Shown here: one piece after another, positions 1 to 64,000 of the stretch | How the letters are laid out: every line of letters begins with the position of its first letter | How positions within the stretch are numbered: position 1 is the first letter of the stretch | Assembly (NCBI RefSeq): GCF_050920415.1 | Contig: NZ_CP169309.1 | DNA length: 64,000 nt | Reading direction: 5' to 3' (one strand) | Source: Escherichia coli | Lineage (GTDB): Bacteria; Pseudomonadota; Gammaproteobacteria; Enterobacterales; Enterobacteriaceae | Program-made: the position numbers and the translations under genes | The notes under the pieces: generated by a model | The model's input: the letters and a program-made list of their open reading frames with translations, nothing else | Database searches by the model: none | What the model was told of the DNA's origin: nothing

Positions 1-1047
<1,047 letters not shown>

Positions 1048-1171
1048 AAAAGTTTGATGCTCAAAGAATTAAACTTCGTAATGAATTACGTGTTCACTCT
1101 TGAGACTTGCTATTCATTTTTCGTCTTGCGACGTTAAGAATCCGTATCTTCGAGTGCCCACACAGATTGTC

Positions 1172-1191
1172 TGATAAATTGTTAAAGAGCA
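1172..1191 (-). promoter_or_regulatory. rrn leader boxA antitermination element
   Basis: Minus-strand TGCTCTTTAACAATTTATCA in the 16S leader, matching the rrn boxA consensus. Confidence 0.8.
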
Positions 1192-1231
1192 GTTGCGACG
1201 CGGCTTTCAGCTCACTGTCGCGAGTTGGCGT

Positions 1232-1259
1232 ATATTACGCTTTCCTCTTTCAGAGTCAA
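1232..1259 (-). promoter_or_regulatory. rrn P2 promoter
   Basis: Minus-strand TTGACT, 16-nt spacer, TAATAT, about 190 nt upstream of the mature 16S 5' end. Confidence 0.8.
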
Positions 1260-1332
1260 CCCTGAATTTCAGGATTTTTCTCTTCAACCGAACCGGCTGT
1301 TTGTGTGAAGTGATTCACATCCGCCGTGTCGA

Positions 1333-1395
1333 TGGAGGCGCATTATAGGGAGTCGTTTCAGGAAGACAAGCGGAAAAATGCATTTTTATTTCAAC
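1333..1395 (-). promoter_or_regulatory. rrn P1 promoter with A/T-rich UP element
   Basis: Minus-strand CTTGTCT-N16-TATAATGCGCC (near-identical to the rrnB P1 core and GC-rich discriminator), preceded by an A/T-rich block (AAATAAAAATGCATTTTTCC). Confidence 0.85.
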
Positions 1396-1412
1396 CGCTC
1401 ATCTTTTAATCA

Positions 1413-1985
1413 TTACGCCGGTTTTTGCTGCTTTTTTATCGCTTGCGGCAGGTCTGCCAGGCTATTTAACACCCAATCCGCCGCGTTTTCTGCTTCAGGC
1501 GTAATAGGTTTTCCCGTACGCACCAGCACTTTTGTTCCCACGTTCGCCGCAGCCGCTGCCTGCATATCTTCTAATTTATCGCCCACCATATAAGAAGCAG
1601 CCATATCAATATGTAAATAATCGCGTGCTGACAAAAGCATCCCCGGATGTGGTTTGCGGCAATCGCAGACCTGACGAAACTCTTCAACACTACCCTGCGG
1701 ATGATGCGGGCAATAATAGATGCCATCCAGATCGACATCGCGGTCCGCCAGCGACCAGTCCATCCACTCGGTCAGCGTTTCAAACTGTGCTTCAGTAAAT
1801 TTACCGCGAGCAATGCCAGACTGGTTGGTTACTACCACCAGCGCAAAGCCCATTTTTTTTAGCTCGCGCATGGCGTCAATAACACCGTCGATAAATTCAA
1901 AGTTGTCGATCTCATGGACATAGCCGTGATCGACATTAATGGTGCCATCACGGTCAAGAAAAATTGCGGGTACGCTCTTCGCCAC
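1413..1985 (-). CDS. gmhB: D-glycero-beta-D-manno-heptose-1,7-bisphosphate 7-phosphatase (HAD family)
   Basis: 190-aa [20 protein letters not shown]... with HAD motif DxDGT. GTG start. Lies immediately upstream of the rrn promoters. Confidence 0.95.
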
Positions 1986-2074
1986 CTTTTATAGCTCCTT
2001 AATAAGGCATGTGACGCTAGTATCGCATGTTTCGACCTGCAAGAAAGTGCTCTTCGCATAAACCTGATTGATTT

Positions 2075-2106
2075 AGACGTCTGGATGCCTTAACATCCAT
2101 TTCATT
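2075..2106. promoter_or_regulatory. Tandem met boxes (MetJ operator) in the metN promoter region
   Basis: Four contiguous 8-bp units AGACGTCT GGATGCCT TAACATCC ATTTCATT, the first a perfect met-box consensus, about 70-100 nt upstream of metN. Confidence 0.7.
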
Positions 2107-2172
2107 GACGGCTTTGACCGTTTCAGGCATTCGAAATGCCACGACTAACTTAATGACGATAATAAATAATCA

Positions 2173-3204
2173 ATGATAAAACTTTCGAATATCACCAAAG
2201 TGTTCCACCAGGGCACCCGCACCATCCAGGCGTTGAACAACGTCAGCCTGCATGTGCCAGCTGGACAAATTTATGGCGTTATCGGTGCCTCAGGCGCGGG
2301 TAAAAGTACGCTTATCCGTTGTGTAAACCTGCTGGAGCGCCCAACCGAGGGTAGCGTGCTGGTCGATGGTCAGGAACTGACCACGCTGTCAGAATCCGAG
2401 TTGACCAAAGCTCGCCGCCAGATTGGTATGATTTTCCAGCATTTTAACCTGCTCTCTTCGCGCACTGTTTTTGGCAACGTGGCACTGCCGCTGGAGCTGG
2501 ACAACACGCCGAAAGACGAGATTAAACGTCGCGTGACAGAATTACTGTCATTGGTTGGTCTTGGCGATAAGCATGATAGTTACCCGTCTAACCTTTCCGG
2601 TGGGCAGAAACAACGTGTGGCGATTGCCCGTGCGTTAGCCAGCAATCCCAAAGTATTGCTGTGTGATGAGGCCACCAGCGCGCTGGACCCGGCAACAACA
2701 CGTTCTATTCTCGAACTGCTGAAAGACATCAATCGTCGTCTGGGTTTGACGATTCTGTTGATCACCCACGAAATGGACGTTGTGAAGCGCATTTGTGATT
2801 GCGTGGCGGTGATCAGTAATGGCGAGTTGATCGAGCAGGACACGGTAAGTGAAGTGTTCTCGCATCCGAAAACGCCGCTAGCGCAGAAGTTTATTCAGTC
2901 GACCCTGCATCTGGATATCCCGGAAGACTATCAGGAACGACTGCAAGCGGAACCATTCGCTGACTGCGTGCCGATGCTGCGTCTGGAGTTTACCGGTCAA
3001 TCGGTCGATGCCCCGCTTCTTTCTGAAACCGCGCGTCGTTTCAACGTCAATAACAACATTATTAGCGCGCAGATGGATTACGCCGGTGGCGTTAAGTTCG
3101 GCATCATGCTGACTGAAATGCACGGCACACAACAAGATACGCAAGCCGCCATTGCCTGGCTGCAGGAACACCATGTAAAAGTAGAGGTACTGGGTTATGT
3201 CTGA
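2173..3204 (+). CDS. metN: Methionine ABC transporter, ATP-binding subunit
   Basis: 343-aa ORF with Walker [10 protein letters not shown] and ABC signature LSGGQKQRV. Overlaps metI by 8 nt. Confidence 0.97.
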
Positions 3205-3850
3205 GCCGATGATGTGGCTGCTGGTTCGTGGCGTATGGGAAACGCTGGCAATGACCTTCGTATCCGGTTTTTTTGGTTTTGTGATTGGTCTGCCGGTTGG
3301 CGTCCTGCTTTATGTCACGCGTCCGGGGCAAATTATTGCTAACGCGAAGCTGTATCGTACCGTTTCTGCGATTGTGAACATTTTCCGATCCATCCCGTTC
3401 ATTATCTTGCTGGTATGGATGATTCCGTTTACTCGCGTTATTGTCGGTACATCGATTGGTTTGCAGGCAGCGATTGTTCCGCTGACAGTTGGTGCAGCAC
3501 CGTTTATTGCCCGTATGGTCGAGAACGCTCTGCTGGAGATCCCAACCGGGTTAATTGAAGCTTCCCGCGCAATGGGTGCTACGCCGATGCAGATCGTGCG
3601 CAAAGTGCTGTTACCGGAGGCGTTGCCAGGTCTGGTGAATGCAGCAACTATCACCCTGATTACTCTGGTCGGTTATTCCGCAATGGGTGGCGCAGTCGGT
3701 GCCGGTGGTTTAGGTCAGATTGGCTATCAGTATGGCTACATCGGCTACAACGCGACGGTGATGAATACGGTACTGGTATTGCTGGTCATTCTGGTTTATT
3801 TAATTCAGTTCGCAGGCGACCGCATCGTCCGGGCTGTCACTCGCAAGTAA
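3197..3850 (+). CDS. metI: Methionine ABC transporter permease
   Basis: 217-aa hydrophobic ORF in the metNIQ arrangement. Confidence 0.96.
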
Positions 3851-3889
3851 CGTTCAACACAACATAAATAATTGAAGAAGGAATAAGGT

Positions 3890-4705
3890 ATGGCGTTCAA
3901 ATTCAAAACCTTTGCGGCAGTGGGAGCCCTGATTGGATCACTGGCACTGGTAGGCTGCGGTCAGGATGAAAAAGATCCAAACCACATTAAAGTCGGCGTG
4001 ATTGTTGGTGCCGAACAGCAGGTTGCAGAAGTCGCGCAGAAAGTCGCGAAAGACAAATATGGCCTGGACGTTGAGCTGGTAACCTTCAACGACTATGTTC
4101 TGCCAAACGAAGCATTGAGCAAAGGCGATATCGACGCCAACGCCTTCCAGCATAAACCGTACCTTGATCAGCAACTGAAAGATCGTGGCTACAAACTGGT
4201 CGCAGTAGGCAACACTTTTGTTTATCCGATTGCTGGTTACTCCAAGAAAATCAAATCACTGGATGAACTGCAGGATGGTTCGCAGGTTGCCGTGCCAAAC
4301 GACCCAACTAACCTTGGTCGTTCACTGCTGCTGCTGCAAAAAGTGGGCTTGATCAAACTGAAAGATGGCGTTGGCCTGTTGCCAACAGTTCTTGATGTTG
4401 TTGAGAACCCAAAAAACCTGAAAATTGTTGAGCTGGAAGCACCGCAGCTGCCGCGCTCTCTGGACGATGCGCAAATCGCTCTGGCGGTTATCAACACCAC
4501 CTATGCCAGCCAGATTGGCCTGACTCCGGCGAAAGACGGTATCTTTGTCGAAGATAAAGAGTCTCCGTACGTAAACCTGATCGTGACGCGTGAAGATAAT
4601 AAAGACGCAGAGAACGTGAAGAAATTCGTCCAGGCTTATCAGTCTGACGAAGTTTACGAAGCAGCGAACAAAGTGTTTAACGGTGGCGCTGTTAAAGGCT
4701 GGTAA
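3890..4705 (+). CDS. metQ: Methionine-binding lipoprotein (ABC substrate-binding protein)
   Basis: 271-aa ORF with lipoprotein signal ...LALVGC. NlpA-family binding protein. Confidence 0.96.
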   Translation: MAFKFKTFAAVGALIGSLALVGCGQDEKDPNHIKVGVIVGAEQQVAEVAQKVAKDKYGLDVELVTFNDYVLPNEALSKGDIDANAFQHKPYLDQQLKDRGYKLVAVGNTFVYPIAGYSKKIKSLDELQDGSQVAVPNDPTNLGRSLLLLQKVGLIKLKDGVGLLPTVLDVVENPKNLKIVELEAPQLPRSLDDAQIALAVINTTYASQIGLTPAKDGIFVEDKESPYVNLIVTREDNKDAENVKKFVQAYQSDEVYEAANKVFNGGAVKGW

Positions 4706-4742
4706 TTTTTAGGCTGTTTCCACAATTTGTAATATCATTCAG

Positions 4743-4771
4743 GACGGGCGCTTGCCCGTCTTGTCATTTTT
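4743..4771 (+). terminator. Rho-independent terminator downstream of metQ
   Basis: GACGGGC-GCTT-GCCCGTC hairpin followed by TTGTCATTTTT. Confidence 0.8.
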
Positions 4772-4822
4772 ACAAGCTCCTGATTCAATATTGACGTTTT
4801 GATCATACATTGAGGAAATACT

Positions 4823-5227
4823 ATGCGTGCTTTACCGATCTGTTTAGTAGCACTCATGCTAAGCGGCTGTTCCATGTTAAGCAGATCCCCTGTCGAACCC
4901 GTTCAAAGCACTGCACCCCAGCCGAAAGCGGAGCCTGCAAAACCGAAAGCACCGCGCGCCGCGCCGGTCCGAATTTATACCAATGCAGAAGAATTAGTCG
5001 GCAAACCATTCCGCGATCTCGGTGAAGTCAGTGGCGATTCTTGCCAGGCCTCTAATCAGGACTCTCCGCCGAGCATTCCAACCGCGCGTAAGCGGATGCA
5101 AATCAATGCCTCTAAAATGAAAGCCAATGCGGTATTACTGCATAGCTGCGAAGTTACCAGCGGTACGCCAGGCTGCTATCGTCAGGCTGTATGTATCGGT
5201 TCTGCGCTTAACATTACGGCGAAATGA
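4823..5227 (+). CDS. rcsF: Outer-membrane lipoprotein RcsF (Rcs phosphorelay sensor)
   Basis: 134-aa ORF with lipobox ...MLSGC and a Pro/Ala/Lys-rich linker. Overlaps the next gene by 4 nt (ATGA). Confidence 0.95.
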   Translation: MRALPICLVALMLSGCSMLSRSPVEPVQSTAPQPKAEPAKPKAPRAAPVRIYTNAEELVGKPFRDLGEVSGDSCQASNQDSPPSIPTARKRMQINASKMKANAVLLHSCEVTSGTPGCYRQAVCIGSALNITAK

Positions 5228-5931
5228 GCAGTTTCCAGTTCGAGCAAATAGGCGTTATTCGCTCGCCCTATAAAGAAAAATTCGCCGTTCCGCGCCAGCC
5301 AGGTCTGGTAAAAAGCGCCAACGGTGAACTGCATCTCATTGCTCCCTACAACCAGGCCGACGCCGTACGCGGCCTGGAGGCGTTCAGCCATTTATGGATA
5401 CTTTTCGTCTTTCATCAAACGATGGAAGGCGGCTGGCGCCCAACTGTGCGTCCGCCTCGTCTTGGTGGTAATGCCAGAATGGGCGTTTTCGCCACACGCT
5501 CTACTTTCCGTCCTAATCCGATTGGTATGTCGCTGGTAGAGCTGAAAGAGGTTGTTTGCCATAAAGACAGCGTGATTCTGAAGCTTGGCAGTCTGGATCT
5601 GGTCGATGGGACGCCAGTGGTGGATATCAAACCGTATCTCCCCTTTGCCGAATCGCTTCCCGATGCCAGCGCCAGCTATGCGCAAAGTGCACCAGCGGCA
5701 GAGATGGCGGTGAGTTTTACCTTAGAGGTCGAAAAGCAGCTTTTGACACTGGAGAAGCGATATCCGCAGTTAACGCTGTTTATCCGCGAAGTACTGGCGC
5801 AGGACCCGCGTCCAGCCTATCGTAAAGGTGAGGATACGGGCAAAACCTATGCCGTCTGGCTGCATAATTTTAACGTTCGCTGGCGCGTCACCGACGCTGG
5901 TTTTGAAGTCTTTGCGCTGGAACCGCGTTAA
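5224..5931 (+). CDS. trmO: tRNA (adenine37-N6)-methyltransferase TrmO (YaeB/TsaA family)
   Basis: 235-aa ORF MSSFQFEQIGVIRSPYKEKFAVPRQPG..., YaeB family. Confidence 0.93.
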   Translation: MSSFQFEQIGVIRSPYKEKFAVPRQPGLVKSANGELHLIAPYNQADAVRGLEAFSHLWILFVFHQTMEGGWRPTVRPPRLGGNARMGVFATRSTFRPNPIGMSLVELKEVVCHKDSVILKLGSLDLVDGTPVVDIKPYLPFAESLPDASASYAQSAPAAEMAVSFTLEVEKQLLTLEKRYPQLTLFIREVLAQDPRPAYRKGEDTGKTYAVWLHNFNVRWRVTDAGFEVFALEPR

Positions 5932-6041
5932 ATTCGCGCCCTTCTCTTTTGACATTTCTTTTGCACTGGTAAACTAAATCACTTTTTTTGTCCCAGGCTC
6001 GCCTTGAGCCTGCTCTACCTTCCAACTGGAACCGTAACAAC

Positions 6042-7760
6042 ATGCGTACTAGCCAATACCTGCTCTCCACTCTTAAGGAGACACCTGCCGACGCCGAGGT
6101 GATCAGCCATCAGCTGATGTTGCGCGCCGGGATGATCCGCAAGCTGGCCTCCGGGTTATACACCTGGCTGCCGACCGGCGTGCGCGTTCTGAAAAAAGTC
6201 GAAAACATCGTGCGTGAAGAGATGAACAACGCCGGTGCGATCGAGGTGTTAATGCCGGTGGTTCAGCCATCTGAACTGTGGCAAGAGAGTGGTCGTTGGG
6301 AACAGTATGGCCCGGAATTGCTGCGTATTGCTGACCGTGGTGACCGTCCGTTCGTACTTGGCCCAACTCATGAAGAAGTGATTACCGACCTGATTCGTAA
6401 CGAGCTGAGCTCTTACAAACAGCTGCCGCTGAACTTCTATCAGATCCAGACCAAGTTCCGTGATGAAGTGCGCCCGCGTTTCGGCGTCATGCGTTCCCGC
6501 GAATTCCTGATGAAAGATGCTTACTCTTTCCATACCTCTCAGGAATCCCTGCAGGAAACCTACGATGCAATGTATGCGGCCTACAGCAAAATCTTCAGCC
6601 GCATGGGGCTGGATTTCCGCGCCGTACAGGCCGATACCGGTTCTATCGGCGGCAGCGCCTCTCACGAATTCCAGGTGCTGGCGCAGAGCGGTGAAGACGA
6701 TGTGGTCTTCTCCGACACCTCTGACTATGCAGCGAACATTGAGCTGGCAGAAGCTATCGCGCCGAAAGAACCGCGCGCTGCTGCTACCCAGGAAATGACG
6801 CTGGTTGATACGCCGAACGCGAAAACCATCGCTGAACTGGTAGAACAATTCAATCTGCCGATTGAAAAAACGGTTAAGACTCTGCTGGTTAAAGCCGTTG
6901 AAGGCAGTAGCTTCCCGCTGGTTGCGCTGCTGGTTCGCGGTGACCACGAGCTGAACGAAGTTAAAGCTGAGAAACTGCCGCAGGTTGCAAGCCCGCTGAC
7001 TTTCGCGACTGAAGAAGAAATTCGTGCCGTGGTTAAAGCCGGTCCGGGTTCACTGGGTCCGGTAAACATGCCGATTCCGGTAGTAATTGACCGTACTGTT
7101 GCGGCGATGAGTGATTTTGCTGCTGGTGCTAACATCGATGGCAAACACTACTTCGGTATCAACTGGGATCGCGATGTCGCAACCCCGGTAGTTGCGGATA
7201 TCCGTAACGTAGTGGCTGGCGATCCAAGCCCGGATGGACAGGGTACGCTGCTGATCAAACGTGGTATCGAAGTCGGTCACATCTTCCAGCTGGGTACTAA
7301 GTACTCCGAAGCACTTAAAGCCTCCGTTCAGGGTGAAGATGGCCGTAATCAGATCCTGACTATGGGTTGCTACGGTATCGGCGTAACGCGCGTAGTAGCT
7401 GCGGCAATTGAGCAGAACTACGACGAACGCGGCATCGTATGGCCTGACGCTATCGCACCTTTCCAGGTGGCGATTCTGCCGATGAACATGCACAAATCCT
7501 TCCGCGTACAGGAGCTGGCTGAGAAACTGTATAGCGAACTGCGCGCACAGGGTATCGAAGTGCTGCTGGATGACCGCAAAGAACGTCCGGGCGTGATGTT
7601 TGCTGATATGGAACTGATCGGTATTCCGCACACTATCGTGTTGGGCGACCGTAACCTCGACAACGACGATATCGAATACAAATACCGTCGTAACGGTGAG
7701 AAACAGTTAATTAAGACCGGTGACATCGTCGATTATCTGGTGAAACAGATTAAAGGCTGA
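6042..7760 (+). CDS. proS: Prolyl-tRNA synthetase
   Basis: Protein [20 protein letters not shown]... The track ORF begins 18 codons upstream at a TTG; the ATG at 6042 matches the known N-terminus. Confidence 0.96.
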
Positions 7761-7767
7761 TGCCAGA

Positions 7768-7797
7768 AAGGGTCCTGAATTTCAGGACCCTTTTTTA
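7768..7797 (+). terminator. Rho-independent terminator downstream of proS
   Basis: GGGTCCTGAA-TTT-CAGGACCC hairpin followed by TTTTTT. Confidence 0.85.
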
Positions 7798-7812
7798 CAT
7801 GGATTGTATAAA

Positions 7813-8637
7813 ATGGATAAACCAAAGGCGCACTGGTGCCTGCTTCTCCCCTGCTTTCTTTCACTTTCGGCCTGTACCGTTGACATCAGCCAGCCAGACT
7901 CATCAGCCACAGCGGTAGATGCCGCGGCAAAAACATGGGCAGTCAAATTCCAGCATCAAAGCTCTTTCACCGAACAATCAATAAAAGAAATAACAGAACC
8001 TGATCTCAAACCCGGCGATTTACTGTTCTCCTCAAGCCTTGGGGTAACCTCATTTGGTATCCGCGTCTTCAGCACTTCCTCTGTGAGCCACGTTGCAATC
8101 TTTTTGGGAGATAATAACGTTGCAGAAGCGACAGGAGATGGCGTCCAGATTGTTTCCCTTAAAAAAGCGATGAAGCATAGTGATAAGCTTTTCGTCTTAC
8201 GAGTTCCGGATCTTACCCCGCAACAAGCCACAGAAATTACCGCGTTTGCCAATAAAATCAAAGATAGCGGTTATAACTATCGCGGCATTGTCGAATTTAT
8301 TCCATTTATGGTGACTCGCCAGATGTGCTCACTGAATCCGTTCTCCGAGGATTTTCGCCAACAGTGCGTCAGCGGCCTGGCGAAAGCGCAGTTAAGCAGT
8401 GTGAGCGAAGGAGACAAAAAGTCGTGGTTTTGTTCGGAATTTGTCACTGATGCATTTGCCAAAGCCGGACATCCGCTTACGCTGGCACAGTCTGGCTGGA
8501 TTAGCCCTGCCGATCTGATGCATATGCGTACTGGCGATGTCTCTGCGTTTAAGCCAGAAACGCAGTTAGAGTATGTCGGGCACTTGAAGCCAGGGATTTA
8601 TATTAAAGCGAGTCGCTTTGTTGGTCTGACTCGGTGA
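7813..8637 (+). CDS. yaeF: Predicted lipoprotein, permuted papain-fold (YiiX/YaeF family) putative peptidase or amidase
   Basis: 274-aa ORF from the ATG at 7813 (a TTG lies 3 codons upstream). Lipobox LSLSAC. His (SHVAIF) precedes Cys (WFCSEF), consistent with a permuted NlpC/P60 arrangement. Confidence 0.85.
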   Translation: MDKPKAHWCLLLPCFLSLSACTVDISQPDSSATAVDAAAKTWAVKFQHQSSFTEQSIKEITEPDLKPGDLLFSSSLGVTSFGIRVFSTSSVSHVAIFLGDNNVAEATGDGVQIVSLKKAMKHSDKLFVLRVPDLTPQQATEITAFANKIKDSGYNYRGIVEFIPFMVTRQMCSLNPFSEDFRQQCVSGLAKAQLSSVSEGDKKSWFCSEFVTDAFAKAGHPLTLAQSGWISPADLMHMRTGDVSAFKPETQLEYVGHLKPGIYIKASRFVGLTR

Positions 8638-8642
8638 TAAAA

Positions 8643-8660
8643 GCCGGAGAATGCTCCGGC
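8643..8660. terminator. Hairpin between convergent yaeF and nlpE (possible bidirectional terminator)
   Basis: GCCGGAG-AATG-CTCCGGC perfect 7-bp stem in a 29-bp convergent spacer. Flanking T-tracts are weak. Confidence 0.45.
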
Positions 8661-8666
8661 ATTCAA

Positions 8667-9377
8667 TTACTGCCCCAAACTACTGCAATCCTGGTTTGGG
8701 TAAAATTTACCTGCCGTATCGGGCGCTAATACTTTGGTTGGCGCACCGTTATCCGGATTAGTCTCAAGCGTAAAGTGACCTTCTACTGACAGTAACACCG
8801 GTTTTTCACTGTTACCGCGCGCAGCCAGGTAGCTACGCTCCAGCTCTGCATTATTCGCTACCATGAAACGTTTTCCGGTCGCACAATCAGTAAAGGTTGC
8901 CGCATCAGCCATATAAAAATACATGCCGCGTAGAGTCATCGGCGTCACTGGCAGGCTGGATTTTGCCGGTTCCAGTGTATAGTTGAACTGCGATTCGATC
9001 GGATTGCCTTCACGATCGAGCATCTCCAACGCATCTCCTTTCGCCCGATAATATGACTTTTCACCTTTACTGTCGGTTAATACCAGTTTGTCAGCGGTTC
9101 GCGCCCATGTACCGTAGGAGGCGAAAGAGAAAGGTTCTTCACGAGCCCCCAGATAACGCTCATTCATCACCCAGGTTCCATCTTTTTCGAGGAACAGAGA
9201 GGTTTCGATACCTTCGCAATCAGCACACGGCAGCACGCCGCGCCAGCTTTGCGGCATCGGCTTCAGTTCAGCGGCCTGCGCCGGAGAAAGCGTATCGACT
9301 TCGGCTCGATTATTACATCCCATCAGAGTAAAGAGGCTGATTACAGCCATCGCTGTCACTATCGCTTTTTTCACCAT
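8667..9377 (-). CDS. nlpE: Outer-membrane lipoprotein NlpE (Cpx pathway activator)
   Basis: 236-aa ORF MVKKAIVTAMAVISLFTLMGC... with lipobox and a CxxC motif (CADC). Confidence 0.95.
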   Translation of the reverse strand: MVKKAIVTAMAVISLFTLMGCNNRAEVDTLSPAQAAELKPMPQSWRGVLPCADCEGIETSLFLEKDGTWVMNERYLGAREEPFSFASYGTWARTADKLVLTDSKGEKSYYRAKGDALEMLDREGNPIESQFNYTLEPAKSSLPVTPMTLRGMYFYMADAATFTDCATGKRFMVANNAELERSYLAARGNSEKPVLLSVEGHFTLETNPDNGAPTKVLAPDTAGKFYPNQDCSSLGQ

Positions 9378-9390
9378 CCATTCCTTCTTT

Positions 9391-9813
9391 TTATTCCCGA
9401 CCGCCGCGCACTTTGCCGCGCAACGCCTTCACGCTTGATTTTTGTGCTTTCGATACCAGCCTGCGCTCTTTTGATGCGCGGGTAGGTCGTGTCGGTCGTC
9501 GGGCTTTTTGTTCTGTTGTTAATTCTTTAATCACTGCCACCAACCGTGCCAGCGCCGCTTCGCGGTTCAGTTCCTGGCTACGGTATTCCTGTGCCTTGAT
9601 GACTATCACTCCATCGCTGCTAATCAGATGATGGCTGGCAGCGAGCAGGCGCTCTTTGTAATACTCTGGCAGGCTGGACGCTCGAATGTCAAAACGCAGA
9701 TGAATAGCCGTTGAGGTCTTATTAACATGCTGTCCGCCCGCGCCCTGTGCACGAATAGCAGTGATCTCAAACTCGCCATTGGGGATAGCAACATGTCGGG
9801 AAATCACAATCAT
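9391..9813 (-). CDS. arfB: Alternative ribosome-rescue factor / peptidyl-tRNA hydrolase ArfB (YaeJ)
   Basis: 140-aa ORF with GGQ motif (AGGQHVNKT) and a basic C-terminal tail. Overlaps the yaeQ stop by 4 nt. Confidence 0.95.
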
Positions 9814-10355
9814 GAAGGTTGTTGCCAGACGGTTAAGTTCACTTCCAGATTATTCTTGTCATCCGATAACCAGATCACGCCATCCTGAATCGTTGCCTGC
9901 AGCGTCATGGTACGATCGGCAAAGGCGCTCACTTTTGCCAGTTGCTCGTCGTCCAGATACCAGACGGAAAGATTGGCAAACTGCGCACATTTACTCTGAT
10001 TTTGCTGCCACCAGATTTGCGCCGCCCGACTATTATAGGCAAACAGCGCCACTTCTGCGGCCTGGGTGCAGGCTTTCTTAATCCGCCGCTCATCCGGCAA
10101 TCCCAGTTCAATCCACAAATCAATGCCCAGATGATCATTACGCAGCCACGCTTCCGGCTCATCATCGGCACACAAACCTCGGGTAAATTGCAGACGTTCA
10201 TCAGCATATTTCAGCCACGCCAGCAGGCGCAGCATCATGCGCTCCTGGGTTTCTGAAGGATGGCGCGCCAGCGTCAGAGAGGCATCGAGAAACTGGTTGC
10301 GGTCGAGATCGGCCACATTAACCGTCGCTTTATAAATTGTCGCTTTAAGCGCCAT
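9810..10355 (-). CDS. yaeQ: YaeQ family protein (PD-(D/E)XK-like fold, function unknown)
   Basis: 181-aa [24 protein letters not shown]..., conserved enterobacterial YaeQ. Confidence 0.9.
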
Positions 10356-10520
10356 AAGAAAACTCCTTTCGAATCAGGAGGCCATTGTAACGGAATACGT
10401 GCAGTTGCGACGCTGATATTGCAGAAATGAGTGTGGTATAGTCACCTTGCGAAACAGAGTTTATCTTCGTAGGCTTAGACTTGCATCCACGGTTAAGTCA
10501 GAGTGCTGACAGGAGGGCAT

Positions 10521-10721
10521 GTGGAAAAATATTGTGAGTTAATACGCAAGCGGTACGCGGAAATCGCCAGCGGAGACTTAGGATACGTTCCGGACGCGCT
10601 GGGCTGCGTTTTGAAAGTGCTGAATGAAATGGCTGCCGACGATGCCCTTTCTGAGGCTGTCAGGGAAAAAGCAGCATACGCTGCGGCAAACTTACTGGTG
10701 AGCGATTATGTCAATGAATGA
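10521..10721 (+). CDS. yaeP: Small conserved protein YaeP (UPF0253)
   Basis: 66-aa protein from a GTG start ([12 protein letters not shown]...). The track ORF begins 6 codons upstream at an ATG. 3' end overlaps rof. Confidence 0.8.
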
Positions 10722-10968
10722 TACGTATCAACCAATCAATTGTGATGATTACGATAATCTTGAGCTCGCCTGCCAGCATCATTTAATGCTGACACTTGAG
10801 CTGAAAGATGGCGAAAAATTGCAGGCGAAGGCCAGCGATTTAGTCTCCCGCAAAAATGTGGAGTATCTGGTCGTCGAGGCCGCTGGTACAACCCGCGAAC
10901 TGCGTCTGGATAAAATTACCAGCTTTAGCCACCCGGAAATCGGTACGGTGGTGGTGAGCGAGTCCTGA
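10714..10968 (+). CDS. rof: Rho-binding antiterminator Rof (YaeO)
   Basis: 84-aa protein [23 protein letters not shown]... An alternative ATG lies 2 codons upstream at 10708. Confidence 0.9.
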
Positions 10969-10976
10969 TTGACTTT

Positions 10977-11009
10977 CGCCGGATGCGACGTTTGATGCGT
11001 CTTATCCGG
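10977..11009. repeat. REP (repetitive extragenic palindrome) between convergent rof and tilS
   Basis: GCCGGATGCGACG...CGTCTTATCCGGC palindromic unit matching the REP consensus. Confidence 0.65.
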
Positions 11010-11020
11010 CTTTCACTTAA

Positions 11021-12316
11021 CTAAGCGTTTCGCCGCCAGACAAAACTTACGCCATTCTCACCTTCAGCCACACCTTCTTGCGTCACAAATACCTCTGCCG
11101 CTGCAATCAGCGTTTCGCCATAAAACAGCAGTGGCGTGGTGTCACGCAACCACGGCGGTACGCCCAGTTCCTGCCAGATTTTCTTTAACTTACGCCCACC
11201 ATTGCGCCCGACAATATGCAGCAATCCTGGCGCTTTGAAACGCACGCTGACCGCTTCGTCTGCACGCGGAGGGCGAATATCGCCTCCCGCAGTAAGCTGT
11301 ACACTTCCCAGCGCCGCCGGTAATTCCAGCGGTTGTAACCACGTCTGCCACGGCACAATGGTTTCGCTTTGCCCAGTGACGGATTTAATCCACCACAGTT
11401 GCGATTGATAGCGGCGGATTTCAAACGCCCCCAAACGTAAACAGGGGGAAGCATCTTCTCGCGCCAGCGCCACTTCCTGCCAGATCCTCACCAACGCGTC
11501 GCGGGAAGGCATCGGTGCATTCTGCCCTGCAAGCCAGCGGCGAATAATCGCCGCGCGACGGGCATCACTCATCGCCAGCATTGGCGCAATCTGCAGCGTT
11601 CCCTGCGGCGTTTGACAGTGTGCTAAATCATCCACCAGCAGTTCATCCAACAGGCTCTCTTGCTCAGCACAAAGTGCGGCGCTGCGGGCCGTTGCTTCGG
11701 CAAAATGCGGCCAACGCTGCTGCAATAACGGCACAACGCGCAGGCGCAGGAAGTTACGATCGTATGAGTCGTCCTGATTACTTTCGTCTTCAATCCAACG
11801 TAAACCATGCGCCAACGCCCACTGCTCCAGTTCTCCCCGCGTGCGGGCGAGCAACGGGCGGATAAGCCGCGTTCCGGCAAACTCCGAGATTTCCGCCATA
11901 GCCGAAAGCCCTGCAGGACCGCTACCGCGTTTTAGCGCCAGCAGAAACGTTTCACATTGATCGTCGAGATGTTGCGCTGTAACCAGCACTTCACCAGGTA
12001 ACAGGGTACGAGCAAATGCCTGATAACGTGCCTGCCGCGCCTGGGCCTCAATACCTAGCCCCTCTTGCGCAAGTTGCACACGCTCAACCACCAGCGGCAC
12101 CTGCCACTGCTGGCAGATATTTTCACAATGTTTCACCCAAGCATCAGCGTTGGCACTTAAACCGTGATGCACATGAATAGCGCGCAGGATGACGCTCGGA
12201 TTTTCCGTCCGCCACTGCACCAACTGATGCAGCAGAACGGTGGAGTCAAGCCCGCCGCTAAAGGCCACCAGAATCTGGCGTGAGATGAGAAGTTGTCTAT
12301 TGAGAGTGAGTGTCAT
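11021..12316 (-). CDS. tilS: tRNA(Ile)-lysidine synthetase
   Basis: 431-aa ORF with PP-loop motif SGGLDS near the N-terminus. Confidence 0.95.
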
Positions 12317-12380
12317 GATGGTGCGATTTTACAGTAGCAATGCCCGGCACGTTACCGGGCAAATATGGCGATGACAAGCC

Positions 12381-12770
12381 TTACTGCTCATACAGTTCCA
12401 ACGGCAGTCCGTCCGGATCGTTAAAGAATGTGAAGCGCTTTTGCGTGTAGGGATCGACACGTATGGCTTCACATTTCACGTTATGGCTTTCAAGGTGCGC
12501 CACTGCCGCATCGATATCATCAACGCTAAAAGCCAGATGACGCAGGCCGCAAGCTTCCGGTCGGCTGGGGCGCTCCGGCGGGAACGGAAATGAGAAAAGC
12601 TCAATCACATATTGCCCATTAAGCGCCAAATCCCCTTTCCACGAATCGCGCGCTTCGCGATAGACTTCGCTTTGCAGCGTGAAACCGAGAATATCGCAGT
12701 AGAAAGCTTTGCTCACCGCATAATCCGTCGCAATAATCGCAATATGATGAACCTGTTTTAAACCCAGCAT
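12381..12770 (-). CDS. yaeR: VOC/glyoxalase-family protein
   Basis: 129-aa protein MLGLKQVHHIAIIATDYAVSKAFY... The track ORF is extended 9 codons upstream. Confidence 0.88.
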   Translation of the reverse strand: MLGLKQVHHIAIIATDYAVSKAFYCDILGFTLQSEVYREARDSWKGDLALNGQYVIELFSFPFPPERPSRPEACGLRHLAFSVDDIDAAVAHLESHNVKCEAIRVDPYTQKRFTFFNDPDGLPLELYEQ

Positions 12771-12826
12771 AACGTCTCCTTTATTTGTTAACAGCACGTT
12801 ACTCGCCCGGAAGCCGCTCTGGCAAG

Positions 12827-14968
12827 TTATCCCGCCATTTTTAGGACTCGTACGCGGTAAACGCCATCTCCGTCCTGTTTCGCGCCGTGAATATCCGTTT
12901 CAAAGCCGGGGTAATGTTGCCCTACGGAACAAAGCATCAGTAGAAAATCGAGTACTGTGCGGCTCTCTTTGGTCAGCATTTCTCCAGGCATCAACAGCGG
13001 TACGCCCGGTGGATAAGGCAGGATCATATTTGCCGATACTCTACCGACCAGTTGTTCCAGCGCAATGGTTTCTACTTCACCTTTAATCTGCCGTTGCCAT
13101 GCCTGATGTGGCGTCATGATCATCTCCGGCAAAGTATCAAATGCCCGCAACATCAAACCGGGAAGATCGTGTTTACGAATCAGCTTATGTATCCCTTGCG
13201 CGAGATCCTGAATACGCATATTGCGATAAAAATCGGGATCTTCTGCATAGAGATCGGGCAGCATATTTTTGATCCGCAGGTTGAGATCGTAAGAGCGCTT
13301 AAATTCCGTCAACCCACGCAATAATCCCATTGCTTTGGTTTTATCGATGCCAATACTAAAGAGAAACAGCAGGTTATAAGGGCCGGTTTTCTCTACTACG
13401 ATCCCACGTTCGTCGAGGAATTTTGCCACCAGCGCCGCAGGGATCCCCTCATCGCTCATATTGCCCTGCTCGTCCATCCCCGGTGTCAAAATAGTGACTT
13501 TAACCGGATCGAGAAACATATGATCGGCATCCGCATCGTTAAAGCCGTGCCACTGTTCGCCAGGCGCAACGGGCCAGCATTCGGCTTCATCCACCTGCGG
13601 CGGTTGCCAGATATCGAAAAACCAGCCGTCAGACTCTTCCCGCAGCCGCTGGACCTCTTTGCGAAAATGCAGCGCTCGTTCTACTGAACGGTTAATCAGC
13701 CGTTTGCCCGGATTACCACGCAGCATCGCCGCCGCTGTCTCAACCGAAGCAACAATGGGATAACTGGGCGAAGTGGTGGTATGCATCATAAAGGCTTCAT
13801 TAAACGCCTCTTCGTCGTACTCACCTTTAATGTGGATCAGTGATGCCTGCGACAACGCCGCCAGCATTTTGTGGGTCGATTGCGTTTCGAAGAAAACTTT
13901 TCCTGCCACCCGATCGCCACTCATACCACTTTTGCCCTGATAGATCGGATGAAAATGAGTATACGGGACCCAGGCGGAATCGAAGTGGATCGAGGGGACA
14001 TCCAGCGTCTGTTTGATCCAGTCGGTGTTGTAGAGCAAGCCATCATAGGTGGAGTTGGTGATCACCGCATGAACCGGCCATTGTGCCTGCGTGGTAGCAG
14101 CGACTTTCTCTTCGATACTGTCGCGGGTAAATTCTCGTCGCGGGATCCCGCCCAGAATCCCCAACGCATTACGTGTTGGTTTTAGCCAGACCGGCACGAC
14201 ATCGTTCATCATCAACAGATGCGCCAGCGATTTATGACAATTGCGGTCAATTAACAGCGTACTGCCGGATGGCGCGGCGTACATACCCACAATTTTGTTC
14301 GACGTCGATGTTCCGTTGGTGACGATATAACTCTGTTCCGCGCCGAAAGTCCGTGAGATGTATTCTTCCGCTTCCAGATGTGGCCCGGTGTGGTCGAGCA
14401 ACGAACCTAGCTCGGTTACCGAAATAGAGACGTCCGCCTTGAGGGTATTCCCGCCGAAAAAATCATAAAACAGACAGCCTACCGGGCTTTTCTGATACGC
14501 GGTGCCGCCCATATGCCCCGGCGTACAAAAGGTGTACTTCCGCTCTTTGACATAAGTAAACAAGGCTTTAGTGAATGGCGGGGTAATGTTATCGAGATAT
14601 TCGTTGGTGTACTGACGCATACGAATGGCGATATCTTCTGCCTGCCCCAGCGCATATTCAAAGAACCAGAGCGCCATCCGCATATCCTGCACGCTGACAT
14701 CCATCGTCGAGTGAGTATTGATGAAGGCATAAAGCGGGAGATATTCATTAAGTTGATTGATATCGCTACATAAATCGAGACTGTATTCATCCCAGTCAAA
14801 AATCACGCCGCATATTCGTGGGTTGTGTTCGATAAATTTCAGCAAATCAACGCTGTTTTGTGGCCAGATAATCTGAAAACCTTGCGCCACCAGCGCCGAC
14901 TCCAGTTCTTTGATGGGCTCATCTTTATAAAAGACGCCATGCGGTCCCATAATGGCAATGATATTCAT
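12827..14968 (-). CDS. ldcC: Lysine decarboxylase, constitutive (LdcC)
   Basis: 713-aa ORF MNIIAIMGPHGVFYKDEPIKELESAL..., Orn/Lys/Arg decarboxylase family with PLP lysine region (SxHK). Confidence 0.95.
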   Translation of the reverse strand: MNIIAIMGPHGVFYKDEPIKELESALVAQGFQIIWPQNSVDLLKFIEHNPRICGVIFDWDEYSLDLCSDINQLNEYLPLYAFINTHSTMDVSVQDMRMALWFFEYALGQAEDIAIRMRQYTNEYLDNITPPFTKALFTYVKERKYTFCTPGHMGGTAYQKSPVGCLFYDFFGGNTLKADVSISVTELGSLLDHTGPHLEAEEYISRTFGAEQSYIVTNGTSTSNKIVGMYAAPSGSTLLIDRNCHKSLAHLLMMNDVVPVWLKPTRNALGILGGIPRREFTRDSIEEKVAATTQAQWPVHAVITNSTYDGLLYNTDWIKQTLDVPSIHFDSAWVPYTHFHPIYQGKSGMSGDRVAGKVFFETQSTHKMLAALSQASLIHIKGEYDEEAFNEAFMMHTTTSPSYPIVASVETAAAMLRGNPGKRLINRSVERALHFRKEVQRLREESDGWFFDIWQPPQVDEAECWPVAPGEQWHGFNDADADHMFLDPVKVTILTPGMDEQGNMSDEGIPAALVAKFLDERGIVVEKTGPYNLLFLFSIGIDKTKAMGLLRGLTEFKRSYDLNLRIKNMLPDLYAEDPDFYRNMRIQDLAQGIHKLIRKHDLPGLMLRAFDTLPEMIMTPHQAWQRQIKGEVETIALEQLVGRVSANMILPYPPGVPLLMPGEMLTKESRTVLDFLLMLCSVGQHYPGFETDIHGAKQDGDGVYRVRVLKMAG

Positions 14969-15022
14969 GTGTTCCTCCTGGAAAATCCTTCCTTAATCAT
15001 AGCCCGCTCAAACCATGGCGAT

Positions 15023-15052
15023 AAAAAAGGGCCACCGAAGTGACCCTTTTCA
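15023..15052 (-). terminator. Rho-independent terminator downstream of accA
   Basis: Minus-strand GGGTCAC-TTCG-GTGGCCC hairpin followed by TTTTTTAT. Confidence 0.75.
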
Positions 15053-15065
15053 GAACATTTGCTGA

Positions 15066-16025
15066 TTACGCGTAGCCGTAGCTCATCAGGCGCTGATAAC
15101 GACGATTTTTTAAATCTTCAGTGCTTAACACGTCGAGATCGGCCAGATCCGCCAGCAGCTGCGCTTTCAGAGACGCCGCCATCGCTTCCGGGTTACGGTG
15201 AGCACCGCCCAGCGGTTCCGGGATGATGGAGTCAATCAGTTTCAGTTCTTTCAAACGCGGAGCGATGATCCCCATCGCTTCAGCCGCCAGCGGTGCTTTG
15301 TCGGCGCTCTTCCACAGAATGGACGCGCAACCTTCCGGCGAAATAACGGAATAGGTGCTGTATTGCAACATATTCACTTTATCGCCCACGCCAATCGCCA
15401 GTGCGCCGCCAGAACCACCTTCACCGATAACGGTACAAATAGTCGGTACGCTAAGGCGAGACATTTCACGCAGGTTGCGTGCAATGGCTTCAGACTGACC
15501 GCGCTCTTCTGCGCCCACGCCCGGATAAGCCCCCGGGGTGTCGATAAAGGTGATGATTGGCATCTTAAAGCGTTCAGCCATTTGCATCAGACGCAGTGCT
15601 TTGCGGTAACCTTCTGGCGCTGGCATACCAAAGTTACGGCGAATTTTTTCTTTGGTTTCACGACCTTTTTGATGACCAATGATCATCACCGGACGACCAT
15701 CGAGACGGGCGATACCCCCGACGATAGCTTTATCGTCTGCATACGCGCGGTCGCCAGCCAGTTCGTCAAATTCATCAAAGGCCAGGCGAACGTAATCCAG
15801 GGTATAAGGACGCTGTGGATGGCGTGCCAGTTGCGCAATCTGCCATGCACCGAGATCGGCGAAGATTTTACGCGTCAGTTCTACGCTCTTTTCACGCAGA
15901 CGATGCACTTCTTCATCGATATTAATATCCAGTTTCTCATCCTGGCGGCTAACCGCAGTCAGAGAATCGATTTTCGCTTCCAGCTCTGCAATCGGCTGTT
16001 CAAAATCAAGGAAATTCAGACTCAT
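15066..16025 (-). CDS. accA: Acetyl-CoA carboxylase carboxyltransferase alpha subunit
   Basis: 319-aa [26 protein letters not shown].... Confidence 0.97.
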
Positions 16026-16037
16026 AGTATTCCTGTA

Positions 16038-19000
16038 TTAGTCAAACTCCAGTTCCACCTGCTCCGAACCAATGAGGCCACGGAGATCGTTTAATAAACG
16101 ATCGCTCGGAGAGACACGCCACGTCGCGCCAAAACGCAACCGCGCGCGTGCATCCGCCCTCTGATAGTAGAGATGTACTGGAATTGTCCCAGAGCGGTGG
16201 GGTTCCAGAGACTGACGGAGTCGGTTTAAAAGCTGGTCATCAATTTGCCTGTCCGTCAGCGAGATAGCAAGCCCGCGAGCATATTTTTCCCGGGCTTCGT
16301 CAATATCCATCACTTCGCGAGCGGTCATTTTAAGCCCACCGCTGAAGTCATCAAAGCTGACCTGTCCGCTGACGATAAGTATGCGGTCTTTTTCCAGCAA
16401 TTGCTGGTATTTATCCAGGGCGTCAGTAAACAACATCACTTCCAGCCGCCCGGAACGGTCATCCAGCGTGCAGATACCGATACGATTGCCGCGCTTGGTG
16501 ACCATAACCCGCGCAGCAACAACGAGCCCCGCAGCCGTGGTGACTTTACCACGTTCTGTCGGGTGCATGTCTTTCAGCCTTACGCCTCCGACATAACGCT
16601 CAATCTCTTTTAAATACTGGTTGATAGGGTGTCCCGTCAGGTACAGACCTAACGTTTCACGTTCCCCATCTAACACCACCTGCTCCGGCCACGGTTGGCA
16701 ACTGGCGTAGGATTGTTCAATTTGTTCCGGCTCTTCTGCCAGCACGCCGAACATATCGGCCTGACCGATGGCTTCTGCTTTCGCGTGTTGATCAGCCGCC
16801 TTTAACGCATCGCCCAGCGAGTTCATCAGCGCCGCGCGGTGTGGCCCAAGACGGTCAAACGCCCCGGACATAATCAGTTTTTCCAGCACTCGCCGGTTTA
16901 ACTTTTTGGTGTCTGTACGGGCGCAGAGATCAAACAATTCACGGAAATAGCCGCCTTTATTACGGGCTTCAATGATCGCCTCAATCGGACCTTCACCTAC
17001 CCCTTTGATCGCGCCAATACCATACACGATTTCGCCGTCGTCGTTGACGTGGAAATGGTAAAGACCGGAGTTTATATCTGGTGGCAGGATTTTCAGCCCC
17101 ATCCGCCAGCACTCATCCACCAGGCCCACCACCTTCTCGGTGTTGTCCATATCGGCGGTCATTACTGCCGCCATAAACTCCGCCGGATAGTGCGCTTTCA
17201 GCCATAACGTTTGATATGAAACCAAAGCATAGGCCGCAGAGTGCGATTTGTTAAATCCGTACCCAGCGAATTTCTCCACCAGGTCGAAGATTTTCATCGC
17301 CAGTTCGGCGTTGATCCCGTTCTTTTCTGCGCCTTCAGCAAATACAGAACGCTGCTTGGCCATCTCTTCCGGCTTTTTCTTACCCATCGCACGACGCAGC
17401 ATATCCGCGCCACCGAGGGTATAACCAGAAAGCACCTGGGCAATCTGCATGACCTGTTCCTGATACAGGATGATGCCGTAGGTTGGCTCCAGTACCGGTT
17501 TCAGGCTTTCATGCTGCCACTGCACATCCGGATAGGAGATCTCTTCGCGACCATGTTTACGGTCGATAAAGTTATCCACCATCCCTGATTGCAACGGACC
17601 AGGGCGGAACAATGCCACCAGTGCGATCATATCTTCGAAGCAGTCAGGTTGCAGACGCTTGATCAGGTCCTTCATGCCGCGCGATTCAAGCTGGAATACC
17701 GCAGTGGTTTCCGAGCGTTGCAGCATGTCGAAACTTTTCTTGTCATCCAGCGGGATCGCGGCGATATCCAGCGGCGGCTCGCCATTCTTCGCCCGCCGCT
17801 TGTTGATCATCTCCAGCGCCCAGTTGATGATGGTGAGCGTACGCAAACCAAGGAAGTCGAACTTCACCAGCCCGGCGTATTCAACGTCGCTTTTATCAAA
17901 CTGGGTAACCGGATGTTTGCCCTCTTCATCGCAATAAAGCGGCGCAAAATCGGTAATTTTGGTCGGCGCGATAACCACCCCACCGGCGTGCTTACCAGCG
18001 TTACGGGTGACCCCTTCCAGTTTGCGCGCCATGTCGATCAGCGCCTTAACTTCTTCGTCCGCTTCGTAGATTTCCGGCAGTTGCGGCTCGGCTTCAAACG
18101 CTTTCGCCAGCGTCATCCCCGGATCGGGCGGGATCAGTTTCGAGATACGATCGACAAAGCCGTACGGATGCCCCAGCACGCGGCCTACGTCGCGGATCAC
18201 CGCTTTTGCCGCCATTGTACCGAAGGTGATGATCTGCGATACCGCATCACGGCCGTACATATCTGCCACGTGTTCGATAACCTGGTCGCGTTTTTCCATA
18301 CAGAAGTCAACGTCGAAGTCAGGCATGGAGACACGTTCCGGGTTAAGGAAACGTTCGAACAGCAGGTCAAACTCCAGCGGATCGAGGTCGGTGATTTTTA
18401 ACGCGTAAGCCACCAGTGACCCTGCACCAGAACCACGGCCTGGCCCTACCGGTACGCCGTTATCTTTCGACCACTGGATAAATTCCATAACGATGAGGAA
18501 GTAACCCGGGAAGCCCATCTGGTTGATAACCTGAAGTTCAGTATCCAGACGCTCGTCATACTCCGGGCGACGCTTAAGACGTTCTTCCTCGTCAGGGAAT
18601 AAAAATGCCAGACGCTCTTCCAGGCCTTCTTTTGCACGCTTGACCAGATAATCTTCGGTGCTCATGTCCCCGGTCGGGAACTGCGGCAGGAAGTATTCAC
18701 CCAGACGCACAGTCACGTTACAGCGTTTGGCGATCTCAACAGTGTTGGCAAGGGCTTCGGGGATGTCGGCAAACAGCTCGCACATCTCCTCTTCGCTGCG
18801 CATATATTGCTGCGGCGAATAATTACGCGGGCGTTTGGGATCGTCGAGAGTAAAGCCGTCATGGATCGCGACGCGGATTTCGTGCGCGTCAAAGTCGCTG
18901 CTGTCGATAAAGCGCACGTCATTGGTCGCCACGACGGGCAAACCGCGCGCTTCCGCCAGTTCCACTGCCGCGTGCAGATAACTTTCTTCGTCCGGCCTGC

Positions 19001-19520
19001 CGGTTCGGATCAGTTCGAGAAAATAGCGATCCGGGAAGTGCTCTTCATAAAACGCAACGCACTCATCTACCAGCGCGCTGTTACCACGCAAAAGACTGCG
19101 CCCGACGTCGCCCATGCGCCCGCCGGAAAGGAGGATCAGCCCTTCGTTTAATTCGATAAGCCAGTCGCGATCGATGATAGGCCCGGCGGCACCGTACCCG
19201 CGCTGATACGCTTTTGAGATCAGCAACGTCAGATTCTGATAGCCGATATTGTTCGCCGCCAGCACCGTCAGGTGGGTTAACTCATCACCCAGCAGGTCGC
19301 ACTGGACATTAAAATCTGCCCCGACGATGGGCTTAATCCCTGCGCCATGTCCCGCTCCGTAGAACTTCACCAGACCGCAAAGGTTGGTGAAATCGGTGAT
19401 CGCCAGTGCTGGCATACCCAACGCCGCCGCCTTTTTTACCAGCGGTGCGGTTTTGGCCAGGCCATCGATCATCGAGTAGTCGCTGTGCACCCGCAGGTGT
19501 ACGAAACGTGGTTCAGACAT
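16038..19520 (-). CDS. dnaE: DNA polymerase III alpha subunit
   Basis: 1160-aa [27 protein letters not shown]... with PHP domain N-terminus. Confidence 0.98.
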
Positions 19521-19556
19521 CTTCAGATTCCGGTTTACTTAATCTCGACACAAGAA

Positions 19557-20153
19557 TCAGGACGCAAGTCCCAGTGCGCGTTTGACAGGCCCAAAGCTGC
19601 GACGATGATGTTCAGTCGCGCCATATTCAGCCAGTTTTTCCAGATGAAAAGCGGTTGGATACCCTTTGTGCTGGGCAAAACCATATTGCGGGAAAACAAT
19701 ATCCAGCGCCGCCATTTCAGCGTCGCGCGTCACTTTCGCCAGGATAGACGCAGCACTGATTTCCGGTACGCGGCTATCGCCTTTCACCACTGCCATCGAA
19801 GGCATCGGTAATTTTGGGCAGCGGTTACCATCAATCAACACATATTCCGGCGCAATATGCAGCCCCGCGACGGCGCGCTGCATCGCCAGCATGGTCGCGT
19901 GTAAAATATTCAGTTCGTCGATTTCGTGGGGTTCCGCGCGGCCCAGACTCCAGCTTAACGCTTTCTCTTTGATCTCTTCACAGAGCGCCAGACGGCGTTT
20001 TTCGCTCAGCTTTTTGGAATCATTCAGCCCGGCAATCGGGCGCGTCGGGTCAAGGATTACAGCAGCGGTAACCACCGCGCCAACCAACGGCCCGCGTCCA
20101 ACTTCATCCACACCCGCAACCAGCTGCGTGTGTGGATAAACAAATTCGATCAT
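19557..20153 (-). CDS. rnhB: Ribonuclease HII
   Basis: 198-aa ORF with RNase HII motif ([12 protein letters not shown]). 4-nt overlap with lpxB. Confidence 0.96.
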
Positions 20154-21298
20154 TGTGCTAACTCCAGAACGGCTTGTGCCGCCTGCTCATCGGCATTGCA
20201 GCGGATCTGCTGATGCAGCTCGCGGAAGGTGTCGTGCATCGCGTGGCTGGTTTTCCCGTTCGCCAACAGCGGTAACAGCGCCGCAGCCAGTTTTTGCGGC
20301 TCACACTCTTCCTGCAATAACTCTTTGACTAACTCTCTGCCCGCCAGCAAATTTGGCAGCGAGACATACTCGGTTTTCACCAGCCTCTTCGCCAGCCAGA
20401 AGGTAAAAGGCTTCATGCGATATCCCACCACCATCGGGCATTTCGCCAGCATGCACTCCAGGGCTGCCGTACCCGACGCCAGTAGCGCCGCATCACTGGC
20501 GACCATCGCCTCACGGCCCATTCCATCCAGCAGATGAACCGACAGGTCTGGCGCAACTTCAGCTTTGATACGCTCAAACTGCTCGCGGCGTTTGGCATTC
20601 ACCAGCGGCACCACGATCTCGAGATCGGGATACGTCTGACGCAAAAGCTGGGCCGTTTTCAGGAAATCGGCACTCAGCATCTCCACTTCCGCACCACGAC
20701 TTCCCGGCAGCAACGCAAGACAGTGAGCATCGTGAGGGATCCCCAGCACATCACGGGCGGCATTTTTATCTGGATCTAACGGCATGGCATCAGCCATGGT
20801 GTGACCGATAAAACGGCACGGCACGTTGTATTTGTCATAAAACGCTTTTTCGAAAGGCAGAAATGCGAGCACCAGATCGGTGGCTCTGCCTATTTTGAAA
20901 ACGCGTTTCTGTCGCCACGCCCAGACGGACGGACTGACGTAATGAATGGTTTTGATACCCTGCTTTTTAAGATTACCTTCGAGGGTAATATTGAAGTCAG
21001 GTGCATCAATGCCGACAAAAACATCTGGCTTCAGTTCGCCAAAACGCTTTGTCAGATCGGCACGAATATGCAGTAAGCGACGCAGACGACCGAGCACTTC
21101 AACAATGCCCATCACCGCCAACTCTTCCATTTCGTACCAGGCTTCGCAGCCTTCGGCCTGCATTCGTGGCCCGGCAACGCCAACAAAGCGGGCGTTGGGC
21201 ACTCGTTCTTTCAGAGCACGGATTAAACCGGCCCCCAGGATATCGCCGGAGGTTTCTCCGGCGACCAGGGCAATCGTTAATGGACGCTGTTCAGTCAT
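20150..21298 (-). CDS. lpxB: Lipid-A-disaccharide synthase
   Basis: 382-aa [28 protein letters not shown].... Confidence 0.96.
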
Positions 21299-22086
21299 TA
21301 ACGAATCAGACCGCGCGTTGAGCGTGCAAAGAAATCGGTAAAGGCTTTTACTTCCGGATATGTTTCCGCCAGTTCGGCAATTTCCGGTTTCACTTCATCG
21401 AGCGTTTTACCGCTGCGATAAATCAGCTTATACGCATTGCGGATAGCGGTAATCGCCTCACGGCTGAATCCGCGGCGCTTCAGCCCTTCGATGTTGACAC
21501 CGAACGGCGTTGCGTGGTTACCCTGCGCAATGACATAAGGAGGGACGTCCTGCGCCACACCGGAACAGCCGCCAACCATCACGTGCGCACCAATGATGCA
21601 GAACTGATGGACTGCGGTCATGCCGCCGATGATCGCGAAGTCGTCTACCGATACATGACCCGCCAGCGTTGCGTTGTTGGCGAGGATGCAGCGGTTACCT
21701 ACCGTACAATCGTGCGCAATGTGCGCGTTGATCATCAGTAAGTTGTCGCTGCCCACCTTCGTCAATCCACCGCCCTGGACTGTGCCACGATGAATGGTGA
21801 CGCTTTCGCGAATGCGGTTACGATCGCCGATTTCCACACGGGTCGGTTCGCCAGCATATTTAAGATCCTGGTTGACTTCGCCGATGGAGGCGAACTGATA
21901 AATCTCATTGTCGCGGCCAATTTTAGTATGACCATTCACAACAACGTGAGATTTCAGTACGGTACCCTCACCAATTTCGACATGGGGTCCAACGATACAA
22001 AAAGGACCAATGTGAGCGTTGGCGGCAATCGATGCGCCCTCTTCCACAATGGCGGTTGGATGCACAAAGGCGGATTTATCAATCAC
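21298..22086 (-). CDS. lpxA: UDP-N-acetylglucosamine O-acyltransferase
   Basis: 262-aa ORF with hexapeptide repeats. 1-nt overlap with lpxB. Confidence 0.96.
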
Positions 22087-22089
22087 GTA

Positions 22090-22545
22090 TCAGGCCTCCC
22101 GGCTACGAGCACACATCATCGTTGCTTCGCAAACTACTTTACCGTCGACCAGAGCAACCCCTTTAAAACGGGTCAGGCCGCGGCGCGTTTTTTCGAAAGT
22201 GACTTCCATGATCATTTGATCGCCAGGCACGACCGGGCGCTTGAAGCGCGCTTCGTCAATACCAGCGAAATAGTACAGCTCACCCGGTTCCAGTTTTCCT
22301 ACGCTTTTAAACGCCAGAATACCTGTTGCCTGTGCCATTGCTTCCAGAATAAGCACACCCGGGAAAATCGGTTTTCCAGGGAAATGGCCCTGGAAGAATG
22401 GCTCATTGACAGAGACATTTTTTACTGCGCGCAGAAAACGACCTTCTTCAAAATCCAGCACGCGATCCACCAGTAAGAACGGGAAACGGTGCGGCAGAAG
22501 TTCTAAAATCTCTTCAATCTGCAGAGTATGAGTGTTAGTAGTCAA
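22090..22545 (-). CDS. fabZ: 3-hydroxyacyl-ACP dehydratase FabZ
   Basis: 151-aa protein (L)[26 protein letters not shown]... from a TTG start. The track ORF is extended 31 codons upstream. Confidence 0.93.
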
Positions 22546-22649
22546 GATACTCTTCCTGTCAAAATATAAGAAACGACAATAATAACACGGCCTGCCGCAA
22601 TCGTAAGAATGAGACAGGCCGTAAAGTTTGGCGAACAAAAGATGGAACG

Positions 22650-23675
22650 TTAGTCTTGTTGATTAACCTTGCGCTCAAGCGATTTCAAACGCTTGCTCAT
22701 GTCATCAATGTTCATCACCAGTGCAGCGGTTTTGCGCCAGACTTTGTTGGGTTGCAGCGGAATGCCTGAGGAATAGACGCCTGGTTCAGTGATGGGACGC
22801 ATCACCATACCCATGCCCGTAACCGTCACTTTGTCGCATATTTCCATATGCCCGTTGATTACGCTGGCTCCGCCGATCATGCAGTAACGACCAATTTTCA
22901 GGCTTCCCGCCATAATGACGCCACCGGCAACCGCCGTATTGTCACCAATCACGACGTTATGTGCAATCTGGCACTGGTTATCAATGATCACACCATTGCC
23001 AATAACAGTGTCATCCAGCGCGCCGCGATCGATGGTAGTACATGCGCCGATCTCCACGCGATCGCCAATAATTACGCGACCAATCTGCGGGATCTTCACC
23101 CAGTTACCCCGATCGTTGGCATAACCAAAGCCGTCTGCGCCTACCACTGTTCCAGACTGGATCAGGCAATTCTGACCGATCTGGATCTCATGGTAAATGG
23201 TTACGTTCGCCCAGAGACGCGAACCTGCACCTATTTTGCTGTTTTTACCTACGAAGCAACCGGCACCGATAATCACGTTATCGCCCAGTTCAACGCCGGA
23301 CTCAATCACCGCGTTAGCGCCAATCGATACGTTGTTACCCAGCTTCGCCGTCGCGTCAATCACTGCACTGGGTGCAATGTTCTGCGCAGGCTGCGGCGTG
23401 GTATCTAAAATTTGCGCCATGCGCGCGTAAGTCAGGTAGGGGTTCTTCACTACCAGCGCGGCACTTTTCGCGAAAGGAAGATCGTCCTGGGTCATGACAA
23501 CCGCGGACGCCTGGCACAAGCCTAAATGCTCACGGTATTTTGGGTTAACCATGAACGTGATGTGACCTGTTTGTGCAGATTGCATGGACGCAACGCCGGT
23601 GATGACGATATCGCCATCACCGTGTAGTTCTGCATCCAACTGCTGCGCTAAATCAGCCAGTCGAATTGAAGGCAT
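22650..23675 (-). CDS. lpxD: UDP-3-O-(3-hydroxymyristoyl)glucosamine N-acyltransferase
   Basis: 341-aa [25 protein letters not shown]... with hexapeptide repeats. Confidence 0.96.
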
Positions 23676-23678
23676 TAC

Positions 23679-24164
23679 TTATTTAACCTGTTTCAGTACG
23701 TCAGCAGTGATGTCTTTTACATCGCTGCTGTTGTAAGCAACGGCGTTTGCATCAACAACCAGATCGATATCCTGGCTGTTGGCAACGGATTTCACAGCAG
23801 TCTGGATACGAGTAACCAGTTTGCCGCGTTCTTCGTTGGAACGACGAGCGCGATCCTGCTCAAAAGCCTGCGCTTTCTGAGCAAAAGTCTGGCGCTGAGC
23901 CATCACGTCTTTTTCCAGTTTGGTACGATCGCTGCCCGCTTTCATGGACTGCAGCTTTTTCATTTTAGCCTGCAGATCGGTTTCCATACGCTGCAGTTCG
24001 CTGGCACGGCCTTTGAACTCATTTTCCAGCGTGTTAGAAACACCGGTTTTCTGCGCTACCTGCTGGAACAGGCTGCCCATATTGACGATTGCAATTTTGT
24101 CAGCCGCCTGAGCAGAAGTTGCCAGTGCTAAACCGAGACCTGCAGCTAATAACCACTTTTTCAC
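23679..24164 (-). CDS. skp: Periplasmic chaperone Skp
   Basis: 161-aa ORF with signal peptide [20 protein letters not shown]. Confidence 0.96.
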
Positions 24165-24285
24165 AATAAACTCCTTACCATCCCATTTGCACCGGAGGGT
24201 GCAGTTCTTTGCGTGGCCCGGCGATCTTATATTGATCGCCTAAAGTCATCGCTACACTACCACTACATTCCTTTGTGGAGAACAC

Positions 24286-26736
<2,451 letters not shown>

Positions 26737-26747
26737 CTAACTAACTC

Positions 26748-28100
26748 TCATAACCGAGAGAAATCATTGAAAAGTGCAAGCCCCATTAACAGCACCAGCA
26801 AAATCGAGCCAATGCGATAACAAAAGTCTTGAACCCGCTCGGATACCGGTCCGCCCTTGATCTTTTCGATCGCAAGGAACAGCAGATGCCCCCCGTCAAG
26901 TACGGGCAACGGAAACAGGTTAATTATCCCTAAGTTCACGCTAATGAGCGCAAGAAACGGCAGGTAATAAACAACCCCGAGTTCCGCTGTCATCCCAGCC
27001 CCCTTGGCGATAGAGATCGGCCCACTGAGGTTGTTCAGTTTCACATCACCGGTGATCAATTTTCCCAGCATACTGACCGTCAGCTTCATCAGCTGCCACG
27101 TTTTGTCCGTGGCTTCGACGATAGCGTTGAACGGCCCATACTGGCGTACAACTTTATACTCATCTGGCAAAGGAATGACTTTCGGCTCAATACCGACAAA
27201 ACCAATCGCTTTACCATTACCCGGTTTACTCTCCGGGATTAATGTCAAAGACAAGGGACTCCCCTGTCTTTCGATTTCTAACGCTAAGGATTTACCCGGG
27301 TTATCCCGGACAAGCATCACAAAGGTCACCCACTGCGTTAAGGGCTGACCATCGACTTTAACGATCCTGTCGCCTGCTTGCAAACCTGCCTTGCTTGCGG
27401 CCGAGTTTGGCTGCACATTTTCCAGTACAGGTTCAATTTGCGGGCCACGAGGACGAATCCCCAGCGAAGATACCGGATCTTCTTTATCAGGCTCAAACGC
27501 CCAGTGACGTAAATCGAGCTTTACATCCCGTCGTTGGTCGCTGCCAAATGGCGCTACCGTAATGGTGGTGCTTTCATCGCCAATTTTATCGACCAACTGC
27601 AAACGCACGGCATCCCAATCAGGCGTTTCGATACCATCTACGGCTTTTAGTTCCGTACCTGGTGCAATTTGTGCTTCCGCAGCTATCGAATTGGCTGCTA
27701 TTTCGCCAACCACCGGACGTACGCCAGGCACACCAATAATAAAAACCAGCCAGTAGGCAAAGATAGCAAAAATGAAGTTTGCAACCGGACCTGCGGCAAT
27801 AATCGCCGCACGTTGGCCGACAGATTTATTATTGAAGGCATGGTGGCGGAGTTCCGGAACAACCGGTTCTGCGCGCTCATCCAGCATTTTGACATAACCG
27901 CCCAACGGGATCAGGGCGATGACATATTCGGTGCCTAGCTTATCAGTTCGGCGCCAGAGCGCCTTGCCAAAACCTATTGAGAAACGCTCAACGCGAACAC
28001 CACAACGCCGGGCAACCCAGAAATGACCAAATTCATGCACGGTGATAAGTACACCCAGTGCAACGATGAACGAAGCCAAATCCCAGAGAAAACTCAGCAT
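26748..28100 (-). CDS. rseP: Regulated intramembrane protease RseP (site-2 protease)
   Basis: 450-aa protein [13 protein letters not shown]... with HEFGH zinc motif. The track ORF is extended 15 codons upstream. Confidence 0.95.
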
Positions 28101-28111
28101 ATTACCTTCCG

Positions 28112-28969
28112 TTAAAGCGTCCTGAATACCAGTAACAACAAGCAAGCAAAGACCGGTACCGCAGCCGTCAGACTATCAATACGATCTAAAATACCACCGT
28201 GTCCTGGAATTAAATGACCGCTGTCCTTAATTCCTGCTTCACGCTTAAACATACTCTCGGTCAGATCGCCGAGCACTGAGGCTAACGCTGCGACAATAGA
28301 GCAAATGAGTAAGGTGACGGGAGCGACGTCGAGATTCGCCCACATGCCATAACCCCATGAGATTACCGCTGCAGTCGCGAGTCCACCGATAAAGCCTTGC
28401 CAGGTTTTACCCGGAGAAACCTTCGGTGCCAGCTTATGTTTACCAAACAATTTGCCAAACATATATGCGCCAGAGTCAGCGCCCCATACCAGGATCATGA
28501 CATAGAGCAGCCATATTGCGCCACTGTAATGATTCTCGTCGTAGTGCCAGGCCCGTAACGCCAGCATGCCCCAGAAGAAGGGAACAATGGTTAGCACGCC
28601 AAAAATAATGCGCAATGTTTTAGAGTTACGCCAGATTGCTGCGGAACCTGGGTAAAACAGCACCAGCAATAGCGCGACAATCCACCAACCCAGCGAAGCC
28701 CAAAGTGAGATTTCAACCAGCGGTTGATGAATATTTCGGTGATATTCCGGCAACAGAAAAAGCATCAGCGCCAACAATAACCCACATAACACCGCCAACC
28801 ATACTCGCTGCGAGCGAGTGGTAAAACCGCTAAGCTGTCCCCATTCCCACGCTGCCAGCATGCAGACCACCAGCGTTACAATGGCGAACCCCACCGGCGG
28901 CAACAGAAACAACGCCGCGATGACGACGGGTATTAACACAAAAGCAGATATCAGGCGATACTTCAGCAA
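28112..28969 (-). CDS. cdsA: Phosphatidate cytidylyltransferase (CDP-diglyceride synthase)
   Basis: 285-aa polytopic membrane [24 protein letters not shown].... Confidence 0.95.
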
Positions 28970-28981
28970 AAGCGACCCCCA

Positions 28982-29743
28982 TCAGGCTGTTTCATCACCG
29001 GGCTCGGTGCCGCCGAAACGACGCTCTCGATTAGCAAAGGCATTTAACGCCCCTTCAAAGTCTTGTTCATCGAAATCGGGCCAGAGAACATCTGTAAAGT
29101 AAAGTTCGGCATAGGCAATTTGCCAAAGCAAAAAGTTACTAATGCGATGCTCCCCCCCAGTCCTAATTACTAAATCTACAGGGGCCAGTTCATGCATACA
29201 GACATGCTGGTTTAGCATCTCTTCATCTATCTGATCTGGTTGCAGGTTTCCTTGCTGCACCTTTTCAGCCAGTTGCCTGACTCCCTGGACTATATCCCAA
29301 CGTCCACCGTAGTTCGCCGCAATATTCAGCGTTAGACCGGTATTTCCGGCTGTTAGCGCTTCCGATTTACGAATACGTTCTTGCAAACGCGAGTTAAAGC
29401 GACTGGTATCGCCAATAATACGCAGACGTACGTTATGTCGGTGCAGGCTTTTTACTTCGCTATCGAGCGCCCAAACAAACAGTTCCATTAACGCACTGAC
29501 TTCCTGCGCTGGTCGGTTCCAGTTTTCACTACTAAAGGCATACAGCGTTAACGCCTCAATACCGTTGTTGGCCGCAAAAGAGACAGCCCGGCGGACGGAT
29601 TTTGCCCCGGCTTTATGCCCAAAGGCACGAATCTTCCCTTGCTTTTTTGCCCAGCGACCATTGCCGTCCATAATGATCGCAACATGACGACAGCCATGTA
29701 CTGGCAATTTTTCGCTAAGTGGTTGAGTAGCAGACAACATCAC
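28982..29743 (-). CDS. uppS: Undecaprenyl-diphosphate synthase
   Basis: 253-aa ORF with HVAIIMDGNGRWA motif. Confidence 0.96.
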   Translation of the reverse strand: MMLSATQPLSEKLPVHGCRHVAIIMDGNGRWAKKQGKIRAFGHKAGAKSVRRAVSFAANNGIEALTLYAFSSENWNRPAQEVSALMELFVWALDSEVKSLHRHNVRLRIIGDTSRFNSRLQERIRKSEALTAGNTGLTLNIAANYGGRWDIVQGVRQLAEKVQQGNLQPDQIDEEMLNQHVCMHELAPVDLVIRTGGEHRISNFLLWQIAYAELYFTDVLWPDFDEQDFEGALNAFANRERRFGGTEPGDETA

Positions 29744-29796
29744 GCGTTTCTTATTCCCTGACAGGGTTTACGGTACTCAGGAATACTGAAGCCTAT

Positions 29797-29824
29797 ACAA
29801 AAAAAAGCCGTGTAAAACCACGGC
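29797..29824 (-). terminator. Rho-independent terminator downstream of dxr
   Basis: Minus-strand GCCGTG-GTTTTA-CACGGC hairpin followed by TTTTTTTT. Confidence 0.7.
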
Positions 29825-29928
29825 ATACCTGACCTTATAAAGCCAACTACTTATGGTCAGATGGCGCAGACTATATCACTGAAGCCCTACGCTAACAAAT
29901 AGCACGACTCTCTGTAGCCGGATTATCC

Positions 29929-31125
29929 TCAGCTTGCGAGACGCGTCACCTCTTTTCTGGCGACTTCACGCGCGTTCGTATCAACAGATAACACATCGTC
30001 CACGCATTGTGGTTCGCGCATATCCATTTTTTCCAGTACGGATAAATTCAACGCGGCGATATCCGTAAAGCGGATTTGTTGCGCAAGAAAGGCTGCAACG
30101 GTGATTTCGTTTGCGGCATTCAATGCAGTCGTCGCAGCCTGGCCTTGTTCGAACGCGTCCATTGCCAGTTTAAGGCATGGATAGCGATCATAATCCGGTG
30201 CGGCAAATGTCAACGCACTGAGTTTGCAAAAATCGAGCGGCTTCACACCAGAGTTCACGCGATTCGGCCAGGCCATGGTGTGGGCAATTGGCGTACGCAT
30301 ATCCGGTTCACCCAACTGCGCCAGAACGCTGCCGTCCTGGTAGCGCACCATTGAGTGAATCACTGACTGCGGGTGAATCAGCACTTCCATCTGGCTGGCA
30401 CTGGCGTTAAACAACCAACGCGCTTCAATGTATTCCAGACCTTTGTTCATCATGGTAGCCGAATCGACAGAAATTTTACGCCCCATCGACCAGTTCGGAT
30501 GACGGCAGGCTTGATCCGGCGTCATTATTGCCAAATCGCGCAATGGCGTCTCACGGAAAGGGCCACCAGACCCGGTAAGTAAAATGGACACCACGCCATT
30601 TTGCTCAAGGTCAGCGTATCCCAGATTATGCTGGATAGGTTGCGGTAAACTCTGAAAAATGGCGTTATGTTCGCTATCGACCGGTAACAATTGCGCTTTG
30701 CTCTGCTTTACGGCGTCCATAAACAGACGTCCGCAGGTAACCAGTGATTCTTTATTGGCCAGCAAAATGGTTTTACCCGCGCGGATCGCAGCAAGCGTAG
30801 GTAACAGCCCAGCAGCGCCAACAATGGCTGCCATCACCTGATCAACATCCTCAAGCGCTGCCATATCGCAAGCGGCTTGTTGCCCACTTAAGACTTCGGT
30901 GCGGCTACCCTGTTGCTGTAGCATCGTTTTAAGAAGTTTCGCACTCGCTTCATCGTCCATTACGGCATAGCGGGGAGAGAATTCCAGGCACTGCTCTACC
31001 ATGCGAGTGACATTTTTGCCTGCCACCAGCGCAACTACGCGGAAGTGTTCGGGATTATGGCGCACCACGTCCAGCGTGCTGCAACCAATCGAGCCGGTCG
31101 AGCCCAGAATGGTGAGTTGCTTCAT
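29929..31125 (-). CDS. dxr: 1-deoxy-D-xylulose-5-phosphate reductoisomerase
   Basis: 398-aa [28 protein letters not shown].... Confidence 0.97.
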
Positions 31126-31149
31126 GAAACATCCAGAGTTGAGACAGAG

Positions 31150-31198
31150 TAAAAAGCAAAACGCCGCCAGCCGATCCGCAAGGATCTACTGAGCGGCG
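31150..31198 (-). terminator. Rho-independent terminator downstream of frr
   Basis: Minus-strand GC-rich stem (CGCCGC...GCGGCG with inner GATCC-GCAA-GGATC) followed by TTTTGCTTTTT. Confidence 0.75.
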
Positions 31199-31217
31199 TT
31201 TTTTGTCGTTCAAGAAA

Positions 31218-31775
31218 TCAGAACTGCATCAGTTCTGCTTCTTTGTCTGCCAGCGCCGCTTCAATTTTCTTGATTGCAGCATCAGTCAGTTTCTGTACAT
31301 CGTCCTGAGAACGGCGATCGTCGTCTTCGCTGATCTCTTTATCTTTCAACAGTGCTTTCACTTTGTCGTTCGCGTCACGACGCACGTTGCGTACTGCAAC
31401 ACGCGCTTGCTCTGCTTCACCACGAACGATTTTGGTCAGATCTTTACGACGTTCTTCCGTCAGCGGCGGCAGCGGAACACGGATGTCGCTACCCGCAGAG
31501 TTCGGGTTCAGGCCAAGATCGGACGCCATAATCGCTTTTTCAACGGCCGGAGACATTGAACGATCAAACACGTTGATTTTCAGAGTACGGGAATCTTCTA
31601 CCGTTACGCTTGCCAGCTGACGCAGCGGCGTCGGCGTGCCGTAATATTCCACGACAATGCCATCCAGCAGGCTGGGAGAAGCACGACCCGTGCGTATTTT
31701 GCTGATTTGGGTTTTGAACGCTTCTACGCATTTGTCCATGCGTACTTCAGCATCTTTTCTGATATCGCTAATCAC
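31218..31775 (-). CDS. frr: Ribosome recycling factor
   Basis: 185-aa ORF (M)[20 protein letters not shown]... from a GTG start. Confidence 0.97.
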
Positions 31776-32066
31776 GTTACGAATCCTTGAAAACTTGTCT
31801 CAGTCAGACCAGACAGTCACACACAGTGGAAGTGTGCTAAGTATAGCCCTGATTAAACATATTACGGGTAATCGTCTGGATTATTAGGCTATTTTATTTG
31901 CCATTTTGGCCCCGGGCAGTGCTCGCCATCCTCACGTACTTGTGTACGCTCCGGTTGCTGCGCGCTGGCCGTGACCAAACTGCCTGCAACAATAACGCCT
32001 TATAACCAGACTTACGCCCCCGCGATACTTGTGCGGAATCTTACCCTTATTTATCCATCACGGGAA

Positions 32067-32792
32067 TTATTCCGTGATTAAAGTCCCTTCTTTTTCACCC
32101 ATTACCACACGGCGCAGCGCACCCGGTTTGTTCATGTTGAAAACACGAATCGGTAATTTATGGTCACGAGCCAGCGTGAAGGCCGCCAGGTCCATGACTT
32201 TCAGCTCTTTTTCCAGCACTTCGCTGTAAGTCAGTTGCTCGTACATGGTTGCGGTTGGATCTTTCGCCGGATCAGCGGTAAACACGCCGTCAACTTTGGT
32301 TGCTTTCAGCACCACATCAGCTTCAATTTCGATACCACGCAGGCAAGCTGCTGAGTCGGTGGTAAAGAACGGGTTACCTGTACCGGCGGAGAGGATCACC
32401 ACACGGTTGTTGCGCAACAAGCTGATAGCTTCTGCCCAGCTGTAGCTGTCGCACACGCCATTCAATGGAATAGCGGACATCAGACGAGCGTTCACATAGG
32501 CGCGGTGCAGTGCATCACGCATTGCCAGGCCGTTCATTACGGTCGCCAGCATTCCCATGTGGTCGCCCACAACGCGGTTCATACCCGCTTTCGCCAGACC
32601 AGCGCCACGGAACAGGTTACCCCCACCAATCACCACACCAACCTGAATACCCAGTTCAACCAGTTCTTTGATTTCCTGAGCCATGCGATCCAGTATGCTT
32701 GCATCAATACCGAAGCCTTCCGTGCCCTGCAGAGCTTCGCCACTCAACTTAAGCAGAATGCGTTTATAGACGGGTTTTGCATTGGTAGCCAT
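32067..32792 (-). CDS. pyrH: Uridylate kinase
   Basis: 241-aa [24 protein letters not shown].... Confidence 0.97.
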
Positions 32793-32899
32793 GTTTCTTT
32801 CCTGAGACTGTCAACGATTGAAATGAATTAATACCGGCGACATTGTACGTCGCTTTTCAGCGCAGCCCCATAAGGGTTAGCTGAATTTACAAGATGGGC

Positions 32900-32926
32900 G
32901 CAAAAAGAAGCCGCCCTCAGGCGGCT
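32900..32926 (-). terminator. Rho-independent terminator downstream of tsf
   Basis: Minus-strand AGCCGCC-TGAG-GGCGGCT hairpin followed by TCTTTTTG. Confidence 0.8.
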
Positions 32927-32938
32927 CCTTTTCGATAA

Positions 32939-33790
32939 TTAAGACTGCTTGGACATCGCAGCAACTTCTGCTGCAAAGTCAGTCTCAACTTTCTCGATGC
33001 CTTCACCTACTTCGAAGCGGATGAAGCCAGTCACTTCAGCGTTATGCTCTTTCAGCAGCTGACCAACAGTTTTGCTTGGTTCCATAACGAACGGCTGACC
33101 GGTCAGAGAAACTTCGCCGGTGAATTTCTTCATGCGGCCTTCAACCATTTTCTCTGCGATTTCTTTCGGCTTACCAGACTGCATCGCGATATCCAGCTGA
33201 ACCTGGTATTCTTTCTCTACCACTTCAGCGGAAACATCTTCCGGTTTGATGAATTCTGGTTTGCTTGCAGCAACGTGCATAGCGATGTGTTTAACCAGCT
33301 CTTCGTCAGCGCCTTTAGCAGCAACCAGAACGCCGATACGCGCACCGTGCTGATAAGAACCCAGAACGTCGCCTTCCAGCGCAGCAACGCGGCGAATGTT
33401 GATGTTTTCACCAATTTTCGCTACCAGCGCAACACGTTCTTCTTCGAACTGTGCTTTCAGAACTTCAACGTCAGTGATTTTGCCAGCAACAGCTGCGTCC
33501 AGAACTTTGTCTGCGAACGCCTGGAAACCAGCGTCTTTTGCAACGAAGTCAGTCTGGCAGTTAACTTCCAGAATGATGCCGTAGTTGCCGTCGATTTTGG
33601 TTTTGATCACGCCGTCAGCAGCAACGTTGCCTGCTTTTTTCGCTGCTTTGATAGCACCGGACTTACGCATGTTTTCGATTGCCAGCTCGATGTCGCCGTT
33701 AGCTTCAGTCAGTGCTTTTTTGCAATCCATCATGCCTGCGCCAGTACGCTCACGCAGCTCTTTTACCAGGGATGCGGTAATTTCAGCCAT
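32939..33790 (-). CDS. tsf: Elongation factor Ts
   Basis: 283-aa [30 protein letters not shown].... Confidence 0.98.
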
Positions 33791-33842
33791 TCTAAAATCC
33801 TCGGAGATGTGATCTGCCCGGCATTAAACCGCACAGATATAA

Positions 33843-33873
33843 AAGTGAAAAAGGGGGCCATATGCAGGCCCCC
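33843..33873 (-). terminator. Intrinsic terminator or attenuator in the rpsB-tsf spacer, ~50 nt upstream of tsf
   Basis: Minus-strand GGGGGCC-TGCATAT-GGCCCCC perfect 7-bp GC stem followed by TTTTTCACTTTT. Confidence 0.8.
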
Positions 33874-34047
33874 TAACCAAACGTGTACTACCTGGTCTAT
33901 AAGGGCTCTCCCCCTTCATATTTCGCGCCGCAGATGCGTTGTCTTCGCTCGCTCATCCCGGTCACTTACTGATGTAAGCTCCCGGGAATTCTCGAGCTTG
34001 CCGCCTTTCTGCAACTCGAACTATTTTGGGGGAGTTATCAAGCCTTA

Positions 34048-34995
<948 letters not shown>

Positions 34996-35140
34996 TCAGA
35001 CGATGAATTTTCTATTATAGAAAACGTTCAGTGGCACGTTTGGCGAAATTCAGAATGATTCTCAATTTGCCCGGGTGTGATACCATTGACGACACTTACA
35101 TATATATTGTCGGTATCACCGACGCTGATGGACAGAATTA

Positions 35141-35935
35141 ATGGCTATCTCAATCAAGACCCCAGAAGATATCGAAAAAATGCGCGTCGCTGGCCGACTG
35201 GCTGCCGAAGTGCTGGAAATGATCGAACCGTATGTTAAACCGGGCGTCAGCACCGGCGAGCTGGATCGCATCTGTAATGATTACATTGTTAATGAACAAC
35301 ACGCGGTTTCTGCCTGCCTCGGCTATCACGGCTATCCGAAATCCGTTTGCATCTCTATTAATGAAGTGGTGTGCCACGGTATCCCGGACGACGCCAAGCT
35401 GCTGAAAGATGGCGATATCGTTAACATTGATGTCACCGTAATCAAAGATGGTTTCCACGGCGACACCTCGAAAATGTTTATCGTCGGTAAGCCGACCATC
35501 ATGGGCGAACGTCTGTGCCGCGTAACGCAAGAGAGTCTTTACCTGGCGCTACGCATGGTAAAACCGGGCATTAATCTGCGCGAAATCGGCGCGGCGATTC
35601 AGAAATTTGTCGAAGCAGAAGGCTTCTCCGTCGTTCGTGAATATTGCGGACACGGTATTGGTCGCGGCTTCCATGAAGAACCGCAGGTGCTGCATTATGA
35701 CTCCCGTGAAACCAACGTCGTGCTGAAGCCGGGAATGACCTTCACCATCGAGCCAATGGTCAACGCGGGTAAAAAAGAGATCCGCACCATGAAAGATGGC
35801 TGGACGGTAAAAACCAAAGATCGCAGCTTGTCTGCACAATATGAGCATACTATTGTGGTGACTGATAACGGCTGCGAAATTCTGACGTTACGCAAGGATG
35901 ACACCATCCCGGCGATAATCTCGCACGACGAATAA
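35141..35935 (+). CDS. map: Methionine aminopeptidase
   Basis: 264-aa ORF MAISIKTPEDIEKMRVAGRLAAEVLEMIEPYVKPG.... Confidence 0.97.
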   Translation: MAISIKTPEDIEKMRVAGRLAAEVLEMIEPYVKPGVSTGELDRICNDYIVNEQHAVSACLGYHGYPKSVCISINEVVCHGIPDDAKLLKDGDIVNIDVTVIKDGFHGDTSKMFIVGKPTIMGERLCRVTQESLYLALRMVKPGINLREIGAAIQKFVEAEGFSVVREYCGHGIGRGFHEEPQVLHYDSRETNVVLKPGMTFTIEPMVNAGKKEIRTMKDGWTVKTKDRSLSAQYEHTIVVTDNGCEILTLRKDDTIPAIISHDE

Positions 35936-35937
35936 GA

Positions 35938-35965
35938 TGAAGCCGGCGAATGCCGGCTTTTTTAA
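35938..35965 (+). terminator. Rho-independent terminator downstream of map
   Basis: AAGCCGGC-GAAT-GCCGGCTT hairpin followed by TTTTTTAAT. Confidence 0.85.
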
Positions 35966-35978
35966 TGCGATAATTTAA

Positions 35979-38669
<2,691 letters not shown>

Positions 38670-38699
38670 TGTGTTTACTGATATGAAAAGAGTTTAACA

Positions 38700-39524
38700 A
38701 TGCAGCAGTTACAGAACATTATTGAAACCGCTTTTGAACGCCGTGCCGAGATCACCCCAGCCAATGCAGACACCGTTACCCGCGAAGCGGTAAATCAGGT
38801 GATCGCCCTGCTGGATTCCGGCGCACTGCGTGTTGCGGAAAAAATTGACGGTCAGTGGGTGACGCATCAGTGGTTGAAAAAAGCGGTGCTGCTCTCTTTC
38901 CGTATTAATGATAATCAGGTGATCGAAGGGGCAGAAAGCCGCTACTTCGACAAAGTGCCGATGAAATTCGCTAACTACGATGAAGCACGTTTCCAGAAAG
39001 AAGGCTTCCGCGTCGTGCCACCAGCGGCAGTGCGTCAGGGCGCGTTCATTGCCCGTAACACCGTGCTGATGCCGTCTTACGTCAACATCGGCGCATATGT
39101 TGATGAAGGCACCATGGTTGATACCTGGGCGACCGTCGGTTCCTGTGCGCAGATTGGTAAAAACGTCCACCTTTCCGGTGGCGTGGGTATCGGCGGCGTG
39201 CTGGAGCCGCTGCAGGCTAACCCGACCATTATTGAAGATAACTGCTTCATCGGCGCACGCTCTGAAGTGGTTGAAGGGGTGATTGTCGAAGAAGGTTCCG
39301 TCATCTCTATGGGCGTATACATTGGTCAGAGCACCCGTATTTACGACCGTGAAACCGGCGAAATCCACTACGGTCGCGTTCCGGCTGGTTCGGTGGTTGT
39401 GTCAGGTAATCTGCCGTCGAAAGATGGCAAATACAGCCTCTACTGTGCGGTTATCGTTAAGAAAGTTGACGCGAAAACTCGCGGCAAAGTCGGCATTAAC
39501 GAACTGCTACGCACCATCGACTAA
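38700..39524 (+). CDS. dapD: Tetrahydrodipicolinate N-succinyltransferase
   Basis: 274-aa [51 protein letters not shown].... Confidence 0.97.
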
Positions 39525-39533
39525 AAGTCAGTA

Positions 39534-39562
39534 CACGGGCAGCATGAAGCTGCCCGTTTTTT
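39534..39562 (+). terminator. Rho-independent terminator downstream of dapD
   Basis: ACGGGCAGC-ATGAA-GCTGCCCGT hairpin followed by TTTTTTT. Confidence 0.85.
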
Positions 39563-39576
39563 TACAGGGATGAATG

Positions 39577-40389
39577 ATGATCACACGCAGGCGTTTTTTA
39601 CAGGCTGCCGCCGCGACGTTAACGGTGAGTTCAGGTTTCGGTTATATGCATTACCTGGAACCCGGCTGGCTTGAATTAAGCCATCACCGCTTCGCCTTTT
39701 TTGAAGAAAAAGCCGCACCATTCAAAATTCTGTTTCTGGCCGATCTCCATTACTCTCGTTTTGTTCCTTTAAGCCTGATTTCTGACGCTATTGTCCTTGG
39801 CGTAGCGCAAAAACCTGATTTGATTTTGCTGGGTGGCGATTATGTTTTATTTGATATGCCGCTGAATTTTTCGGCGTTCAGTGACGTACTCTCTCCCCTT
39901 GCCAAATGTGCACCGACATTTGCCTGTTTTGGCAATCACGATCACCCCGTGGGTACAGAGAAAAATCGCTTAATTGGCGAGGCGTTAAAATCGGCGGGGA
40001 TCACTGTGTTGTTTAACCAGGCAACGGTAATCGCCACATCAAAACGGCAATTTGAACTGGTTGGCACTGGTGATTTATGGGCCGGACAATGCAAACCACC
40101 TCCCGCCAGCGAAGCAAATCTGCCTCGTCTGGTGCTGGCACATAATCCCGACAGCAAAGAAGTCATACGTGATGAACCCTGGGATCTGATGCTGTGCGGC
40201 CATACTCACGGCGGGCAACTGCGCGTACCGTTGGTTGGTGAACCTTTTGCCCCTGTCGAAGATAAACGTTACGTCGCCGGATTAAATGCCTTTGGCGAAC
40301 GACACATCTACACAACCCGTGGCGTGGGCAGTTTGTATGGTTTGCGTCTGAACTGCCGCCCGGAAGTAACGATGCTGGAACTGGTGTAG
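39577..40389 (+). CDS. yaeI: Calcineurin-like metallophosphoesterase with twin-arginine signal peptide
   Basis: 270-aa protein MITRRRFLQAAAATLTVSSG... (RRxFL Tat motif). Metallophosphoesterase motifs ADLHY, GGDYV, GNHD, GHTHGG. Confidence 0.88.
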   Translation: MITRRRFLQAAAATLTVSSGFGYMHYLEPGWLELSHHRFAFFEEKAAPFKILFLADLHYSRFVPLSLISDAIVLGVAQKPDLILLGGDYVLFDMPLNFSAFSDVLSPLAKCAPTFACFGNHDHPVGTEKNRLIGEALKSAGITVLFNQATVIATSKRQFELVGTGDLWAGQCKPPPASEANLPRLVLAHNPDSKEVIRDEPWDLMLCGHTHGGQLRVPLVGEPFAPVEDKRYVAGLNAFGERHIYTTRGVGSLYGLRLNCRPEVTMLELV

Positions 40390-40550
40390 AACGTGAATTT
40401 TATCGCCAGAATAAAGCAGGTAATTTTTTGATTTTTACGCCATGATAGAAGTCTGGAAGAAAAAGGCTTTCTGCGATCACAGTCGAGCCGGGCGGGCCAG
40501 GCCAAATGCTAAAATAAGCACAATTTACTGACTCATTTTGAGGTAACGCT

Positions 40551-40937
40551 ATGTACGACAATCTGAAAAGTCTGGGTATTACCAATCCTGAAGAAATTGA
40601 TCGTTACAGCCTCCGGCAGGAAGCCAACAACGATATTCTGAAAATCTATTTCCAGAAAGACAAAGGCGAGTTTTTCGCCAAGAGCGTGAAATTTAAATAT
40701 CCACGTCAGCGCAAAACGGTAGTCGCTGATGGTGTGGGTCAAGGTTATAAAGAAGTACAGGAAATCAGCCCGAACCTGCGGTATATCATTGATGAACTTG
40801 ATCAAATCTGCCAGCGTGACCGCAGCGAAGTTGATCTTAAGCGTAAGATCCTCGACGACTTACGTCACCTGGAGTCAGTAGTAACCAATAAGATCAGCGA
40901 GATTGAAGCCGATCTGGAAAAACTGACGCGTAAATAA
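40551..40937 (+). CDS. yaeH: Conserved protein YaeH (UPF0325), function unknown
   Basis: 128-aa [45 protein letters not shown].... Confidence 0.88.
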
Positions 40938-40950
40938 TGTCATTCTGTGG

Positions 40951-40980
40951 GCCGGGTAAAGTCTCACCCGGCTGTAATTT
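40951..40980. terminator. Hairpin between convergent yaeH and cdaR
   Basis: GCCGGGT-AAAGTCTC-ACCCGGC stem followed by TGTAATTTTGT on the plus strand. Confidence 0.5.
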
Positions 40981-40990
40981 TGTAATCGAC

Positions 40991-42148
40991 CTACCGCTCT
41001 TCATCCAGTTGTAACGCCACATACAGCAGCAACCTGTCATCAAAATTGCCCAAATCAAGCCCGGTCAGTTCCGATATACGATTAAGCCGATACTCAAGAG
41101 TATTACGATGAATAAACAACGCCTTTGACGTTGCCAGCGGTTGCACATTGTGGCGAAACCACGCCGCCAGCGTTCGCCGCAGCAAGCCGTTATTGTCCAT
41201 CGCTTTCAGCCGCGCCAGCGGTCGCGCCAGTTCGTTGGCCTGCCAGTCGCCACGCAAACTGTCGAGCAACACAGGCAACATCAGATCCTGATAAAAATAG
41301 CAGCGACTTTCGGGCATCCGCTGTTTACCCACCACCATCGTCGTTTTCGCCGTACGATAAGAGCGGGCAATACTGCCTGGTCCGGTAAAATAGTTACCCA
41401 GCGAAACGCGAAAACGTAGCTGACCATACTCTTTCATGCGGGCAATCAGTTGTTCAACTCGCTTACGATGATCTTCTGCATCCCAGCGCCCAAACGAATT
41501 CAACGCCGGTTTCAACACCACCATTTCGGTCAGTGAAACAATCGCCACCAGATTATTACGCTCGGGTGTAGTCAGCGCGTTTTGCAGTTGCTGTAACTCC
41601 GCCATTGCGCTGTCCACGCCAAGTTGACCGCTATCGACCTCAACAATAGCCACCACTCGCGGTTGATTGAGATCGATCCCCAGCCGTTGCGCCCATTCAG
41701 TGAGTGCAGGAGTATTCTCCTCCGCCTGAATCAGGTTCATCACCAGTTCTTCCCGCAAACGGCTATCCTGCGCCAACAGATGCATCAACCGCGACTGTTC
41801 CAGCATCATTTCAGCCGTCATGCAGACCAGTTCGCCATATTTACGCAGATTCTCTGGTTCACCAGTCAGGCCGATTACGCCGACAATTTCACCTTCCAGC
41901 CGTAATGGTAGATTAATCCCCTGCCGCACACCGTGCAGATGACGTGCCACCGCGTCATCGATATCAACTACTCGTCCCTGTGAAAGTACCAGCAATGCAC
42001 CTTCGTGCAATTCACCAATACGCTCACGATCGCCGCTGCCGATAATACGCCCGCGGGCATCCATTACGTTAATATTGGTATCAATGATGCGCATGGTGCG
42101 CGCCACGATATCCTGCGCCATTTTGGTATCAAGATGCCAGCCAGCCAT
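40991..42148 (-). CDS. cdaR: Carbohydrate diacid regulator CdaR (SdaR)
   Basis: 385-aa protein MAGWHLDTKMAQDIVARTMRII... with C-terminal HTH. The track ORF is extended 6 codons upstream. Confidence 0.93.
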   Translation of the reverse strand: MAGWHLDTKMAQDIVARTMRIIDTNINVMDARGRIIGSGDRERIGELHEGALLVLSQGRVVDIDDAVARHLHGVRQGINLPLRLEGEIVGVIGLTGEPENLRKYGELVCMTAEMMLEQSRLMHLLAQDSRLREELVMNLIQAEENTPALTEWAQRLGIDLNQPRVVAIVEVDSGQLGVDSAMAELQQLQNALTTPERNNLVAIVSLTEMVVLKPALNSFGRWDAEDHRKRVEQLIARMKEYGQLRFRVSLGNYFTGPGSIARSYRTAKTTMVVGKQRMPESRCYFYQDLMLPVLLDSLRGDWQANELARPLARLKAMDNNGLLRRTLAAWFRHNVQPLATSKALFIHRNTLEYRLNRISELTGLDLGNFDDRLLLYVALQLDEER

Positions 42149-42266
42149 AAGTCCTCCGTTATGCACGGCTTAGCATAAGGAAGTACGTAACGTACGGCAT
42201 TGTGCAAATGCCCAAAGGATGAGGAAGATGTATGGAGTTGTGGTGAAGTTCACAGATTGTAAGGAG

Positions 42267-42294
42267 AACCCCTTCCCGTTTTCAGGAAGGGGTT
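42267..42294 (-). terminator. Hairpin downstream of degP (putative terminator)
   Basis: AACCCCTTCC-loop-GGAAGGGGTT perfect 10-bp inverted repeat just 3' of the degP stop. No strong U-tract. Confidence 0.45.
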
Positions 42295-42302
42295 GAGGAA
42301 GA

Positions 42303-43727
42303 TTACTGCATTAACAGATAGATGGTGCTGTCGCCGCGCTGAATATTCAGTGCCAGCACAGACGGTTTGCTGTCGAGAACTTTACGCAGTTCAGCGATGT
42401 TTTTCACTGCCTGCTGGTTCGCACCAATAATCACATCACCTTTCTTCAGGCCGATCTGCGCAGCCGGAGTGCCCGTTTTCACGTTGTTCACCACCACGCC
42501 CTGATCTTTGCCTTTGTTGCTCATCTCAGCGCCTTCAATGCCGTTGAAGATGGTGCTGGAATCAACCTGATTCTGGCTGCTCTGCTGCAGTTCCAGGTTC
42601 ACGTTAACCTGCTTCCCGTCGCGCAGTAAGCCCAGGGTCAGTTTGCTGCCTACCGGCATAGTGCCCACCTGAGCACGCAGTGCGGCAAAGCTGCTGATTG
42701 GCTTACCGTTCAGTGAGGTGATCACATCACCCGCTTTAATGCCCGCTTTCGCGGCGGAAGAGTTCGGCAGAACCTGGCTTACGAAAGCACCGCGCTGGGC
42801 GTCAACTTTCATCGCTTTCGCCAGATCGGAGTTCAGCTCAGTGCCCATAATACCCAGCTCACCACGTTTCACCTGGCCGTATTCCACCATCTGCGAGGTC
42901 AGGTTTTTCACCATGTTGCTCGGGATAGCAAAACCGATACCGATGTTTCCGCCGTCCGGTGCGAGGATCGCGGTGTTGATACCAATCAGTTCGCCGTTCA
43001 GGTTAACCAGCGCGCCACCAGAGTTACCCCGGTTGATCGCAGCATCGGTCTGGATGAAGTTTTCATAGTTTTCGGCATTCAGACCGCTACGCCCCAGCGC
43101 AGAGACAATCCCGGAAGTTACCGTCTCGCCCAGACCAAACGGGTTACCAATTGCTACGGTGTAATCACCCACGCGCAGTGCATCAGAATCCGCCATCTTA
43201 ATTGCGGTCAGATTTTTCGGGTTCTGGATCTGGATCAGCGCGATATCAGAGCGCGGATCTTTGCCAACCATCTTCGCGTCGAACTTACGACCATCGCTCA
43301 GCTGGACTTTAATCACCGTCGCGTTATCAACAACGTGGTTGTTGGTGACGACATAGCCTTTATCGGCATCAATGATGACGCCGGAACCCAGCGCCATGAA
43401 TTTCTGTTGTTGGCCGCCGCCATTACCGCCCTGGCCCCCCTGGCAGAACGGAGAGCTCTGGAACGGAGAACCTTCCTGGCAGAACGGAGAATCATCACCG
43501 AAGAACTGCTGGAAATTACGCGGCATACGCGGCGTATTAACGGTTGTGCTACCTTCTACGTTAATGCTGACCACTGAAGGCATCACCTTTTCGAGCATCG
43601 GTGCAAGGCTTGGCATCTGCTGGGCTGTCGTTGCTGAAGAAGTCTCAGCCGCCGTTGCAGAGAGCGGAGATAACGCCAAACCTAAACTCAGAGCCAGTGC
43701 ACTCAGTGCTAATGTGGTTTTTTTCAT
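42303..43727 (-). CDS. degP: Periplasmic serine endoprotease DegP (HtrA)
   Basis: 474-aa ORF with signal peptide, trypsin-like domain (GNSGGAL), Q/G-rich loop and two PDZ domains. Confidence 0.97.
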   Translation of the reverse strand: MKKTTLALSALALSLGLALSPLSATAAETSSATTAQQMPSLAPMLEKVMPSVVSINVEGSTTVNTPRMPRNFQQFFGDDSPFCQEGSPFQSSPFCQGGQGGNGGGQQQKFMALGSGVIIDADKGYVVTNNHVVDNATVIKVQLSDGRKFDAKMVGKDPRSDIALIQIQNPKNLTAIKMADSDALRVGDYTVAIGNPFGLGETVTSGIVSALGRSGLNAENYENFIQTDAAINRGNSGGALVNLNGELIGINTAILAPDGGNIGIGFAIPSNMVKNLTSQMVEYGQVKRGELGIMGTELNSDLAKAMKVDAQRGAFVSQVLPNSSAAKAGIKAGDVITSLNGKPISSFAALRAQVGTMPVGSKLTLGLLRDGKQVNVNLELQQSSQNQVDSSTIFNGIEGAEMSNKGKDQGVVVNNVKTGTPAAQIGLKKGDVIIGANQQAVKNIAELRKVLDSKPSVLALNIQRGDSTIYLLMQ

Positions 43728-43772
43728 GTATTTCAGTCTCGATTAACAGATAACGCAAAATTGCTGTGTTCT

Positions 43773-43800
43773 TCAGATTCGTTTTATAGCGCGAAGTTCC
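43773..43800 (-). promoter_or_regulatory. sigmaE-type promoter of degP
   Basis: Minus-strand GGAACTT, 16-nt spacer, TCTGA, matching the sigmaE -35/-10 consensus, about 45-70 nt upstream of the degP start. Confidence 0.65.
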
Positions 43801-43856
43801 GAACTAAAGTTTCTGCAAAAGGTAAAAATTTATTGTTCGTCTTTACAAAAGCCTGG

Positions 43857-45374
43857 TTATTGTTCTACGGCCATCAGACGTCGGTATTCATCCCAGGCAT
43901 AGAGGTCGGTCATACCGCTGATATAATCCTGCAGCAGGCGGCAACGGTAATAATATTCCCATAGCGGAAACTCAGGAGAATCTGACGGTAATTTACTGAC
44001 AGCCTCGACATAGGCCAGCCGATGGCGCGTCGAGAGTTTGTGGAATAAGCGCGATTCAATAGGGAAACGTTTCACCCGTTCTTTTTCTACCAGTTCAGTA
44101 AAGTCTGATAACGACAGGCTTAATAAAGGGCGATAAATCTCTAATAATCCGCTAATGACCCGATAGCCCTGCAATTCAAGCTGCTCGACATCTGGATGGC
44201 TAAACACATGTTTTACAGCGACATTTTTATATAGCTTTAGAAGATCGCTGCATTCGCTGGCATCTTCCAATAATGCATGATTAAACGTTCCGGCGAAAAT
44301 CGCAGGCAGATTATCAATAAATCGTTGTGCTGCGTAGGGTACCAGTTTATTTAGGGTGTTTACCCGTAAATACATAAAAAACTGATCTTCCGTACTGCGG
44401 CTTAAACTATTTGAGCGTGATTTTTCCCAGGCATTTTCAACCACCAGCGAAAAGAGCGAACCTTTCTCATGCTGGCCCCACGCTTCGTGCAAATGATGAT
44501 AAAGCTGCTCAACGCTGAATATTCTTTTCTCTACCGCATCTTCAAGATCTGCCACACAATAGGAGATGTCGTCGGCAGCTTCCATAATCCACGTTAATGG
44601 AAAACGACTGTAAAGCGCCAAATTAAGTTCTTTACGCAACCGGGCAATATAAGCTTCTTCAGAAAGATAATAACCCGGCTTTTTCATTAAATAGTGATGT
44701 GTCTCAGGCGTTTCGCCACGCCACCACGCCGGACGGGTATATTTTAAAATACCGCCAACCTGTGCCCAGGTGAGATTCATCCGCATCAATGTATGCACCA
44801 GACGAATACCTTGTGCATTCCCCTCAAAATGGCATAAGTCCTGACGAATTTTGCGCCGCAGTTCGTTAAGCGGTTCTTCCCCTTCCCGTAAACGTAATGC
44901 CACCACGCAGCAGCGATCGTCAGTCAGAGGCTGGCTTTCGGCATCAGCCGGAAACAAACGCTGGCGAAACCAGTCATTTATCGCCGCTTCACCAAAATGG
45001 CCAAACGGCGGATTGCCGATATCGTGCATCAGGCATGACATCTCAACAATACTTTCAAAGGGGCCGGTCAGTTCATCCAGACCATACTCTTCCAGTAATT
45101 TAAGTTCTTTCAGACGGCTTAAAATTTCTTTGGCGATGTAGCGCCCCACCTGCTGGACTTCCATTGAATGGGTTAGACGCGTGCGCACGGCGGCATTTCG
45201 CTCCAGCGGAAAAACCTGGGTCTTTTGTTGCAGACGACGAATTGCCGGAGAGTTAATAATACGCCCGCGATCGCTCTCAAAGATTCGCAGGATCTCATGT
45301 TCGGTTTTAACGCCCTGTGGTGAACGGTAACGACGATGCCAGTTTATTTTTTTTCGGAAATCAATCTGTGCCAT
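43857..45374 (-). CDS. dgt: dGTP triphosphohydrolase
   Basis: 505-aa [24 protein letters not shown]... with HD-domain motifs. Confidence 0.96.
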
Positions 45375-45457
45375 GTCCTCTCCCGCGTGAGAAATACGCT
45401 TCCCCGTAAGCGCATGGTAAACTATGCCTTCAAATCGGGCTTATCGCGAGTAAATCT

Positions 45458-46156
45458 ATGAAAATCGGCATCATTGGTGCAATGGAAGAAGAAGTTACGC
45501 TGCTGCGTGACAAAATCGAAAACCGCCAAACTATCAGTCTGGGCGGTTGCGAAATCTATACCGGCCAACTGAATGGAACCGAAGTTGCGCTTCTGAAATC
45601 GGGCATCGGTAAAGTTGCTGCGGCACTGGGTGCAACTCTGCTGTTGGAACACTGCAAGCCAGATGTGATTATTAACACCGGTTCTGCTGGTGGCCTGGCG
45701 CCAACGCTGAAAGTGGGCGATATCGTTGTCTCGGACGAAGCACGTTATCACGACGCGGATGTCACGGCATTTGGTTACGAATACGGTCAGTTACCTGGCT
45801 GCCCGGCTGGCTTCAAAGCTGACGATAAACTGATCGCTGCCGCTGAGGCCTGCATTGCCGAACTGAATCTTAACGCTGTACGTGGCCTGATTGTCAGCGG
45901 CGACGCTTTCATCAACGGTTCTGTTGGCCTGGCGAAAATCCGCCACAACTTCCCGCAGGCCATTGCTGTAGAGATGGAAGCGACGGCAATCGCTCATGTC
46001 TGCCACAATTTCAACGTCCCGTTTGTTGTCGTACGCGCCATCTCCGACGTGGCCGATCAACAGTCTCATCTTAGCTTCGATGAGTTCCTGGCTGTTGCTG
46101 CTAAACAGTCCAGCCTGATGGTTGAGTCACTGGTGCAGAAACTGGCACATGGCTAA
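45458..46156 (+). CDS. mtn: 5'-methylthioadenosine/S-adenosylhomocysteine nucleosidase
   Basis: 232-aa [39 protein letters not shown].... Confidence 0.97.
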
Positions 46157-46949
46157 GTCACTGTTCAGGGCGCTGGTCGCCCTGTCTTTTCTCGCCCCTC
46201 TGTGGCTCAACGCCGCACCGCGCGTCATCACGCTTTCACCCGCCAACACTGAACTTGCTTTTGCCGCCGGGATCACGCCGGTTGGGGTCAGCAGTTATTC
46301 CGACTACCCTCCACAAGCGCAAAAGATTGAGCAGGTTTCAACCTGGCAGGGGATGAATCTCGAACGCATTGTGGCCCTTAAACCCGATCTGGTGATTGCC
46401 TGGCGTGGAGGTAATGCCGAGCGGCAGGTTGACCAGTTAGCTTCGCTGGGAATAAAAGTGATGTGGGTCGATGCGACAAGCATTGAACAAATTGCCAATG
46501 CGTTACGTCAACTGGCCCCCTGGAGCCCACAACCGGACAAGGCTGAACAAGCCGCGCAATCCCTGCTGGACCAGTACGCACAATTGAAAGCGCAATATGC
46601 TGATAAACCTAAAAAACGTGTTTTTCTGCAATTCGGCATTAATCCGCCATTTACCAGTGGAAAAGAGTCGATTCAAAACCAGGTACTCGAAGTTTGTGGC
46701 GGAGAAAACATCTTTAAAGACAGCCGGGTTCCCTGGCCGCAAGTTAGCCGCGAACAGGTGTTAGCACGCGCGCCACAGGCGATTGTCATTACAGGTGGAC
46801 CGGACCAAATTCCTAAAATCAAACAATACTGGGGTGAACAGCTCAAAATTCCCGTTATTCCTCTCACGAGTGACTGGTTTGAACGTGCAAGCCCACGTAT
46901 TATCCTCGCTGCACAACAGCTCTGTAATGCGCTTTCACAGGTAGATTAG
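46149..46949 (+). CDS. btuF: Vitamin B12 periplasmic binding protein
   Basis: 266-aa protein [31 protein letters not shown]... The track ORF is extended 9 codons upstream. Start overlaps the mtn 3' end by 8 nt. Confidence 0.94.
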
Positions 46950-46986
46950 CGCCTGATCTTTTCAGGTGCTCAGTGGGGATAGAACA

Positions 46987-47610
46987 ATGCTCGTCTATTG
47001 GCTGGATATAGTCGGCACAGCGGTATTTGCCATCTCCGGCGTTTTGTTAGCCGGAAAATTGCGTATGGACCCTTTTGGTGTCCTGGTATTAGGCGTGGTT
47101 ACCGCAGTAGGCGGCGGGACAATTCGCGACATGGCGCTGGATCACGGCCCGGTCTTTTGGGTGAAAGATCCCACCGATCTGGTTGTTGCAATGGTGACCA
47201 GCATGCTGACGATCGTGCTGGTGCGCCAGCCAAGACGCTTACCGAAATGGATGTTGCCGGTGCTGGATGCCGTTGGTCTGGCGGTGTTTGTCGGCATTGG
47301 CGTGAATAAAGCCTTTAATGCGGAAGCCGGTCCGTTGATCGCGGTTTGTATGGGCGTCATTACTGGCGTTGGCGGCGGGATCATTCGTGATGTACTGGCC
47401 CGCGAAATCCCCATGATTTTACGCACAGAAATCTACGCAACGGCCTGTATTATCGGCGGTATTGTCCACGCTACGGCTTATTACACATTTTCCGTGCCCC
47501 TGGAAACAGCCAGTATGATGGGCATGGTCGTGACGCTATTGATTCGACTGGCGGCTATTCGTTGGCATCTTAAGCTACCGACGTTTGCGCTGGATGAGAA
47601 TGGGCGTTGA
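46987..47610 (+). CDS. yadS: UPF0126/TRIC-like inner-membrane protein
   Basis: 207-aa hydrophobic protein MLVYWLDIVGTAVFAISGVLLAG... with two internally repeated halves (GGGxIRD motif twice). Confidence 0.88.
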   Translation: MLVYWLDIVGTAVFAISGVLLAGKLRMDPFGVLVLGVVTAVGGGTIRDMALDHGPVFWVKDPTDLVVAMVTSMLTIVLVRQPRRLPKWMLPVLDAVGLAVFVGIGVNKAFNAEAGPLIAVCMGVITGVGGGIIRDVLAREIPMILRTEIYATACIIGGIVHATAYYTFSVPLETASMMGMVVTLLIRLAAIRWHLKLPTFALDENGR

Positions 47611-47620
47611 AGAGAGGAGA

Positions 47621-47645
47621 TGTGCCGGATAGCTTATCCGGCACA
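47621..47645. repeat. Perfect inverted repeat between convergent yadS and erpA
   Basis: TGTGCCGGATA-GCT-TATCCGGCACA, 11-bp perfect arms. No canonical U-tract on either strand. Confidence 0.6.
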
Positions 47646-47656
47646 CGAATAAGAGA

Positions 47657-48001
47657 TTAGATGCTGAAGGAAGAACCGCAACCGCAGGTGCTTTTCGCGT
47701 TCGGGTTGGTCACGATGAAACGAGAACCTTCCAGACCTTCGGTATAGTCAACGGAACCGCCGACCAGATATTGCAGGCTCATCGGGTCAACCACCAGGCC
47801 TACGCCCTGTTTTTCGATGGTCATATCGCCTTCATTCACCTGATCATCAAAGGTGAAACCATACTGGAAGCCGCTACAACCGCCACCGGTGATATACACG
47901 CGTAATTTCAGATTCGGGTTATCTTCGTCAGCGATCAGGCTTTTAACTTTGTTGGCTGCTGCGTCGGTAAACTCCAGCGGCAGTGCTACGTCATCACTCA
48001 T
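47657..48001 (-). CDS. erpA: Iron-sulfur cluster insertion protein ErpA (A-type carrier)
   Basis: 114-aa protein [20 protein letters not shown]... with C-terminal CGCGSSF motif. The track ORF is extended 11 codons upstream. Confidence 0.95.
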
Positions 48002-48082
48002 ATTTTGCTCCAAACGACATCGGCAATTGGGCAAATTCTAACCCAATAATAATCGCCATTATCTAATACCCTGGTATTTCGT

Positions 48083-49522
<1,440 letters not shown>

Positions 49523-49728
49523 TCATACAAATAAGATGACGGCATTTTACTCGCACGTTCCATGAAAATCCTTTGCAAAGCGTAATGTTTCAAATGCACA
49601 AAACTTTTATACTCTAAGAAATCAGGATTGTACCAGTACAAGCAACCTGACGTTTGACGAGTATTTAACTTGTTATGAATAACATAGAATAGCAGCCATT
49701 CACTTTTTCTACGAATCAGGAACCCTCC

Positions 49729-51009
49729 ATGAGTAAGTCTGAAAATCTATACAGCGCAGCGCGCGAGCTGATCCCTGGCGGTGTGAACTCCCCTGTTCGC
49801 GCCTTTACCGGCGTGGGCGGCACTCCACTGTTTATCGAAAAAGCGGACGGCGCTTATCTGTACGATGTTGATGGCAAAGCCTATATCGATTATGTCGGTT
49901 CCTGGGGGCCGATGGTGCTGGGCCATAACCATCCGGCGATCCGCAATGCCGTGATTGAAGCCGCCGAACGCGGTCTGAGCTTTGGCGCACCGACCGAAAT
50001 GGAAGTGAAAATGGCGCAACTGGTGACCGAACTGGTCCCGACCATGGATATGGTGCGCATGGTGAACTCCGGCACCGAAGCGACGATGAGCGCCATCCGC
50101 CTGGCCCGTGGTTTTACCGGTCGCGACAAAATCATTAAATTCGAAGGTTGCTACCACGGTCACGCTGACTGTCTGCTGGTAAAAGCCGGTTCTGGCGCAC
50201 TCACTTTAGGCCAGCCAAACTCGCCGGGCGTTCCGGCAGATTTCGCCAAACATACATTAACCTGTACTTATAACGATCTGGCCTCGGTACGCGCCGCGTT
50301 TGAGCAATACCCGCAAGAGATTGCCTGTATTATTGTCGAGCCAGTAGCAGGCAACATGAACTGTGTTCCGCCGCTGCCAGAGTTCCTGCCGGGTCTGCGC
50401 GCACTGTGCGACGAATTTGGCGCATTGCTGATCATCGATGAAGTGATGACCGGTTTCCGCGTGGCGCTGGCTGGCGCGCAGGATTATTACGACGTGGTGC
50501 CAGACCTCACCTGCCTGGGCAAAATCATCGGCGGTGGAATGCCGGTAGGCGCATTCGGTGGTCGTCGTGATGTGATGGATGCGCTGGCCCCAACCGGTCC
50601 GGTCTATCAGGCGGGTACGCTTTCCGGTAACCCGATTGCGATGGCAGCCGGTTTCGCCTGTCTGAATGAAGTCGCGCAGCCGGGCGTTCACGAGACGCTG
50701 GATGAGCTGACAACACGTCTGGCAGAAGGTCTGCTGGAAGCGGCAGAAGAAGCGGGAATTCCATTGGTCGTTAACCACGTTGGCGGCATGTTCGGTATTT
50801 TCTTTACCGACGCCGAGTCCGTGACGTGCTATCAGGATGTGATGGCCTGTGACGTGGAACGCTTTAAGCGTTTCTTCCATATGATGCTGGACGAAGGTGT
50901 TTACCTGGCACCGTCAGCGTTTGAAGCGGGCTTTATGTCTGTGGCGCACAGCATGGAAGATATCAATAACACCATCGATGCTGCACGTCGGGTGTTTGCG
51001 AAGTTGTGA
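49729..51009 (+). CDS. hemL: Glutamate-1-semialdehyde 2,1-aminomutase
   Basis: 426-aa [29 protein letters not shown].... Confidence 0.97.
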
Positions 51010-51022
51010 TCCAGCATGGTTT

Positions 51023-51106
51023 GTCGGATGCGGCGTAAACGCCTTATCCGACCTACAGATCAGGACCGTTTGTAGGCCCGATAAGACGCCACAGCGTCGC
51101 ATCGGG
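51023..51106. repeat. BIME: two REP palindromic units in inverted orientation between hemL and fhuB
   Basis: GTCGGATGCGGCGTAAACGCCTTATCCGACCTACA, then (as complement) ACCCGATGCGACGCTGTGGCGTCTTATCGGGCCTACA. Confidence 0.75.
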
Positions 51107-51166
51107 TATCCGTTGCCGCGTAAAAGCTTTATCCATCCAGGAGTTAAGGGCCGTTATATGGAAAAA

Positions 51167-53149
51167 TTAACGGCTCTGCTTTCTCAACAAATAGATAAAA
51201 TACGGCGCGCCGATAAAGGTCGACAGCAGCCCCGCTGGGATCTGGAATGGAAACAGCACCATCCGCCCACACCAGTCAGCGAACACCAGCAGTAAACCAC
51301 CCACCAGCGCCGAAATCACAATATGCGGCATCGTCCGTCGAAAGCCCATCATCCGCGCGATATGCGGTGCCATCAGACCAACAAAACTCAACGGTCCAAT
51401 GGTCATTGTCGCGGTCGCCGTCAGGCAAGCCGCCAGCAGCAGTAGCGCAATTCGCGTCGGCGTCAGCGCCATTCCCACTGCTCGTGCGGTATCACCGCCC
51501 AGCGGTAAAATGGTCAGCCAGCGGCGGCACAGCGGGGTAATCGCCAGCAAAATTACCATCACAATTCCCGTGCGCCAGACCTGCGCCTCGGTCGCGTTGT
51601 AGGTCGAACCGGAAATCCACGTCAGCACTTGCGCCATTCGCGGGTCACCACTTGCCTGCAACATCATCAAAAGCATGGTGAACGCGGTACTTAAGGCCAT
51701 CCCCGCCAGTAACATGCGGTGTGGGGAAAATCCACCGCGTCCGGCAGCGATCATAATGATCAACAGCGTCACCGCCGCGCCGAGACTGCCCGCGGGTAAC
51801 AGCCAGCCAAAGGCATTACCCGGCACCAAAAACAGCATCAATACCACACCAAACGCCGCGCCGGAACTAATCCCCAGCACTTCCGGGCTTGCCATCGGGT
51901 TTCCGGTCAGCCGCTGAATAATACAGCCCGCCACTGCCAGCATGATGCCCGCAAACAGTGCCGCCATAATTCGCGGCCAGCGCCAGGGCATTAAATCATC
52001 GAGCAGCGCCCCGCTCGCCCACGTCCAGCCGTGCGCATCACGACCAAACGACAGCGCCACCACCACAGCAATTATCAGCAGCACACCGCCAGCAAGGGCA
52101 AACGCCAGCACATGTTGGCGTTCAGTCGCGACACGATCGTTGGCCTTCATATCCGGCGCACTGATGCTGCGTAAACGCGGCAGCAGCCACAGCAGCAGCG
52201 GCGCACCGATGAGCGCAGTGACCGAACCGGTAGAAACTTCCATCCACACGCGAGTCAGCCAGAGGATGATTTGATCGGAAAGCCAGAGGATCAGCGCACC
52301 AATCAGTGACGCCAGCAGCAGTCTTGGCAGCAGACGCCGCGCCCCCAGCATTTTTGCCAGCAGCGGCGCGAACAACCCGATAAAGCCGATAATCCCCACC
52401 GCGTTCACCAGCAGCGCACTGATGACTATCGCCAGCGACAGCGCCGCCAGACGCGCGAGCGACAAGGCCAGCCCGAGATTGCGCGCCACGCCATCATCAA
52501 GCCCCATCAGGGTTAACGGACGAAGTAGCAGTAACGTCAGCATCACGCCGCCCAGCAACTGCGGCCATAAACGCTCAACGCCGCCCCAGTCGGTTTGCGT
52601 CAGCGTTCCGGTGCTCCACAGGAACATGCTTTGTAGCTGGTCGTGATGGAAGATAACCAGTAACTGATTGATTGCCCCGCAATAAAGGCTCACCACAAGC
52701 CCCGCGAGGATCAGCGTTACCGGAGAAAGCCGTTTCCCCCACGCGACGCCAAAGACAATTAAGCCAACCACACAAGCCCCTGCCAATGCAGCAAACTGGC
52801 TCGCCATCGCACCAGGGATCGCCCAGAGCGTGGTGACGGTAATCCCCAGTTGCGCGCCTGTAGCAACGCCCAACGTCGTCGGTTCCGCCAGCGGGTTACG
52901 CAGCACTTGCTGAAACAGCACGCCCACCAGCCCCAGGCCCGCGCCCACCAGCAGCAAAATCGCCAGACGCGGTAACAAGCTGTAGTGAAAAATCATCTGC
53001 TCGATGACATCGATATCCGGCGACCAGGTGGCCTGCACCCACTGGCTACGCGGCAGCGCCTGCGAGAAGTTCATCCAGGTGAGCATCGCTGCGGCAATCA
53101 CCAGCAGCGCCAACAATAACGCCGGGAAAAGCGCAATACGTTTACTCAC
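51167..53149 (-). CDS. fhuB: Ferrichrome ABC transporter permease
   Basis: 660-aa ORF with duplicated FecCD-type permease halves. 4-nt overlap with fhuD. Confidence 0.96.
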   Translation of the reverse strand: MSKRIALFPALLLALLVIAAAMLTWMNFSQALPRSQWVQATWSPDIDVIEQMIFHYSLLPRLAILLLVGAGLGLVGVLFQQVLRNPLAEPTTLGVATGAQLGITVTTLWAIPGAMASQFAALAGACVVGLIVFGVAWGKRLSPVTLILAGLVVSLYCGAINQLLVIFHHDQLQSMFLWSTGTLTQTDWGGVERLWPQLLGGVMLTLLLLRPLTLMGLDDGVARNLGLALSLARLAALSLAIVISALLVNAVGIIGFIGLFAPLLAKMLGARRLLPRLLLASLIGALILWLSDQIILWLTRVWMEVSTGSVTALIGAPLLLWLLPRLRSISAPDMKANDRVATERQHVLAFALAGGVLLIIAVVVALSFGRDAHGWTWASGALLDDLMPWRWPRIMAALFAGIMLAVAGCIIQRLTGNPMASPEVLGISSGAAFGVVLMLFLVPGNAFGWLLPAGSLGAAVTLLIIMIAAGRGGFSPHRMLLAGMALSTAFTMLLMMLQASGDPRMAQVLTWISGSTYNATEAQVWRTGIVMVILLAITPLCRRWLTILPLGGDTARAVGMALTPTRIALLLLAACLTATATMTIGPLSFVGLMAPHIARMMGFRRTMPHIVISALVGGLLLVFADWCGRMVLFPFQIPAGLLSTFIGAPYFIYLLRKQSR

Positions 53150-54036
53150 GCTTTACCTCCAATGGCGTTATCCAGAATACGCACAAAGTGCATTGCCGAG
53201 AGCGTCGCACCATAAAACCAGACTGCAGGTACGCGCTGAAAGCGTCCGGCGCGGACAAACGGCATAGCCTGCCACAGCGGGGTTGCCATTAGGGTATCCA
53301 TGTCTTTGCTGTTGTCGTGATCAAAACAGAGCACATCAACGTCTTTATACGCTGCCAGACGATCGATACTGACGGCGGTACTGCCCCAGAAGTTGGTTTC
53401 CCCTTGCCAGGCATTTGGGATGCCGTACTCATCAAGAATTTCCTGGAACAAGCTGTTTGGACCGAAGACCAGCATATGGCGCGGATCGATAAGTGTCGTC
53501 AGCAATAACGGGCGCGCACCACGCTTCACAAAGCGGGGTTTCATGCTGCGGATAAAGTCTTCATAGTGCGCTAAATGCGTTTCCGCTGCGCTTTGCAGGT
53601 TAAGTAAATCTGCCATTTCCGTCAGTGACTTACGCGCCATCGCCAGCGGCTGTTTGCCGTCGCTGAAGTTAAATCCGCGCCCAGGCGCAATGCGTGCCAG
53701 CATTTCTGGTGAAGGGCCATACCCTGCCGACCAGACCATAAACGACGGTTTCATTTCGGTCAGCAGTTCAAGGTTAGGTTCTGTACGCAAACCAACGTCA
53801 ATCACTGAATCCGGCAATGGTGGCTCGCTGACCCACAGGCGATAGTTGATGGTATCCGCCACGCCGTAAGGCACGATGCCGAGCGCCAGCAGTAATTCCA
53901 CCGGCAACCACTCCAGCGCCACAATACGCTTTGGATCAATAGCCGCCGCGCGGGCGGTATTCATCTGCCATAACAACGGAGAAAGCGCCATCGCCGTTAA
54001 CAGTCGACGGCGCGAAATAAGAGGTAAGCCGCTCAT
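53146..54036 (-). CDS. fhuD: Ferric hydroxamate periplasmic binding protein
   Basis: 296-aa protein MSGLPLISRRRLLTAMALSPLLW... with Tat-like RRRLL signal. The track shows one extra upstream Met. Confidence 0.94.
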   Translation of the reverse strand: MSGLPLISRRRLLTAMALSPLLWQMNTARAAAIDPKRIVALEWLPVELLLALGIVPYGVADTINYRLWVSEPPLPDSVIDVGLRTEPNLELLTEMKPSFMVWSAGYGPSPEMLARIAPGRGFNFSDGKQPLAMARKSLTEMADLLNLQSAAETHLAHYEDFIRSMKPRFVKRGARPLLLTTLIDPRHMLVFGPNSLFQEILDEYGIPNAWQGETNFWGSTAVSIDRLAAYKDVDVLCFDHDNSKDMDTLMATPLWQAMPFVRAGRFQRVPAVWFYGATLSAMHFVRILDNAIGGKA

Positions 54037-54833
54037 CAATAAACAAAACTCACAGGTGCAGCACCCGCCGGATGCGGCAAAATACCCATCGGGATGCCAT
54101 AAATCATTTCGAGGGTTTCGCCGCGCATAATTTCCGCAGGCGTTCCCTGAGCAATCATTTCACCGCCGCGCAGGGCGACCAGATAATCACAGTAACGCGC
54201 AGCCATATTGATATCGTGCAGCACGGCAATGACCGTCAGGCCACGCTCCTGACTTAAACGGTGCACCAGCGCCAGCACATCAACCTGGTGGGCGATATCC
54301 AGCGCCGAGGTCGGTTCGTCCAGCAACAGACAACGGCTATCCTGCGCCACCAGCATGGCGATCCACGCCCGTTGACGTTCGCCGCCAGAGAGGCTATCGA
54401 CCAGCCGATGCGCCAGCGGTTTTAAGCCAACCAGCGAGATAGCCTCTTCGACCTTTTCGCGATCTGCCGCGCCAAAGCGCCCCAGCGCGCCATGCCACGG
54501 GTAACGACCAATCGCCACCAGTTCACGCACCGTCATCCCTTCTGCCGGAGGAAGCTGCTGCGGCAAATAAGCCACTTTGCGAGCAAACGCTTTGCTGCTC
54601 CAGCTTTCCAGCGGCTGGGCATCAAGAAGAATCTCCCCTTCCGACGGCGGTTGGTGACGGCCAAGCATTTTGAGCAGAGTGGATTTACCAGAACCGTTGT
54701 GACCAATCAGACCGGTCACTTTCCCGGCAGGAAAGGTTAACGACAGCGGATGCAAAAGCGTGCGCCCGGGCACACGAAAGGAGATATTACGCAGTGCAAA
54801 AGTGGTATCGGAATGATTCGTGTATTCCTGCAT
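54036..54833 (-). CDS. fhuC: Ferrichrome ABC transporter ATP-binding subunit
   Basis: 265-aa protein MQEYTNHSDTTFALRNISF... with Walker A GHNGSGKST. The track ORF is extended 14 codons upstream. Confidence 0.95.
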   Translation of the reverse strand: MQEYTNHSDTTFALRNISFRVPGRTLLHPLSLTFPAGKVTGLIGHNGSGKSTLLKMLGRHQPPSEGEILLDAQPLESWSSKAFARKVAYLPQQLPPAEGMTVRELVAIGRYPWHGALGRFGAADREKVEEAISLVGLKPLAHRLVDSLSGGERQRAWIAMLVAQDSRCLLLDEPTSALDIAHQVDVLALVHRLSQERGLTVIAVLHDINMAARYCDYLVALRGGEMIAQGTPAEIMRGETLEMIYGIPMGILPHPAGAAPVSFVY

Positions 54834-54883
54834 AACAGCCAACTTGTGAAACGGGCACGGAAATCCGTGCCCCAAAAGAGAAA

Positions 54884-57127
54884 TTAGAAACGGAAGGTTG
54901 CGGTTGCAACGACCTGACGTTCTGCGCCCCAGAAGCAGCCATAGGTATTAAAGCAGCTGGCGACGTATTCACGATCGAACAGGTTGTTGACATGCAGCGC
55001 CACGTTGGAGCCCGCCATGCCGACTCGCGCCAGATCATAACGCACTAACGCATCCACGACCGTATAACTTCCCACTTTAAAGGAGTTAGCCGGATCACCA
55101 TAGCTGGAGCCTGTAAAGCGACCGCCAGTACCGAGCGTCAGGCCGGAGAGCGGGCCTTCAAAGAAGGTGTAGTCAGCCCACAGAGAAGCCATGTGTTTTG
55201 GCACCTGCGCAGGCGTGTTGCCTTTGTAGGTAGTATCGGTGGTGTATTCTGCATCGGTGTAAGTATAAGAACCAACTACGTTAACACTCGCCGACAGCGC
55301 CGCTTTCGCTTCGATTTCTACGCCACGCGCGCGGATTTCACCACCTTCAACCGAGAAGAAGGAACCCTCAGGGTCCGCCATCAGGTTGTTGGTTTTAGTG
55401 AGATTATACACAGCACCAGTAACCACAATTGGGCGATCTTCCGGTACATATTTCACGCCGACCTCATACTGCTTACCTTTAGACGGCGCAAAAATATTAC
55501 CATCCTTCCCAACTTGTGAAGAAGGTTCAAACGATTCGCTATAGCTGAAGTAAGGTGTTACACCATTATCAAACAGGTAGTTAACACCACCACGCCAGGT
55601 AAACTGTTTGTCATCACGTTTATCGGTCGTCCCTTCAACGCGGTTATGAGACTCTTGATCCGCCCAGTCATAACGACCGCCCAGGGTGACCAGCACTTTA
55701 TCCCACTGCGCCTGATCCTGAACATAAACACCCGTTTGTTTCTGCTTATTCAGAATGCGGTAAGGGCCGGAGTTTGCCGGATCTTTCGCATTGAAGTCGA
55801 AATCGGTATTCACCGGATTGTACAGATCGAGCAGCGGTACGGAGTCGTCGTAACCAAACCAGGCGTTGATGTCATTACGCATACGCATAAAGTCGACACC
55901 GGTCAGCAGAGTGTGGTCGATATCGCCAGTGGCAAACTTGCTCTGCAACTGGGTATCAACGGAGAAGTTTTGCAGCTTCTCATCATCAACGACGTATTTA
56001 CGTGCCAGGTAGTGACCTTTATCGGCTGGCGCTAAAGCGGCACACTGTTTGCTGTAAGCATTCGCCGGATCGGAGCAGACGCCGTAACCATAAACGCTGT
56101 TTTGCGAGGTTTTGTTTTCAGCAAAGCGCAGGTTCTGACGCACCGTAAAGGTGTCGTTAAATTCGTGATCGAAGCTGTAGCCCACCATCTTCTCATTACG
56201 AGAATAGGTGTTGTTCTTCGCCCCTTCGTTAAAATCTGTCGGCAGACGCTTACCGTTCGGCAGCGGCTCAACGGTTCCCTCTTTCGGCAGCCAGCCGTAA
56301 TAACCGGTTTCCGGCTCGTTCTGGAAGTAAAAAAGGAAGGTGAAATTGGTTTTATCATCCGGGCGCCAGGTGAACGCTGGAGCAATAGCATAACGCTGCT
56401 CTTCTGCCCCCTTCTGCTGAGCATTGGCTGAACGCGCAATACCAGTCAGACGATAAGAGTAAACGCCGTCATCATCCAGCGCATCACTGAAGTCAAAACC
56501 AGTCTGGAACAGGCTGTCAGTACCGGCTTTAAACTGAATTTCTTTCAGCGGTTCTGTAGTCGGGCGCTTGCTGACCATGTTCAACAGGCCGCCAGGACTG
56601 CTTTTACCGTAAAGCACTGAAACCGGACCACGCATAATTTCAGCGCGTTCCAGCATATACGGGTCAATAACTGCATCGTTATAGAAGTTGCCTTGCAACT
56701 TCAGACCGTTGAGATAGTTATTCTGGCTTTGGCCTTCTGCTGCAAAACCACGAATAATCAAATGATCATAAGTGTTTGATGCACCACGCGTACCGACCGA
56801 AACGCCTGGCGTATAGCTAAGAGCTTCTTTTACCGACTTCGGCTGATGCAGCGCCATCTCTTCGGCGGTCACAACAGAAATAGACTGTGGCACTTTTTGA
56901 ATCGGTGTATCGGTTTTGGTGCCGGTAGCGGACTGTCGCGCCGCAATAGTTGCAGCTGGCCCCCATGCGCTTTCTTGCGGCGCTGGTGCAGCGGTAACGG
57001 TGATAGTGTCTTCTTTCGGTTCAACCGCTGCCTGTGCGTAAACAGACATGCCGCTAACCGCTGTGGCTACTACAACTGCGATTTTACGCAGTGAGTGTTT
57101 TGGCTGAGCAGTTTTGGAACGCGCCAT
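54884..57127 (-). CDS. fhuA: TonB-dependent ferrichrome outer-membrane receptor
   Basis: 747-aa ORF with signal peptide, TonB box (DTITVTA) and C-terminal beta-barrel ending ...ATATFRF. Confidence 0.97.
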   Translation of the reverse strand: MARSKTAQPKHSLRKIAVVVATAVSGMSVYAQAAVEPKEDTITVTAAPAPQESAWGPAATIAARQSATGTKTDTPIQKVPQSISVVTAEEMALHQPKSVKEALSYTPGVSVGTRGASNTYDHLIIRGFAAEGQSQNNYLNGLKLQGNFYNDAVIDPYMLERAEIMRGPVSVLYGKSSPGGLLNMVSKRPTTEPLKEIQFKAGTDSLFQTGFDFSDALDDDGVYSYRLTGIARSANAQQKGAEEQRYAIAPAFTWRPDDKTNFTFLFYFQNEPETGYYGWLPKEGTVEPLPNGKRLPTDFNEGAKNNTYSRNEKMVGYSFDHEFNDTFTVRQNLRFAENKTSQNSVYGYGVCSDPANAYSKQCAALAPADKGHYLARKYVVDDEKLQNFSVDTQLQSKFATGDIDHTLLTGVDFMRMRNDINAWFGYDDSVPLLDLYNPVNTDFDFNAKDPANSGPYRILNKQKQTGVYVQDQAQWDKVLVTLGGRYDWADQESHNRVEGTTDKRDDKQFTWRGGVNYLFDNGVTPYFSYSESFEPSSQVGKDGNIFAPSKGKQYEVGVKYVPEDRPIVVTGAVYNLTKTNNLMADPEGSFFSVEGGEIRARGVEIEAKAALSASVNVVGSYTYTDAEYTTDTTYKGNTPAQVPKHMASLWADYTFFEGPLSGLTLGTGGRFTGSSYGDPANSFKVGSYTVVDALVRYDLARVGMAGSNVALHVNNLFDREYVASCFNTYGCFWGAERQVVATATFRF

Positions 57128-57147
57128 TGGTATATCTCTGATGTAAA

Positions 57148-57192
57148 GTGAATGATAACGTAAACGAGAATGATTATTATAAAGATAAGATA
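57148..57192 (-). promoter_or_regulatory. Putative Fur box in the fhuA promoter region
   Basis: A/T-rich region with GAGAATGATTATTATAAAG and GTGAATGATAACG, partial matches to the Fur consensus GATAATGATAATCATTATC, 20-65 nt upstream of the fhuA start. Confidence 0.5.
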
Positions 57193-57305
57193 ATATTCGA
57201 AACGCTGGCGGGTTCGCAAGCGGTACGCAATCTGAGCGTTCCTGAAGGGTTAATAAACAACCAGATGAAAAGAAAGGGTTAATACTTTAGGTGGGATGTT
57301 ATTTT

Positions 57306-57330
57306 ACCGGATGGCAACTCGCCATCCGGT
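57306..57330. repeat. Inverted repeat between the mrcB 3' end and the fhuA promoter
   Basis: ACCGGATGGC-loop-GCCATCCGGT, perfect 10-bp arms. No clear U-tract. Confidence 0.4.
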
Positions 57331-57346
57331 ATGTCACGCTTAGACG

Positions 57347-59881
57347 TTAATTACTACCAAACATATCCTTGATCCAACCTGCTACGCCGTCACTGTCTTT
57401 CTGCTCTTGCTGAGCAGGTTGCTGTTGCGGCTGTTGCTGCGGCTGAGAAGACTGATCAAACGGATTGCCTGACGGTTGCTGCTGCATCTCACTCTGCTGG
57501 CACAGCGATTGCGGATCGCTGGTCCAGACCGGTAAGACACGCATGCCCCCGCTGCAGACAAAGTTGCCGTCGTAGTCCACGCCCATATCAGCAATGTCTT
57601 CTGGCGGAACAAGATTCAGCGGTGTTGGTGTCTGGTTAGCCAGATAACGCTGATAAATCGACATTGCCCCACTGGCACCATACAGTTTGGTCGGCTGGTT
57701 GTTATCACGGCCTACCCAGGTGATGGTCACCGTGCTGCCGTCAATGCCCGCAAACCAGGTATCCACGTTGTTGTTGGTAGTCCCGGTTTTGCCCGCCAGA
57801 TGCAGGTTCGGGTATTTCGCCCCAAGCTGACGACCCGTACCGCGTTGTACCACCTGCTGCATGGTCCATAGTGTCAGATACGCCGCCTGCGCCGGAACCG
57901 CGCGTTCCGCCTGCGGGAAGCTCTGATACAACACCTTGCCATCTTCCGCGATTACCGAACGCAGCGCAGAAAGCGGTGCTCGATTACCACCACTAGCGAT
58001 GGTCTGGAACGCCTGCGCCACTTCAATTGGCGTTAAGTTCAACGCCCCCAGCAGCATTGCCGGAACCGGATGCAGCTGATCTTTCGGTACGCCCAGTTTA
58101 ATCCAGGTATCCGTAACCGCAGGCAGACCCAGCGCCATCCCCAGATTCACCGTCGGCACGTTCATCGAACGTGTCAACGCATCCACCAGCATCACTCTGC
58201 CACTTTCGCTATAACGACGATCATCGTTCTGCGGTGACCAGACCTGGCCATTCGGCTGACGCAGCGCGATTGGCGCATCGGCAATCCACGTGTTCAGGCG
58301 ATAGATTTTCGGCTGGCTTAAGGCCGTCAGATAAGTCGCTGGTTTTGCAAGGGAACCAATCGAACGACGCGCCTGCATCGCACGGTTGTAACCTGCAAAC
58401 TGCGGCTCAGAACCACCAACCATCGCGCGAACTTCACCGCTAAAGCGGTCGACAACCACAATTGCCGTTTCCAGATCGCTCAGCTTTCGCTGTTTCTTCA
58501 GCGCCGGAATACCTTCCACGGCGGCTTTTTCTGCCGCGTCCTGGGCCACCGAGTCAAAGGTAGTGAAGATCTTCACGCCGGAGAGATCTTTCACTTTATC
58601 GCCCAGTTTCGCCTGTAGCTCCTGACGCACCAGTTGCATAAAGGCTGGCTGTGGAGAGATTACCCCGCCGCGCGGCTGAACCCCCAGCGGACGTGCACTC
58701 AACATGTCATAGAGCTCTTGATCAATAATCTGCTGTTGTTGCAGCAGACGCAGCACCAGGTTACGTCGCTCCAGCGCCAGTTTCGGGTTACGCCACGGGT
58801 TGTAGATGGACGCTCCTTTCACCATACCCACCAACAGCGCCTGCTGATCGAGGCTCAATTCTTCTACCGGGCGACCAAAGTAATACAAGCTCGCCAGCGG
58901 GAAGCCGCGGATTTCGTTGTCGCCGCTCTGACCGAGATACACCTCGTTCATATACAGCTCAAGAATGCGGTCTTTGCTGTAACGCGCATCCATGATCAGC
59001 GCCATGTAGGCTTCGTTCGCTTTACGCCAGTAAGAACGTTCGCTGGAGAGGAACAGGTTTTTCACCAACTGTTGCGTCAGCGTACTCGCTCCCTGCACCG
59101 TGCGTCCGGCGGTCAGGTTTGCCAGCACCGCACGTCCGATGGAGTAGAGACTGATCCCATCATGCTCGTAGAAATGACGGTCTTCTGTCGCCAGCAAAGT
59201 ATCCACCAGCAAATCCGGGAAACCACTGCGCGGCACAAACAGACGTTGCTCACCGTTTGGTGAAGAGATCATAGTGATCAGGCGCGGATCAAGACGGAAG
59301 AAACCGAACTGACGGTTGTTCTCCATATTGACGATCGTCGCCAGATGATCGCCATCAAAGGTCAGACGCGCACGCACCTGTCCTTCTTTGCTGTCCGGGA
59401 AATCAAACGGACGACGGATCATCTCAATGCTGTTGGCCTGCACGGTAAATTCGCCAGGGCGCGTCATTTTCGACACCTGACGATACTGGGTCGCCTCCAG
59501 CAGCTTCACCATCTCGTTTTTGCTGATGGTCATGTCTGGCTCAAGGTTGACCATTCGGCCATAAACAGCCGCAGGCAATTGCCAGACTTTGCCATCAATA
59601 CGGCTACGAATTTTTTGATCGAGATAAACGCCGTAAATGGCGATCAGCACGGCAAAAACAATAGCCAGTTTTAGCAGCAGCCATAGCCAGCCGCGTTTGC
59701 CACGAGGCTTACGCCCTTTGCCTTTGCCCTTACCTTTGCGCGGCATCGGTTCTTCATCCTCATAGTCATCATAATCGTCGTAATCATCGTCATCTTCGTA
59801 ACGACGACGGCTTACCTTTTGTTTGACCGGACGCGTCGGTTTCCCTTTGCGTCCAATTGGCTCGCGGTCATTCCCGGCCAT
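57347..59881 (-). CDS. mrcB: Penicillin-binding protein 1B (bifunctional transglycosylase/transpeptidase)
   Basis: 844-aa protein [22 protein letters not shown]... with acidic and basic N-terminal clusters, TM segment, transpeptidase and Q-rich C-terminus. The track ORF is extended 5 codons upstream. Confidence 0.97.
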
Positions 59882-59924
59882 GCTTTTTCTCCGCAATATT
59901 CAGGCGCAAAAGCCCGATTTTCTG

Positions 59925-59948
59925 TTCTTCTGTAACAAGACAGAAGAA
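59925..59948. other. A/T-rich hairpin in the hrpB-mrcB spacer
   Basis: TTCTTCTGT-AACAAG-ACAGAAGAA, 9-bp perfect arms. Confidence 0.3.
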
Positions 59949-59974
59949 GATATCTCTCAAATTTACTTTGGTCT

Positions 59975-62404
59975 TCATGAATACTTTTTCGTCCGTCGCG
60001 TCGGTGCGGTATTTGCCGGATCATCCGGCCAGACGTGTTTGGGATAACGCCCTTTCATCTCTTTTTGCACATCGCAATACGCTCCTTTCCAGAAGGCGCT
60101 CAAATCTCGTGTGATTTGCAGCGGCCTTTGGGCAGGAGAAAGCAACTCCAGCACCAGCGGCACACGCCCCTGGGCGATCGTCGGATTGGTGGCCTCGCCA
60201 AACATCTCCTGCATTCTCACCGCCAGCGCGGGCGGGTTATCTTCATGGTAACGAATGGCGATCCGGCTTCCCGTCGGCACAGTGTAATGCGCAGGCAATT
60301 CACTATCCAGACGTTGCTGCATCCCCCAATCAAGTAATCCGCGTAGCGCCTGATAAATATCGAGTGATTTCAGGCCGCGTAGCGAATGTACGCCTGCCAT
60401 ATGCGGCAGTAGCCACGTTTCCAGCGTCGCCAACAAACTTTCATCATCAACCGCTGGCCAGTCATATTCTGGCAACCACCTGGCGGCGCATAACAAACGC
60501 AAGCGTAGCTGTTCCGCTTCCGGCGTCCAGTTAAGCACGCTTAAGCCTTTTTCACGAATGCCGTTAAGCATCGCCTGATGCAGCTCGTCTTCTGAAGGCT
60601 TCGCCAGCGGCTGCACTTTTACCGTCAGTTGGCCGATTTGCAACCGACGCCAGGCTTTCAGCGTACCTTGCGCATCATCCCACTCCACGGTGTCCGATTG
60701 CTGCACCAGCTGCGGACAGCGTTGCACTAATTCATCGATATCGACCGGTAGCGCCAGTAAAATCCGCGCATCCGGCGAGGCGCTACCCTGCAATAATAAC
60801 GGTGCGATCAACCATTCGTGGCGGCTGAGCGCATCATCGGCATCGAGCATTGCCCCCATGCCGTTTGCCAGTTGATAGCGCCCCTCTTGCCCACGGCGGC
60901 GAGCGATGCGATCGGCAAACGCTCCGGCAAGTAACGGTGCGATAAGCGAACTGTCTGCCTCACCGCCGCGTACGTTTAAGCGCTTTAACAGTTGCTGGCT
61001 ACGTTGCTGCCAGGCAGGTTGATTGCGCGAAAACGCCACGCCCAGATCGATATTGCCCATCCGTGGTGGCTCTTCGAGAATAGCGGCAATTTTTGCAGCG
61101 GTAGCAGCTTCGTCGTCGCTCTTTGCGCTCACCAGCATTGCCGCTAAACGCGGATCGTTACCCAGCGTCGCCATTTTCTGCCCTTTCGTGCTTAGCCGTT
61201 CACCGTCCATCGCCCCCAGCATCCGCAACAGGCGTTTCGCGGCCTGTAAATTCACGGCTGGCGGTTGATCCAGCCAGCTCATCTGCGTCGGATCGCTGCA
61301 TCCCCATTGCAGTAATTCCATCAGCAAACCGGAGAGATCGCTTTGTAAGATTTCCGGTTCACTTTGCGCGGAGGCGCGTTCTGCTTGTTCTTTGGCGATT
61401 AAATGTAGACAGATCCCCGGCTCCAGACGTCCGGCACGCCCCGCACGCTGCGTCATAGATGCCTGACTAACGCGTTGAGTAATCAGCCGCGTAAGCCCCG
61501 TGCGCGGATCAAAGCGCGCCACACGTTCCTGAGCACAATCCACCACCAGACGAATACCTTCGATGGTTAAACTGGTTTCAGCAATATTGGTTGCCAGCAC
61601 TACTTTGCGCATCCCTTCTGGTGCCGGAAGGATCGCTTTTCGCTGATCGTTCAGCGACAACGCGCCATACAGCGGGCAGAGCAACACATCACTACCGATG
61701 CGCGAAGCCAGTTGTTCCTGAACGCGCTGAATTTCTCCGACACCAGGTAAAAATAACAGTAATGAGCCGCTTTCCTGATGCAGCAATTCGGCGGTGGCAA
61801 CCGCCACGGCTTCATCAAAACGCTGATGAGCGGGCAGCGGTAAATATCGGCGTTCAACCGGAAACGAGCGCCCTTCTGAGATGACGACGGGCGCTTCTGG
61901 CAGCATCTGCTGCAAGCGGTCATTGTCCAGCGTAGCCGACATAATCAGTAGTTTAAGGTCATCACGCAGACCTTGTTGCACATCGAGTAACAGCGCCAAC
62001 GCCAGATCCGCCTGCAAGCTGCGCTCATGAAACTCATCGAGGATCACCAATCCAACGCCGCTCAGTTCAGGGTCACGCTGGATCATGCGCGTCAACACGC
62101 CTTCGGTAACTACTTCCAGGCGAGTATTTGGCCCGACACAGTTTTGCGCGCGCATCCGGTAGCCTACCGTATCACCTGTTTTTTCGTTAAGCAGTTCCGC
62201 CAGTCGTTGCGCAACGTTACGCGCCGCCAGGCGACGCGGCTCCAGCAGGATAATTTTTCCGTTAATGCCGGGATGCGCCAGCAGTTGCAGCGGCAGCCAG
62301 GTTGATTTCCCGGCCCCGGTCGGCGCACTTAATAACACCTGCGGTGCACCATCGAGGGCAGCAAGTAACTCAGGTAAGACGGCAGCAACGGGCAACGACG
62401 ACAC
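59975..62404 (-). CDS. hrpB: ATP-dependent RNA helicase HrpB (DEAH-box)
   Basis: 809-aa protein from a GTG start (VSSLPVAAVLPELLAALDGAPQVLLSAPTGAGKST...) with DEFH box. The track ORF is extended 15 codons upstream. Confidence 0.93.
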   Translation of the reverse strand: MSSLPVAAVLPELLAALDGAPQVLLSAPTGAGKSTWLPLQLLAHPGINGKIILLEPRRLAARNVAQRLAELLNEKTGDTVGYRMRAQNCVGPNTRLEVVTEGVLTRMIQRDPELSGVGLVILDEFHERSLQADLALALLLDVQQGLRDDLKLLIMSATLDNDRLQQMLPEAPVVISEGRSFPVERRYLPLPAHQRFDEAVAVATAELLHQESGSLLLFLPGVGEIQRVQEQLASRIGSDVLLCPLYGALSLNDQRKAILPAPEGMRKVVLATNIAETSLTIEGIRLVVDCAQERVARFDPRTGLTRLITQRVSQASMTQRAGRAGRLEPGICLHLIAKEQAERASAQSEPEILQSDLSGLLMELLQWGCSDPTQMSWLDQPPAVNLQAAKRLLRMLGAMDGERLSTKGQKMATLGNDPRLAAMLVSAKSDDEAATAAKIAAILEEPPRMGNIDLGVAFSRNQPAWQQRSQQLLKRLNVRGGEADSSLIAPLLAGAFADRIARRRGQEGRYQLANGMGAMLDADDALSRHEWLIAPLLLQGSASPDARILLALPVDIDELVQRCPQLVQQSDTVEWDDAQGTLKAWRRLQIGQLTVKVQPLAKPSEDELHQAMLNGIREKGLSVLNWTPEAEQLRLRLLCAARWLPEYDWPAVDDESLLATLETWLLPHMAGVHSLRGLKSLDIYQALRGLLDWGMQQRLDSELPAHYTVPTGSRIAIRYHEDNPPALAVRMQEMFGEATNPTIAQGRVPLVLELLSPAQRPLQITRDLSAFWKGAYCDVQKEMKGRYPKHVWPDDPANTAPTRRTKKYS

Positions 62405-62477
62405 AAAACGCTCCAGAGGGTTAACATTCTTCGCGCCACATTGTAGCATCGCGGTAATGCATAACCGAGTACCTCAC

Positions 62478-63727
<1,250 letters not shown>

Positions 63728-63904
63728 TAGAGTAAGTAACTGGTTAATTTACATTCTGGTCGCGTGCGCAAATACGCTTTTCCTCACACAGTTGTCAAGT
63801 GTTACGTTTAGATAATTGCTATCCGGAAAAGCTTCTGCTATTTATAGCGGCCTCATTTTTCCCCCGAACATGGGGATCGATAGTGCGTGTTAAGGAGAAG
63901 CAAC

Positions 63905-64000
63905 ATGCAAGAAGGGCAAAACCGTAAAACATCGTCCCTGAGTATTCTCGCCATCGCTGGGGTGGAGCCATATCAGGAGAAGCCGGGCGAAGAGTATATG
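63905..64000 (+). CDS. dksA: RNA polymerase-binding factor DksA (N-terminal 32 codons; continues beyond window end)
   Basis: MQEGQNRKTSSLSILAIAGVEPYQEKPGEEYM matches the DksA N-terminus. About 177 nt downstream of sfsA. Confidence 0.9.
   Translation, partial: MQEGQNRKTSSLSILAIAGVEPYQEKPGEEYM

Follow-up and report, generated by a model that had tools for sequence, protein, structure and literature searches.

The segment from position 1333 to position 1480 of the window (the whole stretch of Escherichia coli DNA analysed here, 64,000 nucleotides long) probably comprises the rrnH P1 promoter and the upstream activating region that belongs to it, set tightly against the end of gmhB, a gene read in the same direction, with Fis-type sites predicted at -71, -91 and -134 relative to the P1 start. 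The P1 promoters of rrn operons combine high, growth-rate-dependent activity with sensitivity to ppGpp/DksA, and site I, at -71, is the most important of their Fis sites. In the window, predicted site I lies between the gmhB stop codon and the UP element, and the two further candidates, sites II and III, lie inside the gmhB reading frame.

Results

All features of the gmhB-rrnH junction are on the minus strand (Table 1). The P1 start was placed by homology, through alignment of the discriminator with that of K-12 rrnB P1 (TATAAT-GCGCCTCC-A versus TATAAT-GCGCCACC-A), and since it is thereby inferred at 1333, position -n corresponds to window coordinate 1333+n. The core promoter is of the sigma-70 type, its register is that of the other six K-12 rrn P1 promoters, and the P1 -10 hexamer and the first three discriminator bases, GCG, are unchanged in 74/74 sequences. 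P2 lies about 110 nt downstream of P1, which fits the tandem P1/P2 layout (PMC4696680), and rrsH is truncated by the window edge, with its 5' two-thirds present and its mature 5' end at 1047. The UP element, whose function at rrn P1 promoters is contact with the alpha subunit's C-terminal domain according to the passages of PMC4696680 that deal with it, is mostly conserved among the 82 sequences compared, with variable columns at -55, -50 and -47.

Table 1 Window coordinates and supporting evidence for the features of the gmhB-rrnH junction
Feature	Window position	Position relative to P1 start	Strand	Evidence and details
rrsH, 5' part of the 16S rRNA gene	1..1047		(-)	Rfam RF00177, 999.6 bits; RefSeq annotation of identical records
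rrnH P2 promoter	1232..1259		(-)	-35 TTGACT at 1259-1254, -10 TAATAT at 1237-1232; consensus scan 9/12, 16-bp spacer
rrnH P1 core promoter	1333..1369		(-)	-35 TTGTCT at 1369-1364, 16-bp spacer, -10 TATAAT at 1347-1342; consensus scan 10/12
P1 discriminator GCGCCTCC	1341-1334		(-)	GC-rich; inferred start A at 1333, 9 nt after the -10
UP element, A/T-rich	1373..1393	-40 to -60	(-)	Sequence TGAAATAAAAATGCATTTTT at 1392-1373; palindrome AAAAATGCATTTTT at 1387-1374
Fis site I core GATTAAAAGATGAGC, predicted	1397..1411	centre -71	(-)	All published Fis rules met
gmhB stop codon TAA	1413..1415	-82 to -80	(-)	ORF list and sequence
Fis-like site II core GCAGCAAAAACCGGC, predicted	1417..1431	centre -91	(-)	gmhB codons 185-190
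Fis-like site III core GGGTGTTAAATAGCC, predicted	1460..1474	centre -134	(-)	gmhB codons 171-176 (W V L N S L)
gmhB, D-glycero-beta-D-manno-heptose 1,7-bisphosphate 7-phosphatase	1413..1985		(-)	190 aa, GTG start; ORF list, NCBIfam, RefSeq

The upstream gene is identified by curated-cutoff scores as encoding a HAD-IIIA heptose-1,7-bisphosphate phosphatase, with 286.1 bits against the NCBIfam equivalog NF006506 (cutoff 178) and 334.4 bits against TIGR00213 (cutoff 149.6), the latter covering residues 6-181 of GmhB. The same 1.2 kb is present in 5414 complete E. coli genomes, where it is annotated as metN, gmhB and 16S rRNA, and the K-12 order is gmhB (b0200) followed by rrsH (b0201). Of 5426 complete E. 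coli genomes, 5424 carry the stretch from -47 to -147 as a single copy. An initial sequence-only reading had placed the gmhB stop (1413) about 20 nt from the UP element; the gap measures 19 nt (1394-1412), with the coordinates exact to the base, and the adjacency that it described is borne out, rrnH P1 directly abutting gmhB.

To compare this junction across species, the GmhB protein was scanned against 100,044 species genomes, which returned 80 Enterobacteriaceae loci. In every one of these 80 loci, gmhB is directly followed by an rrn P1 promoter; every retrieved species thus carries an rrn operon downstream of gmhB, and the dual-use tests described below cover rrn-linked loci only. Together with K-12 and the window, the 80 species form a comparison set of 82 mutually related sequences. 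From gmhB into P1, these show zero indels over 652 nt despite up to 29% divergence, and the gmhB start codon and the P1 -10 lie the same distance apart (offset 637) in all sequences that reach the -10. In contrast, the metN-gmhB spacer is variable in length (185-190 nt). The gmhB/rrnH P1 arrangement is not a product of chance. Most of the retrieved contigs stop soon past gmhB, in the rrn promoter-leader region or at the start of the 16S gene, as is expected because rRNA repeats collapse.

The published rules for the Fis core comprise G at -7 and C at +7, a purine at -3 and a pyrimidine at +3, exclusion of A from -4 and of T from +4, and an A/T-rich centre (PMC3547798). We scored candidate sites with a heuristic position weight matrix (PWM) for Fis built from the published consensus, whose weights are our own approximation, and with a rule-based scan that is independent of these weights. 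In a positive control on the K-12 operons, the PWM recovers the rrnB P1 sites at exactly -71, -102 and -143, the three classical, footprinted Fis sites I-III, and no others upstream of the UP element; of the seven K-12 operons, six (rrnH, rrnB, rrnA, rrnC, rrnG and rrnD) have a -71 site by this matrix. Of the 640 registers between the gmhB start and P1, the published rules retain just three in half or more of the sequences, namely -134, -91 and -71, all of them within 70 bp upstream of the UP element. The Fis-site search that the sequence-only reading had proposed for this region yields, in other words, three candidate Fis-type registers.

In the window, one rule-compliant 15-mer is found per ~500 bp, or one per 143 bp when the rules are relaxed, and because the region of interest holds about 70 registers, two matches there versus one elsewhere in gmhB are modest evidence alone. 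The spacing from site I is 20 bp for site II and 63 bp for site III, near two and six helical turns, respectively. The disfavoured bases A at -4 and T at +4 occur in 0 and 0 of the 82 sequences at site I, in 2 and 1 at site II, and in 0 and 0 at site III. Fis-like sequence at the rrnB positions -102 and -143 is absent in rrnH, and sites at these positions were rejected, their scores lying far below threshold in every species compared. In the supplements of PMC3662779 and PMC3547798, the Fis ChIP and site tables gave no match to gmhB, rrsH or the site sequences.

Site I starts 2 nt past the gmhB stop and occupies the gap before the UP element; it is therefore noncoding in the window. In K-12, CAA replaces TAA at -82 to -80 and the next codon, TGA (-79 to -77), serves as the stop, which site I overlaps by 2 nt only. 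Site I scores 9.4 with the PWM, which ranks it among the top 0.01% of 15-mers in the window, and it shares its register with site I of rrnB, rrnA, rrnC, rrnG and rrnD. Among the 82 sequences, G-78, A-74, T-68 and C-64 are unchanged and positions -77 to -75 vary freely, so that G at -7, C at +7, the purine at -3 and the pyrimidine at +3 are each found in 82/82; at the centre (-2 to +2), at least four of five bases are A/T in 46/82 and three of five in the remaining sequences. As read from the alignment columns, this pattern at -71 is as expected of a Fis site. The sequence-only reading had located the Fis-binding region inside the last ~20 codons of gmhB, and this holds in part: the candidates at -91 and -134 lie within the last 23 codons, and the main site at -71 lies in the intergenic gap.

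The window sequence itself carries G-7 and C+7 at all three sites. At site II, G-98 (the third base of the Lys185 codon AAG) and C-84 are unchanged in 82/82 sequences, the relaxed Fis rules are satisfied in 95% of them, and the centre is an A-tract (A5) in which at least four of five bases are A/T in 82/82. The pyrimidine at +3 is present in 79/82, the purine at -3 in only 11/82, with the other 71 breaking that rule, and the PWM score is below 5 in E. coli itself. In 80% of the 82 sequences, site III complies with every Fis rule, and its median PWM score of 7.1 is the highest of the 640 registers; C-127 is present in 82/82 and G-141 in 72/82, the purine at -3 in 77/82 and the pyrimidine at +3 in 81/82, and at least four of the five central bases are A/T in 76/82.

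Next to site II, the end of the reading frame itself is mobile. GmhB ranges from 185 to 191 aa among the 82 sequences, and the sole cause of these length differences is that the stop codon moves. Its first base is at -88 in 52/82 sequences, at -82 in 11/82, including the window, and at -79 in K-12 only, and between genera it ranges from -97 to -79. In most genera, those with the stop at -88, site II takes its positions +3 and +4 from the TA of the stop codon. Codons 183-185 (A-AAA-AAG) were also considered as the place of a programmed frameshift, which was rejected because only 25/82 sequences have the first A.

Synonymous constraint at the gmhB 3' end was probed in two ways. In a bulk test, changes at synonymous third positions were counted by parsimony, using a metN plus gmhB tree. 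Four-fold sites in the last 20 codons change at 0.232 per sequence versus 0.241 in the rest of gmhB (p=0.37), and two-fold sites at 0.071 versus 0.142 (p=0.010), a reduction that arises from Lys184 (AAA in 80/81) and Lys185 (AAG in 76/76, zero changes). Across the 22 Lys columns of metN and gmhB, there are 0-20 changes per column (median ~8), and AAG makes up 32% on average. Within gmhB, synonymous conservation peaks at the 5' end, where the rate profile dips far more deeply than at the 3' end.

In the second test, a recoding null, the Fis score at each register was compared with its exact distribution under redrawn synonymous codons, using species codon usage and exact convolution; as the sequences are related, the recoding z values are effect sizes, to be read by their rank among control registers sharing that tree and not as independent tests. 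On average, z amounts to 1.82 at -91 and 1.60 at -134, values reached by 0% and 0.2%, respectively, of 470 control registers in other parts of gmhB (mean z 0.08, sd 0.47, maximum 1.69). A conserved Fis-like 15-mer in the middle of the gene, at -383, has a recoding z of 0.09, and the protein sequence therefore fully accounts for it. At the codon level, the columns that matter for the Fis rules fall in the tails of their amino-acid classes: the third base of Val172 is a purine in 94% of sequences (rank 5th of 41), the first base of Leu176 is C in 100%, and Asn174 is AAT in 88% (rank 3rd of 17).

On this comparison, the synonymous constraint is probably real but local, comprising two patches of ~15 bp and not the whole of the last 20 codons. 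The sequence-only reading had proposed dual coding and regulatory constraint on the stretch, to be seen as lower synonymous variability at the gmhB 3' end. What stands of this proposal is the motif-directed recoding at -91 and -134 and the lower variability at two-fold sites, carried by two Lys codons; a blanket constraint, which would also lower the variability at four-fold sites, does not stand. A motif-directed recoding test can thus detect constraint that a bulk comparison of synonymous rates misses.

The same data bear on whether site I is the only functional site, the features at -91 and -134 arising from A-tract curvature, from binding of H-NS or Lrp, or from constraint on the codons or protein of GmhB, an explanation that we consider unlikely. 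Genomic SELEX has placed H-NS on the rrnA, rrnB and rrnH promoters (PMC4696680), and PMC5110994 names both Lrp and H-NS among the proteins that bind rrn promoters. However, neither curvature nor H-NS would need a G and a C at fixed spacing, and the invariant bases are the exact Fis contacts G-7 and C+7, 14 bp apart. Site II does contain an A5 tract and violates the purine rule at -3, and AAA is the preferred Lys codon anyway; yet the third base of Lys185 is G in 82/82 sequences, set against the 32% average of AAG over the 22 Lys columns, and the forbidden A at -4 and T at +4 are avoided in 79-82 of 82 at all three sites. Site III, for its part, lies in the conserved HAD domain with fixed amino acids (TIGR00213 residues 6-181), but the recoding null already discounts both the amino-acid sequence and codon usage.

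It is considerably less probable still that there is no meaningful overlap, with the gmhB 3' end being ordinary coding DNA and the Fis-like matches being chance products of a degenerate motif. Although rule-compliant 15-mers are as frequent as given above, only 3 of the 640 registers are conserved as Fis-like, and these cluster just upstream of the UP element. The conserved 15-mer at -383, wholly explained by the protein sequence, speaks for this reading, whereas the z values at -91 and -134 are above those of 99.8-100% of the controls. At four-fold sites, the 3' end varies as much as the rest of the gene, but Lys185 shows zero changes in a gene pair whose other Lys columns have a median of about 8. 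Moreover, three to five Fis sites are reported per rrn P1, and the space outside gmhB would accommodate one at most.

Between gmhB and P1 (1333-1413), no minus-strand terminator-like hairpin followed by a T-run was found. As gmhB has no intrinsic terminator of its own in this interval, any transcription leaving gmhB would have to cross the Fis, UP and P1 region into the rrnH leader, and gmhB read-through into P1 is plausible. The region that such transcription would enter had been called the strongest promoter region of the cell, which is overstated, rrnH being the weakest of the seven rrn promoters in one reporter study (PMC4696680). The only stable RNA structure in the interval, in which -72 to -62 pair with -40 to -30 (-16 kcal/mol, z -2.57 versus shuffles, with 9 of 11 pairs kept in at least 85% of sequences), was considered as a hairpin reaching from Fis site I to the -35 that ends or stabilises the gmhB transcript, in which case gmhB transcription would not enter rrnH, and was rejected as extremely improbable: it is not terminator-like because no T-run follows the stem, no pair shows a compensatory change, the pair -71/-31 is broken in 56/82 sequences, and conservation of the arms has other causes, one arm being the right half of Fis site I and the other the -35 hexamer.

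Discussion

If rrnH P1 and its predicted Fis-type sites operate as rrn P1 promoters are known to, the alpha C-terminal domains of RNA polymerase would bind the UP element, and a Fis dimer at -71 would contact alpha and give most of the activation. The upstream sites would add less, whether by cooperative occupancy, by wrapping of the DNA, by competing with H-NS, or by insulation from transcription nearby. The coding sequence would fit both upstream sites by synonymous choice (Lys184 AAA, Lys185 AAG, Val172 GTR, Leu176 CTN, Asn174 AAT), and the poorly constrained C-terminal tail of GmhB, with its wandering stop, would also accommodate the sites.

In reporters, rrnH is reported to be the weakest rrn promoter, yet its operon is also reported to be the most induced under nutrient limitation. 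A further and rather doubtful suggestion is that the conserved GmhB tail (…IKKQQK…) is largely a regulatory by-product, its Lys and Gln codons being held by the Fis site and the A-tract and the stop sliding freely, and that read-through may shape the behaviour of rrnH.

Overlap of this kind has been described. Each rrn P1 is given three to five Fis sites upstream of the UP element in the relevant passages of PMC4696680, where gel shifts for rrnH are said to agree with the number from Hirvonen et al. 2001 (J Bacteriol 183:6305). That study, as the papers citing it describe it (PMC4696680, PMC5110994, bioRxiv 10.1101/2024.03.27.586983), mapped Fis binding and UP contributions at all seven rrn P1 promoters; its rrnH P1 is the same promoter as the one analysed here, and -91 and -134 are predicted positions from the present analysis. 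According to the account in bioRxiv 10.1101/2024.03.27.586983, murI contains both of the upstream Fis sites of rrnB P1, and purU contains one tyrT Fis site.

The rrnB/murI junction is similar to rrnH/gmhB in that a co-directional gene ends about 80 nt before the P1 start (last base of murI at -82; of gmhB at -77 in K-12 and -80 in the window), site I is at -71 in the same register, the UP element is at -40 to -60, and two upstream sites are in the coding region of the upstream gene, footprinted in rrnB and predicted in rrnH. The site II sequences also resemble each other (GCTCGAAAAACTGGC in rrnB, GCAGCAAAAACCGGC in rrnH). The two promoters differ in the positions of the upstream sites (-102 and -143 in rrnB, -91 and -134 predicted in rrnH) and in the -35 hexamer (TTGTCA in rrnB, TTGTCT in rrnH). 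At rrnA, hemG is likewise co-directional, with its last base at -86, and a strong site I is found at -71 (GAATAAAAAATGCGC, score 9.5), but the K-12 sequence offers only a weak heuristic candidate inside hemG, at -111. At tyrT/purU, too, the promoter serves a stable RNA, and of its three Fis sites one falls within a co-directional upstream reading frame; this promoter differs in driving a tRNA operon, not an rRNA operon. Among the other K-12 operons, clpB ends at -152 (rrnG), and the neighbours of rrnC, rrnD and rrnE are divergent.

Our literature search found no paper naming gmhB together with rrnH; papers that name gmhB and rrsH deal solely with gene conversion and with the leader's RNase III site. 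Given the rrnB/murI and tyrT/purU precedents and the 2001 study of Fis binding at rrnH P1, the finding is therefore one more instance of a described arrangement. The layout is already known in kind and essentially known for rrnH P1, and it is ordinary biology.

The comparison yields two precise site predictions, at -91 and -134. Constructs of the "rrnH promoter" need ~70 bp of gmhB to include all of the predicted Fis sites, and synonymous recoding or deletion of gmhB, as in lipopolysaccharide studies or genome recoding, can alter an rRNA promoter. The arrangement matters little beyond such bookkeeping; it is a clean, well-conserved case of a coding 3' end that doubles as a predicted activator-binding region.

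Fixed spacing between gmhB and rrn P1 and a mobile gmhB stop codon

Between the gmhB start codon and the start of rrn P1, 652 nt align without a gap in 82/82 sequences (80 Enterobacteriaceae gmhB loci, K-12 and the window), and this collinearity holds at divergence of up to 29%. The adjoining metN-gmhB spacer, by comparison, has a length range of 5 nt. Within this rigid frame, the gmhB stop occupies six different in-frame positions across Enterobacteriaceae, from -97 to -79 relative to the P1 start, with zero indels. In the window strain the gene closes with tandem stops (TAA TGA), whereas K-12 reads GCA CAA TGA (L081, the K-12 rrnH locus, 1901-1909); because TAA replaces CAA, GmhB has 190 aa in the window strain and 191 aa in K-12. 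The 190-aa protein with a TAA stop is also found in the other four Escherichia-labelled genomes with this stop (L001-L004), and GmhB of E. albertii (L005) has 190 aa too, but with a TGA stop. Only 19/5432 E. coli records match the 1.2 kb around this region at ≥99%, the best being strain MFDS1022581 at 100%, and the remainder match at 95-99%; these figures place the window in a lineage that has been sequenced less often.

Coordinates of the features discussed
Feature	Window	Relative to P1 start or gene
gmhB start codon to rrn P1 start	1333-1985	
gmhB end, GCG TAA TGA	1413-1418	
Segment compared with E. coli records	1000-2200	
Fis-like 15-mer GCATCTATTATTGCC	1716-1730	centre -383; gmhB offset 262-276
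Imperfect inverted repeat	1363-1405 (-)	AAGATGAGCGG, -72..-62; CCGCTTGTCTT, -40..-30
Palindrome AAAAATGCATTTTT	1374-1387	UP element
Synonymous conservation, gmhB 5' end	1930-1985	gmhB codons 1-18
Purine-ended valine codons	~3174-3190	metN codons 334-338

Sequence conservation within and beside gmhB

Synonymous sites of gmhB are most strongly conserved at the 5' end of the gene (z ~ -1.3 as a sliding mean), and this conservation is far stronger than any 3'-end signal. Translation initiation, or signals of the divergent metN-gmhB control region, may account for it. A conserved Fis-like 15-mer in mid-gene (median score 6.0) served as the internal negative control of the recoding null, in which synonymous codons are redrawn: with a z of 0.09, its match is fully accounted for by the amino-acid sequence. 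At the metN 3' end, valine codons are purine-ended in 96-99%, probably because metN overlaps the start of metI, located 8 nt inside metN in K-12.

Repeats in the promoter region

The arms of the imperfect inverted repeat pair the right half of Fis site I, the predicted intergenic Fis core, with a segment that includes the -35 hexamer. As RNA, the repeat would fold into a stem of 11 bp (-16 kcal/mol, z -2.57); this stem lacks a T-run and shows zero compensatory changes, so the repeat is probably incidental. The UP element also holds a perfect 14-nt palindrome, most columns of which are well conserved among the 82 sequences, with the central -50 and -47 variable.

Comparison of rrnH, rrnB and rrnA

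The K-12 rrn operons rrnH, rrnB and rrnA (L081, L082 and L083) are the three that have a co-directional upstream gene with its last base between -77 and -86. Genomic SELEX reportedly detected H-NS binding at the same three operons, which were also the three weakest rrn operons in a reporter assay (PMC4696680). That gene-end position, H-NS binding and reporter weakness single out the same three operons may be coincidence.

Follow-up and report, generated by a model that had tools for sequence, protein, structure and literature searches.

The 64,000-nucleotide stretch of contig NZ_CP169309.1 analyzed in this work (hereafter, the window) very probably comes from Escherichia cryptic clade I, essentially from strain MFDS1022581, and carries at three of its intergenic spacers alternative, common E. 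coli alleles that are shorter than those of K-12. The short forms, located between yaeF and nlpE, between yaeH and cdaR, and between hrpB and mrcB, are common alleles of the species, being present in about 10%, 33% and 35%, respectively, of 5,426 complete genomes. A preliminary description of the window, made from its sequence, had suspected these very spacers of being shorter than in K-12, and attributed them to strain-specific REP content; the lengths were correct, whilst the strain-specificity has to be abandoned, since the same short forms are found in hundreds to thousands of E. coli genomes.

The comparison was made directly against MG1655 155000-232000, using a global alignment for the indels. 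The window corresponds to the reverse complement of MG1655 224816-160509, with 96.6% identity over the aligned columns, and the alignment contains 13 gap runs, all of them 1 nt long except at the three spacers, where the window is shorter by 170 nt (yaeF-nlpE), 35 nt (yaeH-cdaR) and 102 nt (hrpB-mrcB). With spacer boundaries taken from the PGAP genes of the near-identical MFDS1022581 for the window and from the RefSeq genes for MG1655, this makes 29, 53 and 93 nt in the window as opposed to 199, 88 and 195 nt in MG1655, and the pairwise alignment called for by the preliminary description thus excludes identical lengths at all three spacers. The impression that most other intergenic distances are those of MG1655 was also accurate, as at the remaining 53 of the 56 gene junctions the true sequence difference does not exceed 1 nt; the apparent offsets at yaeP-rof (-6), rof-tilS (+4) and ispU-dxr (+3) reflect either the choice of start codon or a 1-nt indel close to the tilS stop. 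This last is a G inserted at 11032 (window 11021-11035), just before the end of tilS, which shifts the last codons and the stop, giving a TilS of 431 amino acids in the window vs. 432 in MG1655 and a rof-tilS spacer of 52 nt vs. 48 nt; in MFDS1022581 the gene carries no pseudogene flag from PGAP. Divergence is also locally elevated in two parts of the window: yaeF-nlpE-arfB (7600-9700) is about 94.6% identical to most E. coli, vs. about 97.5% for 12000-32000, and the hrpB-thpR-sfsA end (59979-64000) is 94.4% identical to MG1655, vs. about 96.7% elsewhere.

This level of identity, together with the near-perfect agreement with MFDS1022581, bears out the earlier statement that the source is not MG1655. 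Over the 64 kb, the window differs from MFDS1022581 (NZ_CP169399.1, 4165029-4229028) by no more than a SNP at 56331 and three indel bases within its 16S gene. A count of 524 position-wise mismatches seemed to suggest a different strain, and this was rejected, 523 of them being a register shift caused by the small 16S indels. The window starts inside a minus-strand 16S rRNA gene (1-1047), where one additional C, at 375, has no counterpart in MG1655 or MFDS1022581, and an AT at 681-682 is shared with MG1655 and absent from MFDS1022581; these indels have the look of homopolymer errors or assembly noise in one of the records. Strain N96 is slightly more distant than MFDS1022581, with 7 mismatches in 4.45 kb. 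Over 20 kb of housekeeping genes the window is about equidistant from mainstream E. coli, being 97.3-97.7% identical to essentially all of them (K-12/BL21, O157, O111 and UPEC alike), and at least 99% identical to just 12 of the 5,426 complete genomes. The 18 complete genomes closest to the window include 2013C-4282 and EC42405, both of which are placed in cryptic clade I, a lineage sister to E. coli sensu stricto (Okuno et al. 2023, PMC10100065, Fig. 1 legend). Because the nearest genomes include these published clade I strains, the best description of the source is that of an Escherichia of cryptic clade I, a placement drawn from 64 kb and its nearest neighbors rather than from a whole-genome tree. 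The clade I-specific marker gene by which PMC10100065 detects this lineage with PCR lies outside the window. Identification of the lineage, near MFDS1022581 and outside K-12, gives useful context to the other findings in the window.

REPs were sought as imperfect palindromes of 30-40 nt with the head GCC[G/T]GATGCG and the tail CTTATC[C/A]GGCCTAC, present in many copies per genome. The scan relied on hand-typed consensus probes and amounts to a fair check that falls short of being exhaustive, and the REP identities given here rest on it, because the RefSeq MG1655 feature table has no repeat_region features at the three spacers. As the preliminary description had proposed, REPs were detected in just two spacers of the window. 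The first is a single REP-like palindrome on the plus strand of the rof-tilS spacer (10977-11009), with an exact head, GCCGGATGCG, and a degenerate tail; the second is a pair in the hemL-fhuB spacer (51023-51107), consisting of a Y REP on the plus strand (51023-51056) and a Z2-like REP on the minus strand (51072-51107). Both sites are also occupied in MG1655, which, according to the same scan, has one REP pair more, in its nlpE-yaeF spacer.

In the window, this spacer (TAAAAGCCGGAGAATGCTCCGGCATTCAA, 8638-8666) separates the convergent yaeF (plus strand) and nlpE (minus strand), and holds little else than a hairpin of 18 nt. Nothing in it was matched by the whole-window REP consensus scan, and the hairpin has just GCCGGA...TCCGGC in common with the y REP. 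It also lacks the dispersal of a REP: a query across the junction finds a median of one place per genome, as opposed to a median of 36 places for the MG1655 spacer. The hairpin (8643-8660, minus strand) has a 7-bp stem with six G-C pairs and a 4-nt loop, and is terminator-like for nlpE, with the tail TTTTATCACC on the minus strand and the tail ATTCAATTA, where the T-run is weak, on the plus strand. A terminator scan calls it on the minus strand, from 8660 to 8643, and the plus-strand fold of the region has a free energy of -19.2 kcal/mol (z = -3.76 vs. shuffled controls). The succession typical of an intrinsic terminator, a GC-rich stem-loop followed by a T-run, is present on the nlpE strand and missing on the yaeF strand, and the T-run itself is short, with four T (TTTTA) on the former and a poor one on the latter. 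Judging from these features, intrinsic termination of nlpE is most likely the role of the hairpin, which may also weakly terminate yaeF. In E. coli E69 (CP089930.1), the version of the 29-nt spacer is TGAAAGCCGGAGAATGCTCCGGCTTTCAA, a perfect palindrome of 11 bp whose A and T runs are symmetrical, and it has a cleaner bidirectional-terminator shape than that of the window.

The locus is multi-allelic and the short form is not specific to one strain. The window-type junction was found at full length in 548 of the 5,426 complete genomes and the MG1655-type spacer in 1,918, the rest having other forms; clade I and E. coli sensu stricto share the short allele, with 1-2 differences per 29 nt. Read in the orientation of the window, the 199-nt MG1655 spacer consists of a partial REP, an inverted Z2 REP, a Y REP, an A/T-rich linker and some 30 nt of unique sequence bordering nlpE, with the Z2 and Y REPs each at most one edit away from their consensus; about 70 nt of its extra DNA is non-REP. 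A third allele, 155 nt long, has a Y REP, an L linker of about 36 nt and an inverted Z1 REP, and is carried by 16 of 18 clade I genomes, as well as by Escherichia sp. E1V33, E. whittamii and Escherichia sp. MOD1-EC7003. In the last of these, yaeF is mostly deleted, whilst the BIME-1 and the last 35 or so nucleotides of the gene are kept. BIMEs are made of two inverted REPs and a linker, BIME-1 combining y and z1 with a long L linker and BIME-2 combining z2 and y (PMC3333891). The 155-nt allele fits BIME-1, whereas that of MG1655, with its inverted z2, y, L linker and truncated z1, is an atypical chimera: the alignment resolves it into the 155-nt BIME-1 with a 67-nt insertion towards yaeF (the partial REP and Z2) and with 22 nt deleted from Z1, and the MG1655 allele is therefore an atypical BIME. 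As the 155-nt allele is common to three non-coli Escherichia lineages and to 16 of the 18 clade I genomes, it is old in the genus and predates E. coli itself. The 199-nt spacer of K-12 would then go back to this old Escherichia BIME-1 (y, L linker and z1), which gained a z2 REP at one side and lost 22 nt in z1.

How the 29-nt allele relates to these long ones is another matter. Its derivation from BIME alleles, either by internal REP deletion or by inter-REP excision, was considered and is unsupported, because the only part that aligns is the first bases, TAAAAGC. The relationship seems instead to be one of replacement that extends beyond the spacer. Within a patch of about 370 bp around it (8501-8900, spacer excluded), the window is 93.0% identical to its clade I sister, vs. 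98.7% outside the patch in yaeF, nlpE and arfB. Inside the patch, the closest of the sequences compared is a carrier of the short allele, O169:H41, at 95.1%, so none of them qualifies as a close donor; similarly, a query with the 126-nt junction against an evenly spaced sample gave 93.7% as its best full-length match outside the window's own lineage. The patch indicates a short homologous-recombination tract that carried the spacer allele with it. Homologous recombination is preferred to transposition because these 370 or so bp of flanking coding sequence co-vary with the allele, and a clean RAYT-mediated insertion or excision of REPs does not fit because non-REP sequence was exchanged too. 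The short and long alleles would thus be alternative haplotypes, swapped by homologous recombination through the flanking genes, with no clean insertion or excision involved. Both recombination as the means of spread and the direction of the changes are what we infer from the alleles as they stand.

The alternative that survives best is that the 29-nt spacer is ancestral and was kept in the lineage of the window and in some 10% of E. coli, the BIME-bearing spacers being later insertions. Other genera with convergent yaeF and nlpE (Citrobacter, Cedecea, Buttiauxella and some Enterobacter) do have spacers of just 28-78 nt, each with one hairpin lying between A and T runs, and the near-identity of the short alleles of clade I and E. 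coli sensu stricto also speaks for it. However, what the short form shares with these genera is a generic enterobacterial architecture without sequence homology, the 155-nt BIME-1 is well conserved in the three non-coli lineages and in most clade I genomes, and the short allele of the window lies in a patch that is mosaic relative to its own sisters. Ancestry of the short form is accordingly an unlikely reading, albeit one with some claim to attention. Presence of yaeF at this place is itself patchy: E. albertii, Salmonella diarizonae and Citrobacter sedlakii lack the gene beside nlpE, which has a simple hairpin after it and then proS. Beyond the recombinational replacement favored here, it is tempting to speculate that the 29-nt hairpin spacer and its co-varying flank of about 370 bp form a mobile 'terminator haplotype', which repeatedly displaced the ancient BIME-1 by homologous recombination across Escherichia lineages, including exchanges between E. 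coli sensu stricto and clade I. The odds are clearly against so general a proposal, yet, if true, the locus would be a natural system in which to measure the contribution of a BIME to nlpE expression, nlpE being the activator of the Cpx envelope-stress response.

The hrpB-mrcB spacer differs for another reason. In the window (59882-59974), the first 80 of its 93 nt are as in MG1655, and the remainder belongs to a stretch of 15 nt, TTTACTTTGGTCTTC (59962-59976), which abuts the hrpB stop and takes the place of a 117-nt MG1655 segment containing a pair of BoxC motifs. The 102 nt that MG1655 has in excess consist of two inverted units of the form CCCTCTCCC-loop-GGGAGAGGG-loop-GGGTGAGGG, and the segment coincides with the coordinates of TMECO motifs 1 and 2 (164547-164580 and 164631-164597, respectively) in Table 1 of Holder et al. 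2015 (PMC4666352), elements formerly called BoxC or PIT. BoxC is listed among the known E. coli families (PMC2267715), and has a median of eight detectable places per genome; none of the four core 9-mers of the BoxC/PIT/TMECO family occurs anywhere in the 64-kb window. The element-free form is present in 14 of 40 evenly spaced genomes and is put at about 1,900 complete genomes; most of the sample has the form that is longer by 102 nt, and two genomes have one longer by 39 nt. This intermediate form (14EC007, 143-274) is the MG1655 allele minus the 63 nt between the GGGAGAGGG direct repeats, with one CCCTCTCCC/GGGAGAGGG hairpin left. The hrpB stop codon (59975-59977 in the window) is TGA in alleles without the element and TAA in those bearing BoxC, including that of MG1655, and it is because of this difference that the boundary of the element can be placed at the stop. 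K-12 carries an inverted pair of BoxC/PIT/TMECO triplex-forming motifs directly after the hrpB stop, and the window has the element-free form. Among E. coli strains, TMECO loci suffer deletions and rearrangements unusually often (PMC4666352), and work cited in that same paper is reported there to have found no promoter or terminator activity for a TMECO element. The shared part of the spacer, upstream of mrcB, has an inverted repeat of its own, TTCTTCTGT...ACAGAAGAA (59922-59952), kept in all the alleles examined, which may be a regulatory or terminator hairpin.

At yaeH-cdaR no repeat family is involved. The 53-nt spacer of the window (40938-40990), between the convergent yaeH (plus strand) and cdaR (minus strand), is essentially unalignable to the 88 nt of MG1655, and contains an 8-bp hairpin, GGCCGGGU/ACCCGGCU (40950-40973), the equivalent of which in MG1655 is a different hairpin of 10 bp, CATTCCCCTC/GAGGGGAATG. 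The window-type spacer is found in 1,783 of the 5,426 genomes, always in single copy, and is 100% identical in EC958 (ST131); the rest of the sample carries the form longer by 35 nt. The MG1655 hairpin (CCCCTC...GAGGGG) was considered as a possible degenerate BoxC and rejected, its third block being absent and the spacer being single copy. Two unrelated single-copy spacers with one hairpin each, neither a dispersed repeat, segregate in the species.

Over the three loci together, the claim that the window differs from K-12 by presence or absence of palindromic elements holds for two of them, where repeat families present in K-12 are missing from the window, and fails for yaeH-cdaR, where one hairpin stands for another. 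Its narrower version, that REPs are responsible, is correct for yaeF-nlpE only, and even there the difference is an allele replacement; hrpB-mrcB belongs to BoxC/PIT/TMECO and yaeH-cdaR to single-copy sequence. For the same reasons, it is very unlikely that mobile REPs, simply gained or lost through the RAYT/TnpA-REP transposase, explain all three differences. The K-12 yaeF-nlpE spacer certainly has REPs that the window lacks, and excision or integration of BIMEs mediated by TnpA-REP has been proposed by Ton-Hoang et al. (PMC3333891). Yet REPs occur at just one of the three sites, and there the window lacks, besides them, the 30 or so non-REP nucleotides next to nlpE that are common to all long alleles, and 21 nt of the 29-nt allele are without counterpart. 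Nor would REP transposition account for the co-variation of the coding flanks, and the alignments made include no filled and empty pair that differs by one REP or BIME unit with a GTAG/CTAC junction. That the short spacers are sequencing or assembly artefacts, such as collapsed repeats, is next to impossible: the small 16S indels of the homopolymer type, which the window shows against MFDS1022581 and MG1655, do mean that assemblies are not error-free, but identical short forms recur in 548, about 1,900 and 1,783 independent complete genomes, elements of 35-170 nt are far too short to collapse in assembly, and the genes on either side keep their reading frames and stop codons.

The variation seen here is all of kinds already known between E. 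coli genes, and implies no new element, gene or mechanism. The three spacers illustrate three known modes, namely BIME remodelling, presence or absence of BoxC and replacement of one hairpin spacer by another, and the K-12 BoxC elements concerned were already catalogued, by coordinate, as TMECO 1 and 2 (Holder et al. 2015, PMC4666352). The importance of such ordinary, documented strain-to-strain variation is small. A mildly useful by-product is the yaeF-nlpE allelic series of 29, 155 and 199 nt, which could be used to study the effects of REPs and BIMEs on the 3′ ends of convergent transcripts.

Among known systems, the one closest to the yaeF-nlpE locus is that of REPs and BIMEs, loci of which vary between E. 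coli strains (PMC3333891; Nunvar et al. 2010, PMC2817692; Bachellier et al. 1997, Genetics 145:551, as reported by citing papers). The z2 and y REPs of the K-12 spacer belong to it, and the 155-nt allele is a textbook BIME-1, in single copy and at the 3′ ends of convergent genes, with its y, L linker and z1. The window departs from this system in having no REP at this place, its single-copy 29 nt having just the outer GCCGGA/TCCGGC in common with the y REP, and in that its short allele is related to the long ones by replacement rather than by addition or removal of a unit. The hrpB-mrcB locus resembles the BoxC/PIT/TMECO family in that the 102 nt found in K-12 and missing from the window are TMECO motifs 1 and 2 of PMC4666352, at a kind of locus often deleted or rearranged among strains; it differs in that the window has the empty form, with nothing of the family present.

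The GC-rich 7-bp stem of the yaeF-nlpE spacer, its 4-nt loop, the A-run before it and the T-run after it on the nlpE strand are those of the intrinsic terminators that separate convergent genes, although the T-run of the window is short (TTTTA), and poor on the yaeF strand, and its role in termination is predicted. In Cedecea, Citrobacter and related genera, the equivalent spacer is a clean palindrome of A-run, hairpin and T-run. Finally, alternative, or 'switched', intergenic regions between conserved genes have reportedly been described in E. coli, by Oren and colleagues (2014, PNAS) and by Thorpe and colleagues (Piggy). The yaeH-cdaR and yaeF-nlpE spacers resemble them in being unalignable alternatives that occur at substantial frequency between conserved genes, and differ from them in their location between convergent 3′ ends, because of which any effect they have would be on termination or on mRNA 3′ ends, and not on promoters.

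Follow-up and report, generated by a model that had tools for sequence, protein, structure and literature searches.

In Escherichia coli, the stop codon of yaeQ overlaps the start codon of arfB, placing a protein with a nuclease-like fold directly ahead of a ribosome-rescue factor. Does this arrangement reflect a shared role of YaeQ and ArfB in the handling of stalled translation, or simply the joint expression of two genes whose products are functionally unrelated? The locus was examined in a window of 64,000 nucleotides, the whole stretch of E. coli DNA that was analysed. A sequence-only reading of this DNA had taken the overlap to imply co-translation and had raised, as a speculation, a link between YaeQ and quality control of translation or termination.

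The yaeQ gene (9810–10355, minus strand) encodes a 181-residue member of the YaeQ family (PF07152) with a PD-(D/E)XK-like fold. The family is also listed as COG4681. Residues 1–173 align to positions 1–172 of the 173-position Pfam model (E=1.3e-71), and 3 substitutions separate the protein from the crystallised E. coli YaeQ (3C0U), one of four structures known for the family together with 2G3W, 2OT9, and 7TCB. The downstream gene, arfB (also known as yaeJ; 9391–9813, minus strand), encodes 140 residues and is identified by its translation, by annotation, and by the NCBIfam ArfB equivalog NF006718, which it matches with 196.9 bits against a cut-off of 100. Its translation contains the GGQ motif at residues 26–28 and a basic C-terminal tail rich in Lys and Arg. 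A third gene of the same-strand cluster, nlpE (8667–9377, minus strand), begins 13 nt past the arfB stop codon and carries its own Shine-Dalgarno (SD) sequence, GAAGGA. The yaeQ-arfB-nlpE transcript likely ends at a terminator-like hairpin followed by a T-run, found 3′ of nlpE (8643–8660, minus strand).

On its other side, yaeQ is separated by a 165-bp intergenic region (10356–10520) from the divergent pair yaeP-rof (10521–10968, plus strand), whose two genes, yaeP (10521–10721) and rof (10708–10968), overlap each other. The divergent arrangement noted earlier is confirmed, and the intergenic region presumably contains the promoters of both operons. A consensus scan of the region returned promoter-like sites on the plus strand only, leaving the yaeQ promoter unlocated by this method. 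An origin of the locus in a defence system or a phage was considered and rejected, as PADLOC gave no hits and the only PHROG match was at chance level.

The window at this locus is E. coli core chromosome. An identical E. coli chromosome is annotated in RefSeq with the same coordinates and gene names, and a 1.8-kb stretch around yaeQ-arfB matches 5424 of the 5426 complete genomes of the species at 95–100% identity, with the annotated order nlpE, arfB, yaeQ, yaeP, rof, tilS. It is the yaeQ-arfB-nlpE operon already described from enterobacteria, and nothing distinguishes it from the published E. coli K-12 version, which has the same genes in the same order, the same 4-nt overlap, the same missing SD, and the same divergent yaeP-rof. 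The overlap and the absent SD are drawn in Fig. 1E of a structural study of Rof (bioRxiv 10.1101/2023.08.30.555460). A role of YaeQ in translation has likewise been proposed from the yaeQ-yaeJ operon, with Salmonella yaeQ as a worked example of the GeCoViz tool (GeCoViz 2022; PMC9252766). Both the observation and the hypothesis of a functional link are already known for the core E. coli locus; as a finding of a genome scan, it describes both of them a second time. New here are the tightness of the junction across Enterobacterales, the loss of arfB in Pectobacteriaceae, pairs in reversed order, and the position of ArfB as the top neighbour of YaeQ across lineages.

The 4-nt overlap itself is borne out by both the open reading frame listing and the raw sequence. 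It consists of an ATGA at 9810–9813 on the minus strand (tcat on the plus strand), in which TGA is the stop codon of yaeQ and ATG the start codon of arfB. The strength of each ribosome binding site was estimated from how well the 3′ end of 16S rRNA is predicted to pair with the 20 nt before the start codon. This anti-SD duplex amounts to -10.8 kcal/mol for yaeP, -8.2 kcal/mol for yaeQ (with the SD sequence AAGGAG at 10363–10368, minus strand), and -5.7 kcal/mol for nlpE. For arfB it is -1.5 kcal/mol, weaker than the median of random 20-mers from the window (-2.4 kcal/mol). The 20 nt 5′ of the arfB start codon, which lie within the 3′ end of yaeQ (9814–9833, minus strand), contain neither an SD sequence nor a stable RNA structure. 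Because shuffled versions of the 110 nt around the start codon form more stable folds than the native sequence (z=+1.37), the arfB start is not masked by structure. A dedicated RNA element at the junction was rejected on the same grounds, and no Rfam family was found there. Rfam matches at the locus were confined to naRNA4/REP hits that lie between rof and tilS and score below threshold. A promoter-like site for arfB inside yaeQ was not found by consensus scan, a weak result given that the same scan missed the yaeQ promoter.

The junction combines the features by which termination-reinitiation is recognised: the genes lie on the same strand, stop and start codons overlap, the downstream gene lacks an SD sequence, and the junction is conserved among relatives. 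A translationally coupled arfB is a reasonable interpretation of these sequence features, and to this extent the earlier claim of co-translation stands. Ribosomes finishing yaeQ would restart at the overlapping AUG of arfB, and ArfB would be made mainly by such re-initiation. This mode of translation would tie the synthesis of ArfB to that of YaeQ, at a ratio that is low and fixed. Chromosomal arfB is insufficient for an ssrA arfA double mutant, for which multicopy or over-expressed arfB is needed (PMC3989581; PMC8012679). The re-initiation model fits this behaviour, since the chromosomal copy cannot rescue the double mutant without over-expression.

The overlap does not by itself imply a common function, and this further step is undermined by the window itself. 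Of the 39 adjacent gene pairs that share a strand in its first 50 kb, 8 overlap. Three of these overlaps measure exactly 4 nt, namely those of yaeQ/arfB, rcsF/tsaA, and lpxB/rnhB. The rcsF/tsaA pair joins an envelope-stress lipoprotein to a tRNA methyltransferase, and lpxB/rnhB joins a lipid A synthase to RNase HII; in neither case do the two proteins have a known common function. A further overlapping pair in the window, again of functionally unrelated genes, is mtnN/btuF. The yaeP-rof, rcsF-tsaA, and lpxB-rnhB pairs resemble yaeQ-arfB in their stop/start overlaps of 4–14 nt. Two of them also resemble it in having little or no SD sequence before the downstream gene (-2.8 kcal/mol for rof, -2.1 kcal/mol for tsaA), whereas rnhB, unlike arfB, is preceded by an SD-like sequence (-5.9 kcal/mol). 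Since overlaps are common in the window, and also occur between unrelated genes, overlap alone is weak evidence for shared function.

These overlaps favour the strongest competing explanation, in which the coupling concerns expression only. Both genes would be low-level housekeeping genes, YaeQ would be unrelated to translation or rescue, and the reversed loci described below would result from gene-order drift. The cluster also includes nlpE, which agrees with this explanation, as the product of nlpE is a lipoprotein of envelope stress that is not known to be connected with translation.

YaeQ loci were collected from two sources. One genome per species was searched with an alignment of 20 YaeQ sequences, which yielded the best 80 loci, those most like E. 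coli YaeQ. To offset this preference, an unbiased metagenome scan with degenerate DNA for the motif T-x-A-R-H-P-S-E-T..R added 120 further loci, of which 119 encode YaeQ. In total, 193 YaeQ loci were available for analysis of their neighbourhoods.

Within Enterobacterales, 33 loci were informative, and in 30 of these the gene directly 3′ of yaeQ, in the same orientation, is arfB; five more metagenomic loci have the enterobacterial yaeQ→arfB arrangement. The junction falls between -4 and +7 nt in all 30 loci with arfB (-4 in 21, -1 in 2, and +1 to +7 in 7). SD-like sequences of -4.2 to -6.9 kcal/mol precede arfB in the families with short spacers, among them Yersiniaceae and Hafniaceae, whereas the overlapping junctions lack them. 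In Pectobacterium zantedeschiae, Pectobacterium betavasculorum, and Brenneria roseae, yaeQ is followed directly by nlpE and arfB is gone. Pectobacterium and Brenneria (Pectobacteriaceae) have lost arfB while keeping the adjacent yaeQ, as would be expected if the two genes shared little beyond their expression. YaeQ would not be an obligate partner of ArfB.

Outside Enterobacterales, linkage is the exception. No arfB was found within the fetched flanks, which span several kb, of ~152 of ~158 YaeQ loci (~96%), a figure that also speaks for the expression-only explanation. The remaining six loci have the reverse order, arfB→yaeQ, with arfB immediately upstream on the same strand. The two genes overlap by 11 nt in a tubeworm symbiont (L045) and are separated by 1 nt in a member of the Gallionellaceae (L056). 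The gap is 12 nt, about 40 nt, and about 140 nt in three metagenomic loci (L194, L201, and L134, respectively), and 159 nt in a gammaproteobacterial genome bin (L068). The YaeQ proteins of these six loci are 54–80% identical to one another and 44–49% identical to enterobacterial YaeQ, and form five clusters at 70% identity. In the Gallionellaceae locus, prfC, encoding release factor 3, lies directly upstream of the pair, while in the genome bin rhlE is divergent from it. The YaeQ lineage that includes the Gallionellaceae locus has 21 members, only 2 of which have arfB at the locus.

Gene-order drift accounts poorly for these reversed pairs. The pair recurs in both orders among YaeQ lineages that are 44–68% identical, always on the same strand, mostly within 0–15 nt, and with unrelated flanks. 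If a given single-copy gene is the upstream same-strand neighbour of another about once in 6000 cases, ~0.02 arfB→yaeQ loci would be expected among the 134 informative non-enterobacterial loci, against 6 observed in at least two independent lineages; this estimate is a rough inference rather than a formal test, and controls incompletely for phylogenetic non-independence and sampling bias. Tight operons of arfB and yaeQ have formed at least twice, in opposite orders. By the standards of guilt by association, recurrence in distant lineages and in both gene orders was found, while adjacency as a family-wide rule was not. The adjacency signal is real but facultative. The expectation that the neighbourhood would be conserved holds for Enterobacterales, and extends in reversed form to six distant loci, but fails for the ~96% of loci elsewhere that are unlinked.

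The same loci allow ArfB to be ranked against other neighbours of YaeQ. Open reading frames of at least 90 residues within 1.2 kb of yaeQ were clustered across the 193 loci, and YaeQ lineages, 77 at 70% identity, were counted for each cluster. ArfB ranks first, with 8 lineages and 41 loci; it is encoded on the yaeQ strand in every case, and the gap between the two genes has a median of 2 nt. Second is an RhlE-like DEAD-box RNA helicase, present in 5 lineages and mostly divergent from yaeQ. The remaining neighbours reflect local synteny in at most 3–4 lineages, such as purB, lrgA/lrgB, and a CoA-transferase; likewise, recJ is a local neighbour in Pseudomonas-like loci, and tilS, nlpE, and proS are local neighbours in Enterobacterales. 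The glyoxalase and GNAT neighbourhood described by Steczkiewicz et al. did not recur in this clustering. In Enterobacterales, the VOC-family gene yaeR lies two genes away from yaeQ.

A survey centred on ArfB found no extensive conserved neighbourhood except for a pseudouridine synthase (Burroughs and Aravind; PMC6514570). The absence of a reported YaeQ signal in that survey is a further point for the expression-only explanation. The facultative character of the signal described here agrees with what the survey found from the ArfB side (PMC6514570). Overall, coupling of expression alone is a serious contender, though still a doubtful one, and the recurrence of the pair in both orders speaks against it.

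What YaeQ might contribute depends on its fold. The attribution of a PD-(D/E)XK-like fold is upheld by its structural model (AF2, pLDDT 96), in which a restriction-endonuclease-like alpha-beta-beta-beta-alpha-beta core is recognised with modest structural scores. Conservation was computed over 286 non-identical YaeQ-family sequences. Four residues are invariant (E35, R43, G85, and W115), H32, R39, and W81 are conserved in 99% of sequences, and P33 and S34 in 98%. E66 is found in 91%, with Asp in a further 7%; position 83 is acidic in 94% (Glu in 67%, Asp in 27%); and position 94 is Lys or Arg in 90% (K94 in E. coli). The H32-P33-S34-E35 motif, R39, R43, E66-P67, and E/D83-x-G85 occupy the topological positions of a PD-(D/E)XK site, as mapped by secondary-structure order rather than by residue-level superposition. 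E35 precedes helix A, E66-P67 precedes the second core strand, and E/D83-x-G85 lies at the end of the third, so that by secondary-structure order they correspond to the E, PD, and (D/E)XK elements, respectively.

A lack of nuclease active-site residues had been named in advance as counting against a functional link, and the answer is divided: the acidic residues of a putative nuclease site appear to be conserved, as far as secondary-structure order places them, but the canonical site is absent. The catalytic Lys that characterises the PD-(D/E)XK superfamily is missing, as the residue two positions past E/D83 is Gly (G85) in 100% of the 286 sequences. In its place YaeQ has this invariant Gly, the HPSE motif, and the conserved pair R39 and R43. 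Judged from conservation, R39, R43, or K94 is a possible compensating basic residue. YaeQ may be a variant metal-dependent phosphodiesterase or a nucleic-acid-binding protein, more likely acting on RNA. Fusions to other domains were not seen among the best 150 family representatives, all of which are at most 241 residues long. The census of PD-(D/E)XK proteins lists YaeQ as a superfamily family of unknown function (Steczkiewicz et al.), and it records a disputed account of YaeQ as an rfaH suppressor as well as a tobramycin-tolerance phenotype in Pseudomonas aeruginosa. The literature searched contains no report that YaeQ acts as a nuclease, associates with ribosomes, or has a phenotype in ribosome rescue.

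The preference for RNA has to be weighed against the possibility that YaeQ is a DNA-directed PD-(D/E)XK enzyme of repair, recombination, or a restriction-like process, and that its adjacency to arfB is incidental. Beyond the family, the structures that resemble it most closely are chiefly DNA endonucleases (N.BspD6I, PaqCI, NgoMIV, SdaI, NucS, and HamA), but the fold is also used by RNases, and the CdiA-CT tRNase toxins are among the structural matches. Linkage to recJ, which lies 3′ of yaeQ on the same strand in Pseudomonas-like loci (median 80 nt, n=6), extends to at most two YaeQ lineages. One distant YaeQ gene overlaps a GIY-YIG open reading frame, while hits to PADLOC and phage families were absent. 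The neighbours shared across lineages, ArfB, RhlE, and PrfC, are proteins of RNA metabolism or translation, and a DNA-directed enzyme is accordingly unlikely.

Least probable, by a clear measure of doubt, is that YaeQ acts in transcription elongation or termination and that its neighbours reflect control of transcription-translation coupling instead of ribosome rescue: multicopy suppression of rfaH (Wong et al., 1998, as cited elsewhere), the divergence of E. coli yaeQ from rof, which encodes a Rho inhibitor, the divergence of the tubeworm-symbiont pair (L045) from a homologue of yihE (E=4e-92 to 1ZYL), whose product is another reported Rho inhibitor, and the occurrence of greB two genes upstream in that locus and directly 3′ of yaeQ in L148 and L155 all point this way, but rof, yihE, and greB are each neighbours in one to three lineages only, and it is not obvious what a nuclease-like fold would do in anti-termination.

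The reading favoured here, with a probability of roughly 45%, is that yaeQ and arfB form an operon coupled by re-initiation and that their pairing has been selected. YaeQ, as a variant PD-(D/E)XK protein that is likely RNA-directed, would be an accessory, non-obligate factor in the handling of stalled translation. A facultative functional link between YaeQ and ArfB is plausible on the genomic evidence, and somewhat better supported by the comparison of loci than it was from this sequence alone. A more ambitious proposal would make YaeQ the RNA-handling arm of ArfB rescue, as a variant PD-(D/E)XK ribonuclease or an RNA-binding adaptor. It could trim mRNAs on stalled ribosomes to the short 3′ ends that ArfB needs, or destroy non-stop mRNAs after release. 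Such a role would account for tight operons in both orders, one of which directly follows prfC, and for the second rank of a DEAD-box RNA helicase among the neighbours. In this specific form the proposal is improbable.

The favoured reading, in which yaeQ and arfB are coupled and their pairing selected, bears on several observations. What ArfB does physiologically in E. coli has been called unclear, as chromosomal arfB is no substitute for tmRNA and ArfA (PMC8012679). If re-initiation by ribosomes that have finished yaeQ is the only way in which arfB is translated, its low output would be explained. A yaeQ::kan mutant has a gut-colonisation defect (PMC5847654), and if arfB does depend on re-initiation alone, polar yaeQ insertions such as this one may report the loss of ArfB or NlpE. 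For YaeQ itself, crystal structures, four in number and up to two decades old, have been available without an assigned function. The recurrent, order-independent pairing of arfB and yaeQ offers a concrete hypothesis that can be tested cheaply.

Rescue factors are linked to RNA-processing enzymes in other systems. The tmRNA-SmpB complex recruits RNase R, which destroys the non-stop mRNA. In the case of prfH-rtcB, a rescue factor is linked with an RNA-processing enzyme (PMC6514570). Compared with these two systems, the arfB-yaeQ linkage is facultative, occurring in ~4% of loci outside Enterobacterales. The parallel is a conceptual one: in tmRNA-SmpB/RNase R and in prfH-rtcB, a peptidyl-tRNA hydrolase or other rescue factor has a genetic link to an enzyme whose substrate is the damaged RNA, and arfB-yaeQ may represent a looser association of the same kind.

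Within Enterobacterales, the yaeQ-arfB pair is more stable than the three-gene cluster, as the third position is not consistently occupied by nlpE. No NlpE match was found 3' of arfB in several loci of this order (YaeQ loci L014, L006, L022, L034, and L035), and in L014 yaeF directly follows arfB in place of nlpE (6007-6750; L-numbered coordinates are local to each locus). At this locus, arfB is cleanly gone from between yaeQ and nlpE in two species of Pectobacterium and in Brenneria (L029, L032, and L033, where yaeQ ends near position 5540 and nlpE starts near 5624-5697).

In two of the loci outside Enterobacterales that carry the reversed pair, with arfB preceding yaeQ, a gene for a YihE/SrkA-type kinase or its homologue is found nearby. 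In the tubeworm symbiont locus L045, the kinase gene (895-1953, minus strand; E=4e-92 to PDB 1ZYL) is divergent from arfB-yaeQ, with 96 bp between them, while in the Gallionellaceae locus L056 a homologue (2-589, plus strand) lies ~4 kb upstream of the pair. Inhibition of Rho has been reported for both YihE and Rof, so that there are two arrangements, unrelated to each other, in which yaeQ/arfB adjoins a Rho antagonist. On the other side of rof in the E. coli window, a REP-like palindromic element separates it from tilS (10967-11011). The Rfam naRNA4 matches to this element were sub-threshold on both strands, at 23 bits versus a gathering score of 59.5.

Genes for translation and transcription factors also accompany yaeQ. 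In L056, arfB-yaeQ is immediately preceded by prfC, which encodes release factor 3 (2719-4365, plus strand) and has the same orientation, giving a run of three genes for termination, rescue, and YaeQ; prfC is absent at that position in the related metagenomic locus L194. In two loci from metagenomes (L148, 3555-3926; L155, 7279-7650), the gene that immediately follows yaeQ, in the same orientation, is greB-like and encodes a transcript-cleavage factor, and in L045 greB is two genes 5' of arfB-yaeQ. Across lineages, the second most recurrent yaeQ neighbor encodes an RhlE-like DEAD-box RNA helicase, mostly divergent and within ~1 kb of yaeQ (L051, L068, L086, L089, and L147). Some of these helicases share just ~40% identity between loci and are thus different paralogs.

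Other neighbors are nuclease genes. In L083 and L084, whose YaeQ is distant (34% identity to the query), an ORF of 100 aa with a GIY-YIG nuclease domain (723-1025, plus strand) overlaps the 5' end of yaeQ (1007-1555) by 19 nt, forming a tandem of two nuclease-fold genes. In Pseudomonas-like loci, recJ, encoding a single-stranded-DNA exonuclease, follows yaeQ in the same orientation, with a median of ~80 nt separating the two genes (L092, L098, L118, L184, L192, and L202). The family extends past Proteobacteria, as YaeQ (COG4681/PF07152) has been reported as a gene featured in rapidly growing mycobacteria (PMC10551460); the present survey also retrieved L078, a locus from Nitrospirae.

Stop/start overlaps of 4 nt occur elsewhere in the window. 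One joins lpxB (lipid-A disaccharide synthase) and rnhB (RNase HII), a pair of unrelated functions (20150-20153, minus strand). Another joins rcsF (4823-5227), an envelope-stress lipoprotein gene, to the tRNA-modification gene tsaA (5224-5931) at 5224-5227 on the plus strand; tsaA lacks a Shine-Dalgarno sequence (-2.1 kcal/mol for the predicted anti-SD duplex). The rcsF-tsaA arrangement mirrors that of arfB followed by nlpE, itself an envelope-stress lipoprotein gene, a few kb away.

Follow-up and report, generated by a model that had tools for sequence, protein, structure and literature searches.

Classical translationally coupled gene pairs, such as those found at the junctions of the trp operon, lie on the same strand and carry the ribosome-binding site of the downstream gene inside the upstream one. 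The overlap between the genes of such pairs is commonly of 1 or 4 nt.

The system closest to the locus analysed here is the yaeP–rof operon of Escherichia coli K-12 (b4406–b0189; PMC11018626, PMC9765468). Rof without a tag is sufficient to block Rho in vitro and shows toxicity in vivo, and cryo-EM structures are available; an N-terminal His-tag abolishes the activity of Rof, whose N-terminus is located in the Rho cavity (PMC11018626). According to the same work (Said et al., Nat Commun 2024), rof always overlaps yaeP in Enterobacteriaceae, its start yields a protein of 84 aa and an 8-nt overlap with yaeP, and it has no Shine–Dalgarno (SD) sequence. Owing to this overlap, both genes were cloned together and then separated in another study (PMC9765468, mBio 2022). 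The control of the Rho inhibitor Rof was posed as an open question (PMC11018626). Rho acts as a global terminator and is essential; the yaeP–rof junction would be a site at which Rof is controlled at the level of translation.

Here we analysed the yaeP–rof pair present in a stretch of 64,000 nucleotides of E. coli chromosomal DNA (the window). The original prediction for this pair, that the overlap reflects coupled expression and possibly a shared role in modulating termination, was partly supported: linked expression was upheld, and the shared function was left unsupported.

The yaeP–rof locus

The pair in the window is a real, conserved and already described two-gene operon of E. coli; it is ordinary, and there is nothing new in it as such. 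Both frames, read from the window sequence and the list of its open reading frames (ORFs), form an overlapping pair on the same strand, placed among the following features:

9391–9813, minus strand: arfB, from the ORF list
9810–10355, minus strand: yaeQ, from the ORF list
10521–10721, plus strand: yaeP, with a GTG start (10521–10523), 66 codons and a TGA stop (10719–10721)
10708–10968, plus strand: rof, starting at ATG 10708 (86 aa) or ATG 10714 (84 aa), with a TGA stop (10966–10968)
10978–11010, no strand: REP-type palindrome in the rof–tilS gap, inverted repeat GCCGGATGCGACG / CGTCTTATCCGGC
11021–12316, minus strand: tilS, convergent with rof

The overlap between yaeP and rof is of 14 nt when counted from ATG 10708 and of 8 nt when counted from ATG 10714, in contrast to the shorter overlaps of the classical pairs. 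A 66-aa, GTG-initiated yaeP overlapping rof by one or the other of these lengths had been predicted, and this description is exact as judged from the sequence and the ORF list. The two lengths correspond to the two annotations in current use, since PGAP calls yaeP ("YaeP family protein") together with an 86-aa rof ("Rho-binding antiterminator"), which gives 14 nt, and the curated K-12 annotation calls an 84-aa rof, which gives 8 nt.

The locus, its neighbours, the overlap and the REP element are the same as in the K-12 operon, and no structural difference from the published description (PMC11018626) was observed. The palindrome gave a weak Rfam match to the REP-derived naRNA4, and REP elements have been reported to bracket the yae locus (PMC11018626). 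An 801-nt region was present with at least 95% identity in 5424 of 5426 complete E. coli genomes (2 at 100%). The yaeP stop is located beyond the rof start on the same strand, with no terminator between the genes; a single weak terminator-like match with a 5-bp stem was detected within yaeP (10589–10603), which is within chance expectation. The divergent operon of the locus, yaeQ–arfB, resembles yaeP–rof in being a small-gene pair with a stop/start overlap, as was noted before (PMC11018626), but it encodes different proteins and its overlap is shorter (4 nt at 9810–9813, minus strand).

To compare the locus across species, one genome per species was scanned with a YaeP alignment as query. At least 471 genomes had a relative, and the best 80 loci of these at least 471, all from Enterobacteriaceae, were examined. 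In all 80 species loci, rof was located 3′ of yaeP with an identical geometry (a 66-aa yaeP, TGA and the same offset).

The YaeP and Rof proteins

YaeP of the window is identical to the K-12 protein, and its first residue appears as V only through mechanical translation. It matched Pfam PF06786 with 116.3 bits (cutoff 27) over residues 1–65 of 65, and the NCBIfam equivalog NF003436 with 137.4 bits (cutoff 99). The length of ~65–69 aa and the C-terminal AAxAAANLL-SD motif that characterize the YaeP family (UPF0253) were both found; in the family alignments, A52 and N57 are invariant and Y22, L34, A56 and L58 nearly so. The family is very small: in a set of 1.84 billion representatives, it accounts for 36 clusters at 50% identity. 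YaeP also matched PDB entry 5H1N (1.4e-38), which is the YaeP crystal structure, deposited as SF173 of Shigella flexneri, and which PMC11018626 cites as a dimeric helical bundle. The AlphaFold (AF2) model of YaeP consists of three helices (pLDDT 90.7) and has a TM of 0.92 to 5H1N, thus showing the three-helix fold of that structure. The abundance reported for YaeP is 94.5 ppm (PMC9841429), and the protein has been detected in the Salmonella proteome. In 79 distinct species sequences, the entropies at the first, second and third codon positions of yaeP were 0.29, 0.09 and 0.93, indicating purifying selection at the protein level. From the structure, the proteomics and the purifying selection, YaeP is a real, moderately abundant three-helix protein; the statement that it has no assigned function still holds.

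Rof matched Pfam PF07073 with 98.7 bits (cutoff 27.6) and the NCBIfam equivalog NF008636 with 181 bits (cutoff 117), positions 1–86 of 86 being matched. It is 99% identical to the chains of PDB entries 1SG5, 8W8D and 8PTM, and it carries all of the Rho-contacting residues (C10, Y13, D14, E17, R46 and K47 in the 84-aa numbering), whose roles in the contact come from PMC11018626. The entropies of the rof codon positions (0.31, 0.17 and 1.07 in the 79 distinct species sequences) also show purifying selection. Given its 99% identity to the PDB chains, Rof of the window presumably binds Rho and inhibits Rho-dependent termination. Rof has been reported from many families, including Aeromonadaceae (80%), Vibrionaceae (63%), Shewanellaceae (59%) and Nitrosomonadaceae (59%). 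From the Pfam and NCBIfam scores, the codon-position entropies and the geometry kept in 80 of 80 loci, the pair is no chance arrangement of ORFs. As a separate observation, this Rof is 99% identical to that of K-12, from which a single substitution distinguishes it: residue 61 of the 86-aa form (10888–10890) is Thr, and it is Glu in K-12 and in the PDB chains (AAGTTRE vs. AAGETRE). This residue lies in a loop near residue 57, where the insertion of an HA tag is tolerated (PMC11018626).

Start codon and upstream signals of yaeP

Upstream of yaeP and around its start codon, the following elements were identified:

10413–10442, plus strand: candidate sigma-70 promoter of yaeP–rof, from a consensus scan (9/12 matches, with TG)
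10449–10480, plus strand: conserved leader block GCGAAACAGAGTTTATCTTCGTAGGCTTAGAC, with at least 90% column identity in 81 Enterobacteriaceae and Serratia sequences
10511–10516, plus strand: yaeP SD AGGAGG, 4 nt before the GTG, with an anti-SD duplex of −10.8 kcal/mol
10519–10542, plus strand: out-of-frame ATG opening a 7-codon ORF (translation MWKNIVS, then stop), in an AUGUG start context (cATGTGg)

The sequence cAGGAGG is kept ahead of yaeP in the 79 upstream sequences, and the start codon is GTG in 78 of the 80 species and ATG in 2. A longer yaeP of 72 aa, starting from the in-frame GTG at 10503, was considered and rejected, given that the family alignments begin at the 66-aa start. As far as can be judged from conservation, the 66-aa start is the correct one, because the upstream GTG 10503 is not conserved. 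The yaeP gene has been listed among the atGTG-start genes of E. coli, with the SD AGGAGG and an aligned spacing of 12 (PMC9841429 Table 2, NAR 2022), and no start ambiguity was predicted for it (PMC9841429). The AUGUG context was confirmed here, with no difference from these genes, and (A/G)TGTG was observed at the yaeP start in 77 of 79 species.

The candidate promoter consists of a −35-like element, CTGATA (10413–10418), an 18-nt spacer and an extended −10 element, TGgTATAGT (10434–10442); both the −35 and the −10 blocks are at least 90% conserved in the 81 Enterobacteriaceae and Serratia sequences. This suggests that the promoter of yaeP–rof is located in the yaeQ–yaeP intergenic region. 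The conserved block GCGAAACAGAGTTTATCTTCGTAGGCTTAGAC lies at the 5′ end of what is presumed to be the yaeP–rof leader, making up its first ~30 nt. The fold of this leader region was no better than those of shuffled sequences (z −0.75), and the fold of the leader alignment contained only five weak pairs (UCUUC:GGAGG, −1.2 kcal/mol). No Rfam family was found in the leader or the junction, the weak REP-like matches being located only 3′ of rof. Since no Rfam family was matched and the folds were unconvincing, we discarded the idea that the leader or the junction contains a structured or known RNA. The leader block could be a site for a protein or an sRNA, or a piece of the divergent yaeQ promoter.

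The rof initiation region

A conserved block stands out at the end of yaeP, where rof starts:

10692–10712, plus strand: invariant 21-nt block TTACTGGTGAGCGATTATGTC, inside the yaeP 3′ end, with an SD-like GGTGA (10697–10701) and ATG 10708–10710

In the 79 distinct species sequences, this block is the longest fully invariant run of the whole yaeP–rof coding region. The third positions of yaeP codons 58–64 are all invariant (seven of seven), as compared with 1 of 56 elsewhere, the mean third-position entropy being 0.93 bits. The junction is conserved across species beyond coding constraint, as seen from the invariant block and the frozen synonymous sites. A Serratia locus, in which YaeP is 64% identical, shows the same geometry and overlap, with the GTG start, GGTGAGCGA, the two ATGs and the TGA all retained. 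Every one of the 80 species has ATG 10708; ATG 10714 is present in 78, and is replaced by ACG in the remaining two (L011 and L020). The invariant block and the start codons suggest that the initiation region of rof is under direct selection, centred on ATG 10708.

The window contains just two copies of the 10-mer TGGTGAGCGA (0.15 expected), one at 10696–10705, just 5′ of the rof start, and the other at 10952–10961, just 5′ of the rof stop. None of the 79 species shows any change in the first copy; in contrast, the second is present in 30 of 79 and varies synonymously in the other 49. The second copy thus serves as an internal control, since its variability indicates that the codons of TGGTGAGCGA are not intrinsically fixed. 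Given that the second copy is found in 30 of 79 species only and varies synonymously, the idea that this pair is the trace of an insertion was rejected, and the repetition was judged coincidental.

The GGTGA is placed 6 nt before ATG 10708 and forms an anti-SD duplex of −7.6 kcal/mol. This site is only moderate, since the 5th percentile of the windows of the yaeP–rof coding region is −8.1 kcal/mol. We favour the view that rof has an SD of its own, in contrast to the published description, which states that it has none (PMC11018626). The most likely start of Rof would be ATG 10708, yielding a protein of 86 aa and the 14-nt overlap instead of the 8-nt one; ATG 10714 is a possible second start. 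The longer form is favoured because of the 21-nt block and because ATG 10708 is kept in 80/80 species, as compared with 78/80 for ATG 10714. Alternatively, the invariant block could have another purpose, as a site for an RNA-binding protein, an sRNA or an RNase.

We also evaluated whether a hairpin (10696–10734) hides the SD and the start of rof, and discarded it as unsupported. The fold of a 101-nt junction segment was no better than those of shuffled sequences (z −1.25); in a 121-nt context the SD was paired with a probability of 0.99, but this value was only 0.03 for pairing with the proposed arm, and 30% of 384 synonymous recodings paired the SD at least as well. Synonymous recoding of the downstream arm did not lower the predicted pairing of the rof SD.

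The choice of start is relevant because N-terminal additions can abolish the activity of Rof. No yaeP or rof entries were found in the supplements of two studies mapping N-termini or start sites. In the source data of Fig. 3d of PMC11018626, the lanes are labelled yaeP+rof, yaeP delta-ATG+rof, rof[84aa] and rof[86aa]; these labels indicate that the authors built constructs bearing on coupling and on the choice of start, and the outcome is absent from the text of that paper. The comparative evidence for a rof SD and for the upstream ATG is a modest addition, as is the different pairing of yaeP in Vibrio described below. The result on the start and the SD of rof refines the published description without changing the picture, and may have practical weight.

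Proposed mechanism of coupled expression

The prediction that both genes are expressed in a coupled manner was well supported by the fixed overlap in every Enterobacteriaceae locus, by the invariant initiation region of rof inside yaeP and by the operon described in the literature. We propose, with considerable confidence, that yaeP and rof form an operon in which the ribosome-binding site of rof, located in the end of yaeP, ties the synthesis of Rof to yaeP, and in which Rof alone inhibits Rho, YaeP being separable from this activity. According to this model, a single transcript would be produced from the conserved extended −10 promoter (TGgTATAGT, 10434–10442), and the translation of yaeP would start at the GTG located close behind the strong SD, AGGAGG. 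The last ten codons of yaeP would double as the ribosome-binding site of rof. Since the yaeP stop is located 11 nt after ATG 10708, and the SD-like GGUGA 6 nt before it, ribosomes ending at the yaeP TGA (10719–10721) would be released onto the SD (10697–10701) and the start (ATG 10708) of rof. With the ribosomes that finish yaeP being freed at the rof start, the synthesis of Rof would be tied to both the transcription and the translation of yaeP, and the translation of rof would depend on that of yaeP. This link could operate via re-initiation, local unfolding, or both. Rof would begin at ATG 10708 (86 aa), and possibly also at ATG 10714; it acts alone as the Rho inhibitor, with YaeP linked to it and functionally separable. 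By analogy, yaeP–rof would be like the classical coupled pairs in strand, in that the first gene stops no earlier than the second one starts, and in its embedded ribosome-binding site.

yaeP outside Enterobacterales

In V. cholerae, yaeP and rof are located on different chromosomes (PMC11018626). We found that in Vibrio alfacsensis, V. vulnificus and V. hannami (three species, four loci) yaeP is located beside proS, after proS and a DUF533 gene, and is followed by a 63-aa DUF4250 (PF14056) gene at a distance of −1 to +3 nt. The yaeP–DUF4250 loci are:

L085, 3001–3398
L094 and L095, 2501–2899
L096, 2501–2899

The SD of the DUF4250 gene (GAGGA) is encoded by the last codons of yaeP. This pair resembles yaeP–rof in that a YaeP homologue (~57% identical) is the first cistron and the downstream SD lies in the last yaeP codons, with proS as the common chromosomal anchor; in contrast, the downstream gene belongs to PF14056 and is not rof, and yaeP starts with ATG (three species, four loci). 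The DUF4250 gene is a second conserved small-gene partner of yaeP. In Utexia, yaeP follows ABC-transporter genes, and no same-strand gene was called directly 3′ of it. In metagenomic contigs, yaeP was found after sulA, before a MatE transporter gene, or without a co-directional neighbour.

Functional relationship between YaeP and Rof

A role shared by YaeP and Rof in termination, which the original prediction had put forward, was not supported, considering the absence of an effect of YaeP overexpression on readthrough, the ability of Rof to act alone, the occurrence of yaeP away from rof and the absence of confident docking. The overexpression of YaeP left the plate phenotype (colony colour) and terminator readthrough unchanged, and rof alone gave the antitermination phenotype (PMC9765468). 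A fusion of both chains, YaeP-(GGGGS)6-Rof, modelled with AlphaFold2 from a paired alignment of 30 rows, gave a pTM of 0.40 and a mean pLDDT of 69, in what is a crude fused-chain test; the confidence of YaeP in this model was lower than that of YaeP alone. No confident docking between YaeP and Rof was found in the fused-chain model, which is only a weak negative. The linkage of yaeP and rof was confirmed in all 80 species loci of Enterobacteriaceae, but it was not maintained in Vibrio or in Orbaceae-like and metagenomic lineages, in which yaeP is found apart from rof. Altogether, the evidence points away from a shared job, and YaeP may have a subtle modulatory role.

Synthesis in a fixed ratio is typical of interacting proteins, and this counts in favour of the proposal that YaeP serves as a partner dedicated to Rof, made in a fixed ratio as its antagonist, chaperone or co-factor, and that the pair acts on Rho-dependent termination. 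The strict adjacency and overlap in all of the Enterobacteriaceae examined agree with this proposal, as does the lack of an assigned function for YaeP, and the published tests of YaeP were overexpression only (PMC9765468). We nevertheless consider such a partnership unlikely: that overexpression had no effect and rof alone reproduced the phenotype (PMC9765468); Rof by itself binds and inhibits Rho in vitro, as also seen by cryo-EM (PMC11018626); and Rof occurs in many families, as opposed to the 36 clusters (at 50% identity) of YaeP. In addition, the fused-chain model, crude as it is, with its pTM of 0.40, revealed no confident docking. The genes are unlinked in Vibrio, where yaeP abuts the DUF4250 gene, and Utexia and metagenomic lineages carry yaeP by itself; that yaeP has another small gene as its partner in Vibrio speaks against a function specific to Rof. 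A related possibility, that YaeP is a small adaptor acting on whichever protein is encoded downstream (Rof in Enterobacterales, DUF4250 in Vibrio), holding it inactive or delivering it, seems to us very unlikely. If it were true, YaeP would represent an unrecognised control of Rho antitermination in enterics, visible only at native levels or under particular stresses.

Another explanation is that yaeP serves mainly as an upstream frame that gates rof, as a leader or a regulatory uORF would, the protein being secondary. The location of the rof initiation region inside yaeP is compatible with this, the conserved weak GTG and the conserved leader could keep the supply of ribosomes to rof low and regulated, and Rof is toxic when overproduced. 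However, YaeP is under strong purifying selection along its full length (0.09 at the second position vs. 0.93 at the third), adopts a defined three-helix fold, known from its crystal structure, is reasonably abundant (94.5 ppm), and its family persists without rof, so that we give little credit to a purely gating role. Its small size and non-ATG start are traits of many false calls, and could be taken to mean that the small ORF called yaeP is spurious, the overlap being an annotation artefact. This is refuted by structure 5H1N and by the proteomic detection; the Pfam and NCBIfam matches far over their cutoffs, the selection pattern of the codon positions, and the conservation of the GTG (78/80 species) and of the SD also oppose it, making an artefact extremely improbable. 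The reading that we prefer is the coupled operon described above, in which YaeP is linked to Rof and functionally separable from it.

Five metagenomic ORFs in which YaeP and Rof are fused (P0281, P0286, P0288, P0306 and P0325) were also detected, with deletions at or before the junction. A programmed frameshift leading to a YaeP–Rof fusion was considered and rejected, given that these deletions are of different sizes and that each ORF is present in a single contig. Assembly errors or rare mutations are their probable origin.

Follow-up and report, generated by a model that had tools for sequence, protein, structure and literature searches.

Retention of a GTG start codon across genera has been described for lacI, cra and mlc, and in lacI a single-base change to ATG alters both output and fitness (PMC11445065). 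The genes analysed here resemble them in keeping their non-ATG starts across genera. The three described genes, however, encode low-abundance transcription regulators followed within one family, the Enterobacteriaceae, whereas those considered here are housekeeping genes and the conservation extends over several orders. On average, start codons experience weak selection; the authors who reported this considered purifying selection possible for a subset of GUG starts (PMC5622118). A sub-optimal start on a translation-related gene, as found in frr, is also known from infC, which starts with AUU and is subject to IF3 feedback, and from rpsT, which starts with UUG and is subject to S20 feedback; the TTG start of rpsT was confirmed. 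The AUU of infC is non-canonical and is discriminated against by IF3, whereas the non-ATG codons of the DNA studied here are all GTG or TTG. As GUG and UUG are canonical near-cognates, infC represents a different class. We know of no feedback of RRF or FabZ on its own mRNA.

The DNA analysed, referred to as the window, is a 64-kb stretch of Escherichia coli that corresponds to the reverse complement of approximately 160.6–224.6 kb of the K-12 genome (gmhB to sfsA), with 94–97% identity. Positions 30500–33500 of the window, the 3 kb around frr, are 100% identical to E. coli MFDS1022581 (NZ_CP169399.1), and the gene coordinates of the latter between 4165029 and 4229028 fit the open reading frames of the window exactly. 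Two annotations were therefore overlaid on it, a lift-over of the curated K-12 RefSeq annotation (NC_000913.3) and the PGAP annotation of NZ_CP169399.1. The original prediction, made from the sequence alone, had assigned GTG starts to frr, gmhB, yaeP and hrpB and a TTG start to fabZ, and both annotations place all five codons at the predicted coordinates and on the predicted strands. The frr gene (31218–31775, minus strand; 185 aa) starts with GTG at 31773–31775. GTG is also the start of gmhB (1983–1985, minus strand; coding sequence 1413–1985), of yaeP (10521–10523, plus strand; coding sequence 10521–10721) and of hrpB (62402–62404, minus strand; coding sequence 59975–62404), and the TTG start of fabZ is at 22543–22545 (minus strand; coding sequence 22090–22545). 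The same codons are found at the homologous positions of K-12, and the encoded proteins are of equal length, with the exception of GmhB, which has 190 aa in the window and 191 aa in K-12. Between the PGAP annotation of the window strain and that of K-12, ispU and rof begin at slightly different codons. The five GTG and TTG starts are thus already known from curated public annotation. A literature search on the fabZ TTG start found no relevant publication.

Most of the experiments by which such starts could be verified, among them the N-terminal proteomics and initiation-site mapping proposed with the original prediction, are already available. In a 2026 N-terminomics study, one frr peptide and two gmhB peptides begin at the GTG codons, and they carry methionine, not valine, at their N-terminus (PMC13245402, Table S1), which places both starts at GTG. 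A second data set gives cell-free INRI-seq and in vivo Ribo-RET values for each annotated start (PMC9825163, Table S2). Its peaks coincide with the annotated starts of frr, fabZ, lpxA, skp, cdsA and ispU, all of which were detected by Ribo-RET, with values of 547 for frr, 239.6 for fabZ, 120.9 for lpxA, 91.9 for skp, 9.3 for ispU and 7.5 for cdsA (PMC9825163); the frr and fabZ starts are also positive in INRI-seq. Neighbouring ATG starts for which values are shown (dxr, rseP, bamA, lpxD and accA) have Ribo-RET values of 0–80 (PMC9825163). At the hrpB GTG, no INRI-seq or Ribo-RET peak is present and the start is scored zero, as is that of lpxD (PMC9825163, Table S2). Initiation at in-frame downstream ATG codons, the finding that was to refute the prediction, is implausible because large conserved N-terminal parts of the proteins would be lost: the first such ATG is found at codon 13 in frr, 39 in gmhB, 37 of 66 in yaeP, 84 in hrpB and 70 of 151 in fabZ.

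Two further signals were noted in these data. An ATT codon 9 nt 5′ of the frr GTG and in frame with it (31782–31784, minus strand) carries a minor, unannotated INRI-seq and Ribo-RET signal, the Ribo-RET value being 62 against 547 at the GTG (PMC9825163). Loci outside the E. coli-like group lack a conserved ATT at this position, the GTG-initiated peptide is the only one detected, and the signal is probably a shoulder of the main GTG peak. The N-terminomics table also contains a Skp peptide beginning at Met60 (METDLQAK...; codon at 23985–23987, minus strand), a possible internal start that is without ribosome-profiling support.

The two annotations contain additional non-ATG starts that were absent from the original prediction. 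Those of lpxA (GTG, 22084–22086), skp (GTG, 24162–24164), cdsA (TTG, 28967–28969) and fhuB (GTG, 53147–53149), all on the minus strand, are present in both RefSeq and PGAP, and a GTG start of ispU (29743, minus strand) is found in the K-12 annotation only, PGAP placing the start one codon later at an ATG (29740). In total, 9–10 of the 57 genes of the window (16–18%) start with a codon other than ATG. Genome-wide, 83, 14 and 3% of E. coli genes start with ATG, GTG and TTG, respectively, that is, 17% are non-ATG (bioRxiv 10.1101/063800). The count is the one predicted from the genome average, with no enrichment in the window as a whole (binomial P(≥10) = 0.51 against 17%), and hence the “cluster” of non-ATG starts that had been proposed is not borne out. 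The densest stretch runs from frr to lpxA, where 6 of 10 consecutive genes are non-ATG in the K-12 annotation; this run is not significant genome-wide, having a chance of 4.8% in a random 57-gene window and of 0.99 in a 4300-gene genome. The companion idea, that these codons sit on essential genes, does not hold for the five as a set: transposon-directed insertion sequencing (TraDIS) classifies frr and fabZ as essential, and gmhB, yaeP and hrpB as non-essential (PMC5821084).

The conservation of the starts was followed in species-representative genomes. A scan with the Frr protein, taking 10-kb flanks, yielded 80 loci with Frr identities of 59–99%, belonging to Enterobacterales, Vibrionales, Alteromonadales and a few other Gammaproteobacteria. 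The starts of 13 genes per locus were called by tblastn and extrapolation to residue 1. The alignments themselves reach residue 1 at the start codon in 79 of the 80 loci for frr, and in most loci for fabZ and cdsA. The frr gene starts with GTG in 72 of 80 loci, with ATG in seven and with TTG in one. TTG is the start of fabZ in 55 of 71 loci, the remainder having GTG (13) or ATG (3), and it is also that of cdsA in 62 of the 75 loci with a callable start. For skp, GTG or TTG was found in 53 of 57 loci, and lpxA starts with GTG in most Enterobacterales and in Shewanella, and with ATG in Vibrio. Counted by genus, frr has a non-ATG start in 43 of 50, fabZ in 41 of 44, skp in 35 of 39, cdsA in 37 of 46 and lpxA in 29 of 42, whereas neighbouring ATG genes keep their ATG, rpsB, tsf and bamA having it in all genera and pyrH in 49 of 50. 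The starts of cdsA and skp are thus conserved as deeply as those of frr and fabZ on this sequence comparison, and that of lpxA is conserved less widely. The calls leave little room for other choices in frr and cdsA, where no other in-frame start-type codon follows the upstream stop in 67 of 80 and 67 of 75 loci, respectively; with skp, lpxA and part of fabZ the calls carry more uncertainty. The frr 5′ untranslated region cannot be aligned between orders, apart from an AAGG/AGGA core that most of the listed loci share.

The starts were measured against synonymous positions of the same genes, taken from columns in which the amino acid is conserved. For frr, the G of the start codon persists in 90% of loci; the 255 synonymous sites that have G in the window keep it in 44% on average, with a maximum of 89.9%. 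Parsimony on a neighbour-joining tree gives six changes of the frr start in 81 taxa, and two switches between ATG and non-ATG for fabZ in 72 taxa. Expressed as changes per taxon, the frr start (0.074) is slower than four-fold sites (0.34) and than two-fold A/G sites (0.163), of which 18% are as slow as the frr start or slower. With two-fold A/G sites changing at no more than about double the rate of the frr start, and with 18% of them at or below its rate, the rate argument taken alone is modest. The direction of the bias, a G retained at a position where ATG is generally favoured, weighs more than the rate. The non-ATG state of frr, fabZ, cdsA and skp thus appears to be kept beyond neutral expectation within the Gammaproteobacteria, and these genes look like members of the GUG subset for which purifying selection was suggested (PMC5622118).

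Regarding the ribosome binding sites, frr has a Shine-Dalgarno sequence AAGGA (31784–31788, minus strand) 8 nt 5′ of its GTG. The ten non-ATG genes pair with the 3′ end of 16S rRNA at duplex energies between −4.3 and −10.8 kcal/mol. Their median of −8.55 kcal/mol compares with −4.30 kcal/mol for the 47 ATG genes, which amounts to stronger pairing in the non-ATG genes (one-sided Mann-Whitney p = 6e-4). The window thus agrees with the pattern already described, in which a weak codon is compensated by a strong Shine-Dalgarno site (PMC5622118), although part of the difference could reflect the habits of annotators in accepting non-ATG starts. The original prediction had suggested that weak start codons may tune translation. 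Tuning by near-cognate starts is plausible and is strengthened by their conservation. A simple equation of weak start with low output does not hold, because the frr and fabZ peaks are among the strongest of the region and the Shine-Dalgarno pairing of the non-ATG genes is stronger.

The fabZ start had also been described as following a 104-nt untranslated spacer after lpxD, and this is exact: the lpxD stop ends at 22650 and therefore the spacer (22546–22649, minus strand) measures 104 nt. It contains a GC-rich stem-loop (22587–22622, minus strand) that is predicted by folding and is conserved in Enterobacterales, where it was found in 27 of 29 loci with a length of 33–45 nt, 12–18 base pairs and a median energy of −24 kcal/mol. 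No variation was seen in the outer arms (GGCCUG and CAGGCC). In the inner stem the sequence changes between genera with the pairing kept, a covariation that was read from single-sequence folds and not from a structure-aware alignment, and RNAalifold on a MAFFT alignment of the spacers detected the outer invariant stem alone. Between the stem-loop and the fabZ TTG, a conserved stretch of about 45 nt contains GUURUURAUG and ends, directly before the TTG, in an invariant ACAGGAAGAGUAUU. Candidate roles for the stem-loop are those of a terminator, a stabiliser or an element associated with a promoter. No Rfam family matched the lpxD-fabZ spacer at the gathering threshold or at E ≤ 10. Consensus promoter scans of both spacers gave only weak sigma-70-like matches on the opposite strand, and a sigma-E promoter motif sought by eye could not be placed. 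Genomic SELEX has located a strong RpoE-holoenzyme site at K-12 position 202068, with an intensity of 30.9, which falls inside this spacer (PMC5493296); it is among the strongest RpoE sites of K-12, and weaker RpoH and RpoF signals accompany it (PMC5493296).

An extended FabZ protein, starting at a TTG at 22638 within the spacer, was considered and rejected, as in other genera the reading frame is closed by a stop shortly before the fabZ start, five codons upstream of it in Pantoea, Erwinia and Rosenbergiella. The spacer is built differently in other orders. Several Vibrionaceae (loci L034–L043, L057 and L060) have another hairpin, with TTTTT and next a TATAAT box downstream of it and with the TTG kept, a layout that suggests a terminator and a separate fabZ promoter. 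In Alteromonadales there is almost no spacer between lpxD and fabZ, and a TTG or GTG start is kept all the same. Elsewhere in the window, Rfam matches at the gathering threshold were obtained for a partial 16S rRNA (1–1047), for the CssrA small RNA (33853–33962) between rpsB and tsf, for the t44 RNA (34801–34887) upstream of rpsB and for the thermometer in the 5′ untranslated region of HtrA (degP) (43722–43767), all on the minus strand.

The remaining genes were compared in smaller samples. The gmhB start is GTG in Cronobacter, Serratia, Erwinia and Yersinia (four genera), although the DNA upstream of it has otherwise diverged, and the GTG of Yersinia is immediately preceded by a stop codon; the GmhB homologues begin at the same residue. 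In hrpB the start is GTG in Klebsiella and Edwardsiella and TTG in Photobacterium, the three genera sampled. For yaeP, GTG was found in Klebsiella, Scandinavium and Yokenella, where the frame has a stop nine codons before it; these three genera are close relatives with near-identical upstream DNA. The codon is therefore GTG or TTG in 10 of the 10 other genera sampled for the three genes, a count made of small samples (four, three and three). An AGGAGGG motif lies 4 nt upstream of the yaeP GTG, and the YaeP homologues, of 66 aa, have the same N-terminus.

Two genes have starts that differ between the annotations. The GTG that opens ispU in K-12 (29743; region 29738–29743, minus strand) is GTT in all other Enterobacterales loci, and the adjoining ATG is conserved. 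As PGAP also uses that ATG at 29740 and K-12 N-terminomics recovered peptides of both forms, MMLSATQ... and MLSATQ... (PMC13245402), the K-12 GTG looks like a recent, Escherichia-specific extra start beside the ancestral ATG. For rof (plus strand), PGAP begins at an ATG at 10708 (86 aa) and K-12 RefSeq at an ATG at 10714 (84 aa). INRI-seq detected unannotated in-frame ATG initiation 6 nt 5′ of the K-12 rof start, a position that favours the longer form.

Altogether, we consider that these codons are genuine, annotated GUG and UUG starts of housekeeping genes, led by Shine-Dalgarno sites, unclustered and long kept, and most likely selected gene by gene; we assign this reading a probability of roughly 0.8. 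That some of the proteins begin elsewhere, at the hrpB ATG at 62449, at downstream ATG codons or at a CTG 15 nt before the yaeP start, is very unlikely, although hrpB and yaeP offer some ground for it. The hrpB gene has an in-frame ATG 15 codons upstream of its GTG (62447–62449, minus strand), present in both the window and K-12, the GTG itself shows no initiation peak, and a longer form of HrpB occurs in some database entries (P0001, P0060). This ATG was nevertheless rejected as a start. No Shine-Dalgarno site precedes it, and it overlaps a TACAAT motif, which Klebsiella variicola keeps while having a stop codon six codons before the GTG; the 15-aa extension has no protein conservation outside Escherichia- and Salmonella-like sequences (as seen, for example, in Pantoea and Yersinia), and most HrpB homologues open with MS(S/D/L/Q)LP, MSSLPV being the conserved N-terminus here, at the residue encoded by the GTG. 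With the Klebsiella stop, the aligned GTG and TTG codons, the conserved N-terminus and the unconserved extension, the hrpB GTG is well supported by comparison, not by experiment. The ATG lies within GATGCTACAATG, which includes the TACAAT box (62447–62460, minus strand), is common to E. coli and Klebsiella and falls into the divergent hrpB-thpR spacer of 73 nt, where it probably serves as the −10 element of the hrpB promoter and not as coding sequence. In yaeP, cell-free INRI-seq gives a signal in five of five replicates at an in-frame CTG 15 nt 5′ of the GTG (10506–10508, plus strand; PMC9825163), but this codon precedes the Shine-Dalgarno sequence, and in vivo Ribo-RET does not support it. 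The K-12 ispU GTG is itself doubtful as a start, as discussed above. For frr, gmhB and fabZ, on the other hand, there is direct experimental support, and a shift to downstream ATG codons would remove large conserved N-terminal parts.

If the starts are where they are annotated, they might still be tolerated leftovers, with slow mutation and shared ancestry sufficing to explain their persistence. We regard such neutral inheritance as unlikely, though several observations are compatible with it: average selection on start codons is weak (PMC5622118), nearly a fifth (18%) of the two-fold A/G synonymous sites show no more changes than the frr start does, and ATG replacements do arise and persist, in seven genera for frr and nine for cdsA. 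Against it, the surrounding 5′ untranslated regions have fully diverged between orders while the codon is unchanged, and the frr G is retained better than any synonymous G among the 255 compared. The opposite alternative would be a coordinated regulon, in which frr, cdsA, skp, fabZ and lpxA are jointly tied through their start codons to the status of initiation factors, initiator tRNA or ppGpp, so that stress would throttle ribosome recycling and envelope synthesis together. The run of six non-ATG starts among the ten genes from frr to lpxA, four or five of which are conserved across orders, speaks for it, as does one preprint that reportedly proposes starvation-linked control of genes preferring non-AUG starts. 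The same preprint is said to list 36 genes that keep non-AUG starts across diverse bacteria and are enriched for essential, often translation-related functions. A regulon of this kind is nevertheless very unlikely, as the local density is not significant genome-wide, the genes belong to several transcription units with ATG genes interspersed among them (dxr, rseP, bamA and lpxD), and GUG and UUG fall, as Sussman et al. reportedly found in 1996, in the class of codons against which IF3 hardly discriminates.

In the reading that we prefer, of starts maintained individually, the ribosome would bind the Shine-Dalgarno site 4–9 nt upstream of the codon, the range of spacings of the five named genes, the initiator tRNA would pair with the near-cognate codon, and the protein would begin with (formyl)methionine. 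The non-ATG state has been held over long evolutionary spans, which for frr, fabZ, cdsA and skp include Enterobacterales, Vibrionales and Alteromonadales. We infer that the combination of a near-cognate codon and a strong Shine-Dalgarno site may set the initiation rate, or its sensitivity to the state of the initiation machinery, and that selection would maintain this set-point gene by gene, with no device common to “essential” genes. A more far-reaching proposal would see in the near-cognate starts of frr, cdsA, skp, fabZ and lpxA an old trait, selected for each gene separately, by which ribosome recycling and the synthesis of envelope lipids respond to the condition of the initiation machinery as they would not with ATG starts; fabZ may in addition use the conserved stem-loop and the sigma-E-bound region of its spacer; we offer it tentatively and consider it improbable.

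The original prediction adds little by itself, because it restates curated annotation and the experiments proposed with it have mostly been published. The comparative result is of modest interest: frr, fabZ and cdsA, which are mostly essential, hold GUG or UUG against drift to AUG. A good example is FabZ, since the balance of phospholipid against lipopolysaccharide synthesis is set by how much FabZ is present relative to LpxC (PMC4651636). The three genes are thus good test cases for the question of why bacteria keep sub-optimal start codons.

Follow-up and report, generated by a model that had tools for sequence, protein, structure and literature searches.

The spacer between pyrH and frr in this Escherichia coli genome is most plausibly an ordinary Enterobacteriaceae spacer of about 149 nt that acquired one palindromic repeat insertion, and that insertion is probably a tolerated passenger. 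We assign a probability of roughly 0.8 to this reading. The gap between pyrH and frr is long because a repeat of about 145 bp is inserted between the two frr promoters (P1 and P2). The insertion is polymorphic among E. coli genomes, its sequence belongs to a dispersed repeat family, it has the potential to form a long hairpin, and it is located between the two published start sites of frr. The feature is an ordinary element of an already known kind and not a dedicated regulator or a small-RNA gene.

Results

Locus and size of the pyrH-frr spacer

The analysis covered one stretch of 64,000 nt of E. coli DNA (the window). The pyrH coding sequence (UMP kinase) is located at 32067..32792 on the minus strand with its TAA stop codon at 32069-32067. 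It was identified from the list of ORFs and from 100% identical E. coli matches annotated as pyrH. The frr coding sequence (ribosome recycling factor) is located at 31218..31775 on the minus strand with a GTG start at 31775, and it was identified from the list of ORFs and the annotation of its identical matches. The tsf (32939-33790) and dxr (29929-31125) genes are also located on the minus strand. The spacer between pyrH and frr is exactly 291 nt (31776-32066), with both flanking genes on the minus strand. It is 100% identical to the spacer of MFDS1022581 and 98.5% identical to that of K-12. The K-12 spacer (192581-192871) is also 291 nt, so the length is not an artefact.

No other co-directional junction in the cluster is as long as the pyrH-frr spacer. 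The other junctions are 92, 185, and about 146 nt, together with seven of 30 nt or less. The first-pass annotation, which was made from the sequence alone, had stated that most junctions are under 30 nt, and this is roughly right. It had also reported that the 291-nt gap contains no credible ORF, which was confirmed here: the ORFs of the spacer are 29-36 aa, they lie inside the repeat, those on the minus strand begin with TTG, and they are not credible as genes. The description of the region as GC-rich holds for a central block only (31905-31975, 66% GC), since the whole spacer has 48.5% GC compared with 52.2% for the window. The remark that 291 nt exceeds what a promoter needs was correct, and the excess of 142 nt is the repeat insertion.

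Long and short alleles of the spacer

A 451-nt query spanning the spacer was searched against 5425 complete E. coli genomes. The long allele was matched end to end in 3512 of them. The query matches the remaining genomes (about 1900) as two pieces whose span is 142 nt shorter. The long allele is present in K-12, in a BL21-type strain, and in O111:H8. The short allele of 149 nt is present in CU42ET-1 and in CFT073, a uropathogenic strain of phylogroup B2. O157:H7 has no copy of the repeat at the pyrH-frr site.

The alignment of both alleles shows 145 nt (CGTAAGTCTGG…CCAGACGA) in the long allele in place of ATC in the short allele. The repeat, which is of RSA type and MITE-like, is located at 31872..32016 on the minus strand with the ends CGTAAGTCTGGTTATAAGGCG ... 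AGCCTAATAATCCAGACGA, and its 145 nt replace 3 nt to give a net gain of 142 nt. The bounds of this copy according to nhmmer are 31869-32015 (147 nt). The empty site reads GGGGGATCTTACCCG and the filled junctions read GGGGGCGTAAG… and …GACGATTACCCG, with no clean target-site duplication.

The spacers were also measured in the frr loci of 80 species, a sample that does not include E. albertii, E. fergusonii, and Salmonella. The sampled Enterobacterales spacers are 107-190 nt except for three that carry other long inserts (274, 275, and 254 nt). The spacers of more distant gammaproteobacteria are mostly 2-105 nt with a few that are longer. The RSA-type insert was absent from every sampled outgroup Enterobacterales spacer. 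The short E. coli allele is collinear with Enterobacteriaceae outgroups through the insertion point, where CTTACCCG is continuous. The insertion is the derived state because CTTACCCG is uninterrupted in the outgroups and their spacers are short.

ERIC-like inserts were identified at two different points of the pyrH-frr spacer in Enterobacteriaceae bacterium RIT691 (L011, 1727-2000) and Kluyvera genomosp. 1 (L022, 1726-2000), where the spacers are 274-275 nt. The pyrH-frr spacer is a recurrent landing site because these inserts are independently present in the two other genera. Other long spacers were seen in Brenneria (L031, 254 nt), Hafnia (L036, 190 nt), and Shewanella (L053, 262 nt).

Copies of the repeat and its predicted fold

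The repeat was found by blastn at 1-8 places per genome (median 5) in the 5425 E. coli genomes and at six places in the K-12 derivatives EPI300 and MC4100. The paralogues are 151-153 nt and 78-88% identical to the frr copy. Copies were fetched from the spacer between the pheM attenuator and pheS (sense), from the hemE-nfi spacer (antisense), and from the region between the divergent rlmKL and ycbX genes, and a partial copy was found on plasmid pEGY2. All four E. coli loci examined are intergenic. A profile search found no further copies in the 64-kb window. The pheM-pheS copy of E. coli (L005, 1486-1638) is in sense orientation downstream of the pheST attenuator and ahead of the pheS start codon, which makes it a second case of the repeat within the leader of an essential translation gene.

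The consensus of the repeat has the terminal inverted repeats (T)TAGAGCCTGG..CA.CAGGC and GCCTGATGG..CCAGGCTCTAA, with CAGGC on the left and GCCTG on the right. The terminal repeats of the frr copy are degenerate, where the ends have diverged and the left terminal repeat has a 1-nt deletion. The repeat profile also matches the opposite strand because the whole unit is an imperfect palindrome. The flanks are CTTAG…CTTAG at the nfi copy and CTAAG…CTAAG at the rlmKL copy, and every end has TA. The nfi and rlmKL flanks suggest a short target duplication, whereas the junctions at pyrH-frr are not clean and 3 nt are replaced.

The repeat as RNA is predicted to fold into one long hairpin (-57.8 kcal/mol, z = -3.6), and the whole spacer folds better than its shuffles (z = -2.8). 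The hairpin is predicted to be closed and self-contained, and the rest of the leader folds alike in both alleles. The predicted unpaired probability of the ribosome-binding region is 0.545 with the insert and 0.539 without it.

Promoters, leader, and transcript ends of frr

The SMRT-Cappable-seq supplement for K-12 lists an frr start at 192616 with 475 reads and a transcription unit of 192616-193491, as well as a second frr start at 192813. These starts correspond to positions 32031 and 31834 of the window by ungapped alignment. The P1 start (32031) follows the pyrH stop codon by 36 nt and precedes the repeat by 15 nt, and the P2 start (31834) is located downstream of the repeat. The presumption that the spacer holds an frr promoter is thus upheld by published starts. 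The hairpin lies within the main frr mRNA leader because the two starts flank the repeat. The leader of the major frr mRNA is 256 nt with the insert and would be 114 nt in strains with the short allele.

P1 (32031..32066, minus strand) consists of a weak -35-like TTCCCG (32066-32061), a -10 TAAGAT (32043-32038), and the major start at 32031. We infer these hexamers from the sequence, and the consensus scan for promoters and terminators gave no call on the minus strand of the spacer. P2 (31834..31845, minus strand) consists of a -10 TATACT (31845-31840) inside the conserved CTATACTTAGC and the minor start at 31834. The proximal leader with the ribosome-binding region (31776..31822, minus strand, …TGGTCTGACTGAGACAAGTTTTCAAGGATTCGTAAC) is conserved and contains the Shine-Dalgarno AAGGA at 31788-31784. 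The spacer alignment shows that the P1 block GGTAAGATTCCGC is conserved across Enterobacteriaceae. The P2 block CTATACTTAG is kept in 13 of 32 Enterobacterales loci, all 13 of which are from Enterobacteriaceae. The proximal leader TGGTCTGACTGAGACAAGTTTTCAAGGATTCGTAAC is near-invariant in the Enterobacteriaceae alignment, and it is predicted to be largely unpaired with and without the insert.

The -10 region of P2 (31838-31848) is conserved and reads GCTATACTTAG. The -10 element preferred by sigma-S is KCTATACTTAA. The P2 sequence (GCTATACTTAG/CTATACTTA) resembles this element, and P2 may be a stationary-phase promoter of frr.

Transcripts that read through from pyrH into frr, and longer ones, are documented for K-12 in the SMRT-Cappable-seq paper. 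No 3' ends at K-12 positions 1925xx-1927xx are present in the SMRT-Cappable-seq or Term-seq tables (Adams et al., 2021), and the Cappable-seq and Term-seq tables contain neither start sites nor 3' ends between K-12 positions 192617 and 192812. The sole nearby 3' ends in the Term-seq data are at K-12 positions 192871 and 192996, and both are low-scoring (Adams et al., 2021). The first corresponds to position 31776 of the window, which is the base just before the frr GTG start, and the second corresponds to about 31651, which is 124 nt inside frr. Pausing, processing, or protection by initiating ribosomes are possible sources of these ends.

The hairpin at the pyrH stop codon

A small imperfect hairpin that holds the pyrH stop codon in its loop is located at 32058..32077 on the minus strand, and its mRNA reads directly as UCACGGAA-UAA-UUCC(C)GUGA. 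The palindrome that had been noticed at this stop codon is therefore present, but it is imperfect with one bulged C. The hairpin shares sequence with the -35 region of P1; it is followed by GGAUAAAUAAGGG and lacks a U tract. The stem-loop ACGGAA-UAAU-UUCCGU is retained in about 12 Enterobacteriaceae loci, which include one compensatory variant (ACUGAA/UUCAGU in L015) and several G.U variants. The stem is absent in Erwiniaceae, Yersiniaceae, and beyond among the sampled frr loci. These variants provide thin evidence of selection on pairing in the hairpin. A pyrH terminator, which the first-pass annotation had presumed, is unsupported because there is no U tract, no terminator call on the minus strand, and no mapped 3' end, and because read-through exists.

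Comparison with RSA repeats and MITEs

RSA repeats are palindromic and extragenic elements of about 152 bp with about six copies in K-12. The repeat in the pyrH-frr spacer most probably belongs to this family, which it matches in size, copy number, palindromic form, and extragenic position. The length is 147 nt (nhmmer) or 145 nt (indel) for the frr copy and 151-153 nt for the pheS, rlmKL, and nfi copies. The copy number agrees with the six places in K-12 derivatives, and both the location of all four loci in intergenic regions and the extended imperfect dyad symmetry agree as well. No differing feature was found when the repeat was compared with these general properties rather than with a published consensus. 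The family (synonym BEE95) is attested by the title of Bachellier and Hofnung (1996), as cited in PMC3751351. The literature search for descriptions of RSA/BEE95 or for the tip motif as text returned nothing usable, and NC_000913 has no repeat feature annotated at the pyrH-frr spacer. RSA-like matches were found in Escherichia, Klebsiella, Citrobacter, Salmonella, Enterobacter, Proteus, and other genera. Among annotated plasmid records, they were found in many Enterobacterales genera as well as in Aeromonas and Comamonas.

The repeat also resembles MITEs such as Correia/NEMIS, YPAL/RU-2, RUP, and BOX. Both are short and non-coding, and both have terminal inverted repeats. Both occur in intergenic regions and operons, exhibit presence/absence polymorphism, and are co-transcribed with flanking genes. 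Filled and empty sites, by which such elements are recognised, are seen here as the 291-nt and 149-nt E. coli alleles and the empty outgroups. The repeat differs from MITEs in that it has no clean target duplication at the pyrH-frr site and in that its tip is conserved across very different genomes.

Comparison with ERIC, sX9, and CssrA

ERIC/IRU (127 bp) has the same architecture as the repeat: both form a long imperfect hairpin, and both are intergenic, transcribed, and polymorphic between strains. ERIC copies can be aligned with the RSA-like consensus in a single orientation, with z = 5.9-7.1 in pairwise alignment against shuffles, and it is this comparison that links the two. The shared blocks are AAGGCGG … GGAGC-TAC – loop – GTA-GTGA … GGAT/GGGT … GAGCGAGC … CAACGC. 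ERIC differs from the RSA-like element in its length and terminal repeats, and it has insertions of 1-3 nt inside a motif that is invariant in the RSA-like family. The RSA-like sequence profile gave no match to ERIC copies at E < 1. The ERIC core inverted repeat GTGAATCCCCAGGAGCTTAC…GTAAGTGACTGGGGTGAGCG (ERIC1R/ERIC2 primers) was absent from 31776-32066 by blastn, and it was matched at 33950-33991 of the window and in L011.

The match in the window belongs to an ERIC/IRU copy (33909-34041, minus strand, core 33950-33991) in the rpsB-tsf spacer, which is 257 nt. The rpsB-tsf spacer of CFT073 is 134 nt and has 10 nt of unrelated filler in place of the ERIC copy. The K-12-type lineage hence has two palindromic repeats in the rpsB-tsf-pyrH-frr region (ERIC and RSA) and CFT073 (B2) has neither. 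The Rfam family CssrA (Shigella chromosomal sRNA) matched at 33853-33962 on the minus strand with 136.6 bits. This match spans from 8-10 nt past the ERIC tip to the rpsB intrinsic terminator and takes in the 3' half of the ERIC copy. Judged from this layout, CssrA looks like half a repeat plus a terminator, which would be a processed tail of the rpsB mRNA.

The Rfam family sX9 (RF02228) matched the frr copy at 31934-31984 on the plus strand with 21.1 bits (E = 0.42), which is below the gathering threshold of 44. A related metagenome locus (L090) scored 47.5 bits against the same threshold of 44. On the opposite strand, the sX9 model spans the tip and one arm of an RSA-like palindrome. Few Rfam 'sRNA' families are matched as widely as sX9, as expected of a dispersed repeat. 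Northern blots have shown sX9 as a 75-nt RNA in Xanthomonas; unlike RSA, it is described as an RNA and not as a DNA repeat.

Besides the sub-threshold sX9 match, nothing that explains the element was found when the spacer, the complete window, and 20 related loci were scanned against Rfam. A match to HrrF in L103 was rejected, as it has 33 bits, is below the threshold, and covers the flanks. The known RNAs in the window are t44/tff (34801-34887) upstream of rpsB and the HtrA (degP) 5' UTR thermometer (43722-43767), which are both ordinary and on the minus strand.

The conserved hairpin tip

The tip of the hairpin is 27 nt (31928..31954, minus strand) and reads CCGGAGCGTAC-ACAA-GTACGTGAGGAT in an exact-pattern scan. 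The exact pattern CCGGAGCGTAC-N3-6-GTACGTGAGGAT was searched against metagenome contigs and was matched in at least 120 of them. Among the matches listed, the contigs that bear the tip range from 37% to 72% GC. Only some of the matched contigs have full RSA-like units, and elsewhere just the central 35 nt or so fit the RSA profile. Among the same matches, the tip always forms the end of a long hairpin, the arms of which vary from instance to instance but are complementary within each. The arm-to-arm score has a median of 25 compared with 12 for mismatched instances, and 59% of the scores are above the 99th percentile of the control. The three base pairs beside the core exhibit many compensatory changes. 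A second conserved internal loop (…CAAGGC… / …CAACGC…) is present in many members.

Neighbouring copies give unbiased variation because they were not selected by the exact tip pattern. They exhibit C-G to U-A at the base of the terminal stem (L095 and L145), A-U to C-G below the loop (L198), and G.U to A-U (L166 and L090). The inner CCGGA/GAGGA loop hardly varies in them.

Tandem arrays of hairpins with a period of about 115-140 nt were seen in L099 (7290-7910), L092 (10060-10290), and L166 (5340-5690). The array in L099 has two alternating unit types and adjoins tRNA-Arg and tRNA-Phe genes. A small element is nested after the tip (…GAGGAT|gattcgctacgctcccccttcgggccgccctgaagggcgttcaaaac…|gagcactg…) in the RSA-like copies of the enterobacterial-type metagenome contigs L120, L156, L164, L167, and L186, and it looks like a repeat within a repeat.

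Several candidate identities of the tip were considered and rejected. The tip (GUACGUGAGGA + CCGGAG) is a permuted near-copy of 23S rRNA 2655-2671. The resemblance to the sarcin-ricin loop involves GUACG[A/U]GAGGA + CCGGAG, L208 corresponds to 23S rRNA 2654-2673 and 2709-2719, and the repeat arm shares the 11-nt GCACTGCCCGG with 23S helix 97. A sarcin-ricin fold was rejected since GAGTGTAC…GTACATGAGG (L095 and L145) support a CGUAC/GUACG stem and since the A preceding GUAC is not conserved. A canonical K-turn was rejected, although the polarity of the tandem G.A pairs fits it, since it would need a 3-nt bulge that the tip lacks and since the nucleotides that follow GAGGAU covary not with CC but with those preceding CCGG. 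A strand-specific RNA function was rejected since the copies show no preferred orientation with respect to flanking ORFs (crude ORF calling) and since the two strands have equal G.U counts in the arms (538 vs 546). The sense strand has an advantage of 5.6 kcal/mol that may come from the invariant core. A link to tRNA genes was rejected since an adjacent tRNA was found in 4 of 120 loci among the matches listed.

Discussion

The ancestral spacer consisted of the stop-codon hairpin, the tandem promoters P1 and P2 with starts about 55 nt apart, and the conserved ribosome-binding leader. A palindromic repeat of about 145 bp then landed between P1 and P2 in a lineage that includes K-12, BL21-type strains, and O111:H8. 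The repeat behaves like a non-autonomous, MITE-like element, most probably of the RSA family. The insertion extended the spacer to 291 nt and moved the P1 and P2 starts to 197 nt apart. As a result, both the major frr mRNA, within its 256-nt 5' UTR, and the pyrH-frr read-through transcripts contain a self-contained imperfect hairpin of about 70 bp.

We infer that the insert is a tolerated passenger and not a dedicated regulator of frr, because both alleles are common for an essential gene, predicted access to the ribosome-binding site is unchanged, and a sister copy is present in the pheS leader. The insert may have a modest effect on the processing or stability of the mRNA by analogy with what has been reported for ERIC repeats. 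Against neutrality, three of the four E. coli copies examined adjoin translation-related genes (pheS, frr, and rlmKL), and the tip of the repeat is conserved far more than a decaying passenger would require.

The repeat could instead have been co-opted. As part of the frr 5' UTR, its hairpin would either be a cleavage substrate of RNase III or RNase E or block decay from the 5' end, and it would thereby set the stability or the 5' end of the P1-derived and read-through frr mRNA. The element is sense-oriented inside the major frr transcript with a stable predicted fold, the Rfam 'sRNA' families CssrA and sX9 are halves of related palindromes, and the 75-nt sX9 species points to cleavage near the tip. 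In Yersinia, ERIC repeats within transcripts reportedly affect mRNA processing and stability, which would be a precedent. We nevertheless consider co-option unlikely, as the Term-seq tables show no processed ends within the element, the literature search on RNase III and frr returned no data, strains with either allele are common although frr is essential, and the predicted access to the ribosome-binding site is the same in both alleles. A dedicated and conserved cis-regulatory leader of frr, such as a riboswitch or a protein-binding operator, would agree with the strong conservation of the proximal 47 nt and the two promoter blocks in Enterobacteriaceae and with a spacer fold that beats its shuffles. 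The excess length and nearly all of the predicted structure stem from the repeat, though, and the repeat is missing in about 35% of E. coli genomes and in all sampled outgroups, recurs at unrelated loci in either orientation, and matches no Rfam family, while the conserved proximal part is short and predicted to be largely open. This makes such a leader very improbable, and within the 142-nt insert it is largely refuted. The structured leader proposed by the first-pass annotation thus exists in the trivial sense that a long hairpin is present in the main frr 5' UTR, but it is a dispersed repeat and not a dedicated leader.

The same annotation had raised the possibility of an unannotated small RNA. 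Related palindromes elsewhere do yield short RNAs (sX9 and CssrA), but the transcribed strand of the element has no promoter-like or terminator-like site, the K-12 maps show no start or 3' end at 192617-192812, and the Rfam match reaches 21 of the required 44 bits. An independent small-RNA gene in the spacer is accordingly most improbable, and the excess of 142 nt is a dispersed repeat. It is even harder to credit that a pyrH terminator and, after it, a simple frr promoter require the length of the spacer. There is a hairpin at the pyrH stop codon and there are frr promoters in the spacer, but the hairpin has no U tract or mapped 3' end, the scan called no minus-strand terminator, and pyrH-frr co-transcripts exist. 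The 149-nt short allele contains the same promoters, and this explanation of the length is already contradicted. The insertion of a probably tolerated repeat into an ordinary spacer remains the preferred reading.

A broader proposal concerns the family to which the insert belongs. The RSA copy might be part of a very widespread superfamily of long hairpins that includes ERIC and sX9, with the tip as a functional RNA or single-stranded DNA motif, and we put this forward only tentatively. The tip of this putative superfamily would consist of a helix, a purine-rich CCGGA/GAGGA internal loop, and a CGUAC-loop-GUACG hairpin, and many members would also have the AAGGC / AACGC loop. Its functional role is suggested by the fact that it stays unchanged at 37-72% GC while the arms around it covary. 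The tip might be read by a conserved host or mobile-element factor, either for mobilisation or for RNA processing.

The main finding itself changes little, as an odd feature of raw sequence is resolved into a repeat insertion. It is of use for studies of frr expression, where the main leader of K-12 carries a 145-nt hairpin and those of CFT073 and O157:H7 do not, and where the distance between P1 and P2 depends on the strain (55 or 197 nt). The two repeats (ERIC and RSA) in the rpsB-tsf-pyrH-frr region provide natural pairs of alleles for measuring the effects of such repeats on essential and highly expressed translation genes. To our knowledge, the mobilisation of this class of bacterial repeats has never been explained. 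If the link between RSA, ERIC, and sX9 through the tip is confirmed, it would point to a common mechanism for the class. If the superfamily is real, the frr leader of K-12 would be a convenient site for testing the tip module. Follow-up may be worthwhile only for the conserved tip and the RSA-ERIC-sX9 link, which could matter more than the main finding.

What the first reader, a model, noticed from the sequence alone, without database searches (positions are those of the whole stretch)
33843..33873. Strong intrinsic terminator inside the rpsB-tsf operon, ~50 nt upstream of tsf
A perfect 7-bp GC stem (GGGGGCC/GGCCCCC) followed by a U-tract lies between rpsB and tsf. The 257-nt spacer has no obvious promoter hexamers for tsf that I can see. 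This implies that tsf expression depends on regulated read-through (attenuation) of this terminator, which would decouple S2 and EF-Ts stoichiometry. Combined with the structured region at 33975-33998, the spacer may be a regulatory RNA platform.
Basis: partly seen in the sequence, partly recalled or inferred. Interest (0 to 1): 0.3.

Follow-up and report, generated by a model that had tools for sequence, protein, structure and literature searches.

The report
Known leaky terminator between rpsB and tsf
The hairpin is real and is the already described partial transcription terminator ("attenuator") between the E. coli ribosomal protein S2 gene and the elongation factor Ts gene; it is conserved across enterobacteria, and nothing shows that read-through is regulated.

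Summary
The window is E. coli. rpsB (34773..34048) and tsf (33790..32939) lie on the minus strand, separated by 257 nt. The hairpin is at 33874..33852: AGGGGGCC-UGCAUAU-GGCCCCCU, followed by UUUUCACUUUU. Its ΔG is -18.5 kcal/mol. Hairpins of this class occur 9 times in the window against 0.3 in shuffles.

Published Term-seq and SMRT-Cappable-seq both place an RNA 3' end at MG1655 190,800, which is window 33847, the C after the five U. The literature already calls this the attenuator in front of tsf, read through by about one third of transcripts from the single rpsB promoter. The feature is therefore already known.

New here:
- All 82 Enterobacterales spacers examined carry the hairpin, with co-varying G/C-run lengths and free loops.
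- Rfam's CssrA sRNA model ends on this hairpin.
- A second conserved hairpin sits just before the tsf Shine-Dalgarno sequence.

Regulated read-through is not supported. No riboswitch family matched. The terminator fold dominates at equilibrium (P≈0.98). A ribosome-dependent switch model failed in 62 of 67 sequences. Minor tsf-containing transcripts starting inside the spacer are reported, so dependence on read-through is not absolute.

The parts
34048..34773 (-). rpsB (ribosomal protein S2) coding sequence; stop codon TAA at 34050..34048
   Evidence: ORF list. The spacer is 99.6-100% identical to E. coli genomes in which the flanking genes are annotated rpsB and tsf.
33909..34041 (-). ERIC/IRU repeat copy in the first half of the spacer, inserted in the loop of the stop-codon hairpin.
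   Evidence: In Nissle 1917 this segment is replaced by 10 nt, giving a 134-nt spacer. It is missing from 1,330 of 5,424 E. coli genomes. The 136-nt segment has a median of 11 copies per E. coli genome. It folds as a long imperfect palindrome. It matches the ERIC2 primer at 19 of 22 positions; the primer sequence was recalled from memory.
33898..33905 (-). CCCTTATA, the 3' strand of the conserved stop-codon hairpin (P1). It pairs with TAATAAGG at 34050..34043.
   Evidence: This helix is paired in 92% of cells across 68 Enterobacterales sequences, but the columns are nearly invariant, so there is no covariation signal.
33876..33896 (-). Small conserved hairpin P2 (ACCAGG...TTTGGT) abutting the terminator
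   Evidence: Alignment of 68 spacers. 80% of cells are paired and 3 pairs show changes on both sides. The Pantoea/Erwinia lineage uses CAGAU...AUCUG instead.
33852..33874 (-). Terminator (attenuator) stem-loop AGGGGGCC-UGCAUAU-GGCCCCCU
   Evidence: It is present in 5,424 of 5,426 E. coli genomes. It is present in all 82 loci examined across Enterobacterales.
33841..33851 (-). U-rich tail UUUUCACUUUU. The mapped RNA 3' end is at 33847 (MG1655 190,800), the C after the five U (the first U being the stem's closing base at 33852).
   Evidence: Term-seq 3' end at 190,800, with three entries in the table (PMC7815308 supplement 1). SMRT-Cappable-seq TTS at 190,800 from TSS 189,712 in M9 and rich medium (PMC6131387 supplement 3).
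33853..33962 (-). Match to Rfam RF02798 CssrA (Shigella sRNA A). It covers the right half of ERIC, the unique spacer sequence and the terminator stem.
   Evidence: 136.6 bits against a gathering score of 93, covering model positions 1-111. The family's ends are nominal: the 3' end comes from a terminator prediction and the 5' end from a ~110-nt Northern band.
33812..33838 (-). Second conserved hairpin AUCUGUGCGG-UUUAAU-GCCGGGCAGAU between the terminator and the tsf Shine-Dalgarno sequence (GAGGA, 33802..33798)
   Evidence: RNAalifold consensus on 27 Enterobacteriaceae sequences, with 3 pairs showing compensatory changes. Other lineages have a different hairpin at the same place.
32939..33790 (-). 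tsf (EF-Ts) coding sequence
32909..32926 (-). Operon-end terminator after tsf (AGCCGCCUGAGGGCGGCU followed by a U-rich tail)
   Evidence: SMRT-Cappable-seq TTS at 191,745 lies next to the known terminator centred at 191,729.
34801..34887 (-). rpsB leader, matching the t44/tff RNA family (the S2 autoregulatory 5' UTR)
   Evidence: Rfam RF00127, 83.5 bits against a gathering score of 44. tff is annotated in MG1655.

Best explanation
This is the intercistronic intrinsic (Rho-independent) terminator of the rpsB-tsf operon, known in the literature as the attenuator in front of tsf. RNA polymerase starting at the single strong rpsB promoter transcribes rpsB and the spacer. When the G+C-rich hairpin forms next to the U-tract, a fraction of polymerases release a monocistronic rpsB mRNA ending ...GGCCCCCUUUUUC. 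The remaining polymerases read through into tsf, and partly on into pyrH-frr. The element acts as a fixed, constitutive divider that sets tsf mRNA to a fraction of rpsB mRNA. The hairpin left at the 3' end should also protect the rpsB message from 3' exonucleases.

Shown: the sequence anatomy, the in vivo 3' ends at the U-tract, and conservation across the order. From the literature: the single promoter and roughly one third read-through. Inferred: that release is true termination by polymerase alone, that the efficiency is constitutive, and the stabilising role.
For: - Anatomy: 8-bp stem with 7 G-C pairs, a 7-nt loop and a UUUUUC...UUUU tail on the sense strand. dG is -18.5 kcal/mol.
- Chance: this class of hairpin occurs 9 times in the window against 0.3 in shuffles.
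- In vivo 3' end at exactly MG1655 190,800 (window 33847), found by Term-seq and by SMRT-Cappable-seq on transcripts capped at the rpsB TSS 189,712. In M9, 232 reads end there and 906 pass. In rich medium, 63 end there and 852 pass.
- Nanopore work describes the tff-rpsB-tsf unit as terminated stepwise.
- Le Derout et al. 2010, citing Aseev et al. [quoted passage not shown] A 2024 review figure marks attenuators ('att') in its map of r-protein operons.
- Conservation within E. coli: 5,424 of 5,426 genomes.
- Conservation across the order: all 82 spacers from 80 Enterobacterales species plus two E. coli strains. Loops vary freely. G-run and C-run lengths are equal in 57 of 66 unique sequences (Spearman 0.79). 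dG ranges from -13.8 to -22. Morganella has GGGAGCC/GGCUCCC, a double change.
- The terminator fold has probability 0.98 in the spacer RNA, with or without ERIC.
Against: - Read-through estimates disagree. The literature gives about one third. SMRT-Cappable-seq gives roughly 80-93%. That library is size-selected at 1 kb, which disfavours the 1,089-nt terminated species.
- 3'-end mapping cannot separate termination from exonucleolytic trimming back to a stable hairpin.
- Outside the Enterobacteriaceae the U-tract is short (for example CCCCCUUUGCUUAUC), so efficiency there may be low.
- Column-wise covariation is not significant because the stem is almost invariant.
- I could not read the primary papers (An et al. 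1981; Aseev et al. 2008).
Confidence: 0.85

Rival explanations
1. Regulated attenuation. Read-through is switched by an alternative anti-terminator fold that responds to a signal, such as rpsB translation or free S2. This would make the spacer a regulatory RNA platform coupling EF-Ts supply to ribosome synthesis.
For: - About 50 nt between the rpsB stop codon and the hairpin are unusually conserved across the order (TAATAAGG...GAGCCCTTATTAACCAGGTA...TTGGTTA).
- The CCCUUAU segment can pair either with AUAAGG, which overlaps the stop codon, or with the terminator's 5' arm.
- In Klebsiella oxytoca the alternative is a 10-bp helix, and it is the predicted fold.
- In the nascent RNA before the 3' arm is made, the G-run is predicted to pair upstream with mean probability 0.86.
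- S2 overproduction lowers the bicistronic mRNA.
- The SMRT-Cappable-seq termination fraction differs between M9 (about 20%) and rich medium (about 7%).
Against: - Masking the stop-codon segment changes the predicted fold in only 5 of 67 sequences.
- Capture of the G-run is nearly as frequent with shuffled upstream sequence (0.74).
- In E. coli the alternative fold is 12-13 kcal/mol less stable, and the terminator has P = 0.98.
- No riboswitch or leader family matches the spacer.
- The columns are invariant, so the alternative helix cannot be tested by covariation.
- The review attributes S2's effect on tsf to lost transcription-translation coupling, not to this hairpin.
- The difference between media is confounded by size selection.
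Confidence: 0.1
2. The 3' end is made by processing, not termination. Polymerase reads through essentially always, and the 190,800 end arises when 3' exonucleases trim cleaved transcripts back to a stable hairpin that mainly serves as an mRNA stabiliser.
For: - Term-seq and long-read 3' ends cannot distinguish the two origins.
- SMRT-Cappable-seq shows mostly read-through.
- In several lineages the U-tract is poor, yet the hairpin is kept. That pattern fits a stabiliser.
Against: - In E. coli and other Enterobacteriaceae the hairpin is followed directly by 5-8 U.
- The mapped end lies 5-6 nt past the stem, the canonical release position.
- The literature treats it as a terminator/attenuator.
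Confidence: 0.07
3. The hairpin is chiefly the terminator of an independent small-RNA gene (CssrA) with its own promoter inside the spacer.
For: - Rfam RF02798 matches at 136.6 bits and ends on the stem.
- A ~110-nt band was seen on a Northern blot in Shigella flexneri.
- SMRT-Cappable-seq lists a capped 5' end at 190,705, which is 96 nt upstream of the 3' end.
- Hfq RIL-seq chimeras join OxyS to rpsB.tsf.IGT.
Against: - The 5' half of the family lies in an ERIC copy that 25% of E. coli and most other genera lack, while the hairpin is universal.
- CssrA's ends were not mapped.
- I found no sigma-70-like hexamers upstream of 190,705 by reading the sequence.
- Over a thousand reads from the rpsB TSS reach this site, so its main traffic is operon transcription.
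- The short RNA is more simply a by-product: a terminated or processed 3' fragment.
Confidence: 0.04

Closest known systems
The rpsB-tsf intercistronic attenuator of E. coli K-12 (An et al. 1981; Aseev et al. 2008, as cited by Le Derout et al. 2010, PMC2834685)
   Same: It is the same locus. The spacer is 99.6% identical to MG1655, differing at 1 base that lies outside the hairpin. It has the same position in front of tsf and the same described behaviour: monocistronic rpsB transcripts end here and a fraction read through.
   Different: Nothing differs in the element itself. This strain carries C where K-12 has T at one ERIC position.
Other internal partial terminators of translation-gene operons, such as the rpsO-pnp intercistronic terminator hairpin and the rplKAJL-rpoBC attenuator (from general knowledge; the rpsO hairpin is mentioned)
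   Same: Each is a G+C-rich hairpin plus U-tract between cistrons that splits one promoter's output into a short abundant message and a longer, rarer one.
   Different: In rpsO-pnp the downstream gene has its own promoter and an RNase III site. Here only minor internal 5' ends are reported, and no processing site has been established.
Classical leader attenuators (trp, his, pyrBI) and riboswitch terminators
   Same: A terminator hairpin lies upstream of the controlled gene, and an upstream segment (CCCUUAU) could in principle pair with either of two partners.
   Different: There is no leader peptide and no aptamer family hit. The predicted alternative fold is not dependent on masking the stop-codon segment and is barely above the shuffled controls.
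Rfam RF02798 CssrA (Shigella flexneri sRNA; Peng et al. 2011, PMC3071730)
   Same: Full-length match above the gathering score, with the model's 3' end on this terminator stem.
   Different: The family's boundaries are nominal. The paper's table lists the neighbours as map/rpsB, not rpsB/tsf. The model is half ERIC repeat.
ERIC / IRU repeats (for the upstream half of the spacer)
   Same: A ~130-nt imperfect palindrome, multi-copy, intergenic and transcribed.
   Different: It is not part of the terminator. Its presence is polymorphic.

Membership tests
Intrinsic (Rho-independent) terminator | G+C-rich stem-loop on the transcribed strand | tested here: met
   8 bp with 7 G-C pairs and a 7-nt loop; dG -18.5 kcal/mol.
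Intrinsic (Rho-independent) terminator | U-tract immediately 3' of the stem | tested here: met
   UUUUU (the first U pairs with the stem's closing A), then CACUUUU. At least 5 T in the first 8 nt in 60 of 66 unique orthologous sequences.
Intrinsic (Rho-independent) terminator | RNA 3' ends in vivo within or at the end of the U-tract | tested here: met
   Published tables read here give 190,800 by Term-seq and by SMRT-Cappable-seq. That position is window 33847.
Intrinsic (Rho-independent) terminator | Release by RNA polymerase alone in vitro, independent of Rho | not testable with these tools
   This needs in vitro transcription. The primary papers were not available.
Regulated attenuator / riboswitch | A recognisable sensor (leader peptide, aptamer, or protein-binding leader family) | tested here: not met
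   An Rfam E-value scan of 32500-35500 gives only CssrA, t44 (upstream of rpsB) and a weak V_AS5 hit on ERIC. I noticed no leader-peptide ORF on the sense strand of the spacer in the >=40-aa ORF list, but shorter ORFs were not examined.
Regulated attenuator / riboswitch | Mutually exclusive anti-terminator helix whose formation depends on the signal | tested here: inconclusive
   An alternative CCCUU:AGGGG pairing exists and is strong in Klebsiella. It is predicted both with and without masking of the stop-codon segment, and only 5 of 67 sequences switch. It is close to the shuffled controls (0.86 against 0.74).
Regulated attenuator / riboswitch | Condition-dependent termination efficiency | tested here: inconclusive
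   About 20% in M9 against about 7% in rich medium by SMRT-Cappable-seq. The result is confounded by the 1-kb size selection and by an apparent column swap in one sheet.
Rfam RF02798 CssrA | Covariance-model score above the gathering threshold | tested here: met
   136.6 bits against 93, covering model positions 1-111.
Rfam RF02798 CssrA | Independent sRNA gene with its own transcription start | tested here: inconclusive
   The authors only predicted independent starts, and the 5' end was calculated from the Northern band size. A minor capped 5' end is listed at 190,705. No consensus promoter was seen.
ERIC / IRU repeat (upstream half of the spacer) | Multi-copy ~127-bp imperfect palindrome in intergenic transcribed DNA | tested here: met
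   Median of 11 places per E. coli genome. Long palindromic fold. Presence/absence polymorphism with clean boundaries. ERIC-like copies occur at the same site in 8 other species.
ERIC / IRU repeat (upstream half of the spacer) | Match to the published ERIC consensus | tested here: inconclusive
   Only the ERIC2 primer sequence, recalled from memory, was tested: 19 of 22 positions, with 0 matches in shuffles. The full consensus was not available to me.

The most novel reading that the evidence does not exclude
The terminator may be one part of a three-hairpin module conserved across the order: a stop-codon hairpin, a small P2 hairpin and the terminator. On this reading the module does more than divide transcription. 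One possibility is that a competing CCCUU:AGGGG helix tunes read-through to rpsB translation. The other is that the released 3' fragment of about 75-110 nt (the 'CssrA' region) is an Hfq-associated, spacer-derived regulatory RNA or sponge, as the OxyS-rpsB.tsf.IGT chimeras hint. ERIC insertions in the first hairpin's loop would then modulate it between strains.
Probability: 0.12. Interest if true: 0.5.

Novelty: already known. Interest (0 to 1): 0.12.

Why it matters
[quoted passage not shown] This has been textbook-level knowledge for E. coli since the 1980s, so the finding adds no new biology.

This check contributes three things. It joins sequence, Term-seq and long-read data at single-base resolution. 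It shows that the hairpin is kept in every one of 80 Enterobacterales species sampled. It also shows that the neighbouring 'structure' is a mobile ERIC repeat that a quarter of E. coli strains lack.

If the conserved flanking hairpins turned out to tune read-through or to yield an Hfq-bound RNA, that would be a modest new layer of control over translation-factor supply.

Tried and rejected
1. Ribosome-dependent switch. I masked the first 13 nt from the stop codon and folded the nascent RNA without the 3' arm. The G-run paired upstream in both states (0.86 against 0.94), and only 5 of 67 sequences switched. Rejected as unsupported.

2. Specific anti-terminator. Shuffling the upstream sequence still gave 0.74 capture of the G-run. 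The effect is largely generic.

3. Column covariation for the three-hairpin model. 88% of cells are paired, but the score is not distinguishable from shuffles (92 of 500) because the columns are nearly invariant.

4. Bidirectional terminator. On the plus strand the stem is followed by TAACCAAACG, which is not T-rich. Rejected.

5. Hairpin as part of the ERIC repeat. Rejected, because the hairpin lies in the 118 nt shared by ERIC-free strains.

6. Cloning artefact. The run CTCGAGAATTCCCGGG looks like a polylinker but is identical in MG1655. Rejected.

7. A sigma-70 promoter between the hairpin and tsf. By eye there is only TTTTCA-17-TTTAAT, and it is not supported by the reported 5' ends (190,440, 190,705, 190,794). 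The scan tool found nothing, but it also misses the rpsB promoter.

8. Primary papers (Aseev 2008, An 1981) and the supplements of Dar & Sorek 2018 and Melamed 2016 were not held.

9. A search for papers on factor-dependent read-through at this site found nothing relevant.

Full report
**What is in the sequence.** The window is Escherichia coli. The 257-nt spacer is 100% identical to many E. coli chromosomes and 99.6% identical to K-12 MG1655. In MG1655 the flanking genes are annotated rpsB (S2) and tsf (EF-Ts), with tff/t44 upstream and pyrH downstream. Both genes are on the minus strand: rpsB at 34773..34048 and tsf at 33790..32939. Read in the direction of transcription, the spacer ends with ...GUUUGGUU-AGGGGGCC-UGCAUAU-GGCCCCCU-UUUUCACUUUUAUAU.... 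The stem occupies 33874..33867 and 33859..33852. It has 7 G-C pairs plus a closing A-U pair, and it is followed directly by a U-rich tail.

**Is it more than chance?** The 43-nt segment folds at -18.5 kcal/mol, z = -2.9 against its own shuffles. I scanned for a perfect stem of at least 7 bp with at least 6 G-C pairs, a loop of 3-8 nt, and at least 5 T in the next 8 nt. This finds 9 distinct sites in the window against 0.3 +/- 0.6 in dinucleotide shuffles. This hairpin is one of the two with the most G-C pairs (7). Another site is the operon-end terminator after tsf at 32926..32909.

**Direct evidence that RNA ends here.** The conversion between coordinate systems is MG1655 = 190,857 + (33,790 - window).
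- Adams et al. 2021 (PMC7815308, supplementary file 1) list a 3' end at 190,800 on the plus strand. It has three entries, and the flanking sequence shown matches this hairpin.
- Yan et al. 2018 (PMC6131387, Supplementary Data 1) list a transcript end at 190,800 for capped transcripts starting at the rpsB/tff TSS 189,712, in both M9 and rich medium.
- Position 190,800 is window 33847, the C after the five U, 5-6 nt past the stem. That is the canonical release position.
- A nanopore study describes the tff-rpsB-tsf unit as terminated in a stepwise manner.

**It is already described.** Le Derout et al. 2010 (PMC2834685), citing Aseev et al. 2008, state that rpsB and rpsB-tsf mRNAs come from a single rpsB promoter. 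[quoted passage not shown] I could not obtain Aseev 2008 or An et al. 1981.

The long-read counts give much more read-through:
- M9: 232 reads end at the site, 906 pass, and 42 end within 50 nt downstream.
- Rich medium: 63 reads end at the site and 852 pass.
- In the rich-medium sheet the 'passing' and 'within 50 bp' columns must be swapped. 732 reads from the same TSS reach the tsf terminator, which is impossible if only 16 passed.
- That library was size-selected at about 1 kb, so the 1,089-nt terminated species is under-counted.

The true efficiency therefore lies somewhere between these estimates.

**Conservation.** The hairpin is present in 5,424 of 5,426 complete E. coli genomes. A scan of one genome per species with the S2 protein returned 80 loci across the Enterobacterales. 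The genera include Citrobacter, Enterobacter, Klebsiella, Serratia, Yersinia, Dickeya, Pectobacterium, Photorhabdus, Xenorhabdus, Providencia, Proteus, Morganella, Pantoea, Erwinia, Hafnia and Edwardsiella.
- All 80 loci, plus K-12 and Nissle, carry a GGGG(G)CC-loop-GGCCCC(C) hairpin in the rpsB-tsf spacer. 77 match the strict motif and 5 are near-variants.
- Loops vary freely in sequence and length.
- The G-run and C-run lengths are equal in 57 of 66 unique sequences (Spearman 0.79).
- dG ranges from -13.8 to -22 kcal/mol.
- Morganella has GGGAGCC/GGCUCCC, a change on both sides of the stem.
- The tail is U-rich in Enterobacteriaceae (UUUUUCACUUUU) but shorter elsewhere (for example UUUGCUUAUC). 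This suggests lower efficiency or a mainly stabilising role in those lineages.
- Classical column covariation is not significant because the stem is nearly invariant.
- The species are related, so these counts are not independent events.

**The rest of the spacer.**
- In Nissle 1917 this segment is replaced by 10 nt, and the spacer is 134 nt.
- 1,330 of 5,424 E. coli genomes match only the 118 nt nearest tsf.
- The 136-nt segment occurs at a median of 11 places per E. coli genome.
- It matches the ERIC2 primer at 19 of 22 positions; I recalled the primer sequence from memory.
- ERIC-like copies sit at the same spot in eight other species, and one of them is inverted.

The core spacer, without ERIC, is strikingly conserved. 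It begins with TAATAAGG, which contains the rpsB stop codon and pairs with CCCTTATTA around a small GCTC...GAGC hairpin. Next comes AACCAGG...TTGGTT, and then the terminator. Downstream, a second hairpin (33838..33812) sits just before the tsf Shine-Dalgarno sequence. It shows compensatory changes within Enterobacteriaceae, and other lineages have a different hairpin at the same place.

**Is read-through regulated?** I tested this claim in several ways.
- Rfam finds no riboswitch or leader in the spacer. The only hits are CssrA, t44 upstream of rpsB, and a weak sub-threshold hit on ERIC.
- At equilibrium the terminator stem has probability 0.98 in E. coli, with or without ERIC. The best fold with the 3' arm held unpaired, in which the 5' arm pairs upstream instead, is 12-13 kcal/mol worse.
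- In Klebsiella oxytoca a 10-bp CCCUUAUUUA:UAAAUAGGGG helix competes with the terminator. This suggested a trp-like 1:2 / 2:3 / 3:4 scheme, in which a ribosome at the rpsB stop codon would free segment 2.
- I tested that scheme on 67 unique spacers, folded without the 3' arm. The terminator's G-run pairs upstream whether or not the stop-codon segment is masked (0.86 against 0.94), and only 5 sequences switch.
- Shuffling the upstream sequence still gives 0.74.

So a competing nascent helix may help explain why a strong-looking terminator is leaky, but I found no evidence for a signal-dependent switch. A 2024 review attributes the fall of bicistronic mRNA under S2 repression to lost transcription-translation coupling.

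**Is tsf wholly dependent on read-through?** Mostly, according to the literature. However, SMRT-Cappable-seq lists minor capped 5' ends at 190,440, 190,705 and 190,794 for tsf-containing transcripts. I saw no convincing sigma-70 hexamers at those positions. The consensus scan found no minus-strand promoter at all, including the known rpsB promoter, so its negative result carries little weight.

**The CssrA match.** Rfam RF02798 matches 33962..33853 at 136.6 bits against a gathering score of 93. Peng et al. 2011 saw a ~110-nt band on a Northern blot in Shigella flexneri. They set the 3' end from a terminator prediction and calculated the 5' end from the band size. Their table names the neighbours as map/rpsB, which does not fit where the model lands. 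A 96-nt RNA from the 190,705 5' end to 190,800 would be compatible with the band. So would a processed 3' fragment of rpsB mRNA. Hfq RIL-seq in nitrogen-starved E. coli reports OxyS-rpsB.tsf.IGT chimeras. Half of the family is ERIC, which many strains lack, so I treat the short RNA as a by-product of the terminator rather than the reason for it.

**Verdict.** The element is the known rpsB-tsf attenuator: a constitutive, partial intrinsic terminator, conserved throughout the Enterobacterales. Novelty: already known. Interest is low. The residual novel possibility is that the conserved flanking hairpins tune read-through or yield an Hfq-bound RNA, and I put that at about 0.12.

Noticed in passing
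window 33909-34041 (-); loci L005, L009, L010, L012, L040, L043, L064, L078: The ERIC repeat sits in the loop of the hairpin that contains the rpsB stop codon. It is absent from 1,330 of 5,424 E. coli genomes. ERIC-like copies (71-82% identical) occupy the same spot in Citrobacter, Entomohabitans, Serratia, Pantoea and Erwinia, once in inverted orientation. This suggests a recurrent insertion site.
   Followed up: partly
window 33812-33838 (-): A second hairpin lies immediately 5' of the tsf Shine-Dalgarno sequence. It is conserved in Enterobacteriaceae, with 3 pairs showing compensatory changes. Serratia, Dickeya and Pectobacterium have a different hairpin (UAUCUC...GAGAUA) at the same place. 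Its function is unknown; it could stabilise the tsf 5' region or shape its translation.
   Followed up: partly
window 33876-33905 and 34043-34050 (-): The roughly 50 nt between the rpsB stop codon and the terminator (TAATAAGG...GAGCCCTTATTAACCAGGTA...TTGGTTA) is conserved in primary sequence across the whole order. That is more than a plain terminator would seem to need. No explanation was established.
   Followed up: partly
window 33981-33996 (-): CTCGAGAATTCCCGGG (adjacent XhoI, EcoRI and SmaI sites) looks like a polylinker. It is native ERIC sequence, identical in MG1655.
   Followed up: yes
window 33853-33962 (-): Peng et al. 2011 list cssrA as flanked by map and rpsB. The Rfam family built from it matches the rpsB-tsf spacer, and the family's ends are nominal rather than mapped.
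   Followed up: partly
rpsB-tsf spacer (MG1655 'rpsB.tsf.IGT'): Hfq RIL-seq in nitrogen-starved E. coli reports OxyS-rpsB.tsf.IGT chimeras, with 37-64 reads per replicate in five replicates and 6 in one, across two conditions (PMC10954441, supplement 5). I did not check for complementarity between the two RNAs.
   Followed up: no
window 33912-34035 (-): There is a weak sub-threshold hit of Rfam RF02818 (Vibrio RNA AS5; 24.3 bits, E = 0.046) on the ERIC copy. This hints that the Vibrio family is ERIC-related.
   Followed up: no
window 34801-34887 (-): The t44/tff RNA family matches the rpsB leader (83.5 bits). Term-seq also lists a 3' end at MG1655 189,839, inside the leader.
   Followed up: no
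PMC6131387 Supplementary Data 1, Rich_TTS sheet: For the row 189712-190800, the 'passing-through' (16) and 'within 50 bp' (852) columns appear swapped, because 732 reads from the same TSS reach the tsf terminator. Several other forward-strand rows look the same.
   Followed up: partly
E. coli E2348/69 rpsB and tsf (PMC8550237, supplement 4): In two differential-expression tables rpsB and tsf respond differently. In one, log2FC is +0.34 (not significant) against -0.71 (padj 5e-4). In the other, it is -1.0 (padj 0.03) against +0.18 (not significant). I did not identify which comparisons these tables represent.
   Followed up: no
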